Positions 1 through 24,179 of a DNA stretch of 24,179 nt are shown here, piece after piece. Every line of letters starts with the position of its first letter. The first letter of the stretch is position 1. Location of the stretch: assembly GCA_028710695.1 (NCBI GenBank), contig JAQTTP010000011.1, forward strand, positions 1 through 24,179, read 5' to 3'. Below the pieces are notes generated by a model. The model was not told the DNA's origin. It searched no databases and saw nothing but the letters and a program-made list of their open reading frames with translations. The position numbers and the translations under genes are program-made. Source of the DNA: Candidatus Iainarchaeum sp. GTDB taxonomy: Archaea > Iainarchaeota > Iainarchaeia > Iainarchaeales > 0-14-0-20-30-16.

Positions 1-828
1 CTATTAGAGGGCATGATGAAGAGAATTTGGAAAGATATAAAGGGAATAAACTTAAAAGTCCCTTTCCCAAGAATGAAATACGATGAAGCAGTAAAAACTT
101 ATGGTTCTGATAAGCCAGATTTACGTTATGAAATGAAATTCATTGTTAGAAATAATGATGAAGTTTGCTTTTTGGCAGACCTTAACAAAGAAGTTCTAGA
201 ATATTTAAAAGGCCAGAATAAAGTAAAATTCGCAGTCAGTGGAACCCAGTTAAAAGTTTACATTCCAAAACCAGAAAAAGATTACATTTACACCCCATAC
301 ATTGAGCTTGGTGCTACAAGAGCAAAAATTGGGAGCATCTTAGGCCTAAACAAGGGCGAAGACAAATTCTTATGGGTAACAGAATTCCCAATGTTTGAAT
401 ATTCTGAAACAGACAAAAGATATGTTGCTGCACACCACCCATTTACACAACCAGATGACATAAATAAGCCAATTGAAGAAATGAAAAGCAGGGCTTATGA
501 CTTAGTTTTAAATGGATTTGAATTGGGTGGAGGAAGTATAAGAATCCACAACGAAGAGATGCAGAAAAAAATATTAAAATTATTAAAGATTTCTGATGAA
601 GATGCAAAAGATAATTTTGGTTTCTTGTTAAATGCATTTAGCAAAGGAGTTCCACCACATGGCGGTCTAGCAATTGGCCTAGATAGATTAGTAATGCTTC
701 TTTGTGGCGCAGATTCTTTAAGAGAAGTTATTGCATTCCCAAAGAACAAGAACGCAGAGGGATTAATGGAAGGCTCTCCATCAAAGATAGAAAAAGACAA
801 ACTAAAAGATTTGGGGCTTAAACTTTAG
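1..828 (+). CDS. aspS: Aspartyl-tRNA synthetase, C-terminal portion (5' end outside the window), bacterial-type
   Basis: Frame 1 is open from base 1, so the listed ATG at 13 is internal. Class II aaRS signatures are present: FPRMKYDEAVKTYGSDKPDLRY, FLWVTEFPMFE, HHPFTQP, YDLVLNGFELGGGSIRIH (motif 2 region), GVPPHGGLAIGLDRLVMLL (motif 3) and REVIAFPK. Confidence 0.9.
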   Translation, partial: LLEGMMKRIWKDIKGINLKVPFPRMKYDEAVKTYGSDKPDLRYEMKFIVRNNDEVCFLADLNKEVLEYLKGQNKVKFAVSGTQLKVYIPKPEKDYIYTPYIELGATRAKIGSILGLNKGEDKFLWVTEFPMFEYSETDKRYVAAHHPFTQPDDINKPIEEMKSRAYDLVLNGFELGGGSIRIHNEEMQKKILKLLKISDEDAKDNFGFLLNAFSKGVPPHGGLAIGLDRLVMLLCGADSLREVIAFPKNKNAEGLMEGSPSKIEKDKLKDLGLKL

Positions 829-1919
829 TTTAATTCTTCAAATCCTTCTTTTGTTACTATTTTCATAATATGTTCTTTTTCGGTTATTCTTCCGTTTTCA
901 TCAAACTGTATATTATCATTTGATATTCCATTATAACTTATGTCATGCAAGAATTTAGCATAATTTGTGTCTTCATTTTCTAAAGCCAGTTTAGCCAGAT
1001 AAATAGAATCATATGCATGTGCCGCAGATGGCGCAGGATAATTTCCAAATTTATCCAAATATTTGTTTATAAATTTCTGTTCATCAGAACTTTTTTTTGG
1101 ATAAGGATAAATTATTCCTTCAATTTCAGAAAACAATTCTTTTAGTACTGGATTCTCTGTGTTTGTACTTGAGTATAAGGGAATATTCACTCCTGCCTGC
1201 TTATATTGTTTCACAAATTCTCCAAAGTTTGGATAAAAAGCAAGCGGGGCATAAACCGCTTCTGGACTTATTTGTTTTATTTTTTGTACTACAGTTTTAA
1301 AATCTACTTCATCCGGAGCAGTTGCAATTTTTTCAACAATTTTTATTTCTTTTTCTTTTGCAAACTTTTCAAAATTCTTTGTAATAGATTCTGACCAATC
1401 GTTCAAACTATAAACTATTAATACTTCTCCAACATTCTGATCTTGAAAATAATCAGCTAATGCTTTGGTCTCCCCTGATTCTGTTGGCCAAACTGTAAAG
1501 AAATAATAAGATGGCATTGGTACAACACCCGCAGATTGAGAAATTATTGTTGTTTTTGTTTCTTCTGCAATTGGACTTACAACTTGTCCAAACCAGGTAG
1601 GGCCTACAATCAAATCTAATTCATCTAATTCTATTAATTTCTTAAACGCTTTAGTTGTTTGTGTAAAATCTGTTTGAGAATCTTCAACAACAAGCTCTAA
1701 AGGTTTTCCATTTATTCCACCGGAAAGATTAATTTCATCTACTGCAAGCAAAGCTGCGTTTTTTTCTGTTTCACCCCAAAAAGACCCGGAGCCAGTTAAA
1801 TGAAATACGGCCCCCACTTTTACTGTGTCTTGCCCTTTTATACTTACAAATAATATTACCATTACTAAGGCCAAGGCAATTATAATACTAAATAGATATT
1901 TTAATTTCAAAAAAACCAC
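825..1919 (-). CDS. Membrane-anchored or secreted solute-binding protein, LivK-like (branched-chain amino acid / Peripla_BP_6 type)
   Basis: N-terminal hydrophobic anchor (LFSIIIALALVMVILFV). This is followed by VKVGAVFHLTGSGSFWGETEKNAALLAVDEINLSGGINGKPLELVVEDSQTD, typical of the Leu/Ile/Val-binding protein family. The listed start is GTG at 1919. An in-frame TTG at 1910 sits 5 nt after an AGGTGG SD-like motif and may be the true start. Confidence 0.75.
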   Translation of the reverse strand: MVFLKLKYLFSIIIALALVMVILFVSIKGQDTVKVGAVFHLTGSGSFWGETEKNAALLAVDEINLSGGINGKPLELVVEDSQTDFTQTTKAFKKLIELDELDLIVGPTWFGQVVSPIAEETKTTIISQSAGVVPMPSYYFFTVWPTESGETKALADYFQDQNVGEVLIVYSLNDWSESITKNFEKFAKEKEIKIVEKIATAPDEVDFKTVVQKIKQISPEAVYAPLAFYPNFGEFVKQYKQAGVNIPLYSSTNTENPVLKELFSEIEGIIYPYPKKSSDEQKFINKYLDKFGNYPAPSAAHAYDSIYLAKLALENEDTNYAKFLHDISYNGISNDNIQFDENGRITEKEHIMKIVTKEGFEELN

Positions 1920-2006
1920 CTAATATTTTCTGATCCAACCCCAAATATAATGTCTTATTCTCCCAAAAAGGAGAAAATATATAGTTTTCTATCATATAGT
2001 AAATAT

Positions 2007-2744
2007 ATGTTAGATAAATTGATTTCTTTTGGCCTTACAAAAACCCAGGCAGAAATATATTTGTATTTACTCAGAAAAGGCAACTCTACGACCGGCCCAA
2101 TAATAAAAAGTACGGGAATATCAAATTCAAGAGTTTATACTGCTTTAGAAGAGCTCATAAAAAAAGGACTTGTATCCTACAATATACAATCAAACGGAAA
2201 ACATTTTTATGCAGAAAACCCAGAAAAGTTCTTAGATTTAGAGCAAGAAAAACAAAAGCAAATGGAAGACATAATTCCTGATCTAAAAAAAATGATTGGA
2301 AAACAGCCAGATTCCACAAGCTACGCAGTATTTGAAGGGATAGAAGGAACAAAAACCGCATTCAAAAGAATTTTAGAAGATTGTCCAGTAGGGGCAACCA
2401 TTTACGTCATTGGATTTTCAGAGCAAAACTATGGGGTAAGATCATTGAGAACAATAATTTCTAAATCACATAAAAGACACATAGAAAAAAAACATATTGT
2501 AAAGATACTGCTTGACTCAAAAATTAAGGGCCAGCCTATAGCAAAGGAGAGAGAAGTAGAGCCAATAACAGAAGTAAGATATATGCCCAAAGGGTACACA
2601 AGTCCAGCAGCAATAGATATTTTTGAAGATCAGGTTTACATTTTCTTGTGGGGCGAAAAGCCATCAGTATTTATGATTAAAAACAAAGAAGTGGCAGAAT
2701 CATTTAAACATTATTTTAAGTTCCTGTGGAGTTTAGCAAAATAA
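2007..2744 (+). CDS. TrmB-family transcriptional regulator
   Basis: N-terminal winged HTH (LTKTQAEIYLYLLRKGNSTTGPIIKSTGISNSRVYTALEELIKKGLV) plus a C-terminal effector-like domain. I prefer the ATG at 2007 (MLDKLISFG...) over the listed 1950, because an ATATATA element at 1977..1983 is centred about 27 nt upstream, consistent with a leaderless start. Confidence 0.75.
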   Translation: MLDKLISFGLTKTQAEIYLYLLRKGNSTTGPIIKSTGISNSRVYTALEELIKKGLVSYNIQSNGKHFYAENPEKFLDLEQEKQKQMEDIIPDLKKMIGKQPDSTSYAVFEGIEGTKTAFKRILEDCPVGATIYVIGFSEQNYGVRSLRTIISKSHKRHIEKKHIVKILLDSKIKGQPIAKEREVEPITEVRYMPKGYTSPAAIDIFEDQVYIFLWGEKPSVFMIKNKEVAESFKHYFKFLWSLAK

Positions 2745-2753
2745 GGTTTTATA

Positions 2754-3293
2754 TTGGGGGGTGATTTTGTAGATAAACTTACAATAAAGAAAGCAAAGAA
2801 AAGTGAATCTACAAAATACAACAACCTAGAAAAAATAATTTTCAAAGACAGTTATTACACAAAAATAAATTATACTCTAACACATAGCAAAATTACAGAA
2901 AAAGACTATTTTATAAATTACAACTCCAAAACAATTGGCACTCTGTCAATTGGAAATTCAATAGAATTTGGCGGAAAGTTTGGAATCGGCATTGTAGGAT
3001 TAAAAAAAGAGTTTAGAAACAAGGGCATAGGAAAAAAAGTTATTATTCTTTGTAAAAAATTCGCAAAAAAAGAAAAAGAAACACAAATATTTTTATCCGT
3101 ACCTTTGTTAGACAACGAAACAATTTCTATTTTTGAAAAACTCGGTTTTAAAAAGCACCATATAGAAACAAATATTCAATATAAAGACGGAACAAAATTT
3201 CTAAGATGTAGAAATGATCAACTAAAACATTTAATCTTAACTACTAACGATTATAAAAAACTAGGGTGGCAAATAATGTGCTCAGAAGTTTAG
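2754..3293 (+). CDS. GNAT-family N-acetyltransferase-like protein (divergent)
   Basis: TTG start. GNAT motif A-like FRNKGIGKKVIILCKKFAKK and C-terminal SIFEKLGFKK. The N-terminal half is not recognisable. Confidence 0.55.
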   Translation: MGGDFVDKLTIKKAKKSESTKYNNLEKIIFKDSYYTKINYTLTHSKITEKDYFINYNSKTIGTLSIGNSIEFGGKFGIGIVGLKKEFRNKGIGKKVIILCKKFAKKEKETQIFLSVPLLDNETISIFEKLGFKKHHIETNIQYKDGTKFLRCRNDQLKHLILTTNDYKKLGWQIMCSEV

Positions 3294-3302
3294 GTTTTAC
3301 AA

Positions 3303-3815
3303 CTAAAGTAATTTCCCAAATACATAAACATCCAGATACTTTCCATCATCAGTAAGCAAAGCTTTTCTTTTTGTGCCCTCTAATTTGAACCCGCATTTCT
3401 CTGCCATTCTTATGGAACCAATATTCTTTACTACAACTTCTGCTTCTGCCCTTTTAAAGCCTTTCTTTTTTGCCTGTTCTAAAGCGTACTTTAACAATTT
3501 AGTTCCTATTCCTTGACCTTCAAACCCAGGATAAACACCCCAGCCAAAACCAACTATATGTTTCTGCCTACCAGTCTTTCTAAAACTATAACTTAGTTGT
3601 CCAACAACTTTTTTGGTTTTTTTGTCAATTGCAATAAACATTTTGAATGTTGAATTTTTTGGAGACAAACGATCAAGTAGTTGTTTATATCTTTTAGAAG
3701 TATATTTATTGCTTCCAGTATAAATCCAAGTTTTTTGTTTTAATCCTTGTTTTGAAACTTCTGCAATTCCTTTTGCATCGTCCAGTCTTGCTTTTCTAAT
3801 AGTTACAGAAATCAT
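3303..3815 (-). CDS. GNAT-family N-acetyltransferase
   Basis: IRKARLDDAKGIAEV, the acetyl-CoA binding motif FEGQGIGTKLLKYALEQAKKKGFKRAEAEV, and NIGSIRMAEKCGFKLEG. Confidence 0.8.
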   Translation of the reverse strand: MISVTIRKARLDDAKGIAEVSKQGLKQKTWIYTGSNKYTSKRYKQLLDRLSPKNSTFKMFIAIDKKTKKVVGQLSYSFRKTGRQKHIVGFGWGVYPGFEGQGIGTKLLKYALEQAKKKGFKRAEAEVVVKNIGSIRMAEKCGFKLEGTKRKALLTDDGKYLDVYVFGKLL

Positions 3816-3876
3816 ACAAAATAAAGTATAACAAATAATAAAAATACAGTCTATAAATCAACAAAAAGATTAGTTT

Positions 3877-4533
3877 TTAAGGCTCACGGATAACATTATT
3901 AAAATAACTAGAGCAATAATAATTATGCAACATATTTATATCTTTCTTATCTAATGGTTTTATTTTCTTGTTTATGCACAGGATGTGATAATTAAGTTTT
4001 GCTATTTCTTCTAAAGCAATTGCTTTTTTTACTACTTCGCCTGGAGACATTCCAAATATTAATGCCCCATGTCGTTCAAGAAGCATCGTCTCTTGGCCTG
4101 ATGCTATTGCAGCCATACCAATATTAGATAATCTATGATTTACATAAGGCATACAAAAGACTTCGGTCCCAAAATAGTCTGCCTGTAATGTTGTCAAAAT
4201 TTTCAGGGGTTTATTCAAACTACTCATAACAGTAGTAAAGTGAGCATGGGTATGTAATATGCAGTTAATCTTTTTCTTGTTTTTGTATATTTCTATATGC
4301 ATATCTAAATCAGAAGATGGCTTTTTTCCTGAAACCAGTTTACCAGACAAATCTACTATTGATATATCTTTTGTTTTAATTTCAGAATATGCAAAGCCAC
4401 AAGGCTTTATTGCAATCAGGTTATTAGATAACCTTATGCTTATATTTCCTGAAGACAATATTTCTATATTTTTGTCGTCAAGTATATGTATATATTTTGT
4501 TAAATCTTGTTTTTTAAAGACTATTCTTACCAC
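3877..4533 (-). CDS. Class II aldolase/adducin-family protein, closest by motif to L-ribulose-5-phosphate 4-epimerase (AraD-like)
   Basis: SSGNISIR, IAIKPCGFAYSEI, KKPSSDLDMHIEIY, metal-binding ILHTHAHFTT, LQADYFGTEVFCMPY, LLERHGALIFG. GTG start. Overlaps the upstream hydrolase gene by 20 nt. Confidence 0.8.
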   Translation of the reverse strand: MVRIVFKKQDLTKYIHILDDKNIEILSSGNISIRLSNNLIAIKPCGFAYSEIKTKDISIVDLSGKLVSGKKPSSDLDMHIEIYKNKKKINCILHTHAHFTTVMSSLNKPLKILTTLQADYFGTEVFCMPYVNHRLSNIGMAAIASGQETMLLERHGALIFGMSPGEVVKKAIALEEIAKLNYHILCINKKIKPLDKKDINMLHNYYCSSYFNNVIREP

Positions 4534-5227
4534 CTAATAAATCAGTTATTGTTTTATCATCCATTTTTATTGAGTGCCCACCAGATTTAGTAACTATTTG
4601 GGGGGAATATTTACCAATTATCGCATCTATCTCTTCTTTTAAGATTGCAGGGTCTTCCTTTGCAACAACTAAAAACAAATTAGTTTTTGTTTGGGGGAGT
4701 TTTACTTTTTTTAAGTCTGCAACTGTTCTTTTTGCATCTATTCTATATACTTGTGGATATGCCCTTTGCAAAAATTCAAATGTTTTCTGTATATTTTCGC
4801 CTTTTTTGTTATTTATATGTTGGGCAGGGTCTATAAAAGGACAAATTAAAATAGTTCTATTTACTTTTACGGATTGTAATATAGCCGGTAATGCCCCATA
4901 ACTAAAACCCAGCAAAAATACAGGGTTTCTTGCCCAAGTTATTTTTTTATTCGCATAAAGCTCTTTTGCCTGCCCTTTTTTAACTAATCTAATAGCTTGT
5001 TCTATGCTTTTTGTTGAGTTTTTTATGTTAAAGACACCATTACTTTCCCAAGTTCCAGGATAACGTGGAATAAATAAATTATATCCCAACCGAGCCAGTT
5101 GTTCAACAAGAGGGTGATATTTATCAAAATATTGTGGCATACCCGGTGCAACAACAACATTACCTTTATTCCCATTAAGCCAAATGCTCATCAAAATATC
5201 TTTTTCTATAATTCTAAATTCAACCAT
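4514..5227 (-). CDS. Alpha/beta-fold hydrolase
   Basis: Nucleophile elbow GFSYG (G-x-S-x-G), candidate acid in VVAKEDPAI and candidate His in SGGHSI. I prefer the ATG at 5227: GGTGA lies 5 nt upstream, and the start is 1 nt after the upstream TAG stop. The listed TTG is at 5239. Confidence 0.65.
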   Translation of the reverse strand: MVEFRIIEKDILMSIWLNGNKGNVVVAPGMPQYFDKYHPLVEQLARLGYNLFIPRYPGTWESNGVFNIKNSTKSIEQAIRLVKKGQAKELYANKKITWARNPVFLLGFSYGALPAILQSVKVNRTILICPFIDPAQHINNKKGENIQKTFEFLQRAYPQVYRIDAKRTVADLKKVKLPQTKTNLFLVVAKEDPAILKEEIDAIIGKYSPQIVTKSGGHSIKMDDKTITDLLGGKNSL

Positions 5228-5228
5228 A

Positions 5229-6461
5229 CTATTCACCAAAATAAATGTTTTTTAATTCAAATAACATATTATATTCAGATAGTGACAAGTTATTATTCTT
5301 TACTATCTTCCAGCAAATGTTAACGTAATTTTGCATAGACTCAAATGCTGCAGACAACTTGAAATTATTTACTGCATTATTAAATAGATTAATTTGCACA
5401 GCCAAATCTTGTCTAATTGATTCATTATTTTTATCCTTATTTGTTTGCAATATTTTTTTAAGTTTTAAATATATTTTTAATAAATCTCGCGTCTGCAATT
5501 GCAGTTTTGATGGATCTATAACCTTATCCTGATTAATATTATGTTTCAAAAAATAAGCTCGCAAAATTTTGTTATTAATGCCTTTAAATAATTCTTTTTG
5601 AGACCCATCGTCTTTTTGCCATTTTAATTTTTTTCCATCTGGACCTAATAAAAGGCCATGCGATACAATTTTTGTAGGGCAGTCATTATTATTAAGGTAA
5701 CATAGAGAATAATAATCAAATTTTTTTATAACATCCCCATGTATCCAAACTCTTTTTGTATATTTGTGACTACAAAGAATTGCAGGAAGCATTATGGCAG
5801 CAAACCGCGGATCCAAATTAAATCCATTATATTCTATTGTATAGGCCCTATTTTTTTCTAAAATAAGGTCATAAGTTTCAGGTAGAGAAAATACAAAGGT
5901 TTTTAGTTTTTGCCTGATACAGTTAGGAAAAAATGCTATTGTGGCCATTTTTCTCTCAATAGTTTTTCTATTTATCTTTTTAAAAAGACTAGTTTTTGTT
6001 TGAGAAATTAGGGGGCGATTACATTTTTTACAAGAACAGATAGTTGGGTCTGAGCCATATATATTACCACAACTACTACATTCTATTATATTTGTTTGCC
6101 CCACAGTTATTGAATCTTTGTATGTGGTTTTAAACAACCGAACCAAATTTTTTTTGATTTTATCGTCTCTAACAATATAATCAAAGGACAAATAATGATT
6201 TTTTAAATCTTTTTTTATTTGTTTTATGGCAAGCAAGATATATTTTTTTATATTGTCTTTTGTAGGGGCTTTATTTTCAAAGGTAATTTGCTTAATTAAT
6301 GGTTCACCATTAATATTCAACAGAAAAGGAGCAAATACCTTTATTCCTGCAAGTCGCCTGGCTTTTGCATAAAAATCAGCAATTGTTAAATCATAAATAT
6401 TTCCCACACTTAGGCCTTTTTTTATCTGAGTTGGTGCAATAATAATTATTTCAGAATCCAT
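5229..6461 (-). CDS. Methionyl-tRNA-synthetase-like class I aaRS paralog with degenerate HIGH and KMSKS motifs
   Basis: Collinear with the MetRS layout. IIIIAPTQIKKGLSVGNIYDLTIADFYAKARRLAG corresponds to the P-x-x-N-G-x-x-H-L-G-H region, with SVGN in place of HLGH. Zn-knuckle cysteines are retained (CSSCGN...CSCKKCN). HGLLLGPDGKKLKWQKDDGS has KLKWQ in place of KMSKS. LRAYFLK is followed by a helical C-terminal domain. I prefer the ATG at 6461 (MDSEIIII), which has GGAGT 7 nt upstream, over the listed 6554. Confidence 0.6.
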   Translation of the reverse strand: MDSEIIIIAPTQIKKGLSVGNIYDLTIADFYAKARRLAGIKVFAPFLLNINGEPLIKQITFENKAPTKDNIKKYILLAIKQIKKDLKNHYLSFDYIVRDDKIKKNLVRLFKTTYKDSITVGQTNIIECSSCGNIYGSDPTICSCKKCNRPLISQTKTSLFKKINRKTIERKMATIAFFPNCIRQKLKTFVFSLPETYDLILEKNRAYTIEYNGFNLDPRFAAIMLPAILCSHKYTKRVWIHGDVIKKFDYYSLCYLNNNDCPTKIVSHGLLLGPDGKKLKWQKDDGSQKELFKGINNKILRAYFLKHNINQDKVIDPSKLQLQTRDLLKIYLKLKKILQTNKDKNNESIRQDLAVQINLFNNAVNNFKLSAAFESMQNYVNICWKIVKNNNLSLSEYNMLFELKNIYFGE

Positions 6462-7224
6462 TTGTTTTACTCCGCTTTTTAAAGGCAATATAGTCTTGGA
6501 ATATTCTTTTATCCAAATAAGTAAGAAATTCATATGCAACTTCAACATCCTCATCTGTAATGTTTATTGGCCTATTTACTTTTATCTGCAAAAATTTTTC
6601 TGGGTTTATAGGGGGTTCAAAAATATCGTAAAATGCTTTGAGAGCCGTTTTCTTATCTAAAGGATATATTTCTTTTGTTGCAAGAGCATATAATGCCCCA
6701 TATATGCACCATTTCATCATGAGTATTCTGCCGTCTTGGTCCAAATTCTTGTTAATTAGTAACTTTCTTGCTTGATAATTAAGAGAATTTATCACCCTTA
6801 CTGCCTCAATAATTATTTCTGATTTTGAAAATTTTGTTGACTTAAAATAGTTTTCTCCAATCAATTGATTACCATATAGTTCTATTTCTTTTTGCATATA
6901 TAGTCCACGGTTATTATGCCAAAAGACTTCTTTTCTTATTGCTGGCACATCGTCACAACTATGGACATTTATATCAGTTATAACCCCTTTTTCGGCATAT
7001 TTCTTTTTTATTTTCTTCAGCTTTTTTAATAAACTAATATCTGGCTTTTTAATAACTAATAATATATCAAAATCGCTTTTTATACAAAAATCTTCATTCA
7101 ATGTACTACCATAAACAGTTGCACTAAGTATTTGATCTTTTAGATCAGTTAGTAGATCTTGTTTTATATCCTGCAAAATTTTCTCTCTATTGCTTTTGTT
7201 TTTTATCTTTAGATCTAAAGTCAT
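6451..7224 (-). CDS. Pol-beta-superfamily nucleotidyltransferase with a C-terminal helical domain (KNTase/ANT-like architecture)
   Basis: Minimal NTase signature YGSTLNEDFCIKSDFDILLV (G-S ... D-x-D), followed by about 150 aa predicted helical. I prefer the ATG at 7224 (GAGGA 5 nt upstream) over the listed TTG at 7236. The 3' end overlaps the MetRS-like gene by 11 nt. Confidence 0.7.
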   Translation of the reverse strand: MTLDLKIKNKSNREKILQDIKQDLLTDLKDQILSATVYGSTLNEDFCIKSDFDILLVIKKPDISLLKKLKKIKKKYAEKGVITDINVHSCDDVPAIRKEVFWHNNRGLYMQKEIELYGNQLIGENYFKSTKFSKSEIIIEAVRVINSLNYQARKLLINKNLDQDGRILMMKWCIYGALYALATKEIYPLDKKTALKAFYDIFEPPINPEKFLQIKVNRPINITDEDVEVAYEFLTYLDKRIFQDYIAFKKRSKTNGF

Positions 7225-7344
7225 TATAATCCTCAAAATAAGCCATTCCTAAGGCAAAATTGCCATTTTTATATTTTATGGAGAGAATATATTTTTAAAG
7301 AGATGTAACTAAGTAGTTGCGATTACTCTATTTAAAGAAGAATT

Positions 7345-8181
7345 TTATGTTTTATTGTTTATTTTCTGCAGATATTTACCTAATTTATAATAAACCCATT
7401 TCTGATTTGGGAAATGTGCTTGTTTTAACAAGCCATTAAAAGAAAGCCATTTATAAGCTATATGTTCATCACTTAATTTTAGCTTTTTTTCTTTTGTAGT
7501 TGCGGCAAAATGAGTTACATATGCTTTTCTTAGGCCCCCTTTACTAACATAAGTATGCATAGTAACAAAATATTCATTTTTAAGATCATAATTAGTAATT
7601 CCTGTTTCTTCCATTATTTCTCGTTTAACTGTTTCTGTTGTTGTTTCCCCTTCTTCTGTTCCGCCTTTGGGAATATTCCAATAAACTTCATCCTCAAGAT
7701 TATGCCTAAGAAGTAAAAACTTTTTTAGATTTGGATTATACAATAAAGCCCCGGCACCATTTCGAATACAAAAATCACTGGCTTTTTCCAAAAGTTCTTG
7801 CCTATTTAAAATTTTTCTAGAATATATTAAATTTCCGGCATTCTTTTCAGTTATTATTTCAAAATAGTTTTTAGAAATTCCAAAACCAGCAATATGCCAC
7901 AATTGTGTTAACTCGTCTAATAGTTTTTGTGGGCTCTTTTTAGATAAATATTTGTTTAGATCTTTATCTTTAACAAAAATCAGCTCTAATGGTTCTTTTA
8001 CTGTTTTTAGCAAAGTTTTTATTTTTTCTTTCGTATTATTTTCTGACAACACAATTAATAGTTTTAGTTTATTAAGATTTATTTCATTATAAAGAACATT
8101 TGCAGATGAAAAATCCAGCCTATTATTCATCAGAGTTTCTTTTATTTTTTCAAATGCAGAAAAATAGGAAATATAATCCAT
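7345..8181 (-). CDS. Nudix hydrolase with an unrecognised N-terminal domain of about 140 aa
   Basis: Complete Nudix box GGTEEGETTTETVKREIMEETGI (G-x5-E-x7-R-E-x2-E-E-x-G-U) in the C-terminal half. The N-terminal half has no motif I can name. Confidence 0.8.
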   Translation of the reverse strand: MDYISYFSAFEKIKETLMNNRLDFSSANVLYNEINLNKLKLLIVLSENNTKEKIKTLLKTVKEPLELIFVKDKDLNKYLSKKSPQKLLDELTQLWHIAGFGISKNYFEIITEKNAGNLIYSRKILNRQELLEKASDFCIRNGAGALLYNPNLKKFLLLRHNLEDEVYWNIPKGGTEEGETTTETVKREIMEETGITNYDLKNEYFVTMHTYVSKGGLRKAYVTHFAATTKEKKLKLSDEHIAYKWLSFNGLLKQAHFPNQKWVYYKLGKYLQKINNKT

Positions 8182-8196
8182 AATCTAAATCACTCA

Positions 8197-11100
8197 TTAA
8201 TATAATCTCTTCACAACTTCTTCTACAACTTCTTCTGGGAACTCTTCTTTATCCAGAACTTGTCTTATTTCTTCTTTTGTGTATTTGGCTTTTACTGGTT
8301 TAAGTTTGTTTACTAGCTCTTCGATTTTGTCTTTGTATTTAGAATAAACATCGCCTTCAAAATTGGTTTTTATTAATGCTTTCTTTTTGTCATCTAAACT
8401 TAATTCGTTGTGGCTCTCTTCCTTTATCTGTTTATCCTTAACTTCTACTTTTTCTCTCATTGCGGAAATCTTAGACTCCAAAACCCTGATCTTTTGCTCT
8501 AACTCAGTTTTCTGTTTCTGGAATTCTTCTTGAGTTATTTTCTGTTGGAACATATCTCTTGTTAATTGTGATAAAGTTTTCTTCGCAGTTTCCAGTTCAG
8601 TTTCATATTCTTCTATGCTCTTTCCTTTTTGGGCTTTGTGCAAAATCTTTCTTACTCTCCAATAAATTATTCCAGCAATTATTGCTCCAATTATTACTAA
8701 TAAAATAATCAGCCAAATAGTTGCAGAGAACAAGGGGCTCACAAACCCAAGATCTTTTTCTACATTTACGGTATTTCCCAGATCATCTTCTCCAGAAAAA
8801 TTAATTGAGGCATTTCCAAATAATGGAATTCCATAATCTGCCTCATAAATTCCATCCGTATTTTTTTCGAATAAAACATTCTCATCATCTACTGCTAAAG
8901 AAATTGTATTTGCATCATAGCTCAGCCCATTTTCATAATTTATCCTCACTTTCAAATTTGTTTGGAGATAACTTCCATCCTCTCCAGGATTAACCATTTC
9001 AATATTCAATTTATTGCTTAGCTTGAACTCTTTTGTTTTCTTTGCACTTACTAGAACCCCATTATATTCTGCTTGTGCAACAAAATCAATTGATTTTTTG
9101 TCGCCAGTCTTTTCATTAAGCGCATATAGCCCAATGAACCTGTTTTTATTAGCAGTATCTTGTGTTAACTGTATTTGTTTTCCATCATCCAAATAAACAA
9201 ATAAAGGTTTTATTTCTTTTTCACTTTTTATCTTTACTTCTATTGGAATTTCTTGGCCATAATTTATTGTAGTTATTTTTTCATTTGGTTCTACAATTTC
9301 CAAATCAATTATTCCAGTTACATTTTTTACTTCATATTCTTTTGATTTGTATGTTTTAGAAACATAATTTGTGTATTTGTCTGTAACATCAAATTTGAAA
9401 TATAATATTCCTGTTTCAACATCTTTGTCGCTTATGGAATAATCCAAGTAGGCAATAAAACAAGTCTGCTCTTTTTCTAGAGAATATTCTTTCTTTTCAT
9501 ACCCTTGTAGAATAATTTTTCCGCCATTTATATCTGAAGAATAATTCTCGCTATCTTTATCTTTAAAACATACATTTACAGAGTTTATTTTTGAGCCCAA
9601 CGAAAAAGTTTCTTTTCCGGGTTCTCCGGCAAAAGAAGTATCCAATTCCAATATCGGAACAAGCTCTTGTGGCACAATATATATTTCCACACTTTTCTTA
9701 GATTTTAGGTTCAAGCCACCAGTAGACACGCTTGCAGATACTTCTACAAAGTTCTTTGCATCATTGTAAATATTTCCAATAAAGGTTCCCTCATAATTTC
9801 CACTTGATGTCTCTGGCAGAGAAAACACAACACCATCTTTTAGTTGTGCAGTAACTGTTGCGCTAGTAATTGCTTTTCCAGCATTGTCCAATAATTGCAC
9901 ACGGATTTTATATTCATCGTTCCTTAAAATGTCCGCATTCACAAGGGGCTCTTTAATTATAATATTCAGATTCGCACTTACAATATCAATACTCTTTGTT
10001 TTTTCTATCCAACTTCCTTTGTCATCTTTTACTTTCAACTTGATTTCATAGTCTCCTTCTTTCTGGTATGTGTGTTTCAAGCTTTTTGTTGTCCCTTTTG
10101 TTGTACTATCACCGAAATCCCATTCATAGGAAACAGTTCCAGCACCAGAATAAGTATAATCTGCTGTAAGAGTAACCTCTTCCCCTACTTGCGCTTTATC
10201 TGGACCAGATATTGTTAGTGTAGAGAAATACCCTTGCACAGTACCTTTGTCAGCAAAGGCCTCATCTCCTGCTTGATTATTGTTCGGAGTTATAGAGCAC
10301 TGAACTTCTGTTCCTTGCGGGCATAAAGCAGGAGTACACTTAAACTTGGATGCAATTTCCCCAGTTTTCACAACCCCATTCAAGTACCATTTATACCCCA
10401 AGCTTATTCCAGAAGATGGATCATCAGCATCACTCTTTCCAGAGTTCTGACAAGAAATTTCAGAATCAGGATATGGTGTAGTAGGACTAACTGCAACACC
10501 AGTAACTGTTGGCTTTGAGTCAATTATAGAAAAATCAAGTTCTTTAGTTGAACTTAAAATAGTATCATTACATACAATAGTCACTTTCTTTGAGCCTGTA
10601 CCCAAATCTAAAGCATTAAATGGGCCAAGTTCCATTTCTTTTTGTTCCCAGGTTGCACCACTATTATTTGTTGCGGATTTAGTTCCAATTGTTGCAGTGC
10701 AAGTAAGTGCACTTCCACCTGTATCATCTGTATTGTCTTTCACATTCAAAAGAACATTAAAAGAATGATTCTTCCCTACCTGTGTTACTCCTTCAGACCC
10801 GCTATTTATATCATAAATCACTGGAGTTTCCATTACTGGATTTCCAGAAAGAACTGATATTGTTTCAGACCCAGACCAATTAACTACTGGATCTGGGTTA
10901 CATACCCCCATTTTCATTTCACAAACAGCCCAATTAAAAACATCTTGTTCTCGGGCGGTATTACTTTGTTTAAGGTGGAAAGTTAGGGTGAAATCTCCTG
11001 AAATCGCCACTTGCTTAATTCCAAAACTATTGAAATATTTATTATTAGGATCATAACAAGCTTTATTATCACAATTAGAAATATTCTCAGAAACACCAAC

Positions 11101-11346
11101 TTTATCTAAATCAGTAGGTAAAGAAAAATAATTTTGATTATCGGAAATTGTTAGCCGATATTTAACTGGATCTGCAATAAATCCATCAAAACTAAACTTC
11201 ACAGTTACATCTTGAGAGTCTGTAAAGATTTGGTTTCCGTTGGATGGATTTAGAACTTCTGAGGAAATTAGGGAAACTGAGAAAGAAATGCCTATTAAGA
11301 ACCAAAAAAAGAATAAGAAAAATGACTTTATAATCAAATTTGTCAT
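8197..11346 (-). CDS. Large type I membrane surface protein (1049 aa) with PKD/Ig-like domains and a charged coiled-coil cytoplasmic tail
   Basis: N-terminal signal/anchor (FFLFFFWFLIGISFSVSLI). PKD signature YEWDFGDSTTKGTTKSLKHTYQKEGDYEIKLKVKDDKGS. Long beta-rich ectodomain. C-terminal TM (IWLIILLVIIGAIIAGIIYW RVRK), then a K/E-rich heptad-like tail of about 150 aa. A TATA-like TTTAAATA is centred about 26 nt upstream of the ATG. Confidence 0.8.
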   Translation of the reverse strand: MTNLIIKSFFLFFFWFLIGISFSVSLISSEVLNPSNGNQIFTDSQDVTVKFSFDGFIADPVKYRLTISDNQNYFSLPTDLDKVGVSENISNCDNKACYDPNNKYFNSFGIKQVAISGDFTLTFHLKQSNTAREQDVFNWAVCEMKMGVCNPDPVVNWSGSETISVLSGNPVMETPVIYDINSGSEGVTQVGKNHSFNVLLNVKDNTDDTGGSALTCTATIGTKSATNNSGATWEQKEMELGPFNALDLGTGSKKVTIVCNDTILSSTKELDFSIIDSKPTVTGVAVSPTTPYPDSEISCQNSGKSDADDPSSGISLGYKWYLNGVVKTGEIASKFKCTPALCPQGTEVQCSITPNNNQAGDEAFADKGTVQGYFSTLTISGPDKAQVGEEVTLTADYTYSGAGTVSYEWDFGDSTTKGTTKSLKHTYQKEGDYEIKLKVKDDKGSWIEKTKSIDIVSANLNIIIKEPLVNADILRNDEYKIRVQLLDNAGKAITSATVTAQLKDGVVFSLPETSSGNYEGTFIGNIYNDAKNFVEVSASVSTGGLNLKSKKSVEIYIVPQELVPILELDTSFAGEPGKETFSLGSKINSVNVCFKDKDSENYSSDINGGKIILQGYEKKEYSLEKEQTCFIAYLDYSISDKDVETGILYFKFDVTDKYTNYVSKTYKSKEYEVKNVTGIIDLEIVEPNEKITTINYGQEIPIEVKIKSEKEIKPLFVYLDDGKQIQLTQDTANKNRFIGLYALNEKTGDKKSIDFVAQAEYNGVLVSAKKTKEFKLSNKLNIEMVNPGEDGSYLQTNLKVRINYENGLSYDANTISLAVDDENVLFEKNTDGIYEADYGIPLFGNASINFSGEDDLGNTVNVEKDLGFVSPLFSATIWLIILLVIIGAIIAGIIYWRVRKILHKAQKGKSIEEYETELETAKKTLSQLTRDMFQQKITQEEFQKQKTELEQKIRVLESKISAMREKVEVKDKQIKEESHNELSLDDKKKALIKTNFEGDVYSKYKDKIEELVNKLKPVKAKYTKEEIRQVLDKEEFPEEVVEEVVKRLY

Positions 11347-11398
11347 ATATGAATAACTTATGTTATATATTTAAAGGTTACTTTACTAAAGATTATTT

Positions 11399-12220
11399 GT
11401 GGAGTTTAAAGTAATAATTAATGAGAACGCAACTAAATTAGATGCAATTTGGAGCGGTCTAGGGCCATACTCACAAAGATTCGTAGCAAGATCTTCTATT
11501 TTATTTCAATTTGATAAGAACATGTCAAAACTATTACTTACAAGAGATCTAATAATGGGCTCTTGGCCTGAGTTTATGTCCCATTATTTATTCAATAAAA
11601 AAACAACTGACACAAATACAAAACTTGCAAAGAAACTATTAGATAAAACAAAAGTTCCAGATTGGAACCTAAAAAGAAAAATACTGAATTCAAAAAAGCA
11701 AGAGTTAGAAATAATTATTTTAAAAAACTTAGAAAAAATTAATTTTTTCTTCAAAAATATTATTGGGCATGAAATAGATAATGTATCTATTTTTTTGGCA
11801 TATTCTGCAGATGGAGAATTTGGCTTTGGGGGTTGTTGTTTGCCAACAAAGGAACCAGCAATAATGCTACGATTGTGCAAGTCCTCAAAAATAACTAACA
11901 TTTCTATAATTGTTCATGAATTAATGCATCTCGCAATAAGAAATTGTAACGAAAGAAATAAACTTAAAACGATTGGGCACGAAGCAGAGGAAGCACTATT
12001 TGATTTGCTTTGTGCAATGTTCCAAAATGAAAACAAGATAGATTATAAAAAAACCATAAAACAAGACATTGCTGATAGAGATGGATACCACAAAAAATAC
12101 ATTTATGAAATCTATAAAATGATAAAACCAATTTTAAACGGTAAAGAAGACCTTGTTTGGAAATATATTGATTGGGAAAAGTTAAAAGCCATTAAAAAAG
12201 GTGAGAAAAATCATAACTAA
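11399..12220 (+). CDS. Hypothetical protein with an HExxH zinc-metallopeptidase motif
   Basis: IIVHELMHLAI, followed by GHEAEEALFD as a possible third ligand region. GTG start as listed, so the start is uncertain. Confidence 0.5.
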   Translation: MEFKVIINENATKLDAIWSGLGPYSQRFVARSSILFQFDKNMSKLLLTRDLIMGSWPEFMSHYLFNKKTTDTNTKLAKKLLDKTKVPDWNLKRKILNSKKQELEIIILKNLEKINFFFKNIIGHEIDNVSIFLAYSADGEFGFGGCCLPTKEPAIMLRLCKSSKITNISIIVHELMHLAIRNCNERNKLKTIGHEAEEALFDLLCAMFQNENKIDYKKTIKQDIADRDGYHKKYIYEIYKMIKPILNGKEDLVWKYIDWEKLKAIKKGEKNHN

Positions 12221-12806
12221 TTTTGACACTCTAATTAAATTACCAATACCCTGCAAAAAAATACTTTCAAAAGAAATAACAGAAAAAAACATTAAAAATT
12301 TAAAAAAACTTTTTGAATTAACCAAAGCTAACGGAAAATTAGGACTAAAATATAGTATGAAATCTTATGATACCTATTCTAACTGCAAATTACCAACAGT
12401 GGTTTGGAAAACAAAATCAGGACATTGCTTTGAACTGTCACTATTTTTACTGGCTTGTTTAAAATATTTGGGCTTTAATGCCTATTATTATGAAATGCCA
12501 AACTTCAAAAAGTGGGATCATGCGTGTGTTTTAATAAAAGTGAACGGTAAATCAATATCTGTGGATCTTGGAAGAAAAATATTTAATGCAAAATACAAAG
12601 GATATAATAGACTAACTAAAAAACAAACTCTCGGGAACTATTTTATAAATTGTGCACATATGCTTTATCCTTGGAAATGTAAATCTAAAAAATTAAGTAA
12701 AAAAGACAACATAACACAAAGACAAAAAGCAATTAAGTTTGCAAAACTAGGTCTAAAATATTATCCAAATTCGAAAAGAGGAAAAATTATACTTACGGGA
12801 GATTAA
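12201..12806 (+). CDS. Transglutaminase-like cysteine-protease-fold protein
   Basis: Candidate Cys-His-Asp core: SGHCFELSLFLLACLKYLGFNAYYY, then WDHACVLIKVNGKSISVD. GTG start overlapping the preceding gene by 20 nt. Confidence 0.55.
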   Translation: MRKIITNFDTLIKLPIPCKKILSKEITEKNIKNLKKLFELTKANGKLGLKYSMKSYDTYSNCKLPTVVWKTKSGHCFELSLFLLACLKYLGFNAYYYEMPNFKKWDHACVLIKVNGKSISVDLGRKIFNAKYKGYNRLTKKQTLGNYFINCAHMLYPWKCKSKKLSKKDNITQRQKAIKFAKLGLKYYPNSKRGKIILTGD

Positions 12807-12820
12807 AAGTAAAGGAAGAG

Positions 12821-13576
12821 TTACTTAACAACATCTAATTCTTTTTCGTGTTTTTTTGCGAATTTGTAAGCCCATTTTAAGTAATCGTCAAAAGTTTTGC
12901 CTTTTTTGTAAATATCTTCTGCATATTTATCTTCAAAATAATGTTGTATTGTTCTTTTTCCTATTCTATTCTTATAAAAACAATCATAACTATAATGTGG
13001 TCCGGGGAGAATTTTATTAAATTTTTTGTCATTTAAAATCACAGAAACCAAAATTTCAGAGAGAATCCATTCAATATGTGGCCCGCCATATTTTTGTTTT
13101 GAAACATCAGGGAATAGTTCTCCAAACTTTTTGAAATATAGCAGATGAGTTATCTCGTGTGCAGCAATTCCAAAAACTCTTTGTGTGGGCCAATCGTATG
13201 GAATATAAAAATTCATTTTCTCTATGTTTCGTGGAAATACTTTGCATAAAGAAAGATACGCTTCAATTTTTTCTGGGTTCTTAAACCAAGGGGTGCCAAT
13301 CACATCAGACAAATTAGTCATAAACTCTTTTTGTATTTTGTTCCATTCTTTTTGATAATGACCAACATTAACTTTTGTTTTTCTTCGTTTAGTCTTCCAC
13401 TCACCTTTTAACCAGCCAGTTATATCTAACTTTGGTTCTTTAAGAATAGAGTAACTATCTAAAAAACGAAACTTAAAAGACTGATTACTGTGTTGCAAAA
13501 AATGATTAAAAGCCCAGATTTCTTTCTTTATTGGAACTATTTTGAATTCAACTTTTGGATAAGACATAAAGATCAC
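12821..13576 (-). CDS. HExxH motif protein (putative zinc metallopeptidase), last gene of the candidate RiPP operon
   Basis: GIAAHEITHLLYF. GTG start forms a GTGA overlap with the kinase stop; an alternative ATG lies at 13567. Only 14 nt separate its stop from the convergent gene ending at 12806. Confidence 0.5.
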   Translation of the reverse strand: MIFMSYPKVEFKIVPIKKEIWAFNHFLQHSNQSFKFRFLDSYSILKEPKLDITGWLKGEWKTKRRKTKVNVGHYQKEWNKIQKEFMTNLSDVIGTPWFKNPEKIEAYLSLCKVFPRNIEKMNFYIPYDWPTQRVFGIAAHEITHLLYFKKFGELFPDVSKQKYGGPHIEWILSEILVSVILNDKKFNKILPGPHYSYDCFYKNRIGKRTIQHYFEDKYAEDIYKKGKTFDDYLKWAYKFAKKHEKELDVVK

Positions 13577-14493
13577 TTTTTATGCCCTAATATTTTTATT
13601 TCTCCAGGATTTAAATTAGGGGTCATTTTGTCACCAGTTTTTAAAAATTTTGTTCTGTTTTTACTGCTCAATTTAAAAATTAAAAAGATTATTCTATTTT
13701 CATATTGTTTTTCCCGTATTTTACTATTTGATTTTATGCAACGTGTGTACATTTCCATAAGAAAATATATTGAATAAAATAAGTATAAATCATTAGTTGA
13801 AATTAATTTATTTAGTTCTTTTTTTCCATAGGCCTCAAAGAAAGCATCAGTAATTATTGACATTTCAAAGTTGCCGTGGCTTCGCACAAACATTTTAGAC
13901 AATATATTAGTTAATTCAAAATATTTATCCCCGACAATAAATTTATCCCAGTCTATGATTTTTAGTTTTTCTCGGTGTAGAATTATATTTTTGGGGGAGA
14001 AATCGCCATGTAATAGCCTTTTTTGAGGGCTGTAATTTATAAACCTTTCTCGCCATATTTTTTTTAATATTTTTATATACTTTTTGTTTTCGGGGATACA
14101 AATTTCGTCAAGCTTATAGTTTAGTAAATCAGACCAGGATTTAAATTTGTTGCCTTTATATAAATAACGTTTATGGGTAATGTTATGTATTTTTCTGTAC
14201 ACCACACCCATTTTTTTAAACACTCTGATCTCATCTTTTAAACTTAGTAAATTCAAATTTAGTTGGTTTCCTTCAATAAAAGGGTATGTTATGGCATTAG
14301 TTGAAATTATTATATTGGGCGTAAAAAATGGTTTAAATAATGGAAAAAAAGCATAAATCTTTTTAATATTTAAGGGGGGGCCAAATGTTTCTCTATATAC
14401 ATAGTTCTTATTTTTAAATTTAAAGAGATATACATTATTGGCAAAGCCGTTTGCAATATATTCTTTATCTATAACATTTATTTTTGTTTGCAA
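13573..14493 (-). CDS. Aminoglycoside-phosphotransferase (APH) / choline-kinase-fold kinase
   Basis: Catalytic loop LLHGDFSPKNIIL (H-G-D-x4-N) and metal-binding IIDWDKFIVGD. N-terminal GFANNVYLFKF nucleotide-loop-like segment. TTG start with GGAGG 6 nt upstream. Confidence 0.75.
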   Translation of the reverse strand: MQTKINVIDKEYIANGFANNVYLFKFKNKNYVYRETFGPPLNIKKIYAFFPLFKPFFTPNIIISTNAITYPFIEGNQLNLNLLSLKDEIRVFKKMGVVYRKIHNITHKRYLYKGNKFKSWSDLLNYKLDEICIPENKKYIKILKKIWRERFINYSPQKRLLHGDFSPKNIILHREKLKIIDWDKFIVGDKYFELTNILSKMFVRSHGNFEMSIITDAFFEAYGKKELNKLISTNDLYLFYSIYFLMEMYTRCIKSNSKIREKQYENRIIFLIFKLSSKNRTKFLKTGDKMTPNLNPGEIKILGHKK

Positions 14494-15055
14494 TAAATCC
14501 CTCCACCGCTTTAGAAATTTTATTGCTGTCCGCAGGCAGCAACAAAGATAACCTCATCCACAACATTTTTCTCCACTCATATAGTTTGGCAATTTGTGAA
14601 ATGTGATCCGTAGTTTCTATAAACTTACCTGGCAAGTTAAGTCCTTGCAGTTTTTTACATACTGTTTTGCCAGCCAAAAGAAAATTTTTATTTTTGTAAT
14701 CTCTGGGACTTAACCAGCCATAATAAAATCCAAATTCGATGATTTGCAAATCGTTATTTTGATCTATATCTTTTGCTTTTTTTATTGCACTTAAATGCAC
14801 ACTCAGTATTTTCCTAGAAATTACTTCATCTTCAAAATTGGGCACCATTTTTATTTCTTTTTTCAGATATTGTAATGCAAAAATGCTTTCTAACATATAG
14901 TTTAAATATATTTGTAATTTCTTATTTTCGGCATACTCTTTTGTATTTAAATATTCTTCGTAGCCAAATGCATTTTCGATAAGGCCTTTTGCTTTTTTTA
15001 GAGAATATCCTTTTTTTATTTCAATTTCACTAGACAATTGTGAATATATGTCCAT
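14465..15055 (-). CDS. Hypothetical protein (about 196 aa, mostly helical by composition)
   Basis: No recognisable motif. I prefer the ATG at 15055 (MDIYSQLSSE...): GGAGG lies 7 nt upstream and the start is 1 nt after the upstream stop. The listed start is 15109. Confidence 0.5.
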   Translation of the reverse strand: MDIYSQLSSEIEIKKGYSLKKAKGLIENAFGYEEYLNTKEYAENKKLQIYLNYMLESIFALQYLKKEIKMVPNFEDEVISRKILSVHLSAIKKAKDIDQNNDLQIIEFGFYYGWLSPRDYKNKNFLLAGKTVCKKLQGLNLPGKFIETTDHISQIAKLYEWRKMLWMRLSLLLPADSNKISKAVEGFIANKNKCYR

Positions 15056-15056
15056 A

Positions 15057-15476
15057 TTAGGGCCTCCGTAATCGTTCAATAACATGTGGAAATATGTTCG
15101 CAGCGTCAATCTTTTTTTCTCTAGGTAGTCCGTGCAACTTATTTTTTAGGCCTGGTTCGTCATAAAACATTTTTTGAATAATTCTTACTATTCGCAATCC
15201 AAAAATATTATTCCCATATTTTTTGCTTCTACTGAAAAACATTATCTTCCCATTAACTTCCTTGACCCATCCGCCCCATACAAATTGTTCTGTGTCTTTA
15301 GAACCAACAGATTTATGTAATATTTCAGTATGATTATCTCCTTTATTACCCGTCATGACCACTATCGTGTTATTTTTTGGCAAATACAAAAAAATAAATT
15401 TTTGGGGGGCTTCAGTAACAAATAAATTAAGTTTTATTTTATAACCCAGATAATTAAACTCTTTAATAAGATTCAT
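15057..15476 (-). CDS. Hypothetical protein (about 139 aa)
   Basis: No recognisable motif. I prefer the ATG at 15476 (MNLIKEFNY...), which has GAGGT 8 nt upstream, over the listed TTG at 15485. Overlaps the radical SAM gene 3' end. Confidence 0.5.
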   Translation of the reverse strand: MNLIKEFNYLGYKIKLNLFVTEAPQKFIFLYLPKNNTIVVMTGNKGDNHTEILHKSVGSKDTEQFVWGGWVKEVNGKIMFFSRSKKYGNNIFGLRIVRIIQKMFYDEPGLKNKLHGLPREKKIDAANIFPHVIERLRRP

Positions 15477-17013
15477 ATTTTTCAACCTCTGGACAACGTG
15501 GATCTAAAATACCTTTATTTTTTTTATAAAATGTTAAACAACCCAGACCACAGCAGGATTTGTGTTTACAACTTTTGCAATGACTGTTAGTTAAACCTTG
15601 TTTAAAAAACGTTGGTTTTTTTAACAATATTTCTTCTAGGCTATTAGTTTTTATATTTCCAATTGCATATTTTTCAGGCAATAACAAACAACCATTTACT
15701 TCCCCAAAGGCATTAATGCTAATACGCCTGTTAAAAGCACTACAAGAAATGTCAGACCGCATTTCTGTAGTAGGTAAACCAAAACGAAATGCAAACATTA
15801 CAGTGTCAAATAATATTGCAATATCGGTGTGATGCACAGTTAATTCATTGTAAATTTCAATATATTGACTATAGGGAATATGTAAATTTTTTGCATTTAA
15901 GCCAGACCCTATTGGAAGAAAATAGTTCAATTTTATTTTTTTTACTCCGACCTCTACTAAATTATCAACTAATTGCATAATATTTTTTTTATTAATTGCA
16001 TTTACTACAATTACGATAGTAGGATTCAAGCCATTATTTATTATCTTTTTTATATTCTCTAAAACTCTGTTTTTTTTATCTACACCTCTTAAAAACAGAA
16101 AGTCTTTTTCGTCTATTGAATCAAAACTAACCCCAAAATTATTAATTTTTTTTAGAACGCTTATGATTTTTTTATTAATAATTGTTCCATTAGTATTCAA
16201 ATGTATTGCAAATCCTAAAGACTTAGCATAATTGACAATTTTATAAAAATCAGGGTGCAATGTTGGTTCTCCACCAGTAATTGATACAAAACAAAGACCC
16301 TTTTTTTTTGCATCATTAAAAACTGTTTTTATATATTTAAAATCCAGATTATTGCCCTCTTTTTTATTTATATTGGCATAACAGAATTTACAGTTCATAT
16401 TACAATGAGTAGTTATTTGCATATCAAGAATGTCTGGAGAATTAATATCAGATTCATATAAAAAAAATTTCTTTTTAGTTATAGAAAAACAAAAAATGCC
16501 ATCAGTTATAAGATTAATTATAATCTTCTTGGCCGCCAAGCCATATTTTTTATAAAGGTCTTTAATTTTTGTTGTCTGTAAATCTTTAACCAACCGAAAA
16601 CTATTTTTATCTAATTTAATCTTCTTTGTATCTTTATAAATCAAATAATAATCTTTATTTTTCTTAAACAATTTAATAAAGTTTTTTGTTGGAACCAAAT
16701 AATTATCATCAGTAAATATAATCTTACTCTTCTCTATCAACACGTACGCAGAATCTAGAAAATAATCATTAATATTTAATCCAATTATACTGGGGATGTT
16801 AAATTCTCTACTTACAATAGCAACATGGCTTAATATGCCGCCTTCTTTTAAAACTATTCCTTTAATAAATGGGAAATAGTCAAGAATGGAATTAATACTT
16901 CTTTCTAAGTAAATGATTTTTCCGGCATATTTTTGAGGGTTTAATTGCGAGTTATATTTTTTTAAAACCCCAAAAATGGTTCCGCTATAATTTAGTTGCC
17001 CTTCAAAGATCAT
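15463..17013 (-). CDS. Fusion enzyme: PEP-utilizer mobile (phosphohistidine swivel) domain + PqqD/RRE-like segment + radical SAM + SPASM domain
   Basis: aa about 8-100: GKIIYLERS...IKGIVLKEGGILSHVAIVSREFNIPSIIG (PEP-utilizers swivel domain with the conserved SH His). aa about 118-175: DYYLIYKDTKKIKLDKNSFRLVKDLQTTKIKDLYKKYGLAAKKIIINLITDGIF (RRE-like). CNMNCKFC (C-x3-C-x2-C, nt 16381..16404) and ITGGEPTLHP. C-terminal seven-Cys SPASM pattern CSAFNRRISINAFGEVNGC ... CKSCKHKSCCGLGC. Confidence 0.85.
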   Translation of the reverse strand: MIFEGQLNYSGTIFGVLKKYNSQLNPQKYAGKIIYLERSINSILDYFPFIKGIVLKEGGILSHVAIVSREFNIPSIIGLNINDYFLDSAYVLIEKSKIIFTDDNYLVPTKNFIKLFKKNKDYYLIYKDTKKIKLDKNSFRLVKDLQTTKIKDLYKKYGLAAKKIIINLITDGIFCFSITKKKFFLYESDINSPDILDMQITTHCNMNCKFCYANINKKEGNNLDFKYIKTVFNDAKKKGLCFVSITGGEPTLHPDFYKIVNYAKSLGFAIHLNTNGTIINKKIISVLKKINNFGVSFDSIDEKDFLFLRGVDKKNRVLENIKKIINNGLNPTIVIVVNAINKKNIMQLVDNLVEVGVKKIKLNYFLPIGSGLNAKNLHIPYSQYIEIYNELTVHHTDIAILFDTVMFAFRFGLPTTEMRSDISCSAFNRRISINAFGEVNGCLLLPEKYAIGNIKTNSLEEILLKKPTFFKQGLTNSHCKSCKHKSCCGLGCLTFYKKNKGILDPRCPEVEKYESY

Positions 17014-17908
17014 ATAATGCGCCCCTTAGGAAATCAAATAATTTTTTGTTATTATATATGTGTCTTTGTTTTTTAAAAGAAAGCATACTTTTTATTATAG
17101 AGTCTTTTTTAAGGCCATATTCAAGCTTTAAACCGTTAATATTAGATAAGGCTTGATCTTGAATCACTAATCCAAGGTTATATTTAGTAATAATTTGAGT
17201 ATTAAGGGCTTGCTCAAGATTTGCAGGATGTATGTAAATATATGGTTTATTGAGATACATGCTTTCAGAAAGAGAACACAGCCCCGGATGTGTTACAATT
17301 ATTTCATTTTTTGCAATAATTTGTGAAAAATGCTTACGGCTCTTACTAAATACTAGCTGTGATTGAAGTATATTTTCTTTATCCCATATTGCGTTTTTGG
17401 TTTTATAACTGCCAATAATTGCCAAGCCAGAGCCATTTGTTTTTTTAATTTTTGTTATATAATTATCAACAAAAAGAAATTTATTGTATTTGTCGCCCCA
17501 GGGCGTTTTATTTTTTGTCAATGATGACAAAAAACAGAAATCGGATTCCCTTATGCCCTTCTTAAATAAATTAAGGCGCTCTTGAAATAAATTATGCTTA
17601 AATAGGTAATTCCAATAATCCCCCAAATTATCTATAAAAATGTCTCTTCCACTAGTAGGGATATTTCTTGGGTCTATTATATGTATTACAATGTCTTTTT
17701 TAGTTACTTTATAATTTGGGTCATAACATAAATGATGGCAGTAATTTTTTTTTATAAAATCATGTCTTTCTATAGAAGGGGTTTTTAAAATACATTTTCT
17801 ATTTGGAAATAAGATCAGTAAATTTTGAACTATTTGACCCAACATTACTGCAGGACCAAATCCGTTCATTGATAAAAAACACACAATTGCCATACAGGTC
17901 TTATCCAT
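17003..17908 (-). CDS. GT-B-fold glycosyltransferase-like protein (GT1/GT28 MurG-like C-terminal signature)
   Basis: IVTHPGLCSLSESMYLNKPYIYIHPANLEQALNTQIITKYNLGLVI resembles the THGG-x-x-S-x-x-E ... P ... D/E-Q-x-x-N-A ... G donor-binding region of GT1/GT28 enzymes. The start ATG overlaps the stop of the upstream 40-aa ORF (ATGGATAA). Confidence 0.6.
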   Translation of the reverse strand: MDKTCMAIVCFLSMNGFGPAVMLGQIVQNLLILFPNRKCILKTPSIERHDFIKKNYCHHLCYDPNYKVTKKDIVIHIIDPRNIPTSGRDIFIDNLGDYWNYLFKHNLFQERLNLFKKGIRESDFCFLSSLTKNKTPWGDKYNKFLFVDNYITKIKKTNGSGLAIIGSYKTKNAIWDKENILQSQLVFSKSRKHFSQIIAKNEIIVTHPGLCSLSESMYLNKPYIYIHPANLEQALNTQIITKYNLGLVIQDQALSNINGLKLEYGLKKDSIIKSMLSFKKQRHIYNNKKLFDFLRGALYDL

Positions 17909-18023
17909 CTTGAGAAGGATCTTGACAATGTGGTGCAGAACAATAATTTTCTTTTTTATATGTTAGTTTATTATTTTCTTCGTCTTTTTTTATTTTGCTC
18001 TTTTTTATAACTTTTTTATCCAT
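17901..18023 (-). CDS. Small ORF (40 aa), candidate RiPP precursor peptide: MDKKVIKKSKIKKDEENNKLTYKKENYCSAPHCQDPSQDG
   Basis: Hand-translated; it is below the ORF-track length cutoff. A perfect AGGAGG at 18031..18036 lies 7 nt upstream of the ATG (18021..18023). The stop overlaps the next gene start by 8 nt. The ORF fills an otherwise unexplained 126-nt gap in a tightly packed operon. The Lys-rich N-terminus and Cys-containing C-terminus resemble a leader/core layout. Confidence 0.5.
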   Translation of the reverse strand: MDKKVIKKSKIKKDEENNKLTYKKENYCSAPHCQDPSQDG

Positions 18024-18030
18024 TTTTATT

Positions 18031-18036
18031 CCTCCT
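18031..18036 (-). promoter_or_regulatory. Shine-Dalgarno site (AGGAGG) for the 40-aa ORF, overlapping the TAG stop of the upstream surface-protein gene
   Basis: The minus strand reads GTT AAT TAG GAGG AATAAAA ATG. This is the same 6-8 nt spacing seen at other internal genes in this window. Confidence 0.6.
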
Positions 18037-20920
18037 AATTAACAGTATAAATTGCATAACCTAAATCATCTTTGTTATTTATGTTTCCGGTCATTGGTTC
18101 GTCTATAAGGCCAAATACTACGCTTGCATTTTGACCTTTAGTTTGAACTGAAAATGCATTTGCTGTAGATTGACCTATCTGGTTTGAATTTGAACCTATT
18201 GCATAGGGAACATAATTATAAGTCTTACAAGTTGGGCTGTTTACTTTCGCATAACTTGTTTCTGTGTATGCAATAAAATCTGCGCCAACTAGTTCAGAGA
18301 TTATCATACAAACTTGCTGGTTGTACAAAGGAACTGCAAAGTAATTTAACATACTTACTTGTAAAGAATATGTTTTATTTTTATTCAAAGCTGTGCCGTC
18401 TGCAGGGTTAAATACGGCAGATAATCCTTTTGATACATCCACTGCTTCAAAGCTTGCGCCAGTTTCATAACCAGCAATTACTTTGCTTTCATCAGTATTC
18501 ATCCATGACAAATATGCTTTTCCTTTTGATAATAAGAAATATTCACCATCTGCACCAAATTCTGTTGGCATAATCTCTTGCTCTAGAACTAATTCATCTA
18601 AAGCAGGAACATCTACTAATTGGCAGTAAACATTCTGATAAAGGACTTGGCCATTAGACATTGGTTTTAATAAGCCGTTCTGAGAAACATAACATAAATT
18701 CAAATCATTCAAAGGAACATCGTATAGATTTGTGATGTGGACTTTGATTTTTAATTTATTATCTTTTGGAACTTTTCCATATAATGTAACACCCCAAAAA
18801 CCTGCACCATCATTATCGCCCATGTCTTGCCACATGGATACTAAACCATTTCCTGCCGCATAAAAGATGTCTTTGGTTTCTATTTGCTTAGAGTCTAATT
18901 GCTGGCCGTTAAGCATTAACATTATGTTGTAAATCTTTTCTGTGTTCTCAACTGTTGTGTGGAACTCGCTCTCTTTTGTGGAGTTAGGCTCGATCTTGGG
19001 AATAAGTTCAGTAATTGTTGTGTGGCCTTCTGGCTGACCATCAAAGATAACTAGCTCTGTTGAGCTTGCTGTTACTTCTATTCCCTCTAAATAGATGCTC
19101 AGATTGTTGGTAACATAAACTTGGAAGTAAACTTCGTAATCTAATGGAACTGTGTGAGGAACATCTACTGTTGCAGTTACGTCAGCAGGAGATACTTTTG
19201 CTAAACGGAAGATATTGGATTCTACTGTTTTATCGCCATCAGAAGCTGTTACTTTGACATCGGAGTAGCCTTGTGATGTAATGTTACAATACAATACTTT
19301 GTTTTCAATATTACAAATTGCCGGGCCATTTAAAACTAAATAATTGTAAGATAGTTCTTGACCTTCAGAATCAGAGAACATACCTAAAAGATCTTTTGAA
19401 AAAGATAAATTTGAACCTGTGGAAGTTTTACCAATAATTTTGCCAGAGAATACCGGTGCCAAGTTATCTTTAGACCAGGATACAGAGATTTCTTTATCTA
19501 CTTCATACTGGCCATCAGAAGCAGAAACTGACAAAGTAGTGGAAATTGGGTATATGGTGGTTGAACAGGATAGGTTAGGTCCTACTAGTCCACAGTTTAA
19601 ACCACCATTATCTTTTATTTCGAAATATAAAGTAGAGGAAGGGTTGTCCACATCAGACACAAAATTCGCTAAGTTTAGATTCAAGGTTTGGCCTTCCTCC
19701 AAGTTATTAATTGGAATGGAGTTCCAAGAAGGAGCATCATTTACATTTGAAACATTTACTTTTAGATCACCAAAGGCAGTATTGCCTTGTGGGTCTTCTG
19801 CTTTAATCATAACAACAAAAGCACCATAAGCATCCTTTACAAGAGAGCAGTTTAGTGTGAAATTATCTACTTCACAAGATATTCCACTTGCGGGAGCAAT
19901 ATAATCAACTGATAAAGATAATTCGTTTGTAGTGTTATTTGGATCTTGAACATAAGGTAACAAGTTAATTGATCCTATTTGTGTGTCTTCCTGAACATTT
20001 ATTGTTGGAAGATCTGTAAAATAAGGAGAGCTACTGTTTTTTGTTATCTCAATTGGTGCTTGCTCGTATTGATTTGTGACTATGTCCTTTACTTCCAAAG
20101 TATAATATTTTGTGCCTTCTGAAATCTGGTTACAAGTTAGAACTGACCCAGAGATATTACAATTTGCGGGGTTCTCTAACAATTTGTAAGTTAATTTGCC
20201 TAAGGCGAAATCGTAATAGTCAATATAATTTTTTAAATCAACTAAAATGCTTGATTCATTTGTTTGAATAATTACTGGATCAATAGAAACCTCTTTTATT
20301 GGATAAAGAGTAACTTTTAAGCTCCTCAAAAAAGGGCTTAGATAATCGTGATCTGTGCTAAGGGTTATTTCTACATTTGCTGAAGATGTCTTTCCTAAGA
20401 AAGCATAGTTGTTGTATTGGGAGTCATTAACTTTAAAGCTTACTTGTGTTCCTTCAAGAACTAAAGCATCTTCTTCAAGTTTTACTGCGTAGATTAAGGA
20501 TAAAGAATCGAATTTCAGGTCTTCTAATGTAAAGGAGCCTTTTGGGTTATATTCCATATAGGCCTTTTTAGAATCTTTTGAAGTATAAGATAGTTTTATT
20601 CCGTGCTCTTCTTGGCTTAAACTAGACCAGTTTCCCGAGTAAAATAGATATTGGCCATCGGGAACAAAAGAGAAATTAAATTCCTTTGGGCTTGAGGCGG
20701 GCAAAGGCATTGCATCAGGCAGATATCTTTGTATAGGAATGTCTCTCTGAGGGATATATTGTGGTACCTTGTGAGGAACCTTTGGAATGAATCCATCAGC
20801 ATAAGTAAGGGAGAAAATCAAGAAAAATGCGAAAAATAATAGTATAAAAGATAGGATTTTATGGATTGGTACTTTCATGGGGCGTTTTACCGCTGACCCA
20901 TTCCGATATAGAACTCCCAT
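18035..20920 (-). CDS. Large secreted/surface protein (about 960 aa) with repeated Ig/cadherin-like beta domains
   Basis: Signal peptide KILSFILLFFAFFLIFSLTYADG. Repeated beta-rich modules, including a cadherin-like boundary NVSNVNDAPSW. No C-terminal TM. Start uncertain: the ATG at 20920 lies about 27 nt downstream of TTATAAAT (leaderless candidate); the ATG at 20878 and the listed 20989 are alternatives. Confidence 0.75.
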   Translation of the reverse strand: MGVLYRNGSAVKRPMKVPIHKILSFILLFFAFFLIFSLTYADGFIPKVPHKVPQYIPQRDIPIQRYLPDAMPLPASSPKEFNFSFVPDGQYLFYSGNWSSLSQEEHGIKLSYTSKDSKKAYMEYNPKGSFTLEDLKFDSLSLIYAVKLEEDALVLEGTQVSFKVNDSQYNNYAFLGKTSSANVEITLSTDHDYLSPFLRSLKVTLYPIKEVSIDPVIIQTNESSILVDLKNYIDYYDFALGKLTYKLLENPANCNISGSVLTCNQISEGTKYYTLEVKDIVTNQYEQAPIEITKNSSSPYFTDLPTINVQEDTQIGSINLLPYVQDPNNTTNELSLSVDYIAPASGISCEVDNFTLNCSLVKDAYGAFVVMIKAEDPQGNTAFGDLKVNVSNVNDAPSWNSIPINNLEEGQTLNLNLANFVSDVDNPSSTLYFEIKDNGGLNCGLVGPNLSCSTTIYPISTTLSVSASDGQYEVDKEISVSWSKDNLAPVFSGKIIGKTSTGSNLSFSKDLLGMFSDSEGQELSYNYLVLNGPAICNIENKVLYCNITSQGYSDVKVTASDGDKTVESNIFRLAKVSPADVTATVDVPHTVPLDYEVYFQVYVTNNLSIYLEGIEVTASSTELVIFDGQPEGHTTITELIPKIEPNSTKESEFHTTVENTEKIYNIMLMLNGQQLDSKQIETKDIFYAAGNGLVSMWQDMGDNDGAGFWGVTLYGKVPKDNKLKIKVHITNLYDVPLNDLNLCYVSQNGLLKPMSNGQVLYQNVYCQLVDVPALDELVLEQEIMPTEFGADGEYFLLSKGKAYLSWMNTDESKVIAGYETGASFEAVDVSKGLSAVFNPADGTALNKNKTYSLQVSMLNYFAVPLYNQQVCMIISELVGADFIAYTETSYAKVNSPTCKTYNYVPYAIGSNSNQIGQSTANAFSVQTKGQNASVVFGLIDEPMTGNINNKDDLGYAIYTVN

Positions 20921-20943
20921 ACTTATATATATATGAAGGATAG

Positions 20944-20951
20944 ATTTATAA
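20944..20951 (-). promoter_or_regulatory. TATA-box-like element (TTATAAAT on the minus strand) upstream of the surface-protein / peptide operon
   Basis: Centred about 27 nt upstream of the ATG at 20920. The same octamer occurs at the same distance from the SPOUT gene ATG (22037..22044). Confidence 0.4.
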
Positions 20952-20992
20952 CCCTTATGTATTAACAATCCTAACTGAGAAGCCAACAAAGG

Positions 20993-21502
20993 TTAGGAAT
21001 CCAAAGTTTGGCCTAAGAATTTACACATTATGCAGTTGTCAACATACTTATTTCCAAATTTGTATTGTTTCTTTACACAGCCAGTTTTTTTAAACCCTAA
21101 TTTTTCATATAATCTTATTGCTGGTTTGTTTGTTGAAACAATATTCAAATATATTAATTTTATTTTTTTCTGTTTTGCAACAGATAAAAGTTTTTTCAAT
21201 AATTTTGAGGCAATGCCATTTCGCCTATAATCTTTTAAGACATTTAATTGACTCACATATAAGGTGTGATTTGTCTTGGGTAGTTTTCCGATACTAGATT
21301 CAATTAATCCAACTACTCGACCATTTAATTCTCCAGCAAAATTAATGCCATCTTCGATCAATTGGGTTGTTCTTTTTTTTGCTTGCCCATTTGATAAAAT
21401 GACTTCTGGAACCGCAAAAGTGTTTTCTGTTCTCCATTCATTGTAGAGCTTTTTTATATCTTTCCAATCATTTATTTCGATTTGTCTTATTTTTAGAACC
21501 AT
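20993..21502 (-). CDS. GNAT-family N-acetyltransferase
   Basis: YRRNGIASKLLKKLLSVAKQKKIKLIYLNIVSTNKPAIRLYEKLGFKKTG. I prefer the ATG at 21502 (MVLKIRQIEINDW), which has GAGG 8 nt upstream, over the listed 21553. Confidence 0.8.
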   Translation of the reverse strand: MVLKIRQIEINDWKDIKKLYNEWRTENTFAVPEVILSNGQAKKRTTQLIEDGINFAGELNGRVVGLIESSIGKLPKTNHTLYVSQLNVLKDYRRNGIASKLLKKLLSVAKQKKIKLIYLNIVSTNKPAIRLYEKLGFKKTGCVKKQYKFGNKYVDNCIMCKFLGQTLDS

Positions 21503-22013
21503 GTATAACGCCTCTACCAAAAAATCCTTTTTGCCGTAAGATCTCATGAACAACTACTGGAATTACTGTGTGCAAAGTATAAAACTTTGTTTGATTTAAC
21601 ATAGGAACACTGACAATATTATCTAATGCAGCAATTTTTGCTTTACTTAACCCGCCAACTTCTGTGCCAAAAACAATTACATACTTTCCTTTAGAGAAAT
21701 CTGTTTTGAAAATAGATTGACCAAAATTAGGGGAAGTACCTACAATAGTATATCCTGCTTTTTTAAGTGCTTTTACCTTATCGAAAAAATCATCTGTGTA
21801 GTTAATATTTATTGAGGGGGAAGAAGATTTAAACTCTGGAAACCAAGAACTAATTATTCCAGAAACTTTGGGATGATCATGCCTTATTGATTTTCCAGTA
21901 ATATCAAGTGTTCTATTAGTAGCAATTGAAAGATGTACAAGTTCAGCTAAATCACGTGGGTCTTTTATGGTGTCCACTAATATTCGCAGATCAGTGTCTT
22001 TTTTTAGAACCAT
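21468..22013 (-). CDS. SPOUT-superfamily (SpoU/TrmH-type) RNA methyltransferase
   Basis: YVIVFGTEVGGLS and IVSVPMLNQTKFYTLHTVIPVVVHEI match SpoU motifs 2 and 3. Size is about 180 aa. TTATAAAT is centred about 27 nt upstream of the ATG. Confidence 0.65.
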   Translation of the reverse strand: MVLKKDTDLRILVDTIKDPRDLAELVHLSIATNRTLDITGKSIRHDHPKVSGIISSWFPEFKSSSPSININYTDDFFDKVKALKKAGYTIVGTSPNFGQSIFKTDFSKGKYVIVFGTEVGGLSKAKIAALDNIVSVPMLNQTKFYTLHTVIPVVVHEILRQKGFFGRGVIHGSKNKTNRNK

Positions 22014-22036
22014 TTAAACAACATAAAGACCATACA

Positions 22037-22044
22037 ATTTATAA
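22037..22044 (-). promoter_or_regulatory. TATA-box-like element (TTATAAAT) for the SPOUT methyltransferase / GNAT operon
   Basis: Centre about 27 nt upstream of the ATG at 22013, preceded on the minus strand by the purine-rich GGAAAAATG (BRE-like). Confidence 0.4.
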
Positions 22045-22060
22045 CATTTTTCCAATTAGC

Positions 22061-22123
22061 GAAAAAACAGGTTGTAACTAAAAAAGGCAAAAAAGACAGA
22101 ATTCAAGAAATTTTGTTACAACC
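22061..22123 (-). terminator. Hairpin plus oligo-T tract downstream of the GNAT gene 22219..22719
   Basis: The minus strand reads GGTTGTAAC - 36 nt T-rich loop (contains TCTTTTTTGCCTTTTTTA) - GTTACAACC - TGTTTTTTC. The 9-bp stem is perfect. Oligo-T tracts are known archaeal termination signals. Confidence 0.35.
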
Positions 22124-22218
22124 ACAGAAACAATGCAAAGCATAAAATAAGATTTAAATACCAAACTTGGGAATTAATCCCCTTTTTTCTTTTTTATTTT
22201 TTGCAGGTAGCAAGATAA

Positions 22219-22719
22219 TTATTTTGTAATCCCCCATAGCATAAGGTCAACATATTTGTTTCCTTTTTTTCTGTATTTTTTTCTAACGCCTTCTAATTTA
22301 AGCCCTGCTTTTTCCATTGCCCTACTTGATGCAGGGTTATCAGAGTCATTATCTGCTTGAATTCTATAAAGTTTTAATTTTTTAAATCCAAATTCTATTA
22401 TTTGTTTTATTGCTTCTGTTGCAATTCCTTTATTCCAAAATATTTTTCCAATAAAAAAGCCTAAATCATAACAGCCTTTATCTTCATTTGGTTCTTCTAA
22501 CATTACACTGCCCGCAATTTCATTATCAAAAATAATAGTAAAAGAGTAAGACTTTTTTGTTTTCCTGCCTTTGATTCCGTCGTTTACATCTTTTTTCATT
22601 CGACTTAATGGGCATGGATAGGAATAACCAGAAATCTGTTTTATGACATCTTTATCACTAATCAACTTTTGCAATGCTTTTGCATCACTTAGTTTTGGTT
22701 TTCTAATTTCTACTTTCAT
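22219..22719 (-). CDS. GNAT-family N-acetyltransferase (RimJ/RimL-like)
   Basis: IFWNKGIATEAIKQIIEFGFKKLKLYRIQADNDSDNPASSRAMEKAGLKLEG. I prefer the ATG at 22719 (MKVEIRKPKL): TTTATAAA (22742..22749) is centred about 27 nt upstream. Confidence 0.8.
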   Translation of the reverse strand: MKVEIRKPKLSDAKALQKLISDKDVIKQISGYSYPCPLSRMKKDVNDGIKGRKTKKSYSFTIIFDNEIAGSVMLEEPNEDKGCYDLGFFIGKIFWNKGIATEAIKQIIEFGFKKLKLYRIQADNDSDNPASSRAMEKAGLKLEGVRKKYRKKGNKYVDLMLWGITK

Positions 22720-22800
22720 TTTTAATACAAAGAAATAAAACTTTATAAACCCTACTTGCATGCAAAAAATATTTATACTACTTTAACATATTTTATGCAC

Positions 22801-22992
22801 ATGATGAGTTTTATAAAAGATAACAAAGGACAGTTGTCAGCAGAATTGATTATAATTCTGGCAGCATTGATTGCAATTGCAGCAATTGTTATAACCCAAT
22901 TAACAAAAACTACAAACAAAGCTTCTGAAAAAATTGATGCAAAAACAGAAGACATCTTTGAAGATATTGACAAAGTGGGAGACTATAACTAG
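22801..22992 (+). CDS. Small archaeal type IV pilin-like protein with class III signal peptide
   Basis: MMSFIKDNKG|QLSAELIIILAALIAIAAIVI has the K-G|Q-L-S-x-E prepilin-peptidase site followed by a hydrophobic helix. TTTATA at 22772..22777 is centred about 27 nt upstream of the ATG at 22801, so the listed 22756 start is probably too long. Confidence 0.7.
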   Translation: MMSFIKDNKGQLSAELIIILAALIAIAAIVITQLTKTTNKASEKIDAKTEDIFEDIDKVGDYN

Positions 22993-23383
22993 AGCAAATA
23001 GTTTGGGGCAACTGTCAATTGAATTTTTAATTATTCTTTTTGTTACTGTTGTTGTAATTTCATTATTTTTTCCAATTGTTTCAAAGATCTATGATTATAC
23101 AACAACTACTTTTGATTTAGCAAATATAAAAAAAGCAACAAATGAGATGAAAAATATTTGTTTTTTAGGAGATGGAAGTTCTTTGGAAATTGAACTAATT
23201 TTGAATAAAGAATGGAATCTAGAAGCAGACGGAAACAAAATTATGTGGAGTTCAGAATATTCCAAAAAGAGTTATGAAGATAGTATTTGTTTTACAGCAA
23301 ATGAAAAAATAAAAAGAGGCAAATACAATTTAATTTTAAAAAAAAATGAGCAAATAAATTTAGTCATAGAAAACAGTGATTGA
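22934..23383 (+). CDS. Pilin-like protein with class III signal motif
   Basis: Contains ...RANSLG|QLSIEFLIILFVTVVVISLFF. The listed start leaves about 30 aa before the cleavage motif, which is longer than usual. No canonical start codon lies closer, so the 5' end is uncertain. Confidence 0.55.
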   Translation: MMQKQKTSLKILTKWETITRANSLGQLSIEFLIILFVTVVVISLFFPIVSKIYDYTTTTFDLANIKKATNEMKNICFLGDGSSLEIELILNKEWNLEADGNKIMWSSEYSKKSYEDSICFTANEKIKRGKYNLILKKNEQINLVIENSD

Positions 23384-23701
23384 AACTTGCTTTTTTTCAA
23401 GATCTTCAAAAAAGATCTTTGAGGTTTTTACAACTTTGTTTTTGCCTATCTTGTCATTTGAAATACAAAAAGAATCTACACAATATTCATATCCAAAGTT
23501 TTCAAAAAAAGAATCCAAAATATCGGCTGGAATGGATGAGTGGGAATAGGAGTTTACTCTAAGAACGTCATTTGCTTTTTGTAAAGCAAAAACAAAAGAA
23601 TAATCTTTGTCAGAATAATTAAAAAAGAGAGACCCAAAAAGAAGAAGAAAGACAAGACCAATAATTATTTCTATAATCCAAAAGTAACCTTTTTTATTCA
23701 G
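23360..23701 (-). CDS. Pilin-like small protein in an open frame lacking a canonical start (candidate CTG initiation)
   Basis: Hand-translated. The frame is open across 23360..23716 and encodes (L/M)NKKGYFWIIEIIIGLVFLLLFGSLFF... (113 codons). There is no ATG/GTG/TTG before the hydrophobic segment. AGGTGG lies 6 nt upstream of the CTG at 23699..23701. Absent from the ORF track. Confidence 0.4.
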   Translation of the reverse strand: MNKKGYFWIIEIIIGLVFLLLFGSLFFNYSDKDYSFVFALQKANDVLRVNSYSHSSIPADILDSFFENFGYEYCVDSFCISNDKIGKNKVVKTSKIFFEDLEKKQVSITVFYD

Positions 23702-24047
23702 AAAAAACCACCTGCTTTAATTCAACTTTATCGGTGTAGACTAGACGAAGTAGGGACATATTCTTCAGGAGGCCTGGAACTTCGAGACTGTTTTCCCCCA
23801 CTTGTAGCTTATTTGCCATTATTCTTTTTTCTAAAATATTCTTCTCTGCAAATCCAATTCCTTTTTCATTATGCTTCGTTATCCCAATTTCAGAATAGAT
23901 CGCAGCAAGAAGAGTTTTGTCAGTTTTTATTGACATTAGGTACATTCCAGAAAAGAATAGAAAAATAAAAAGAACCAAAAAAAGAATTAAGAATAATGCA
24001 GACATGGAAAATGACCCTTTATCTTTAGCCATACTTGGGTTCTGCAT
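23694..24047 (-). CDS. Pilin-like protein with class III signal peptide
   Basis: MQNPSMAKDKG|SFSMSALFLILFLVLFIFLFF. AGGAGG lies 6 nt upstream of the ATG at 24047. Confidence 0.6.
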   Translation of the reverse strand: MQNPSMAKDKGSFSMSALFLILFLVLFIFLFFSGMYLMSIKTDKTLLAAIYSEIGITKHNEKGIGFAEKNILEKRIMANKLQVGENSLEVPGLLKNMSLLRLVYTDKVELKQVVFSE

Positions 24048-24179
24048 ACATATCCTCCTTTTTGAAAAAAGAACAGCTTTTACTTATTTCAGAATAATTA
24101 TAATTTAGACTATTAGAAATTTTACAATATTGTTGATCTACTTTAGAAAAAAGTGCATTGGCTTTTGAATTTATAAAAT
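24025..24179 (-). CDS. 3' end of an unidentified gene running in from beyond the window (51 codons visible)
   Basis: The minus-strand frame is open from the window edge to the TAA at 24025..24027 (...FINSKANALFSKVDQQYCKISNSLNYNYSEISKSCSFFKKEDMYAEPKYG). It overlaps the next gene's start and RBS. No recognisable motif. Confidence 0.3.
   Translation of the reverse strand, partial: FINSKANALFSKVDQQYCKISNSLNYNYSEISKSCSFFKKEDMYAEPKYG

What the first reader, a model, noticed from the sequence alone, without database searches (positions are those of the whole stretch)
5229..6461. MetRS-like class I aaRS paralog that has lost both catalytic signature motifs
Seen: the protein is collinear with methionyl-tRNA synthetase. 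It has the Rossmann N-terminus, retained Cys knuckles CSSCGN / CSCKKCN in the connective-peptide position, an LRAYF segment and a helical C-terminal domain. However, the HIGH position reads SVGN and the KMSKS position reads KLKWQ.

Established: HIGH and KMSKS stabilise the ATP transition state in class I synthetases, and their loss normally abolishes amino acid activation.

Inference: this is not the housekeeping MetRS. It is a repurposed tRNA-, methionine- or nucleotide-binding scaffold.
Basis: partly seen in the sequence, partly recalled or inferred. Interest (0 to 1): 0.68.

Follow-up and report, generated by a model that had tools for sequence, protein, structure and literature searches.

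The report
Synthetase-shaped enzyme paired with nucleotidyltransferase
This gene encodes a well-conserved protein shaped like a tRNA-charging enzyme that is not the cell's methionine-charging enzyme; it belongs to an undescribed, rare, horizontally moving family that is almost always encoded next to a nucleotide-transferring enzyme and usually an esterase, so it probably handles a small molecule, and what that molecule is remains unknown.

Summary
Window 5229-6461 (minus strand) encodes a 410-aa protein with a confident class Ia aminoacyl-tRNA-synthetase fold. SVGN sits at the HIGH position, KKLKWQ at KMSKS, and four invariant Cys form a zinc knuckle.

It is not the housekeeping enzyme. This genome and three other host genomes each carry a normal MetRS.

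- "Both motifs lost" overstates it. The G-N of HIGH, the ribose-binding Asp, the His-Gly and the first Lys of KMSKS are kept. N at HIGH position 4 is normal here, because the genome's own MetRS reads HLGN. Only the first His and the second Lys are gone.
- It is not specifically MetRS-derived. It belongs to a deep class Ia-like clade. An AU test disfavours grouping it with MetRS (p=0.027) but not with ValRS (p=0.32).

The whole clade has replaced the amino-group-binding Asp with Asn and gained an Asp-Asp pair.

An ANT/KNTase-like nucleotidyltransferase flanks it in 12 of 13 loci, a serine esterase in 9 of 13, and an AraD-like aldolase/epimerase in 7 of 13. Gene fusions link these partners.

It most likely acts on a small molecule together with the nucleotidyltransferase. 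The substrate is unknown. Earlier notes of this scan report related modules in other genomes. I found no paper describing the family.

The parts
5229..6461 (-). Class Ia aaRS-like protein (410 aa, P0001), member of an unannotated family
6399..6410 (-). HIGH-equivalent SVGN (res 18-21). The first His is absent in all members. G20 and N21 are at least 90% conserved.
6306..6317 (-). NING (res 49-52). Invariant Asn49 replaces the class Ia alpha-amino-binding Asp (GxDxxG).
6162..6170 (-). Invariant R98-D99-D100. This acidic pair replaces the canonical (R)T(T) and is shared with the sister families.
6021..6080 (-). Zinc knuckle C128-x2-C131...C144-x2-C147, with invariant G136 and D138 inside it
5802..5816 (-). 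LDPRF (res 216-220), at the position of ValRS 'DTWF' / MetRS 'VWxDA'. The amino-acid pocket Trp is replaced by Arg/Lys.
5709..5741 (-). HGDVIKKFDYY (res 241-251). It contains the retained 'GxD' Asp243 plus invariant K246, K247 and Y250.
5616..5633 (-). KMSKS-equivalent KKLKWQ (res 277-282). K278 is invariant and Trp281 sits at the second-Lys position. H268-G269 lie upstream at 5655-5660.
6451..7236 (-). Partner 1: ANT/KNTase-like Pol-beta nucleotidyltransferase. GS..DxD..D is intact, with an invariant FWHNNR motif. Its stop overlaps the start of the aaRS-like gene by 11 nt.
4514..5227 (-). Partner 2: alpha/beta serine hydrolase of carboxylesterase type, with an intact Ser109-Asp192-His218 triad. 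Its ATG lies 1 nt after the aaRS-like stop.
3877..4533 (-). Partner 3: AraD-like class II aldolase/epimerase (PSSD, HTHAH, ADYFG, HG motifs). It overlaps the hydrolase gene.
3303..3815 (-). RimL-type GNAT acetyltransferase directly downstream on the same strand. It may belong to the operon in this genome, but it is not conserved at other loci.
   Evidence: absent

Best explanation
The gene encodes a non-translational enzyme derived from a class Ia aminoacyl-tRNA synthetase that has no editing domain. It works as an obligate partner of an ANT/KNTase-type nucleotidyltransferase. Together with a carboxylesterase-type serine hydrolase and, in this subfamily, an AraD-type aldolase/epimerase, it makes or processes a small ester-linked acyl/sugar/nucleotide-type compound. 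It does not charge tRNA with methionine.

Shown:
- The synthetase fold.
- The conserved pocket.
- The loss of the first His of HIGH, of the second Lys of KMSKS and of the alpha-amino-binding Asp.
- The gain of an invariant Arg-Asp-Asp.
- The conserved gene neighbourhood, with fusions between the partners.

Inferred:
- The Rossmann pocket still holds an adenosine/ribose-type moiety, because Gly-Asn, Asp243, His268-Gly269 and Lys278 are kept.
- It no longer drives ATP alpha-beta cleavage efficiently.
- That nucleotidyl-transfer step is supplied by the translationally coupled nucleotidyltransferase.
- The synthetase-like protein binds a non-amino-acid partner through the new acidic and basic residues. 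It then carries out or templates the second, ester-forming or acyl-transfer half reaction on a sugar hydroxyl.
- The esterase cleaves such an ester, and the AraD-like enzyme handles a ketose-phosphate part.
For: Fold and paralog status:
- Fold: pLDDT 92.4; MetRS/LeuRS TM 0.70-0.73.
- Paralog status: canonical MetRS in this and three other host genomes.

Selection on the pocket:
- There are 22 invariant columns, all between residues 49 and 278.
- 15-20% of catalytic-fold columns are at least 90% conserved, against 3% in the C-terminal helical domain.
- Motif states across 45 class Ia sequences are tabulated.

Neighbourhood in 13 independent loci (archaeal and bacterial):
- NTase 12/13, always immediately upstream or divergent; hydrolase 9/13; aldolase 7/13.
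- Start/stop overlaps in the window.
- Fusions: hydrolase-aldolase in L011; NTase-hydrolase in L023 and L025 beside sister-family members.
- Sister family P0181 also has an adjacent hydrolase and NTase.

Partners look catalytically intact:
- NTase: GS/DxD/D invariant; nearest solved relatives are kanamycin NTase and AadA.
- Hydrolase: Ser-Asp-His invariant; the fold is nearest to feruloyl esterases and monoacylglycerol lipases.
- Aldolase: nearest to L-ribulose-5-P 4-epimerase.

Distribution fits an accessory module:
- 28 clusters at E below 1e-30 in 1.84 billion representatives.
- 3 of 185,579 species genomes, by a scan with one peptide pattern that can miss divergent members.
- 0 of 195 other genomes of the same order.
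Against: - No substrate, product or activity is known.
- The division of labour between the NTase and the synthetase-like protein is inference from motif states and gene coupling only.
- I had no model coordinates, so pocket geometry was judged from alignments alone.
- Sister families keep HxG[NST] and K[IM]S[KR][YH] yet have the same partners. So the NTase cannot simply be a replacement for lost adenylation in the whole clade.
- [ST]xGN is a working HIGH variant in TrpRS, so the protein may still use ATP itself.
- The aldolase and hydrolase are absent at some loci (L017, L019, L027).
- In L019 the NTase is reduced to a remnant while the synthetase-like ORF is intact.
Confidence: 0.4

Rival explanations
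1. It is still a self-sufficient ATP-dependent ligase, like MshC (the CysRS paralog that ligates Cys to an amino sugar). It would use variant signature motifs (SxGN, KK[LIV][RK]W) to adenylate a carboxylic acid that lacks a free alpha-amine and join it to a sugar-type acceptor. The NTase, esterase and AraD-like enzyme would act on other steps of the same pathway.
For: - G20, N21, D243, H268 and K278 are conserved.
- TIGN is a functional HIGH variant in E. coli TrpRS.
- The own MetRS has HLGN.
- Arg/Lys at position 280 lies next to the lost Lys.
- Sister families keep near-canonical KISKY/KMSRY.
- Accessory genes are sugar-type: AraD-like, and an inositol-phosphatase/APH fusion in L025.
Against: - The first His of HIGH and the second Lys of KMSKS are both absent in all or nearly all core members. 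From established MetRS mutagenesis work, recalled and not checked here, these are the residues that stabilise the transition state.
- No acceptor or acid can be named.
Confidence: 0.2
2. It is part of an immunity/detoxification module against an aminoacyl-nucleotide or aminoacyl-nucleoside type inhibitor of class Ia synthetases. The disarmed synthetase-like protein would bind the inhibitor as a decoy or presenter. The ANT-like NTase would modify it and the esterase would cleave it.
For: - The NTase is nearest to aminoglycoside nucleotidyltransferases.
- The serine hydrolase partner is intact.
- In L015 the alpha/beta hydrolase is missing and an S66 (MccF/LdcA-family) peptidase gene lies adjacent.
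- A RimL-type GNAT lies directly downstream in the window.
- The distribution is sporadic and cross-domain, as is typical of resistance genes.
- Earlier notes of this scan raise the same idea for related modules. Those notes are leads only.
Against: - The amino-group-binding Asp is lost, which argues against binding an aminoacyl-adenylate mimic in the canonical way.
- The AraD-like enzyme, and the radical SAM and kinase/phosphatase partners of sister families, fit a metabolic pathway better.
- GNAT and S66 are single-locus observations.
- No transporter is conserved.
Confidence: 0.15
3. It acts on tRNA in one of two ways. It could be an aminoacyl-tRNA-dependent transferase, like cyclodipeptide synthases or the IleRS-like SbzA, that moves an acyl group from charged tRNA to a small acceptor. 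Or it could be the effector of a toxin-antitoxin or defence-like pair in which the NTase regulates it by nucleotidylation.
For: - The class Ia architecture, including a helical C-terminal domain, is retained.
- Precedents exist: CDPS lost HIGH and use aa-tRNA (PMC2922099), and SbzA uses Ile-tRNA as donor (PMC6331615).
- The gene pair is tight and its distribution is patchy and mobile.
- The NTase gives weak hits to PADLOC candidate-defence NTase models.
Against: - The C-terminal (anticodon-binding) domain is the least conserved part: 3% of columns reach 90% conservation, and no conserved anticodon-reading residues are seen.
- The aaRS-like protein has no PADLOC hit.
- There are no viral-contig relatives and no tRNA gene nearby.
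- The esterase, aldolase, radical SAM and kinase partners do not fit a toxin-antitoxin pair.
Confidence: 0.15
4. It is a decaying, functionless relic of a synthetase gene.
For: Canonical signature residues are lost. In L019 the cassette is degraded around the gene.
Against: - The ORFs are intact, with 32-52% pairwise identity across archaea and bacteria.
- There are 22 invariant and 31 near-invariant columns concentrated in one pocket.
- The fold prediction is confident.
- Synteny and fusions are conserved.
Confidence: 0.03

Closest known systems
Methionyl-tRNA synthetase (class Ia; e.g. T. thermophilus 2d54/1a8h)
   Same: - Overall architecture: Rossmann catalytic fold, one CxxC...CxxC zinc knuckle in the connective peptide, no editing domain, stem-contact fold, helical C-terminal domain.
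- Best overall fold match (TMq 0.73).
   Different: - No first His of HIGH, no second Lys of KMSKS, no alpha-amino-binding Asp and no methionine-pocket motif.
- Below the Pfam cut-off.
- Grouping with MetRS is disfavoured (AU p=0.027).
- A real MetRS is present elsewhere in the genome.
Archaeal-type valyl-tRNA synthetase (NCBIfam PRK13208) and ~420-490-aa 'mini-ValRS' proteins without an editing domain (P0063, P0065, P0071, P0073, P0084)
   Same: - Best-scoring canonical sequence relatives of the family profile: 58-71 bits against 52 for MetRS.
- Shared motif shapes: WNxNGxP against FDxNGLP, and LDPRF against FDTWF.
- A clade with them is not rejected (p=0.29-0.32).
   Different: - They keep HIGH, KMSKS and the Asp.
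- Scores are far below the family cut-offs (33.6 against 738 bits).
- On the free tree they sit with the canonical enzymes.
Sister families of small class Ia-like proteins (P0057/P0060, P0055/P0181, P0058/P0059, P0061/P0069/P0070/P0072), all unannotated
   Same: - Same size.
- Same derived states: WN for the Asp, a DD pair, DP[RK]F.
- Same partners: A2-like NTase and A3-like hydrolase, fused in L023 and L025.
   Different: - They retain HxG[NSTV] and K[IM]S[KR][YH].
- Their accessory genes are different (radical SAM, an inositol-phosphatase/APH fusion), not the AraD-like enzyme.
MshC (CysRS paralog, cysteine:GlcN-inositol ligase), and the cupin-associated bacterial MetRS paralog of Aravind et al. 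2010 (PMC2922099)
   Same: Class I synthetase paralogs that coexist with the housekeeping enzyme and are dedicated to small-molecule synthesis.
   Different: - Both keep the adenylation residues (stated for the MetRS paralog; MshC from memory).
- Their partners are different (cupin, lysine N6-monooxygenase), and that MetRS paralog is reported only from bacteria.
Cyclodipeptide synthases and SbzA (aa-tRNA-dependent transferases with a class I synthetase fold)
   Same: - The synthetase fold is reused without, or with weakened, ATP chemistry.
- CDPS lost HIGH.
- SbzA is class Ia and transfers Ile from Ile-tRNA to a small molecule.
   Different: - CDPS are small, class Ic-like, and have no anticodon domain.
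- SbzA is full-length IleRS-like, with an editing domain and near-intact motifs.
- Neither is linked to an NTase/esterase pair.
- tRNA use by the present family is untested.

Membership tests
Methionyl-tRNA synthetase (PF09334 / TIGR00398) | Score above the curated family cut-off | tested here: not met
   PF09334 scores 18.6 bits against 20.1, covers residues 19-149 only, and is hit by 4 of 28 family members. There is no metG NCBIfam hit.
Methionyl-tRNA synthetase (PF09334 / TIGR00398) | HIGH signature (H-x-G-H/N) | tested here: not met
   The motif reads [SGTN]-x-G-N. The first His is absent in all core members, while G and N are retained.
Methionyl-tRNA synthetase (PF09334 / TIGR00398) | KMSKS signature with the second Lys | tested here: not met
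   The motif reads K-[LIV]-[RK]-W-[QR]. K278 is invariant and Trp sits at the second Lys position.
Methionyl-tRNA synthetase (PF09334 / TIGR00398) | Alpha-amino-binding Asp (GTDEHG) and methionine-pocket motif (YVWxDAxxxY) | tested here: not met
   N49 is invariant in place of the Asp, and LDPRF stands in place of VWxDA.
Methionyl-tRNA synthetase (PF09334 / TIGR00398) | Branches within MetRS on a class Ia tree | tested here: not met
   It lies on a separate side of the tree. A constrained clade with MetRS gives AU p=0.027. This was a quick tree with long branches, so the result is moderate evidence.
Methionyl-tRNA synthetase (PF09334 / TIGR00398) | tRNA-Met aminoacylation activity | not testable with these tools
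   This needs a biochemical assay.
Class Ia aaRS structural superfamily (Rossmann fold + CP zinc knuckle + helical anticodon-type domain) | Fold and domain order | tested here: met
   The AF2 model has pLDDT 92.4. Foldseek finds MetRS and LeuRS at E about 1e-18 with TMq up to 0.73.
Valyl-tRNA synthetase (PRK13208) | Score above the cut-off; CP1 editing domain | tested here: not met
   It scores 33.6 bits against 738, and at 410 aa it has no editing-domain insert.
NTase-linked small class Ia-like clade (undescribed; defined here and in earlier notes of this scan) | Adjacent KNTase/ANT-like Pol-beta NTase homologous to profile A2 | tested here: met
   The window gene at 6451-7236 scores 393 bits. 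The NTase is adjacent in 12 of 13 core loci and in 3 of 3 sister loci examined.
NTase-linked small class Ia-like clade (undescribed; defined here and in earlier notes of this scan) | Adjacent serine hydrolase | tested here: met
   The window gene at 4514-5227 has an intact Ser-Asp-His triad. A hydrolase is adjacent in 9 of 13 core loci, and fused or adjacent in the sister loci.
NTase-linked small class Ia-like clade (undescribed; defined here and in earlier notes of this scan) | Shared derived residues: Asp to Asn in GxDxxG (WN), the acidic DD pair, DP[RK]F | tested here: met
   N49, D99-D100 and D217-P218-R219-F220 are present.
Cyclodipeptide synthase | Small (~240 aa) class Ic-like fold with a catalytic Ser; aa-tRNA substrates | tested here: not met
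   There is no CDPS Pfam hit at E up to 10. The architecture is class Ia with a C-terminal domain. tRNA use was not testable.

The most novel reading that the evidence does not exclude
The nucleotidyltransferase and the synthetase-like protein together form a split, two-protein 'synthetase'. In it, the activation (nucleotidyl-transfer) half reaction is catalysed by a Pol-beta-fold enzyme instead of the HIGH/KMSKS site. The disarmed Rossmann pocket performs only the ester-forming transfer onto a sugar hydroxyl. This would yield a previously unknown acyl-sugar or acyl-nucleotide metabolite in DPANN archaea and small-genome bacteria.
Probability: 0.15. Interest if true: 0.85.

Novelty: new variant of a known kind. 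Interest (0 to 1): 0.6.

Why it matters
Synthetase paralogs that left translation (MshC, cyclodipeptide synthases, SbzA, GluQ-RS) have each revealed new chemistry. This family is conserved and structurally confident. It carries no Pfam or NCBIfam assignment above the curated cut-offs, and no paper describing it turned up in the library searched. It has systematically rewired the amino-acid site (Asp to Asn, a new Arg-Asp-Asp, Trp to Arg/Lys) while keeping much of the nucleotide site. It is genetically locked to an antibiotic-modifying-type nucleotidyltransferase and an esterase.

The cassette occurs in both DPANN archaea and small-genome bacteria and is absent from close relatives of the hosts. 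So it is a traded accessory function in organisms that have very little metabolism of their own. Identifying its substrate would define a new enzyme family. It would show either a new route of acyl activation or a new resistance or salvage mechanism.

The work also corrects a tempting mis-annotation. This is not a MetRS, and it should not be counted as one in genome completeness or code analyses.

Tried and rejected
- **PADLOC.** No hit for the synthetase-like protein, hydrolase or aldolase. Only generic minimal-NTase hits for the NTase. A known defence system is not supported.
- **hhalign of the family profile against the own MetRS.** Only the N-terminal 145 columns aligned, at 14% probability. 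This was too weak to use beyond motif registers.
- **Sequence-only PDB search.** E=0.26 to MetRS. The fold search was needed.
- **Viral contigs.** No relatives, so there is no evidence the cassette is phage-borne.
- **Metagenome scan.** Only two further loci.
- **Methionine-salvage idea (MtnB-like aldolase plus Met-binding scaffold).** Rejected. The aldolase scores far better as AraD/FucA-like than as MtnB (142 against 61 bits), and the methionine pocket is not kept.
- **tRNA genes.** None in the window.
- **Literature.** Eight successful searches (and the reads 36, 73, 74, 77) found no description of this family or module.
- **MetRS or ValRS origin.** Only partly resolved. The MetRS-specific origin is disfavoured and the ValRS-type origin is allowed, but the tree is a quick one with long branches.
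Full report
**1. What is at the coordinates.**

The finding lies on the minus strand. The ORF runs 5229..6554. All 28 aligned homologues begin at the Met at 6461, which gives a 410-aa protein (P0001).

- A GGAG lies about 10 nt upstream of that ATG.
- The ATG is embedded in the last codons of the upstream gene. The shared string is ATGGATTCTGA, an 11-nt overlap.
- The stop TAG is followed after 1 nt by the ATG of the next gene.
- The gene is therefore the second of at least four tightly coupled genes.

**2. Check of the observation.**

Sequence-only searches are weak but consistent.
- Pfam tRNA-synt_1g (MetRS) scores 18.6 bits, below its 20.1 cut-off, and covers residues 19-149 only.
- NCBIfam archaeal-type ValRS PRK13208 scores 33.6 bits against a cut-off of 738.
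- T. thermophilus MetRS in PDB gives E=0.26. That alignment puts SVGN under HLGH and GKKLKWQ under GRKMSKT.

An AlphaFold2 model built on the 28-sequence alignment is confident (pLDDT 92.4, pTM 0.91).
- Its best PDB matches are MetRS structures (2d54 TMq 0.73, 1a8h 0.70).
- The naturally editing-domain-less LeuRS of Mycoplasma mobile (3ziu) also matches, at E about 1e-18.

The four knuckle cysteines (C128, C131, C144, C147) are invariant, and G136 and D138 between them are invariant too.

**3. It is not the housekeeping enzyme.**

The window's genome is 899 kb in 27 contigs and about 86% complete. Homologues and earlier notes place it among DPANN archaea.
- It encodes a canonical 675-aa MetRS on another contig (469 bits to PF09334), plus Val/Ile/Leu/Cys-type enzymes.
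- Three other genomes that carry the family each also have a canonical MetRS. Two are Woesearchaeota/Nanoarchaeia and one is a 0.8-Mb uncultured bacterium.

**4. How 'lost' are the motifs?**

I aligned 45 class Ia sequences: the core family, sister families, mini-ValRS, MetRS, ValRS, LeuRS and the genome's own enzymes.

*HIGH*
- The core family reads [S/G/T/N]-x-G-N.
- Gly and Asn are at least 90% conserved.
- Asn at position 4 is normal. The genome's own MetRS reads HLGN and its own CysRS reads HIGN.
- E. coli TrpRS works with TIGN, 'equal to HIGH' (PMC10201369). One family member (P0028) reads TIGN literally.
- So only the first His is missing.

*KMSKS*
- The core family reads K-K-[LIV]-[RK]-W-[QR].
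- The first Lys (K278) is invariant. The catalytic second Lys is replaced by Trp, with an Arg/Lys immediately before it.

*Other nucleotide-site positions*
- These are kept: the 'GxD' Asp (D243, at least 90%) and the His-Gly before the KMSKS loop (H268 invariant).

*Amino-acid site*
- This site is rebuilt. The class Ia Asp that binds the substrate alpha-amino group (GTDEHG in MetRS, FDxNGLP in ValRS) is an invariant Asn (N49).
- The pocket Trp of 'DTWF'/'VWxDA' is Arg/Lys (LDPRF).
- The canonical (R)T(T) has become an invariant R98-D99-D100.

*Where conservation sits*
- It is concentrated in the catalytic fold, where 15-20% of columns are at least 90% conserved.
- It is low in the C-terminal helical domain, at 3%.

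My reading (inference):
- A pocket for an adenosine/ribose-type moiety probably persists.
- Efficient ATP alpha-beta cleavage and canonical amino-acid binding probably do not.
- The anticodon-type domain is not under the selection expected for specific tRNA reading.

**5. It is not specifically a MetRS offshoot.**

- A profile search of 1.84 billion representative proteins finds only 28 clusters at E below 1e-30.
- Beyond these lies a tail of other ~390-470-aa class Ia-like proteins, and then canonical enzymes.
- The best canonical hits are editing-domain-less 'mini-ValRS' proteins (64-71 bits) and archaeal-type ValRS (58-62 bits). These come ahead of bacterial LeuRS (52-54) and MetRS (48-52).
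- On a maximum-likelihood tree (LG+C20, quick search), the core family and all small sister families lie on one side. All canonical Met/Val/Leu/Ile enzymes and the mini-ValRS lie on the other, with branch support 98.
- Constraining family+MetRS costs 14.3 lnL (AU p=0.027). Family+ValRS/mini-ValRS (p=0.32) and family+mini-ValRS (p=0.29) are not rejected.
- With long branches this is moderate evidence. It agrees with the motif shapes: WNxNGxP against FDxNGLP, and LDPRF against FDTWF.
- The MetRS look of the fold match largely reflects the shared absence of an editing domain.

**6. The context is the key.**

I screened thirteen independent core-family loci with profiles of the neighbours (loci).

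| Partner | Loci where adjacent | Notes |
|---|---|---|
| ~250-265-aa Pol-beta nucleotidyltransferase | 12 of 13 | immediately upstream or divergent; in L019 only a C-terminal remnant |
| ~235-aa alpha/beta hydrolase | 9 of 13 | |
| class II aldolase-family protein | 7 of 13 | |

- The loci come from archaeal contexts and from clearly bacterial ones. The bacterial contexts contain DNA polymerase I, Ddl and RuvC in L011, and DnaE, DnaG and RuvB in L013.
- In L011 the hydrolase and aldolase are one 449-aa fusion protein.

*The partners look active.*
- The NTase has invariant G-S, D-x-D and a third Asp, plus an invariant FWHNNR motif. Its nearest solved relatives are kanamycin nucleotidyltransferase and streptomycin 3''-adenylyltransferase (AadA), which are the same size.
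- The hydrolase has an invariant Ser109 (GFSxG), Asp192 and His218. Its confident model (pLDDT 91) matches feruloyl esterases and monoacylglycerol lipases, which are carboxylesterases.
- The aldolase-family protein scores best as L-ribulose-5-phosphate 4-epimerase (142 bits). By inspection it carries the PSSD, HTHxH, ADYFG and HG motifs that I recall for AraD.

*The linkage extends to the sister families.*
- P0057 and P0060 (HIGS/KKISKY) lie beside a radical SAM gene and a 496-498-aa protein. That protein is an NTase-hydrolase fusion (A2-like E=8e-18, A3-like E=4e-16).
- P0181 (HIGT/KKMSRY) lies beside an A3-like hydrolase and an A2-like 460-aa NTase.
- So the trio of NTase, small class Ia-like protein and serine hydrolase is a property of the whole clade. 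The AraD-like enzyme is an add-on of the window's subfamily.

**7. Distribution.**

- The core family was found in 3 of 185,579 species genomes. That scan used one peptide pattern, so it can miss divergent members.
- It is in none of 195 other genomes of the same order. That includes two genomes of the same genus, which are 76-81% complete.
- It was not found on viral contigs.
- It is a rare accessory cassette shared across the archaea/bacteria boundary among small-genome organisms.

**8. Mechanism.**

*Shown*
- A conserved, folded, synthetase-shaped protein with a rewired pocket.
- Conserved genetic coupling, with fusions, to an ANT-type NTase, a carboxylesterase-type hydrolase and an AraD-type enzyme.

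*Inferred (confidence about 0.4)*
- The four proteins act on one small molecule that involves an ester on a sugar or ribose hydroxyl. Native synthetase chemistry makes such esters, feruloyl-type esterases cleave them, and ANT enzymes nucleotidylate such hydroxyls.
- The NTase supplies the nucleotidyl-transfer chemistry.
- The synthetase-like protein supplies binding of a nucleotide/ribose moiety and of a non-amino-acid partner, plus the transfer step.

*Weakness of this model*
- The sister families keep near-canonical ATP motifs yet have the same NTase partner. The NTase is therefore not merely a replacement for lost adenylation.

*Rivals*

| Rival | Confidence |
|---|---|
| Self-sufficient MshC-like ligase with variant motifs | 0.2 |
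| Immunity/detoxification module against aminoacyl-nucleotide-type synthetase inhibitors (NTase and hydrolase types fit; S66 peptidase adjacent in L015; RimL-type GNAT downstream here; the lost amino-binding Asp and the sugar-phosphate enzymes argue against) | 0.15 |
| tRNA-directed transferase or toxin-like pair (CDPS and SbzA are precedents; weak C-terminal conservation and the metabolic partners argue against) | 0.15 |
| Decaying relic (contradicted by the conservation) | 0.03 |

**9. Comparison with what is known.**

- The cupin-linked bacterial MetRS paralog of Aravind et al. keeps its catalytic residues and has different partners (PMC2922099).
- SbzA is a full-length IleRS-like enzyme with near-intact motifs that uses Ile-tRNA (PMC6331615).
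- A 2022 review of synthetase duplications does not mention MetRS or ValRS paralogs at all (PMC9437257).
- No paper describing this family or module was found.

Earlier notes of this scan flagged this same four-gene operon. They also flagged NTase + 'pseudo-MetRS' + hydrolase modules in several other genomes.
- I treated these notes as leads.
- I found the cassette independently before reading them.
- I tested the claim of a wider module myself on sister families, and it holds.
- Their label 'MetRS-derived' is not supported by my tree and motif analysis.

**10. Limits.**

- No biochemical data exist.
- The tree is a quick search with long branches.

**Verdict.** This is a real, undescribed, conserved family. 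Its interpretation is right in spirit but wrong on ancestry, too strong on 'dead', and misses the partner genes that define the system.

Noticed in passing
L001:646-2673 (own genome, contig C10): The genome's housekeeping MetRS reads HLGN/KVSKS. It ends in a ~190-aa extremely Lys/Val/Ala/Pro-rich tail (KPEKKVEPKKAEVKKEPK...) instead of a folded C-terminal tRNA-binding domain. This may be an appended non-specific RNA-binding tail.
   Followed up: no
P0063, P0065, P0071, P0073, P0084: These are ~420-490-aa 'mini-ValRS' proteins. They score 300-358 bits to archaeal-type ValRS with intact HIGH and KMSKS but have no CP1 editing domain. They look like a naturally editing-less ValRS-like family of unknown host and role.
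   Followed up: partly
L023:826-3378 (minus strand): Two adjacent genes (386 aa and 449 aa) both hit tRNA-synt_1, and the second also hits Anticodon_1. This looks like a split class Ia synthetase, next to the sister-family gene and another 811-aa synthetase. It is a local cluster of synthetase genes.
   Followed up: no
L019:5709-5987: In Woesearchaeota RIFOXYD1_FULL_40_14 only the C-terminal ~90 aa of the NTase remain, and no hydrolase or aldolase follows. The synthetase-like ORF is intact (50% identity). The cassette seems to be decaying around it.
   Followed up: partly
L013:5787-6483: The AraD-like gene is split into a 155-aa and a 90-aa ORF that overlap. This is either a frameshift or a genuine split. 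The second piece carries the AraD-like C-terminal ...HYYRKHGNGAYYGQ.
   Followed up: no
L015:3166-4149: At the one locus where the alpha/beta hydrolase is missing, an S66 (MccF/LdcA-family) serine peptidase gene lies convergent to the cassette. This may be a non-orthologous replacement of the hydrolase.
   Followed up: no
window 1950-2744; L009:6319-7086; L016:4878-5252: A TrmB-type sugar-responsive regulator lies near the cassette in the window and directly divergent from it in L009. A small winged-helix-like ORF overlaps the NTase start in L016. These may be cassette regulators.
   Followed up: no
window 7345-8181: A Nudix hydrolase with a ~140-aa N-terminal domain that has no family match lies 108 nt upstream of the NTase on the same strand. 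A Nudix gene also lies ~4 kb from the cassette in L016. It is not conserved elsewhere.
   Followed up: no
L025:4241-5899: This is a 552-aa fusion of an inositol-monophosphatase-like domain and an APH-type kinase domain, next to the NTase-hydrolase fusion of a sister-family locus.
   Followed up: no

Follow-up and report, generated by a model that had tools for sequence, protein, structure and literature searches.

A probable RiPP-type gene cassette with a swivel-fused radical SAM/SPASM enzyme in Iainarchaeota-like DPANN archaea

Gene content and operon layout

The window, which is the whole 24,179-nucleotide stretch of DNA analysed here, comes from a contig of a Candidatus Iainarchaeum (DPANN) MAG. 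The ORFs running from 18023 down to 12821 are closely packed and all lie on the minus strand, as had been described earlier, and the following features were mapped on them.

17901..18023, minus strand: candidate precursor peptide gene, 40 aa (MDKKVIKKSKIKKDEENNKLTYKKENYCSAPHCQDPSQDG), with TAGGAGG 7 nt upstream of the ATG
17904..17960, minus strand: conserved core of this peptide, residues 22–40 (YKKENYCSAPHCQDPSQDG), from the alignment of eight peptides
17003..17893, minus strand: GT-B-type glycosyltransferase (GT), 296 aa from the MAIVCF start, with weak Pfam matches to Glyco_trans_1_3 and Glyco_tran_28_C
15463..17013, minus strand: putative four-domain maturase, 516 aa (phosphohistidine swivel, RRE-like, radical SAM core, SPASM), from Pfam, AF2 and Foldseek
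16714..17013, minus strand: PEP-utilizers (swivel) domain of the maturase, residues ~1–100 (PF00391, 3.8e-10)
16483..16701, minus strand: RRE-like (PqqD-like winged-helix) domain, residues ~105–177, from AF2 topology and Foldseek
15493..16431, minus strand: radical SAM core and SPASM domain, from Pfam and the family alignment
15057..15476, minus strand: cassette-specific 139-aa protein of unassigned function, with orthologues after the rSAM gene
14465..15055, minus strand: all-helical 196-aa protein, proposed as partner of the swivel from swivel fusions in relatives
13573..14493, minus strand: APH-fold kinase, 306 aa, TTG start (PF01636, 7.3e-9)
13576..13662, minus strand: recombination scar, the last ~28 kinase codons, which stem from the 3′-terminal part of a swivel-domain gene
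12821..13567, minus strand: HExxH protein, 248 aa from the MSYPK start, an adjacent backbone gene

The earlier note had counted eight genes in this operon. The operon is real, but it holds seven genes, and two start codons were in need of correction. The proposed overlap of the 40-aa ORF with the GT gene (ATGGATAA) is replaced by a 7-nt spacer, the GT start being most likely at 17893; the MAIVCF N-terminus at this position is common to all GT orthologues and to the NCBI annotation. Similarly, the HExxH gene most likely begins not in a GTGA overlap with the kinase stop but at the ATG at 13567, 5 nt past that stop, and the MSYPK start found there is kept in all eight HExxH homologues. The remaining junctions were as first reported: the GT and rSAM genes overlap by 11 nt (17003–17013) and the rSAM and 139-aa genes by 14 nt (15463–15476), 1 nt separates the 139-aa stop from the ATG of the 196-aa gene, which has GGAGG 7 nt upstream, and translation of the kinase begins at the TTG at 14493, which GGAGG precedes by 6 nt. 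The kinase and 196-aa genes also share 29 nt.

The small ORF and its co-conserved neighbours

The 40-aa ORF is entered at NCBI as hypothetical protein MDD4984052.1, and its orthologues are 40–45 aa long. They have a variable Lys-rich N-terminal part followed by 19 conserved C-terminal residues, and the alignment of eight distinct peptides gave the core consensus YKKExYCxAPHCQ[DE]xxQD[GA], with Y22, K23, K24, E25, Y27, C28, A30, P31, H32, C33, Q34, Q38 and D39 invariant. No Ser or Thr is invariant in the core of these eight peptides, Tyr22 and Tyr27 being its sole invariant hydroxyls. The pairwise nucleotide identity of the core at codon positions 1, 2 and 3 was 0.89, 0.90 and 0.59, respectively, an SD-like motif lies upstream of the small ORF at each of the eight distinct loci, and, on the evidence of its sequence, the ORF is under protein-level purifying selection. 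Furthermore, in an independent scan, 241 million metagenome records were searched with a degenerate DNA pattern covering part of the core. It recovered six loci, all of which (6/6) had the GT gene beside the peptide, and the rSAM gene was present wherever the contig reached past the GT gene. The earlier reading depended on homologous loci keeping a conserved small ORF, and they do so in eight distinct sequences with an invariant core.

The GT gene directly follows the peptide gene in 8/8 loci. The order peptide–GT–rSAM–139-aa–196-aa–APH is the same in the window and in loci L002/3, L004/9 and L005 at 35–59% identity, and the six genes recur in order at all related metagenome loci whose length allows this to be seen; the 139-aa orthologues stand behind the rSAM gene in L002, L005 and L004/L009, and the kinase gene after the 196-aa gene in L005 and L009. 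The neighbours on which the pathway had been built, namely, GT, 139-aa, 196-aa and kinase genes, are therefore co-conserved with the rSAM gene, and the gene order, being the same in independent metagenome contigs, is beyond chance. The family comprised about eight loci over all collections searched and was absent from 185,579 species-representative genomes. Relatives of the maturase numbered about six among 5.8 billion proteins, and for the 196-aa protein a search of 1.84 billion representatives gave only six credible relatives (E < 1e-10).

The cassette site is a hotspot flanked by large surface-protein genes. In the syntenic relative L017, whose flanking genes are 70–83% identical, this position is taken by another type of cassette, with a Cys-rich peptide and an rSAM gene. 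Small ORFs of a comparable kind, rich in Lys and containing Cys, are present in other cassettes at this hotspot, and their cores are unrelated. The cassette analysed here is an accessory module that can be exchanged for others, and no transporter, immunity gene or dedicated protease was found in it.

Domain architecture of the cassette proteins

The Pfam profiles proposed earlier as a check matched the rSAM protein (Radical_SAM, 3.6e-25; SPASM, 3.1e-6; PEP-utilizers, as listed) and the kinase (APH), whereas the GT families matched weakly, slightly below the Pfam cut-offs (Glyco_tran_28_C, 21.6 bits vs 22). The GT family profile found GT1 structures in the PDB (8h5d, 6.4e-6; YjiC, ALG13 and OleD), and the protein has a C-terminal NDP-sugar motif, HPGxxSxSESxYLxKPxxxxPxxxEQ.

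The swivel domain of the maturase has a canonical phosphohistidine motif (GGILSH63VAIVSREFNIPSI, of the GGxLSHxAIVSRE type), and its NCBIfam matches were the swivel regions of PEP synthase, PTS EI, RPH and PigC. The swivel His is kept in every full-length relative and in P0011 and P0142, two relatives of the 196-aa protein. In the AF2 model, the region that follows has strands at 105–108, 112–118, 121–126 and 130–134 and helices at 136–144, 150–157 and 160–170, with a block pLDDT of 75–95, and the SPASM part was modelled with low confidence. The PqqD-like recognition element proposed in the earlier note is supported by this predicted structure and by Foldseek but not at the sequence level: the Pfam profile search of the maturase gave no PqqD (PF05402) match, and hhalign gave an E of 0.28. 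The radical SAM motif C204xxxC208xxC211 is followed by a full SPASM 7-Cys motif (C424-x12-G437-x4-C442, C479xxC482x5C488x3C492, C507), none of these Cys residues varies across the family alignment, and residues 184–512 aligned with other rSAM/SPASM enzymes in hhalign (E 2.3e-46). By structural similarity, the maturase does not group with non-peptide SPASM enzymes, which had been named as a possible objection: the top Foldseek structures were SuiB (1.8e-14), SkfB and CteB, ahead of anSME (7e-10), and the alignments with SuiB and CteB spanned 371–462 columns vs ~359 for anSME and PqqE. These nearest solved structures are RRE-bearing peptide maturases. SkfB also came first in a PDB profile search, in which CteB aligned from residue 134, and the StsB sactipeptide-maturase model of NCBIfam aligned from residue 113. 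None of the NCBIfam RiPP equivalogs reached its cut-off, and viperin, MoaA and NirJ models likewise matched the rSAM core with scores short of their cut-offs. A search of the cassette and the window gave no ATP-grasp or PEP-binding domain for loading the swivel His.

The 139-aa protein, whose invariant residues include N48 H49 T50, G68 G69 W70 and Y87 G88 N89, had no match in Pfam, NCBIfam or PADLOC, and its lone PDB profile match was weak (RNase P protein, E 0.005). The 196-aa protein, invariant at Y32, Y35, Y50, K65, H87, W114, Y159, W161, R162, K163 and W166, was modelled well by AF2 (pLDDT 92, pTM 0.86), and Foldseek found no significant PDB match to this model (best E 0.54, TM at most 0.25). 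P0011 and P0142 are mutually diverged fusions of a swivel to this protein. At L021, a swivel::196-aa fusion adjoins a truncated kinase and could be a decayed remnant and not a working fusion; a stand-alone swivel gene lies within the different rSAM-SPASM peptide cassette of that locus. The catalytic motifs of the kinase, H162-G-D164-x4-N169 and D181-W-D183, show no variation in the orthologues from L005 and L009. The analogy drawn earlier with class V lanthipeptide kinases fails, as no Ser or Thr is invariant in the core and a HopA1-like lyase is missing.

Rival readings and a proposed maturation route

The six genes probably form a cassette for RiPP synthesis in Iainarchaeota-like DPANN archaea. 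The undescribed RiPP-type pathway of the earlier note holds for the six genes around the small two-Cys ORF (40-aa peptide, GT, swivel-RRE-rSAM-SPASM enzyme, 139-aa and 196-aa proteins and APH kinase) and not for the HExxH protein. The note would not have expected this kind of pathway in an archaeon with a small genome; this is not supported, as ranthipeptide and sactipeptide clusters had already been predicted in DPANN (PMC12144867). Our literature searches returned no description of the swivel-rSAM combination, nor any report of such peptide pathways using a radical enzyme joined to a domain that carries phosphate.

The cassette might instead serve a peptide-derived cofactor pathway like that of mycofactocin or PQQ, the core being cross-linked and cut down to a small redox molecule, glycosylated or phosphorylated, that is used inside the cell and not exported as a peptide. 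The mycofactocin set (MftA–F) comprises an RRE, an rSAM-SPASM enzyme, a GT and a peptidase, and the RRE, rSAM-SPASM, GT and possible peptidase found here match it. Identity between the enzymes drops to 35–47%, with the core remaining invariant; no transporter or immunity gene occurs at any locus, and a quinone or cross-linked cofactor could be built from the invariant neighbours Tyr-Cys and Glu-x-Tyr. MftC was among the top NCBIfam matches of the maturase (4.8e-27) and the best match for the related L021 rSAM protein, but it scored 95 vs a cut-off of 265; the peptide ends in QDG/QDA and not in Tyr, and Pfam detected no flavin oxidase or creatininase-type peptidase. The family is also very rare and patchy, and a different cassette in a close syntenic relative is typical of an accessory function and not of an essential cofactor. 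We consider this reading unlikely.

We consider it very unlikely that a viperin/MoaA/BlsE-like rSAM enzyme acts with the GT and kinase on a non-peptide substrate, giving a modified nucleotide or sugar, for example, of antiviral or nucleoside type, with the small ORF regulatory or unrelated. The rSAM core scored 97 bits on the PADLOC prokaryotic viperin models and 82–97 bits on NCBIfam viperin and MoaA models, and BlsE and viperins were among its PDB matches; however, none of these matches extends beyond the shared rSAM core or attains a curated cut-off, whereas the enzyme has a complete SPASM and an RRE-like domain and its structural ranking favours RRE-bearing peptide maturases. Small molecules are the usual substrates of APH-fold kinases, and the GT weakly matched cytosylglucuronate synthase in NCBIfam, but the small ORF is selected at the protein level and always adjacent, and the peptide-only search recovered only these cassettes. 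The least probable reading takes the small ORF as a functional metal-binding microprotein (Cys28, His32 and Cys33), or as a small subunit of, or chaperone for, the enzymes, and not a modified substrate. Its core is unusually invariant for a RiPP and the C-x-A-P-H-C could bind Zn, Cu or Fe, but we know of no stable metal site with three ligands within six residues; its length, variable Lys-rich N-terminus and position immediately upstream of the RRE-rSAM-SPASM enzyme fit a precursor, as do the analogous small ORFs with unrelated cores in same-hotspot cassettes.

For the RiPP pathway, we infer every chemical step. The precursor would be docked by the RRE-like domain, probably through the hydrophobic-x-YKKE stretch, and the radical SAM/SPASM domain would introduce a radical cross-link into the core. 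This would most likely be a thioether linking the two invariant Cys with the two conserved acidic positions, [DE]35 and D39, or with neighbouring residues, for which ranthipeptides and QhpC offer a precedent, or alternatively a cross-link of Tyr27-Cys28 type. The C-x6-[DE] and C-x5-D spacings of the core differ from the CX3D motif of the PapB family. The fusion of the 196-aa protein to a swivel in two relatives suggests that a phosphohistidine relay takes part in maturing the peptide; in this relay, His63 would carry a phosphoryl group and, with the 196-aa protein, phosphorylate the RRE-bound peptide or its sugar. Since Tyr22 and Tyr27 are the only invariant core hydroxyls, phenol-type phosphorylation, as by phenylphosphate synthase and rifampin phosphotransferase, is the closest precedent. 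The GT would add a sugar, the APH-fold kinase may phosphorylate this sugar or a Tyr, and the leader would be cut by a protease not dedicated to the pathway, for which the adjacent HExxH protein is a possible candidate.

The HExxH protein, invariant at H137, E138, H141, E150, E166 and E171 among its homologues and with no Pfam or PDB sequence match, had been taken as the dedicated leader protease. This view was not sustained: the gene is found with no cassette next to it in L019, L023 and L024, it adjoins rSAM cassettes of three other types in L017, L021, L029 and L031, and the 3′ end of the kinase gene bears the scar of a different upstream gene. The HExxH gene belongs to the backbone of this archaeal lineage and is probably co-transcribed with the cassette, and its membership in the pathway is doubtful. 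The scar tail is missing from the L005 kinase; in the window, it has 54–56% protein identity to the tails of the swivel genes that precede the HExxH gene in L029 and L030, and its DNA alignment reaches ~75 nt upstream of the HExxH start.

Cassette organization and the precursor-like peptide

The minus strand of the window (GC content ~30%; host phylum Iainarchaeota, a DPANN archaeon) contains seven tightly packed ORFs between 18023 and 12821, and not the eight genes counted in an earlier note on this DNA. These are as follows:

17901–18023, minus strand, 40-aa peptide ORF
17003–17893 or 17908, minus strand, glycosyltransferase (GT)-like gene
15463–17013, minus strand, 516-aa radical SAM (rSAM) gene
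15057–15476, minus strand, 139-aa gene
14465–15055, minus strand, 196-aa gene
13573–14493, minus strand, APH-fold kinase gene with TTG start
12821–13567 or 13576, minus strand, HExxH protein gene

The overlaps of 11 nt between the GT and rSAM genes and of 14 nt between the rSAM and 139-aa genes, the 1-nt gap and GGAGG ahead of the 196-aa gene, and the kinase TTG start with GGAGG 6 nt before it were as claimed earlier. The claimed overlap of the peptide and GT genes gave way to a 7-nt spacer between the peptide stop and a GT start at 17893, which was placed by the MAIVCF N-terminus of the orthologues and the NCBI annotation. Similarly, the HExxH start, thought to overlap the kinase stop, was moved to the ATG at 13567, 5 nt past that stop, because eight of eight homologues begin with M-[SYH]-YP[KR] or MYPK. 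The domains expected from Pfam were recovered as Radical_SAM (PF04055, 3.6e-25), PEP-utilizers (PF00391, 3.8e-10), SPASM (PF13186, 3.1e-6) and APH (PF01636, 7.3e-9), and the 40-aa, 139-aa, 196-aa and HExxH proteins gave nothing significant in Pfam or NCBIfam. Rfam detected no RNA elements in the window, and no tRNAs were found there.

Orthologues of the peptide were found as eight distinct sequences of 40–45 aa, one per distinct locus. The N-terminal ~21 residues are variable and Lys-rich, and the C-terminal core follows the consensus YKKE[NK]YC[SAT]APHCQ[DE]xxQD[GA], ending in QDG or QDA. The residues Y22, K23, K24, E25, Y27, C28, A30, P31, H32, C33, Q34, Q38 and D39 are invariant (n = 8), and the invariant or conserved core positions include two Cys, two acidic positions, two Tyr and one His. 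Position 29 is S, A or T, position 37 is variable, and the core of the eight peptides has no invariant Ser/Thr. Over the 19 core codons, pairwise nucleotide identity was 0.89 at the first, 0.90 at the second and 0.59 at the third codon position, and a Shine-Dalgarno-like motif lies 6–9 nt upstream of every peptide ORF. The codon-position identities and these motifs together show protein-level purifying selection on the translated product, and the small ORF is real and conserved, coding for a precursor-like peptide.

Independently of the enzymes, 241 million metagenome records were scanned with a degenerate DNA pattern limited to the codons for KExYCxAPHCQ, outside of which Y22, K23, Q38 and D39 fall. 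The scan returned six loci; the GT gene adjoins the peptide in all of them, and the rSAM gene comes next wherever the contig reaches past the GT. The expectation that homologous loci would keep a small Cys-containing ORF was borne out, as the ORF is co-conserved with the maturase in eight distinct loci. A virus-borne cassette was also considered and rejected, the relaxed core pattern giving four chance matches in viral contigs, all in unrelated ORFs.

The radical SAM protein and the other cassette enzymes

The rSAM protein has only ~6 relatives among 5.8 billion clustered proteins, and the species-representative genomes scanned with its alignment gave distant rSAM proteins (23–28% identity) and no family members. 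The contigs of the three full-length relatives each carry, within the limits of their length, the small ORF, GT, rSAM, ~139-aa, ~196-aa and APH genes in this order. The CxxxCxxC motif (C204/208/211 in the window protein) is kept in the full-length relatives, and two fragments are without part of it. The 7-Cys SPASM motif (C424-x12-G-x4-C442, C479xxC482x5C488x3C492, C507) is complete, with Cys invariant in the family alignment.

The RRE-like domain proposed earlier is supported by the predicted structure and failed in the sequence tests. Residues ~105–190, between the swivel domain and the rSAM core, had no match to PqqD (PF05402), and a profile–profile alignment against rSAM enzymes that bear PqqD fell short of significance (hhalign, E 0.28). 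The AlphaFold2 model, made from a 7-sequence alignment (mean pLDDT 74; 73–95 per 10-residue block in the N-terminal 190 residues), folds residues 105–170 into four strands and then three helices (block pLDDT 75–95), which is the PqqD/RRE topology. When this model was compared with the PDB by Foldseek, the RRE-bearing peptide maturases SuiB, SkfB and CteB took the top ranks (SuiB 1.8e-14 over 455 aligned columns; CteB over 442–462; SuiB and CteB alignments overall 371–462 columns), followed by an archaeal lipid synthase, PqqE and anSME (7e-10, ~359 columns), and then by viperins. A PDB sequence profile search had SkfB first and aligned CteB from residue 134. With anSME ranking below SuiB, SkfB and CteB, the protein does not group with anaerobic sulfatase maturases, a grouping that by the earlier note would have refuted the RiPP reading. 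No NCBIfam equivalog came near its cut-off: the best models, NirJ2, tungsten-enzyme maturase, archaeal MoaA, MftC and StsB, scored 95–115 bits against cut-offs of 265–625, and the curated sactipeptide/ranthipeptide models were far from reached (StsB 94.8 bits versus 625, PapB 64.1 versus 340, AlbA 62.5 versus 850). Because of the structural and PDB ranking and the unreached NCBIfam cut-offs, we conclude that this rSAM/SPASM protein resembles the peptide maturases and falls in none of the named families.

The window maturase shares with CteB, SkfB, SuiB, PapB and QhpD the CxxxCxxC core, a 7-Cys SPASM domain and a short adjoining precursor with core Cys, and resembles them in its predicted N-terminal RRE-like domain. 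It differs from them in its extra N-terminal phosphohistidine swivel domain, its core has only two Cys in a spacing foreign to the known motifs, and the GT, kinase and two novel proteins are absent from their pathways. The two invariant Cys and the two acidic positions would be compatible with Cys-to-carbon thioether bridges. RRE/rSAM-SPASM RiPP clusters have already been predicted in DPANN archaea (PMC12144867), and the cassette is in kind probably such a cluster; it fits no named family on the criteria tested. The literature searched contained nothing relevant on a swivel/PEP-utilizing domain in a RiPP or radical SAM context, nor the swivel fusion, the two orphan families or the GT-plus-kinase set. 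That the system is real and unusual is well supported.

The Pfam matches of the GT were weak. With a family profile, its C-terminal NDP-sugar-binding region matched the GT1 structures 8h5d (6.4e-6), YjiC, ALG13 and OleD, and the motif HPGxNSxSESLYLxKPxxxxPxxxEQ is conserved. The kinase motifs HGDxSxxN and DWD are kept in all three orthologues. In this the cassette is like the RiPP pathways of class V lanthipeptides, the analogy drawn earlier, and of thioamitides, which also employ an APH-fold kinase; however, with no invariant Ser/Thr in the core and no Pfam match to a HopA1-like lyase in any cassette protein, kinase-driven dehydration is not the logic here. The 139-aa protein, with orthologues in L002, L005 and L004/L009 (metagenome contigs with window-type cassettes), has no recognisable relatives in Pfam, NCBIfam, PADLOC or the PDB profile search; a marginal Ntox43 match (E 0.076) was seen, and a weak PDB profile match to RNase P protein (E 0.005) was judged compositional. 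In L009 (6780–7201) and L004 (2657–3075), which come from different samples, its orthologue is frameshifted into ORFs of 95 and 67 aa. The split may reflect a pseudogene, a sequencing error common to both contigs or programmed frameshifting.

The swivel domain and the proposed maturation route

The N-terminal domain of the rSAM protein carries the conserved motif GGILSH63VAIVSREFNIPSI of the canonical phosphohistidine type, a motif also seen in the swivel domains of PEP synthase, PTS enzyme I, rifampin phosphotransferase and PigC. The same swivel with the catalytic-His motif GGxxSHxAIxxRE occurs in these enzymes, PPDK and phenylphosphate synthase/HpeHI. Unlike the dikinases, the window cassette is without an ATP-grasp domain and a PEP/pyruvate TIM barrel, and its swivel is fused to the RRE-like/rSAM enzyme or, in relatives, to the 196-aa domain; no PPDK_N or PEP-utilizers_C domain was found in the rest of the window either. 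Swivel enzymes split over several proteins do exist, a two-component Hpe kinase being one example (PMC12167813).

In two relatives, P0011 (L021, 6732–7685) and P0142, a swivel domain is joined directly to the 196-aa helical domain, and this offers the best functional clue. These fusions are mutually diverged and match the window protein at 43% and 34% identity, and P0011 is 60% identical to the N-terminus of the rSAM protein. The fusions point to a direct partnership, and the 196-aa protein most likely works with the phosphohistidine domain. Its model has a confidently predicted fold with no significant PDB match, and a DhaM/DhaL-type analogy for the swivel and helical protein was ruled out as no significant fold match was obtained. 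In L021, a NUDIX gene lies before the fusion, and after it comes an ORF that matches only the kinase N-lobe, a truncated gene.

Five co-conserved genes are linked to a conserved and translated precursor-like peptide, with all catalytic motifs intact. In the route that we propose, the RRE-like domain would dock the peptide and the rSAM/SPASM domain would cross-link the core, our best guess being thioethers from Cys to Asp/Glu comparable to those of ranthipeptides or QhpC, with a Tyr27–Cys28 cross-link as the alternative. The GT would glycosylate, the APH kinase could phosphorylate the sugar or Tyr, and a phosphoryl relay of swivel His63 and the 196-aa protein may act on the docked peptide or on a glycan attached to it. 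This relay is weakest in the charging of the His, for which no ATP-grasp or PEP-binding domain is present. That task might fall, by a new mechanism, to the 196-aa protein or to the kinase, or else the swivel domain would have another role. The full reading, in which the swivel, the 196-aa protein and perhaps the APH kinase make a new phosphohistidine relay on an RRE-held peptide and give a crosslinked, glycosylated and phosphorylated new RiPP class, is offered tentatively and as rather unlikely in its entirety; in it, the relay target would be a Tyr of the ribosomal peptide or an attached sugar, and the cross-link a thioether or a Tyr-Cys bond. If the cassette is a RiPP pathway, the modifications would be expected within the YKKENYCSAPHCQDPSQDG region.

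Among the other explanations is a cofactor pathway. Mycofactocin (MftA-F) uses a small peptide, an RRE protein, an rSAM-SPASM enzyme, a glycosyltransferase and a peptidase, and its precursor ends in Gly-Val-Tyr. The window cassette resembles it in this parts list, with a predicted RRE-like domain and a possible peptidase, in a strongly conserved C-terminal core and in having MftC among the best sequence matches, and a mycofactocin/PQQ-like cofactor would also suit the invariance of the core and the missing transporter. This reading is nevertheless disfavoured: MftC scored 95 bits against a cut-off of 265, the window peptide has no terminal Gly-Val-Tyr as in MftA, and the cassette is rare, patchy and accessory, not a lineage-wide cofactor locus. 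Furthermore, the window GT has a GT-B fold with GT1/GT28-like motifs, and the cassette proteins gave no FMN-oxidase or creatininase-family match of the MftD/MftE type in Pfam or NCBIfam. That the enzymes act on a non-peptide substrate, like viperin, MoaA or BlsE, draws its sole support from sub-threshold similarity of the rSAM core. A metal-binding microprotein as the product of the small ORF fits the context poorly, and a defence system was rejected, PADLOC giving generic viperin-core similarity only.

If the cassette works as we propose, it would be a new RiPP family and bring in a catalytic principle in which a phosphohistidine swivel domain is joined to a radical SAM enzyme that binds peptides; with the relay, it would be the first PEP-utilizer swivel mechanism in peptide maturation, its product made by a DPANN archaeon from a swappable hotspot. 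It would also add two families of proteins that have no known relatives, one having a confident fold that lacks a PDB match. The invariant core of 19 residues lends itself to a direct test of the system by heterologous expression.

A variable cassette site beside the HExxH gene

The site adjoining the HExxH gene was compared between the window and other metagenome contigs of Iainarchaeota-like character. The following regions were compared:

window, 12821–18036, 40-aa peptide cassette
L017, 7700–10750, 43-aa 7-Cys peptide, GNAT-rSAM and GNAT
L021, 2600–8100, and L029, 1–1511, cassette type preceding HExxH (also in L030): 35-aa peptide (...KCPDSKGCAK), 262-aa protein, rSAM-SPASM, 156-aa protein, stand-alone swivel gene
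L031, 500–4450, after HExxH: Lys-rich 2-Cys peptide, 296-aa protein, 677-aa rSAM-SPASM

In L017/L018 the flanking genes are syntenic with the window and 70–83% identical, and the different cassette lies at the window-cassette position, between a ~970-aa surface protein and HExxH; the best NCBIfam matches of its GNAT-rSAM are the RiPP-maturase models FlmE/OhkG, CefB and PapB. At least four unrelated rSAM peptide cassettes thus occupy this site between large surface-protein genes, each with a Lys-rich, Cys-containing small ORF (for example, L017 MKVIQKQKYKFNRGACVSGCERKYGDEGCPSDCNYCGHDCSKY; L021 ...KKLVSKCPDSKGCAK; L031 MKKFVFKIKKIKKSTPSEYTCQRPGACGTP), and the site has the appearance of a variable hotspot for RiPP cassettes.

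The kinase gene's final ~28 codons (GDKMTPNLNPGEIKILGHKK; 13576–13662, minus strand) are homologous, in DNA and protein alike, to the tail of the swivel gene located before HExxH in L029, L030 and L021. The L005 kinase is without this tail. The tail homology and the missing tail in L005 indicate that the window-type cassette took the place of an L021-type one through recombination ~80 nt upstream of HExxH, and the kinase 3′ tail is the scar at the right-hand border of the cassette. The cassette locus is an accessory, swappable module. Small-genome DPANN archaea hence keep a variable peptide-modifying locus beside large surface proteins, which bears on how DPANN episymbionts interact with hosts or competitors.

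The HExxH family has nine members, and H137, E138, H141 and E150/E166/E171 of the window protein are invariant in eight homologues. The protein had no match in Pfam or the PDB profile search, and its SprT score was 12.6 bits versus a cut-off of 175. A role as a dedicated leader protease is not supported, given its occurrence without an adjacent cassette, its presence beside three other cassette types and the recombination scar in the kinase tail. In L019, L023 and L024 no rSAM cassette adjoins it, the neighbouring genes coding for a PKD surface protein, for an ABC transporter and for NUDIX and GNAT proteins. The independent window-type loci end short of the HExxH position; HExxH is not co-inherited with the window-type pathway. 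A general leader peptidase serving whichever cassette adjoins is a possible role, to which we give somewhat less than even credence.

The remaining genes of the window considered here are as follows:

11399–12220, plus strand, converging on the operon, 273-aa protein that has a HELMH motif of its own, followed by a Glu ~23 residues downstream
12201–12806, plus strand, converging on the operon, 201-aa protein with very weak transglutaminase-core/arylamine N-acetyltransferase similarity
8197–11346 and 18035–20989, minus strand, flanking the region, two predicted surface proteins of ~1000 aa that bear PKD and cadherin-like domains
5229–6554, minus strand, 441-aa ORF with no Pfam match
2754–3293, 3303–3815, 20993–21553 and 22219–22761, four GNAT acetyltransferase genes in 24 kb

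A peptidase role on the peptide is conceivable for the 273-aa or the 201-aa protein; neither gene is linked to the window-type cassette elsewhere, and the 273-aa gene belongs to the backbone, with counterparts in L023 and L031 (44% and 78% identity, respectively). The flanking surface proteins show 69–73% identity in L017, and the L021 cassette is also preceded by a PKD-protein homologue. In the alternative cassette of L017, GNAT occurs both fused to rSAM and as a separate 178-aa gene.

What the first reader, a model, noticed from the sequence alone, without database searches (positions are those of the whole stretch)
15463..17013. Unusual domain fusion: phosphohistidine swivel domain + RRE-like + radical SAM + SPASM
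Seen: residues about 8-100 carry the PEP-utilizer mobile-domain signature, including GGILSHVAIVSREFNIPSIIG with the phospho-accepting His. Residues about 118-175 look like a PqqD-type peptide-recognition element. These are followed by CNMNCKFC, GGEP and a full seven-Cys SPASM motif.

Established: swivel domains shuttle phosphate between an ATP-grasp/nucleotide site and a substrate site in PEP synthase, PPDK and rifampin phosphotransferase. No ATP-grasp partner domain is evident in this protein or obviously in its neighbours.

Inference: the enzyme may couple phosphotransfer to radical chemistry on a peptide, or the swivel domain may have been co-opted as a docking module. I am not aware of a characterised example.
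Basis: partly seen in the sequence, partly recalled or inferred. Interest (0 to 1): 0.72.

Follow-up and report, generated by a model that had tools for sequence, protein, structure and literature searches.

The report
Phosphohistidine swivel domain on peptide-modifying radical enzyme
A tiny archaeon encodes a peptide-crosslinking radical SAM enzyme fused to a phosphate-carrying "swivel" domain normally found in PEP synthase, inside a conserved six-gene peptide-modification cluster; this pairing is real, very rare and apparently undescribed.

Summary
Window 15463-17013 (- strand) encodes a 516-aa protein with four parts:
- a PEP-utilizer swivel domain (PF00391, E=3.8e-10, His63 in GGILSHVAIVSREF);
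- an RRE-like fold, seen in the structure model but not by Pfam;
- a radical SAM core (CX3CX2C, GGEP);
- a complete seven-Cys SPASM domain.

The AlphaFold model is confident (pLDDT 91). Residues ~70-516 superpose on the RiPP maturase SuiB.

The gene sits in a six-gene operon conserved in about eight metagenomic loci: a 40-aa precursor (invariant C-terminus YKKExYCxAPHCQ[D/E]xxQD[G/A]), a GT-B glycosyltransferase-like protein, the fusion enzyme, a ~140-aa unknown, a ~195-aa helical unknown and an APH-type kinase.

The swivel domain always travels with the helical protein. The pair occurs in the full cluster, as swivel-RRE + partner without any rSAM, and as a direct swivel-partner fusion. The helical protein is therefore the swivel's likely functional partner.

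The fusion is extremely rare: three representative clusters in 1.84 billion proteins, and no rSAM in the 57 nearest swivel relatives scanned. I found no paper on it. No ATP-grasp or PEP-binding domain is in the window, so the phosphoryl donor is unknown. Phosphotransfer is inferred, not shown.

The parts
17901..18023 (-). Precursor peptide gene (40 aa): MDKKVIKKSKIKKDEENNKLTYKKENYCSAPHCQDPSQDG. It has a Lys-rich variable leader and a near-invariant C-terminal core YKKE[N/K][Y/F]C[S/A/T]APHCQ[D/E]xxQD[G/A].
   Evidence: The ORF is listed. Homologous small ORFs lie in the same position in L001, L003/L015, L004 and L017. AGGAGG lies 8 nt upstream of the ATG. Invariant residues show synonymous wobble changes.
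17003..17908 (-). GT-B (GT1/GT28)-like glycosyltransferase candidate, 301 aa, carrying the motif THPGxxSxxES..LNKP..P.N.EQ..N.
   Evidence: Weak Pfam hits: Glyco_tran_28_C E=2.4e-4 and Glyco_trans_1_3 E=1.7e-4, both below GA. The family profile matches GT1 UDP-glycosyltransferases in the PDB over the nucleotide-sugar motif, 8h5d E=1.3e-5. Conserved in five loci.
16714..17013 (-). Swivel (PEP-utilizer mobile, phosphohistidine) domain, residues 1-100 of the fusion protein. The His63 codon is at 16825-16827.
   Evidence: PF00391 E=3.8e-10; 2.8e-11 when scanned alone. The His loop (residues 51-78) is the most conserved segment of the protein, at 74% pairwise identity. The homologous swivel of P0011 superposes on rifampin phosphotransferase 5fbs, rmsd 2.7 A over 103 columns.
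16444..16713 (-). RRE-like peptide-recognition element (winged-helix: beta strands then three helices), residues ~101-190.
   Evidence: AF2 secondary structure: E105-134 and H136-170. Foldseek aligns ~450 columns with SuiB including its RRE. The CteB and StsB sequence alignments start at residues 135 and 113. Pfam PqqD does not detect it.
15814..16443 (-). Radical SAM core, residues ~191-400 (CX3CX2C at 204-211, GGEP at 247-250).
   Evidence: PF04055 E=3.6e-25; motifs invariant in the family.
15463..15813 (-). SPASM domain with seven Cys for two auxiliary [4Fe-4S] clusters, residues ~401-516 plus the stop codon.
   Evidence: PF13186 E=3.1e-6; regex match to the full SPASM motif in 4 of 4 homologues.
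15057..15485 (-). Conserved ~140-aa protein of unknown family (invariant K29, N51-H52-T53, G71-G72-W73, S87, K89, Y90, N92). PHPT1-like phosphohistidine phosphatase is a possible but unproven identity.
   Evidence: Conserved in six loci. No significant Pfam or PDB match. Weak Ocnus hit, E=0.11, in one member and weak Ntox43 hits in three. hhalign to PHPT1 aligns the catalytic His but at P=0.2; shuffle test p~0.011.
14465..15109 (-). ~195-aa all-helical partner of the swivel domain. The mechanical ORF is 214 aa; the likely start is M19, giving 14465-15055, which equals NCBI PHH82_04410 (196 aa).
   Evidence: Present in every locus that has the swivel. Fused directly to a swivel in P0011 and P0115. 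Adjacent to the standalone swivel-RRE proteins P0092 and P0093. AF2 gives ~10 helices with pLDDT 85-93, and Foldseek finds no significant PDB match for the helical part.
13573..14493 (-). APH-family (eukaryotic-like) kinase, 306 aa, with an HGDxxxxN catalytic loop and a DWD metal-binding motif.
   Evidence: PF01636 E=7.3e-9. Motifs invariant in five loci. The closest solved relatives are aminoglycoside O-kinases, 3w0m E=5e-9.

Best explanation
The gene encodes a RiPP-type peptide maturase. An N-terminal phosphohistidine swivel domain has been added to a canonical RRE-radical SAM-SPASM enzyme of the SuiB/CteB/SkfB kind.

Shown:
- The four-part architecture.
- Its conservation.
- The adjacent conserved precursor peptide.
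- The six-gene operon.
- The obligate co-occurrence of the swivel with a ~195-aa helical protein.

Inferred:
- The RRE binds the Lys-rich leader of the 40-aa precursor.
- The rSAM/SPASM part installs one or two crosslinks in the invariant core YKKExYCxAPHCQDxxQDG. Thioethers from the two invariant Cys are the most likely product.
- The swivel domain, tethered next to the same RRE, acts as a mobile phosphoryl carrier on His63. It works with the helical partner, and perhaps the ~140-aa protein, to deliver or remove a phosphoryl group on the RRE-bound peptide or on a sugar added by the GT-like enzyme.

On this reading one RRE serves two independent modifying modules, and the radical chemistry itself does not need the phosphate. 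The phosphoryl donor is unknown. It could be a trans-acting PEP-synthase-like loader, the helical partner acting as a new donor-binding domain, or the operon's APH kinase.
For: Architecture and motifs:
- Domains and motifs.
- Confident model.
- Best structural matches are the RRE-containing RiPP maturases SuiB, SkfB and CteB.

Precursor and operon:
- The precursor is conserved in five loci, with a ribosome-binding site and a coding substitution pattern.
- Operon synteny holds in about eight loci.

Swivel His loop under selection:
- The loop is invariant (GG[IV]LSH[VS]AIV[SCA]REF) and is the most conserved segment: 74% identity against 52% for the rSAM core.

Swivel-partner link in three architectures, each kept intact at ~50% divergence:
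- Full cluster.
- P0092 and P0093 (swivel-RRE) followed by the partner, with no rSAM.
- P0011 and P0115, direct swivel-partner fusions.

Other support:
- The swivel fold matches the phosphocarrier domains of rifampin phosphotransferase, PPDK and Enzyme I.
- In L005 a different rSAM/SPASM peptide cluster carries a standalone swivel and lies beside a PPDK_N-swivel protein. Swivel use in peptide clusters therefore recurs, and an ATP-grasp loader can be encoded nearby.
Against: - No ATP-grasp (PPDK_N) or PEP-utilizers_C domain is in the protein or anywhere in the 24-kb window. The two canonical ways of loading a swivel His are therefore absent locally.
- The helical partner has no detectable nucleotide- or PEP-binding fold.
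- The precursor core has no invariant Ser or Thr. The conserved candidate acceptors are Tyr, His, Cys, Lys and carboxylates.
- Swivel-like domains can keep the His motif without acting as dikinase carriers. The pyruvate kinase C-terminal domain is a top structural hit (2e28).
- The Pfam match covers only positions 4-53 of 72.
- Nothing here demonstrates phosphorylation.
Confidence: 0.45

Rival explanations
1. The swivel domain is a non-catalytic docking or regulatory module. It recruits the helical partner, and through it other tailoring enzymes, to the RRE-bound peptide, or it gates enzyme activity. It does not shuttle phosphate to the substrate.
For: No phosphoryl-donor domain is present in the window. 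The strict swivel-partner co-occurrence and fusion fit a stable protein-protein interaction equally well. Swivel-like domains exist as accessory domains of pyruvate kinase (2e28 and 3t05 are top Foldseek hits).
Against: The phospho-His loop, not the rest of the domain surface, is the most conserved segment of the whole protein. The motif matches catalytically active carriers residue for residue (S-H, then A-I-V-x-R-E). An active kinase is conserved in the operon.
Confidence: 0.3
2. The operon makes a peptide-derived cofactor or small molecule, as for mycofactocin or PQQ, not a secreted modified peptide. The swivel, GT and kinase act on a sugar or small-molecule intermediate released from the peptide's C-terminus.
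For: The mycofactocin maturase MftC and PqqE models are among the NCBIfam hits, and PqqE is among the structural hits. The strictly conserved part of the precursor is its extreme C-terminus. The operon has a GT-like enzyme, as mycofactocin has MftF, and a sugar-kinase-like APH. No conserved protease or exporter is present in the six-gene core. The host is a DPANN archaeon with a reduced genome.
Against: All NCBIfam scores are far below the equivalog cutoffs. The best structural matches are peptide crosslinking enzymes. The core has two invariant Cys, typical of thioether RiPPs. HExxH proteins that could be leader peptidases lie next to the operon in the window.
Confidence: 0.15
3. The fusion is an artefact: a chimeric assembly, or read-through of two separate genes.
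For: Standalone swivel-RRE genes do exist (P0092, P0093).
Against: The same uninterrupted 516-526-aa ORF is found in the window and in seven or more separately assembled contigs from different samples, at 45-61% identity. The model predicts the domains packed into one confident structure, pTM 0.83.
Confidence: 0.01

Closest known systems
RRE-containing radical SAM/SPASM RiPP maturases: SuiB (streptide), CteB, SkfB, StsB, AlbA, PqqE
   Same: An N-terminal RRE-like fold followed by a CX3CX2C radical SAM core and a seven-Cys SPASM domain. A short precursor gene lies in the operon. Foldseek to SuiB 5v1t gives E=1e-18 over ~450 columns.
   Different: It carries an extra ~100-residue phosphohistidine swivel domain in front of the RRE. 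It passes no NCBIfam equivalog cutoff. Identity to any solved member is only ~18%. The core peptide resembles no described class. The host is a DPANN archaeon.
Swivel-domain phosphotransferases: PEP synthase, PPDK, rifampin phosphotransferase, glucan-water dikinase, PTS Enzyme I
   Same: The PF00391 domain has the G-G-x-x-S-H-x-A-I-V-x-R-E loop, and the fold superposes on RPH-Lm, PPDK and EIN.
   Different: It lacks both canonical stations: no PPDK_N ATP-grasp and no PEP-utilizers_C TIM barrel in the protein or the window. It is instead attached to an RRE and a radical SAM enzyme, and paired with a helical protein that has no detectable relatives.
Kinase-dependent RiPP tailoring: class III/IV/V lanthipeptide and thioamitide APH-like kinases, lasso-peptide HPr-kinase-like kinases (from my own knowledge)
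   Same: An APH-family kinase with intact catalytic motifs is conserved in the operon.
   Different: Those systems phosphorylate Ser or Thr directly from ATP, and none uses a phosphohistidine swivel carrier. The core here has no invariant Ser or Thr. The kinase's closest solved relatives are sugar-hydroxyl kinases.
Mycofactocin pathway (MftA/B/C plus glycosyltransferase MftF)
   Same: An RRE plus rSAM/SPASM enzyme acts on the conserved C-terminus of a short peptide, with a glycosyltransferase in the cluster.
   Different: The MftC model scores 95 bits against a cutoff of 265. The precursor has a different C-terminus (QDG, not GVY). The GT is GT-B-like. MftD/E equivalents are absent. The swivel, helical partner and kinase have no counterpart.

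Membership tests
PEP-utilising enzyme mobile (swivel) domain, PF00391 | HMM match above the Pfam gathering score | tested here: met
   39.7 bits against GA 23.1, E=3.8e-10. The match covers profile positions 4-53 of 72.
PEP-utilising enzyme mobile (swivel) domain, PF00391 | Phospho-accepting His in the G-G-x-x-[ST]-H-x-A-[IV]-[IVL]-x-R loop | tested here: met
   GGILSH63VAIVSRE. The His is invariant in all family loci.
PEP-utilising enzyme mobile (swivel) domain, PF00391 | Alpha/beta swivel fold | tested here: met
   The swivel of the homologue P0011 (60% identical) superposes on RPH-Lm 5fbs, rmsd 2.7 A over 103 columns, probability 1.00. The window protein's model has the same secondary-structure order.
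PEP synthase / PPDK / rifampin phosphotransferase dikinases | ATP-grasp nucleotide-binding domain (PPDK_N) in the same protein or system | tested here: not met
   No PPDK_N or ATP-grasp hit in the protein or in any of the 25 window ORFs scanned.
PEP synthase / PPDK / PTS Enzyme I | PEP/pyruvate-binding TIM-barrel domain (PEP-utilizers_C) | tested here: not met
   No hit in the protein or the window.
PEP synthase / PPDK / rifampin phosphotransferase dikinases | Transient phosphorylation of the swivel His | not testable with these tools
   Requires biochemistry.
Radical SAM / SPASM RiPP maturases (SuiB/CteB/SkfB type) | CX3CX2C radical SAM cluster motif and SAM-binding GGEP | tested here: met
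   C204, C208, C211 and GGEP at 247, invariant in the family.
Radical SAM / SPASM RiPP maturases (SuiB/CteB/SkfB type) | Seven-Cys SPASM motif for two auxiliary clusters | tested here: met
   CX12GX4C...CX2CX5CX3C...C at 424-507 in 4 of 4 sequences; PF13186 E=3e-6.
Radical SAM / SPASM RiPP maturases (SuiB/CteB/SkfB type) | N-terminal RRE (PqqD-like winged helix) | tested here: met
   Met at the level of structure: strands at 105-134 plus three helices at 136-170, and alignment to full-length SuiB. Not met at the level of sequence: no PF05402 hit at E<=10.
Radical SAM / SPASM RiPP maturases (SuiB/CteB/SkfB type) | Cognate precursor peptide gene in the cluster | tested here: met
   A 40-aa ORF at 17901-18023 with a conserved core, present in five loci.
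Any characterised rSAM/SPASM equivalog (StsB, MftC, PqqE, PapB, SkfB, AlbA, NirJ and others) | Score above the NCBIfam curated cutoff | tested here: not met
   The best is NirJ2, 115 bits against a cutoff of 500. StsB scores 95 against 625 and MftC 95 against 265.
Sactipeptide / ranthipeptide class | Cys-to-carbon thioether crosslinks in the product | not testable with these tools
   Two invariant Cys in the core are compatible with this. The chemistry is unknown.
PHPT1 / Janus-Ocnus phosphohistidine phosphatase (for the 142-aa neighbour) | Significant sequence or profile similarity, with the catalytic His and phosphate-loop residues aligned | tested here: inconclusive
   Pfam Ocnus E=0.11 in 1 of 6 members. 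hhalign aligns H52 with H53, GGW with GGG and SxKYG with SMAYG, but at P=0.2. Shuffle test p~0.011. PHPT1 was not listed in the profile search of the PDB.
Ntox43 toxin domain (for the 142-aa neighbour) | Two conserved histidines (PMC3482391) | tested here: not met
   There is only one invariant His in the family alignment. The Pfam hits, E=0.017-0.076, are below GA.

The most novel reading that the evidence does not exclude
The operon encodes a previously unknown phosphohistidine relay dedicated to peptide maturation. A swivel His~P carrier is tethered to an RRE. It is loaded or unloaded by a new all-helical phosphotransfer domain and by a PHPT1-like small protein. It phosphorylates, or activates through a phosphorylated intermediate, a residue of a ribosomal peptide that is also crosslinked by the fused radical SAM enzyme. 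This would be the first dikinase- or PTS-style phosphocarrier in RiPP biosynthesis, the first functional assignment for two orphan protein families, and it would come from DPANN archaea.
Probability: 0.25. Interest if true: 0.85.

Novelty: new variant of a known kind. Interest (0 to 1): 0.64.

Why it matters
Radical SAM/SPASM maturases and swivel phosphocarriers are both well studied, but I found no report of them combined, and no report of a phosphohistidine carrier in ribosomal peptide modification.

If the swivel is catalytic, it would add a new way of delivering phosphate to a peptide. It would also define two orphan protein families (the ~195-aa helical partner and the ~140-aa protein) as parts of that machinery.

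The system is small: six genes and a 40-aa substrate with a 19-residue invariant core. It has clear mutational targets (His63, the two Cys, the kinase HGD motif), so it is directly testable by heterologous expression.

It would also be one of very few natural-product-like pathways from DPANN archaea (Iainarchaeota).

Tried and rejected
- **Sequence detection of the RRE.** Pfam PqqD gave no hit at E<=10. The RRE rests on structure only.
- **Helical partner.** The following gave nothing significant: profile against the PDB, per-member Pfam at E<=5, Foldseek on the P0011 model, and hhalign against the 329-aa, 288-aa and 507-aa proteins of L005.
- **140-aa protein.**
  - The profile search of the PDB gave only marginal RNase P protein hits (E=0.013).
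  - Ntox43 is rejected: it requires two conserved His and the family has one.
  - PHPT1 similarity is not statistically supported and is kept only as a lead.
  - hhalign against the L005 329-aa protein was negative.
- **Other swivel + rSAM fusions.**
  - None of the 57 closest swivel relatives scanned has one.
  - No swivel motif occurs in the ~70 loci of more distant rSAM/SPASM relatives.
  - There are no close relatives in 185,579 species-representative genomes or in viral contigs.
- **Literature.** Six full-text searches were run: PF00391 + radical SAM; RiPP + PEP-utilizing and PEP-utilising; PEP synthase + RiPP; phosphohistidine + precursor peptide + radical SAM; DPANN + RiPP. None found a description. 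The one paper returned for phosphohistidine was irrelevant.
- **The 251-aa ORF** coupled to the kinase gene is not conserved in L016 and has no family. I left it out of the core system.
Full report
**1. Observation**

The ORF at 15463-17013 on the minus strand encodes 516 aa. In NCBI it is annotated only as "radical SAM protein" from a Candidatus ainarchaeum sp. MAG. By name I take this to be Candidatus Iainarchaeum (Iainarchaeota, DPANN/Nanobdellati). The window has ~30% GC.

Pfam supports three domains above their gathering cutoffs:
- PF00391 PEP-utilizers, residues 31-80, E=3.8e-10.
- PF04055 Radical_SAM, residues 199-344, E=3.6e-25.
- PF13186 SPASM, residues 424-482, E=3.1e-6.

- GGILSH63VAIVSREF.
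- C204-X3-C-X2-C211.
- GGEP at 247.
- A complete SPASM motif, CX12GX4C...CX2CX5CX3C...C, at 424-507.

The PqqD-type RRE is not detectable by Pfam even at E<=10. The AlphaFold2 model (pLDDT 91.2, pTM 0.83) nevertheless shows beta strands at 105-134 followed by three helices at 136-170. Foldseek aligns ~450 columns with full-length SuiB, the RRE-rSAM-SPASM streptide maturase (E=1e-18), with SkfB, CteB, anSME and PqqE next. Sequence profiles agree: SkfB, CteB from residue 135, SuiB and PqqE, and the NCBIfam StsB model from residue 113. The boundaries are swivel 1-100, RRE ~101-190, rSAM ~191-400 and SPASM ~401-516.

**2.

The three other full-length homologues in a 5.8-billion-protein database (P0002-P0004, 47-58% identity), together with a metagenome scan (L014-L018), give about eight independently assembled loci. 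All share the same gene order:
- a small ORF;
- a ~300-aa GT-like protein;
- the fusion enzyme;
- a ~140-aa protein;
- a ~195-aa protein;
- a ~290-aa APH-family kinase.

Neighbouring genes in the window overlap by a few bases, which fits one operon.

The small ORF (window 17901-18023, 40 aa) has a variable Lys-rich N-terminal half. Its C-terminus is nearly invariant: YKKE[N/K][Y/F]C[S/A/T]APHCQ[D/E]xxQD[G/A]. AGGAGG lies 8 nt upstream of its ATG. Invariant residues show synonymous wobble changes between loci, and amino-acid changes fall at five or six positions. It is therefore a real, selected coding sequence and the obvious substrate: a RiPP-type precursor.

The GT-like protein carries the GT-B nucleotide-sugar motif (HPGxxSxxES...NKP...P.N.EQ..N). 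It matches GT1 UDP-glycosyltransferases in the PDB (E=1.3e-5). Its own Pfam hits are below cutoff.

The kinase keeps the HGDxxxxN and DWD motifs in all loci. Its closest solved relatives are aminoglycoside O-kinases.

**3. The swivel domain has a recurrent partner**

The ~195-aa protein (window 14465-15109; likely start M19, which equals NCBI PHH82_04410) occurs wherever the swivel occurs, in three architectures:
- (A) The full operon.
- (B) A standalone swivel-RRE protein of 186-187 aa (P0092 at 69% identity, P0093 at 46%), followed directly by the partner with no rSAM domain. This is seen in L005-L007 and in L094/L095.
- (C) A direct swivel-partner fusion without an RRE: P0011 (313 aa) and P0115 (293 aa).

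Members within each of B and C are only ~40-50% identical to one another yet keep intact ORFs with the same boundaries. They are therefore maintained architectures, not decay products. L005 does retain a fragment of the GT gene upstream of P0092, which shows it descends from a full cluster.

This is Rosetta-stone evidence that the swivel and the helical protein act together. It also shows that this unit is separable from the radical SAM chemistry.

The AlphaFold model of P0011 (pLDDT 80) gives a swivel domain that superposes on rifampin phosphotransferase (5fbs, rmsd 2.7 A over 103 columns), PPDK, the pyruvate kinase C-terminal domain and Enzyme I. It also gives a ~190-residue bundle of about ten helices with no significant structural or sequence match. 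The partner's invariant residues are mostly basic or aromatic: K83, H105, K113, K153, R180, K181, R186, and several Tyr and Trp.

**4. Rarity**

An exhaustive HMMER search of 1.84 billion representatives with residues 1-195 returned 402 hits at E<=1e-3. Only three of them (P0092, P0004, P0093) cover the swivel-plus-RRE module.

Of the 57 nearest other swivel proteins scanned with Pfam, none has a radical SAM domain, and eleven have PPDK_N. No swivel motif occurs in the ~70 loci of more distant rSAM/SPASM relatives. There is no close relative in 185,579 species-representative genomes or in viral contigs. No NCBIfam equivalog cutoff is approached. Six full-text literature searches found nothing.

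**5. Is the swivel likely to be catalytic?**

Across the family, mean pairwise identity by region is as follows:

| Region | Mean pairwise identity |
|---|---|
| Swivel domain | 55% |
| His loop (residues 51-78) | 74% (46% invariant columns) |
| RRE | 45% |
| rSAM core | 52% |
| SPASM | 44% |

The swivel is thus as conserved as the rSAM core, and the His loop is the most conserved segment of the protein. That favours a role for the His loop itself.

Against a catalytic role, the two canonical loading stations are missing from the protein and from every window ORF scanned: the PPDK_N ATP-grasp and the PEP-utilizers_C barrel.

One related observation softens this. L005 carries a second, different peptide cluster: a standalone 105-aa swivel, two unknowns, a Cys-rich 41-aa peptide, an rSAM and a separate SPASM protein. 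It lies beside a 507-aa PPDK_N-swivel protein. In these organisms, then, swivel domains recur in rSAM peptide clusters and an ATP-grasp loader can be encoded in trans.

**6. The ~140-aa protein**

It has no significant family. Three of six members weakly hit Ntox43 (E=0.017-0.076). That family is defined by two conserved His (PMC3482391), and this one has a single invariant His.

One member weakly hits Janus/Ocnus, the PHPT1 phosphohistidine phosphatase family (E=0.11). hhalign against human PHPT1 (sequence verified as PDB 2AI6) aligns:
- invariant H52 with catalytic H53;
- GGW with GGG;
- S87-x-K-Y-G with S94-M-A-Y-G.

The support is only P=0.2. An HMM-versus-shuffle test gives p~0.011. This is an attractive lead, because it would place a phosphohistidine-handling protein next to a phosphohistidine domain. 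It is not established.

**7. Mechanism proposed**

Shown:
- An RRE-rSAM-SPASM maturase with an added swivel domain.
- A conserved precursor.
- A conserved operon with a GT-like protein, a kinase and two unknowns.
- Obligate pairing of the swivel with the helical partner.

Inferred:
- The RRE binds the leader.
- The rSAM/SPASM part crosslinks the core. Thioethers from the two invariant Cys are the most likely product, given the similarity to StsB, SkfB and CteB.
- The swivel His63 carries a phosphoryl group between the helical partner (and possibly the 140-aa protein or a trans-acting loader) and the RRE-bound peptide or its sugar.

Because the swivel-partner unit exists without the rSAM, I favour two modules sharing one RRE over phosphate-dependent radical chemistry. 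Confidence in the RiPP-maturase reading is about 0.9. Confidence in the phosphocarrier role is about 0.45.

The main rival (0.3) is a non-catalytic docking or regulatory swivel. A further rival (0.15) concerns the product: a mycofactocin-like, peptide-derived glycosylated cofactor instead of a secreted peptide. An artefact is excluded.

**8. Verdict**

This is a genuine, very rare and apparently undescribed variant of a known kind of enzyme, set in a compact and testable operon from DPANN archaea. Novelty: new variant of a known kind. Interest: 0.64. The anatomy and the new partner link are solid, but the chemistry is entirely inferred.

Noticed in passing
L005:1584-5979 (- strand) and L005:4-1527 (+): A second, unrelated-looking peptide cluster. 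It contains a standalone 105-aa swivel protein (PF00391 E=6.6e-27), 329-aa and 288-aa unknowns, a Cys-rich 41-aa peptide (MGKMKKTNQFNPIIKENIEESEPDSRCQCSCTTTGPCPYCD), a 489-aa rSAM with a long N-terminal extension and a separate 125-aa SPASM protein. Next to it is a 507-aa PPDK_N + swivel protein that lacks PEP-utilizers_C.
   Followed up: partly
P0094 (1832 aa), P0096 (2648 aa) and about 40 others: The nearest non-family relatives of this swivel are giant proteins with 3-6 tandem swivel domains. P0094 has five PF00391 stretches plus a PPDK_N fragment. Multi-swivel proteins of this size are unusual and unexplained.
   Followed up: partly
window 12821-13576 (-), 11399-12220 (+), 12201-12806 (+): Two unannotated ORFs beside the kinase gene carry HExxH motifs: AAHEITH in the 251-aa ORF, whose start overlaps the kinase stop, and VHELMH in the 273-aa ORF, which has a homologue in L005 9403-10181. 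A 201-aa ORF is weakly transglutaminase-like (E=0.03). These are possible leader peptidases, but no family or PDB match supports that, and the 251-aa ORF is not conserved in L016.
   Followed up: partly
L003:2657-3078 and L015:6780-7090: The ~140-aa gene is split by a frameshift (95 aa + 67 aa) in two separately assembled contigs of the same lineage. The protein may be dispensable there, or the site may be slippery.
   Followed up: no
L005:6133-6273: A remnant of the GT-like gene's C-terminus (48% identity to residues 247-300) sits just upstream of the standalone swivel-RRE gene P0092. This indicates the rSAM-less module derives from a full cluster.
   Followed up: partly
window 18035-20989 (-) and 8197-11346 (-): Two very large predicted surface proteins (984 aa with a cadherin-like domain, 1049 aa with PKD domains) flank the operon. 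A homologue of the 984-aa protein's C-terminus also lies upstream of the cluster in L004.
   Followed up: no
window 5229-8181 (-): A run of three genes: a 441-aa protein with only a weak class-I tRNA-synthetase hit (E=1e-3), a nucleotidyltransferase-like protein and a NUDIX protein. The window also holds four GNAT acetyltransferases. GNATs also follow the swivel-partner module in L005 and L093.
   Followed up: no

Follow-up and report, generated by a model that had tools for sequence, protein, structure and literature searches.

The 40-aa open reading frame (ORF) at 17901..18023 on the minus strand of the window, by which we mean the whole 24,179-nt stretch of DNA analysed here, is in our reading a genuine translated small gene encoding the precursor (substrate) peptide of a six-gene cassette for peptide modification that is conserved in DPANN archaea, and we put the probability of this reading at roughly 75%. 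The peptide and its relatives very likely represent an undescribed family of modified peptides, a variant of the radical-SAM RiPP systems whose modification chemistry we infer. A candidate precursor peptide had been proposed here in a preliminary description of the sequence, and this proposal is strengthened by comparison with related loci: the frame, ribosome-binding site and stop are kept in eight of them, the same enzyme genes lie downstream, and the putative maturase among these has a predicted structure most like those of SuiB, SkfB and CteB.

The minus strand across the peptide ORF region reads TAGGAGGAATAAAAATG, and 17901..18023 translates to MDKKVIKKSKIKKDEENNKLTYKKENYCSAPHCQDPSQDG. 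The features of the gene are as follows.

17901..18023, minus strand: putative precursor/substrate peptide gene, 40 aa (GenBank MDD4984052.1; eight homologues)
18031..18036, minus strand: Shine-Dalgarno-like AGGAGG, 7 nt before the peptide ATG
17967..18023, minus strand: peptide residues 1-19, N-terminal segment rich in Lys/Glu/Asn/Asp and hypervariable, a spacer or leader-like (from alignments)
17904..17966, minus strand: peptide residues 20-40, conserved block LTYKKENYCSAPHCQDPSQDG (from the alignment of eight homologues)

The sequence bears out the preliminary description of a 40-aa ORF with a good ribosome-binding site overlapping the upstream surface-protein stop, as AGGAGG and the TAG stop (18035..18037) of a 984-aa surface-protein ORF have the letters AG in common. 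The gene is not unannotated, as had been stated, since GenBank already lists the peptide as a hypothetical protein (MDD4984052.1, PHH82_04430). The described overlap between the peptide stop and the ATG of the glycosyltransferase-like (GT-like) gene holds as an 8-nt overlap of the two ORFs (17901..17908), the GT-like ATG falling within the peptide's conserved Asp-Gly codons (GAT GGN), but this ATG is perhaps not the real start. In four other loci (L007, L012, L019 and L021) the GT start lies 11-14 nt after the peptide stop, and in L019 the frame from the overlapping ATG runs into a stop, so that the conserved start in the window may instead be ATG 17893 (MAIVCF...). Within 11 kb of the window (30% GC) there are 80 ORFs of at least 30 aa, so the peptide ORF is not significant by itself, and it is conservation that makes the gene real. 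The peptide gene occurs once in the window, and no Rfam element was found at the locus.

Eight distinct peptide homologues were recovered from metagenomes, each 39-45 aa long when counted from the start supported by a ribosome-binding site. In all eight, a hypervariable N-terminus rich in Lys/Glu/Asn gives way to the ending YKKE[KN][YF]C[STA]APHCQ[DE]xxQD[GA]-stop, and twelve residues are invariant throughout (Y22, K23, K24, E25, C28, A30, P31, H32, C33, Q34, Q38 and D39), among them both of the peptide's two Cys. These twelve residues are fixed even though the enzymes of the same loci are only 45-58% identical, and nine of the twelve show synonymous codon variation. Over the last 20 codons pS is 0.64 and pN 0.13 (pN/pS ~0.2, with synonymous change near-saturated), from which it follows that the protein sequence of the peptide is under selection; at the level of sequence comparison, the C-terminal ~21 residues are under strong purifying selection. 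Frame-breaking indels, which the preliminary description had named as the observation that would count against its proposal, are tolerated in none of the eight loci: the stop position is kept in all, length differences are in frame and N-terminal, and every locus has a ribosome-binding site (GGAGG, GAGGTG or GGGGG) 5-9 nt before the ATG. The same alignment revises the earlier picture of the peptide in two respects, moving the boundary between variable and conserved parts from residue 26 to residue ~19-21, and reversing the expectation that the leader would be more conserved than the core, as the C-terminal ~19-21 residues are near-invariant and the N-terminal ~20 hypervariable. We infer a division of the conserved part into a recognition motif, hydrophobic-x-YKKE, in which YKKE may serve as the recognition sequence, and a core, CxAPHCQ..QDG. 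A variable N-terminus followed by an invariant C-terminus is atypical for leader/core RiPPs.

The family is tiny, with eight variants. A word-based search with the single peptide returned only itself, and the family was found with a profile of four peptides; an exhaustive HMMER profile search of 1.84 billion representatives yielded two representatives of the same family and no distant relatives. The peptide DNA motif has no match in GTDB representative genomes or in viral contigs and six in JGI metagenomes, of which L019 (the locus of P0128) is the sole addition to the known loci. None of the peptides matches a Pfam or NCBIfam model, including the NCBIfam precursor models, at E-values up to 5; as judged from these profile searches the family corresponds to no curated family, and we found no paper on it.

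Across loci the neighbours of the peptide gene on its downstream side are constant. In about a dozen contigs, as far as they extend, the gene order is peptide, GT-like enzyme, swivel-radical-SAM-SPASM enzyme, protein D, protein E and APH kinase, and the peptide gene lies directly upstream of the GT-like and radical-SAM genes in the window and in L001/2, L003, L004, L007-L014 and L016. All six genes are complete only in the window and L004, and in L004 and L005 the conserved cassette ends with the APH kinase. The genes upstream of the peptide gene vary from locus to locus, the spacing between the peptide and GT genes is not constant, and the cassette contains no conserved exporter, immunity or protease gene. 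These loci define a rare six-gene cassette of tiny DPANN archaea in which the peptide gene takes the leading position and stands in tight coupling with the genes for the enzymes.

The largest of the enzymes carries the sequence motifs and the predicted fold of a radical-SAM/SPASM peptide maturase with a putative RRE, preceded by a domain of a different kind.

15463..17013, minus strand: four-part enzyme, 516 aa, comprising a PEP-utilizers swivel, an RRE-like domain, a radical-SAM core and SPASM (Pfam, AF2, Foldseek)
16774..16923, minus strand: PEP-utilizers mobile (phospho-His swivel) domain, residues ~31-80 (PF00391, E 3.8e-10)
16483..16701, minus strand: RRE-like segment, residues ~105-177, with four strands then three helices in the AF2 model (pLDDT ~77-95)
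15982..16419, minus strand: radical-SAM core, residues 199-344, with C204-x3-C208-x2-C211 (PF04055, E 3.6e-25)
15493..15744, minus strand: SPASM domain, C424-x12-G437-x4-C442 ... C479-x2-C482-x5-C488-x3-C492 ... C507 (PF13186)

The three Cys of the radical-SAM motif are each at least 90% conserved in the homologue alignment, and the seven-Cys SPASM pattern is complete, with all seven invariant in seven orthologues. The AF2 model of the whole enzyme has a pLDDT of 83.5, and its best matches among solved structures in Foldseek are SuiB (E 1e-20 to 2e-20), SkfB and CteB, each covered nearly end to end; with SuiB the alignment runs to 453 columns (target 439 aa) at 17-18% sequence identity. The SuiB and CteB alignments cover the RRE of those enzymes, and the StsB HMM match begins at residue 113, within the RRE-like segment, for which the excised 96 aa gave no PqqD/RRE match in Pfam. 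The swivel domain scores 39.7 bits against a PF00391 cut-off of 23.1 and keeps its motif, GGxLSH63xAIVxRE, in four full-length orthologues. In NCBIfam the enzyme falls under the curated cut-offs of all 25 maturase families among the matches listed, so that its chemistry is not transferable by homology. The radical-SAM core has matches to families with non-peptide substrates as well (NirJ2 at 115 bits, MoaA 97, viperin 82-97), PADLOC made no defence-system call beyond generic core similarity to viperins, and the enzyme profile found only distant radical-SAM enzymes (23-28% identity) in genomes and viral contigs.

The remaining genes of the cassette, together with one accessory gene, are these.

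17003..17908, minus strand: GT-B-like glycosyltransferase, ~300 aa, with a GT28_C / Glyco_trans_1_3-like nucleotide-sugar domain (PF04101)
15057..15485, minus strand: protein D, 142 aa, conserved in the cassette
14465..15055, minus strand: protein E, ~196 aa from ATG 15055, predicted all-alpha (orthologue alignment)
13573..14493, minus strand: APH-family kinase with conserved HGDxSxxN and IDWD motifs (PF01636, E 7.3e-9)
12821..13576, minus strand: HExxH (HEITH) protein, 251 aa, overlapping the kinase stop by 4 nt (accessory)

PF04101 (GT28_C) is matched by six of six GT orthologues (best E 2.5e-6), and the GT profile matches GT1 enzymes in the PDB. Protein D has invariant residues that include N51, T53, G71, G72 and W73, and its Pfam matches are at noise level (Ntox43 in three of six orthologues, Ocnus in one). 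An assignment of D as a PHPT1/Janus-like phospho-His phosphatase was considered and is unsupported: PF05005 matches one orthologue at E 0.11, three have Ntox43 instead, and hhalign against human PHPT1 (an approximate query sequence) aligns the His at a probability of 0.2%. Profile searches of the PDB gave nothing above noise for D, E or the HExxH protein, and no fold was detected for D or E. Protein E is functionally linked to the swivel domain by a separate swivel+E fusion (P0012/P0129), whose two parts are 59% identical to the swivel domain and 44% identical to E, respectively. The AF2 model of this fusion, built from a three-row alignment, has a pLDDT of 43, too low for use, and P0012 gives weak matches in NCBIfam, among them PEP synthase, PTS enzyme I, RedH and Rph.

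Several characterised systems share part of this arrangement. Sactipeptide and ranthipeptide systems (CteB/CteA, SkfB/SkfA, StsB, PapB; SCIFF) likewise place a small Cys-containing precursor beside a radical-SAM + SPASM maturase with an RRE (putative in the cassette enzyme), and the structures that best match the cassette enzyme include CteB and SkfB; StsB is the best peptide-maturase HMM among the matches listed (94.8 bits, its E-value placing it just before the mycofactocin maturase, which has 95.0 bits). The enzyme nevertheless scores only 95 against 625 for StsB, 64 against 340 for PapB, 69 against 300 for SkfB and 62 against 850 for AlbA, and those systems lack the N-terminal phospho-His swivel, the GT-B enzyme, the APH kinase, D and E. 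The C-terminal region of SCIFF is also highly conserved; SCIFF peptides have six Cys, whereas the cassette peptide has two and no NCBIfam precursor model. The streptide system (SuiB/SuiA, which forms a Lys-Trp C-C cross-link) offers the best solved-structure match, ~450 columns including the RRE, and a short precursor with a conserved core, but it differs in the low sequence identity already noted, in the lack of Trp from the cassette peptide's conserved block and in its other accessory genes.

Mycofactocin (MftA-F) and PQQ (PqqA-E) resemble the cassette in having an invariant precursor C-terminus behind a less constrained N-terminus and a radical-SAM/SPASM maturase with an RRE, putative in the case of the cassette. 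The mycofactocin cluster includes a glycosyltransferase, MftF, as the cassette has its own, and the cassette's freedom from conserved exporter or immunity genes is a further likeness. Against this, the MftC score is 95 for a cut-off of 265 and the PqqE score 61 for 381; the cassette peptide ends in QD[GA], without C-terminal Gly-Val-Tyr or Glu-x3-Tyr; there is no MftD, MftE, PqqB or PqqC homologue and no identified partner oxidoreductase; and the cassette GT has a GT-B fold, not GT2. A similar distinction separates it from glycocins, where a SunS-type GT2 stands beside the precursor, since the cassette transferase matches the GT-B families GT28_C and Glyco_trans_1_3 and GT1 structures in the PDB. 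Swivelling phospho-His enzymes (rifampin phosphotransferase; PigC/RedH; PEP synthase/PPDK) share the PF00391 mobile domain and the GGxxSHxAIVxRE motif; here, unlike in those enzymes, the swivel is fused to an RRE-rSAM-SPASM enzyme and elsewhere to protein E, and neither an ATP-grasp (PPDK_N) domain nor a PEP-binding TIM-barrel partner was detected in any cassette protein.

The alternative that survives best is that the peptide is not modified and acts as a small accessory subunit (a Cys/His metal-binding or redox mini-protein, a chaperone or a regulator) while the enzymes act on a sugar, lipid or nucleotide, which we consider unlikely. The whole C-terminal 19-21 aa is invariant, as it would be for a protein-protein or metal-binding interface, C-x-A-P-H-C could supply Cys/His/Cys ligands, the cassette keeps neither a protease nor an exporter, and the radical-SAM core matches NirJ2, MoaA and viperin too. 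It is opposed by the full-length structural matches, which, including the N-terminal RRE-like module, are best to the peptide maturases SuiB, SkfB and CteB; there is no obvious use for an RRE-like domain if the substrate is a small molecule; precursor genes canonically stand where this small gene does, first and immediately ahead of the genes for the enzymes; and a 40-aa peptide with a hypervariable, low-complexity N-terminal half is unlikely to be a folded subunit.

A lanthipeptide-like pathway, in which Ser29 is phosphorylated by the APH kinase and turned into Dha by elimination, and Cys addition yields lanthionine, with the radical-SAM and GT enzymes tailoring the product, is highly unlikely. 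The cassette does keep an APH-family kinase with an intact catalytic motif, which likens it to class V lanthipeptide and thioamitide clusters (APH-like kinase + HopA1-like lyase), the proteins D and E could in principle include a lyase, and position 29 is Ser or Thr in seven of eight homologues. The eighth, P0123 (two assemblies), has Ala29, position 37 varies freely (S/Y/A/G/Q), and the peptide thus has no invariant Ser/Thr as against twelve other invariant residues, which tells against the phosphorylation and elimination of Ser to Dha suggested in the preliminary description as a conserved chemistry. Moreover, no HopA1/LanY-like or LanC-like domain was detected with Pfam or NCBIfam (remote homology being possible), nor a HopA1-like lyase in D, E or the 251-aa protein.

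It is very improbable that the gene is a regulatory upstream ORF or spacer whose translation, not its product, serves translational coupling or control of the GT gene: tight spacing to, or overlap with, the next gene and a variable N-terminal half of low complexity would suit such a role, but the low pN/pS over the last 20 codons, the twelve residues held invariant across diverged loci, a spacing to the next gene that differs between loci, so that coupling geometry is not conserved, and the lack of an Rfam element at the peptide gene position all argue against it.

For the precursor reading, a route to the product can be sketched. The RRE-like domain would bind the hydrophobic-x-YKKE stretch as a beta-strand, after which the radical-SAM/SPASM domain would make one or two intramolecular cross-links within C[STA]APHCQ[DE]xxQD[GA]. 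Most likely these would be thioethers like those of sacti- and ranthipeptides, in which the sulfur of the invariant Cys28 and Cys33 is bonded to a carbon of some neighbouring residue; the alternative is a C-C link with Tyr, His or Lys, of the kind that SuiB, PqqE and MftC form. Thioethers at the Cys residues are possible, as is their glycosylation; the invariance of the Cys is compatible with a thioether and is not evidence for one. The GT-B enzyme would then add a sugar, and swivel His63 with protein E, perhaps also with the APH kinase, would pass a phosphoryl group to the RRE-bound peptide or its sugar, the likeliest target being the invariant Tyr22 or an Asp/Glu carboxylate. The variable N-terminus would finally be cut off, possibly by the adjacent HExxH protein. 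An invariant core, taken with the lack of a conserved exporter, immunity or protease gene, suggests a fixed cellular partner, not an arms-race antibiotic, and points to a product that is a cofactor-like or signalling molecule.

More tentatively, radical-SAM cross-linking may be coupled to a phosphoryl relay, in which the swivel is loaded via E and/or the APH-fold kinase and then phosphorylates or activates the RRE-bound peptide (candidate sites include Tyr22 and, for cyclisation, an Asp/Glu carboxylate). This would yield a fixed phospho-/glyco-modified, Cys-cross-linked 13-19-mer, which the genome-reduced DPANN archaea would use as a cofactor or host-interaction signal. If this possibility were realised, the enzyme would be unprecedented among RiPP maturases in carrying a swivelling phosphotransfer domain of its own, and the fusion of the swivel to the RRE-rSAM-SPASM enzyme and, independently, to E could reveal a new coupling of phosphotransfer to radical peptide chemistry. 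The literature searched contains no description of a phospho-His swivel fused to such an enzyme, and queries on the APHCQ motif, on PEP-utilizing + radical SAM + RiPP, on PF00391 + radical SAM and on PEP-utilizing + lanthipeptide returned nothing relevant.

Archaeal RiPPs with a characterised product are few, and a genome-mining survey of archaea reports no characterised product from DPANN archaea (PMC12144867). The present cassette is compact and well delimited, and its six genes include an unambiguous, invariant putative substrate peptide, so that it can be put to a direct test by heterologous expression; its invariant core and freedom from exporter and immunity genes suggest a physiological role, as cofactor or signal, in very reduced genomes.

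The HExxH protein, possibly a peptidase, has no family match in Pfam or NCBIfam. We considered it as a universal member of the cassette and set this aside, since in L004 and L005 no homologue of it comes after the kinase. Only the window and L028 have it, the L028 homologue being 48% identical and lying among system genes. L028 also has a stand-alone swivel domain adjoining another radical-SAM/SPASM gene and a small Cys-containing ORF.

Comparison of loci shows that a strongly constrained, putatively translated small gene heads a conserved enzyme cassette, and we consider it probable, at roughly three chances in four, that this gene encodes the precursor for the cassette enzymes; confidence in the specific chemistry is far lower than in the precursor role. 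The features at the head of the cassette in the window are as follows.

17003..17908: 301-aa ORF, downstream of the peptide gene and overlapping it by 8 nt
17901..18023, minus strand: peptide ORF, 40 aa, ATG start
18031..18036, minus strand: AGGAGG, 7 nt upstream of the peptide ATG
18035-20989, minus strand: very large predicted surface protein, 984 aa, with a cadherin-like domain match

The peptide ORF is in the mechanical ORF list of the window and translates to MDKKVIKKSKIKKDEENNKLTYKKENYCSAPHCQDPSQDG; the minus strand around it reads ...AATTAGGAGGAATAAAAATGGATAAAAAAG... Both the ORF and its AGGAGG ribosome-binding site are as first described, and the latter overlaps by two bases the TAG that ends the 984-aa surface-protein ORF. 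The gene is not unannotated, as the preliminary description had it, since a hypothetical protein, MDD4984052.1 (PHH82_04430), is already recorded for it in GenBank, under an organism spelled "Candidatus ainarchaeum sp.", presumably Iainarchaeum, of the DPANN archaea. The bare ORF has little evidential weight, because 80 ORFs of at least 30 aa lie within 11 kb of the window at a GC content of 30%.

Homologues were reached by fetching the contigs of orthologues of protein C, the 516-aa radical SAM (rSAM) enzyme of the cassette, and inspecting the gene upstream of the glycosyltransferase-like gene. Every such contig that was long enough carries a called gene of 41-45 aa immediately upstream, and the encoded peptides share the C-terminus YKKE[KN]YC[STA]APHCQ[DE]xxQD[GA]. 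A profile built from four of them yielded eight distinct peptides (P0001 and P0122-P0128), all of which have Y22, K23, K24, E25, C28, A30, P31, H32, C33, Q34, Q38 and D39. Their N-terminal ~20 residues are rich in Lys, Glu, Asn and Asp and vary freely in sequence and length, which reverses the earlier expectation that the leader would be more conserved than the core. In all eight loci, the ATG is preceded at 5-9 nt by a GGAGG-like motif and a stop codon comes right after QD[GA]. Within the final 20 codons, pairwise differences among these loci average 0.64 at synonymous against 0.13 at non-synonymous sites, and more than one codon is used at nine of the twelve invariant residues; given also the retained ribosome-binding site and stop, selection acts on the amino-acid sequence of the peptide, not on DNA or RNA. 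The peptide region has no Rfam match, and the reading frame, whose loss in relatives had been named as the refuting outcome, is kept across the eight loci.

The peptide family is very rare. Protein C has a handful of orthologues in 5.8 billion clusters (P0003-P0008, 42-58% identity), and when 1.84 billion representatives were searched exhaustively with an HMMER profile, only two were returned, both from this peptide family. A degenerate DNA pattern for KE[KN][YF]CxAPHCQ was found in 6 JGI metagenome contigs, with no occurrence in 185,579 GTDB species representatives or in IMG/VR, and the C profile recovered only distant radical-SAM proteins from genomes and viruses.

Of the reported overlap between the peptide's TAA and the ATG of the glycosyltransferase-like gene, the 8-nt ORF overlap in the window stands; it is largely a by-product of coding, because the conserved Asp-Gly codons GAT GGN contain ATG. 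The glycosyltransferase start lies 11-14 nt past the peptide stop in four metagenome loci (L007, L012, L019 and L021), and the frame from the overlapping ATG ends after six codons in L019. Separately, a TTTATA box at 18046-18051 (minus strand) precedes the peptide ATG by 23-28 nt and falls in the 3'-terminal stretch of the surface-protein gene. It could be an archaeal TATA box from which the peptide operon is transcribed independently, although a transcript initiated there would be without the AGGAGG.

Gene order is constant on sufficiently long contigs: peptide, B (~300 aa), C (~520 aa), D (~140 aa), E (~195 aa) and F (~290 aa), with all six complete in the window and L004 only. These six genes, peptide first, form the conserved unit, since the genes upstream differ, the window having a surface protein there, L012 an acetyltransferase and L001 and L007 other genes, and since no related gene follows F in L004 or L005. 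B resembles the nucleotide-sugar-binding half of GT-B glycosyltransferases: PF04101 is matched in six of six orthologues (best E 2.5e-6) and PF13528 in five of six, window B matches sub-threshold, and the B profile matches GT1 enzymes in the PDB (E 5.6e-5). F belongs to the APH kinase family, its HGDxSxxN and IDWD motifs being conserved; for D and E, neither family nor PDB searches gave a significant match. In the L007 lineage a shorter D, called at 95 aa and followed by a ~135-nt gap to E, recurs in four separate assemblies (L003, L007, L009 and L010; e.g. L007:6780-7067), so that either its C-terminal third is dispensable or a frameshift is conserved.

Protein C has the motifs and the predicted fold of a peptide maturase with a RiPP recognition element (RRE), rSAM and SPASM domains. 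Its Pfam matches are:

Residues 31-80: PEP-utilizers mobile (swivel) domain, E 3.8e-10
Residues 199-344: Radical_SAM, E 3.6e-25
Residues 424-482: SPASM

The swivel motif GGxLSH63xAIVxRE is kept in four full-length orthologues, and the complete SPASM pattern, C424-x12-G-x4-C442 ... C479-x2-C-x5-C-x3-C492 ... C507, is invariant in seven. In the AlphaFold2 model (47-row alignment; pLDDT 83.5, with the swivel domain poorly modelled), residues ~105-177 form four strands then three helices, the RRE topology; this assignment rests on the structure model, because a PqqD Pfam search of the excised 96-residue segment gave no match. RRE-bearing peptide maturases lead the Foldseek ranking against the PDB, with SuiB first (E 1e-20 to 2e-20, 430-460 aligned columns on a 425-440-residue target), followed by SkfB and CteB, then anSME, TigE and PqqE. 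The alignment of C to the NCBIfam model of StsB, a sactipeptide maturase, begins at residue 113 of C and therefore takes in the StsB N-terminal domain. C falls far below the curated cut-offs of all 25 NCBIfam families listed, so its chemistry is not assignable by homology.

The original proposal of a candidate precursor peptide is thus strengthened by the kept frame, ribosome-binding site, stop and cassette synteny and by the resemblance of C to RRE/rSAM/SPASM maturases. In the mechanism we propose, the RRE-like domain would bind the conserved hydrophobic-x-YKKE stretch as its recognition sequence, and the rSAM domain would cross-link the C[STA]APHCQ..QD[GA] segment. Thioethers are the leading candidate for this cross-link because both Cys are invariant, with C-C linkage through Tyr, His or Lys as the alternative. 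B would glycosylate the peptide, and the swivel His, together with E and possibly F, would phosphorylate or activate it while bound. Dehydroalanine formation by Ser phosphorylation and elimination, suggested previously, is not borne out by conservation: residue 29 is Ala in P0123 (two assemblies) and Thr in three other peptides, residue 37 is freely variable, and no protein resembling HopA1 or LanC was detected. Between loci whose enzymes are 45-58% identical the core is invariant, and the cassette has no conserved exporter, immunity or protease gene; this suggests that the product has a fixed partner.

The cassette works like an rSAM/SPASM RiPP pathway and falls outside several known families. 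C misses the model cut-offs for sacti- and ranthipeptides (including SCIFF), and the peptide matches no precursor family; the cut-offs for mycofactocin and PQQ are likewise missed, and their C-terminal motifs are absent from the peptide. Unlike streptide, the conserved peptide block has no Trp; unlike class V lanthipeptides, the peptide has no invariant Ser/Thr and the cassette no detected lyase; and the transferase is GT-B, not the GT2 of glycocins. In its invariant core and lack of conserved exporter, immunity and protease genes, the system is closer to PQQ and mycofactocin than to bacteriocin-type RiPPs. The literature searched contains no mention of the peptide motif or of the PEP-utilizers/radical-SAM combination, and we class the finding as a new family of precursors, with a maturase of unusual architecture, within rSAM/SPASM RiPP systems.

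P0012/P0129 (313/317 aa; L028:6720-7685) is a fusion of the swivel domain to protein E, 59-60% identical to the C N-terminus and 44% to window E, which argues that the swivel domain and E function together; the predicted structure of the fusion is too poor to interpret (pLDDT 43). The contig concerned, L028 (JGI Ga0172371_10008785), is from a related archaeon, and carries NUDIX and HExxH genes before the fusion and a truncated APH-like ORF (161 aa) after it. At L028:2822-5517 there is a second, distinct combination of small-peptide and rSAM genes: a 35-aa ORF (MKLLDYSGQEREFNMKKIRSKKLVSKCPDSKGCAK, with C-x5-C close to its C-terminus), unknown proteins of 265 and 159 aa, an rSAM/SPASM protein of 337 aa and a swivel domain of 122 aa that stands alone. 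The rSAM/SPASM gene beside this swivel domain is different from C, and the arrangement suggests a wider "swivel + rSAM/SPASM" theme; given the fusion in C and the stand-alone domain in L028, the pairing has two architectures in these archaea. Two further window genes have homologues in L028:

8197-11346, minus strand: very large predicted surface protein, 1049 aa
12821..13576, minus strand: 251-aa HEITH (HExxH) protein, overlapping the kinase stop by 4 nt

No Pfam, NCBIfam or PDB entry matches the HExxH protein; its L028 homologue (48% identical) lies amid system genes, none follows the kinase in L004 or L005, and it may be an accessory metallopeptidase. L028 opens with a homologue of the 1049-aa protein, at 30% identity, so the window and L028 genomes share regional synteny; in the window, this protein and the 984-aa surface protein lie on either side of the region.

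Two convergent ORFs adjoin the cassette in the window, at 11399-12220 (plus strand; 273 aa, with a HELMH motif) and 12201-12806 (plus strand; 201 aa, with a weak transglutaminase-core-like match, E 0.03); neither can be assigned to a family. Upstream of the peptide gene in L012 (L012:1134-4216), a 393-aa rSAM/SPASM gene on the opposite strand is flanked by two GNAT acetyltransferases and a Peptidase_M16 fragment, and may mark a second peptide-modification locus.
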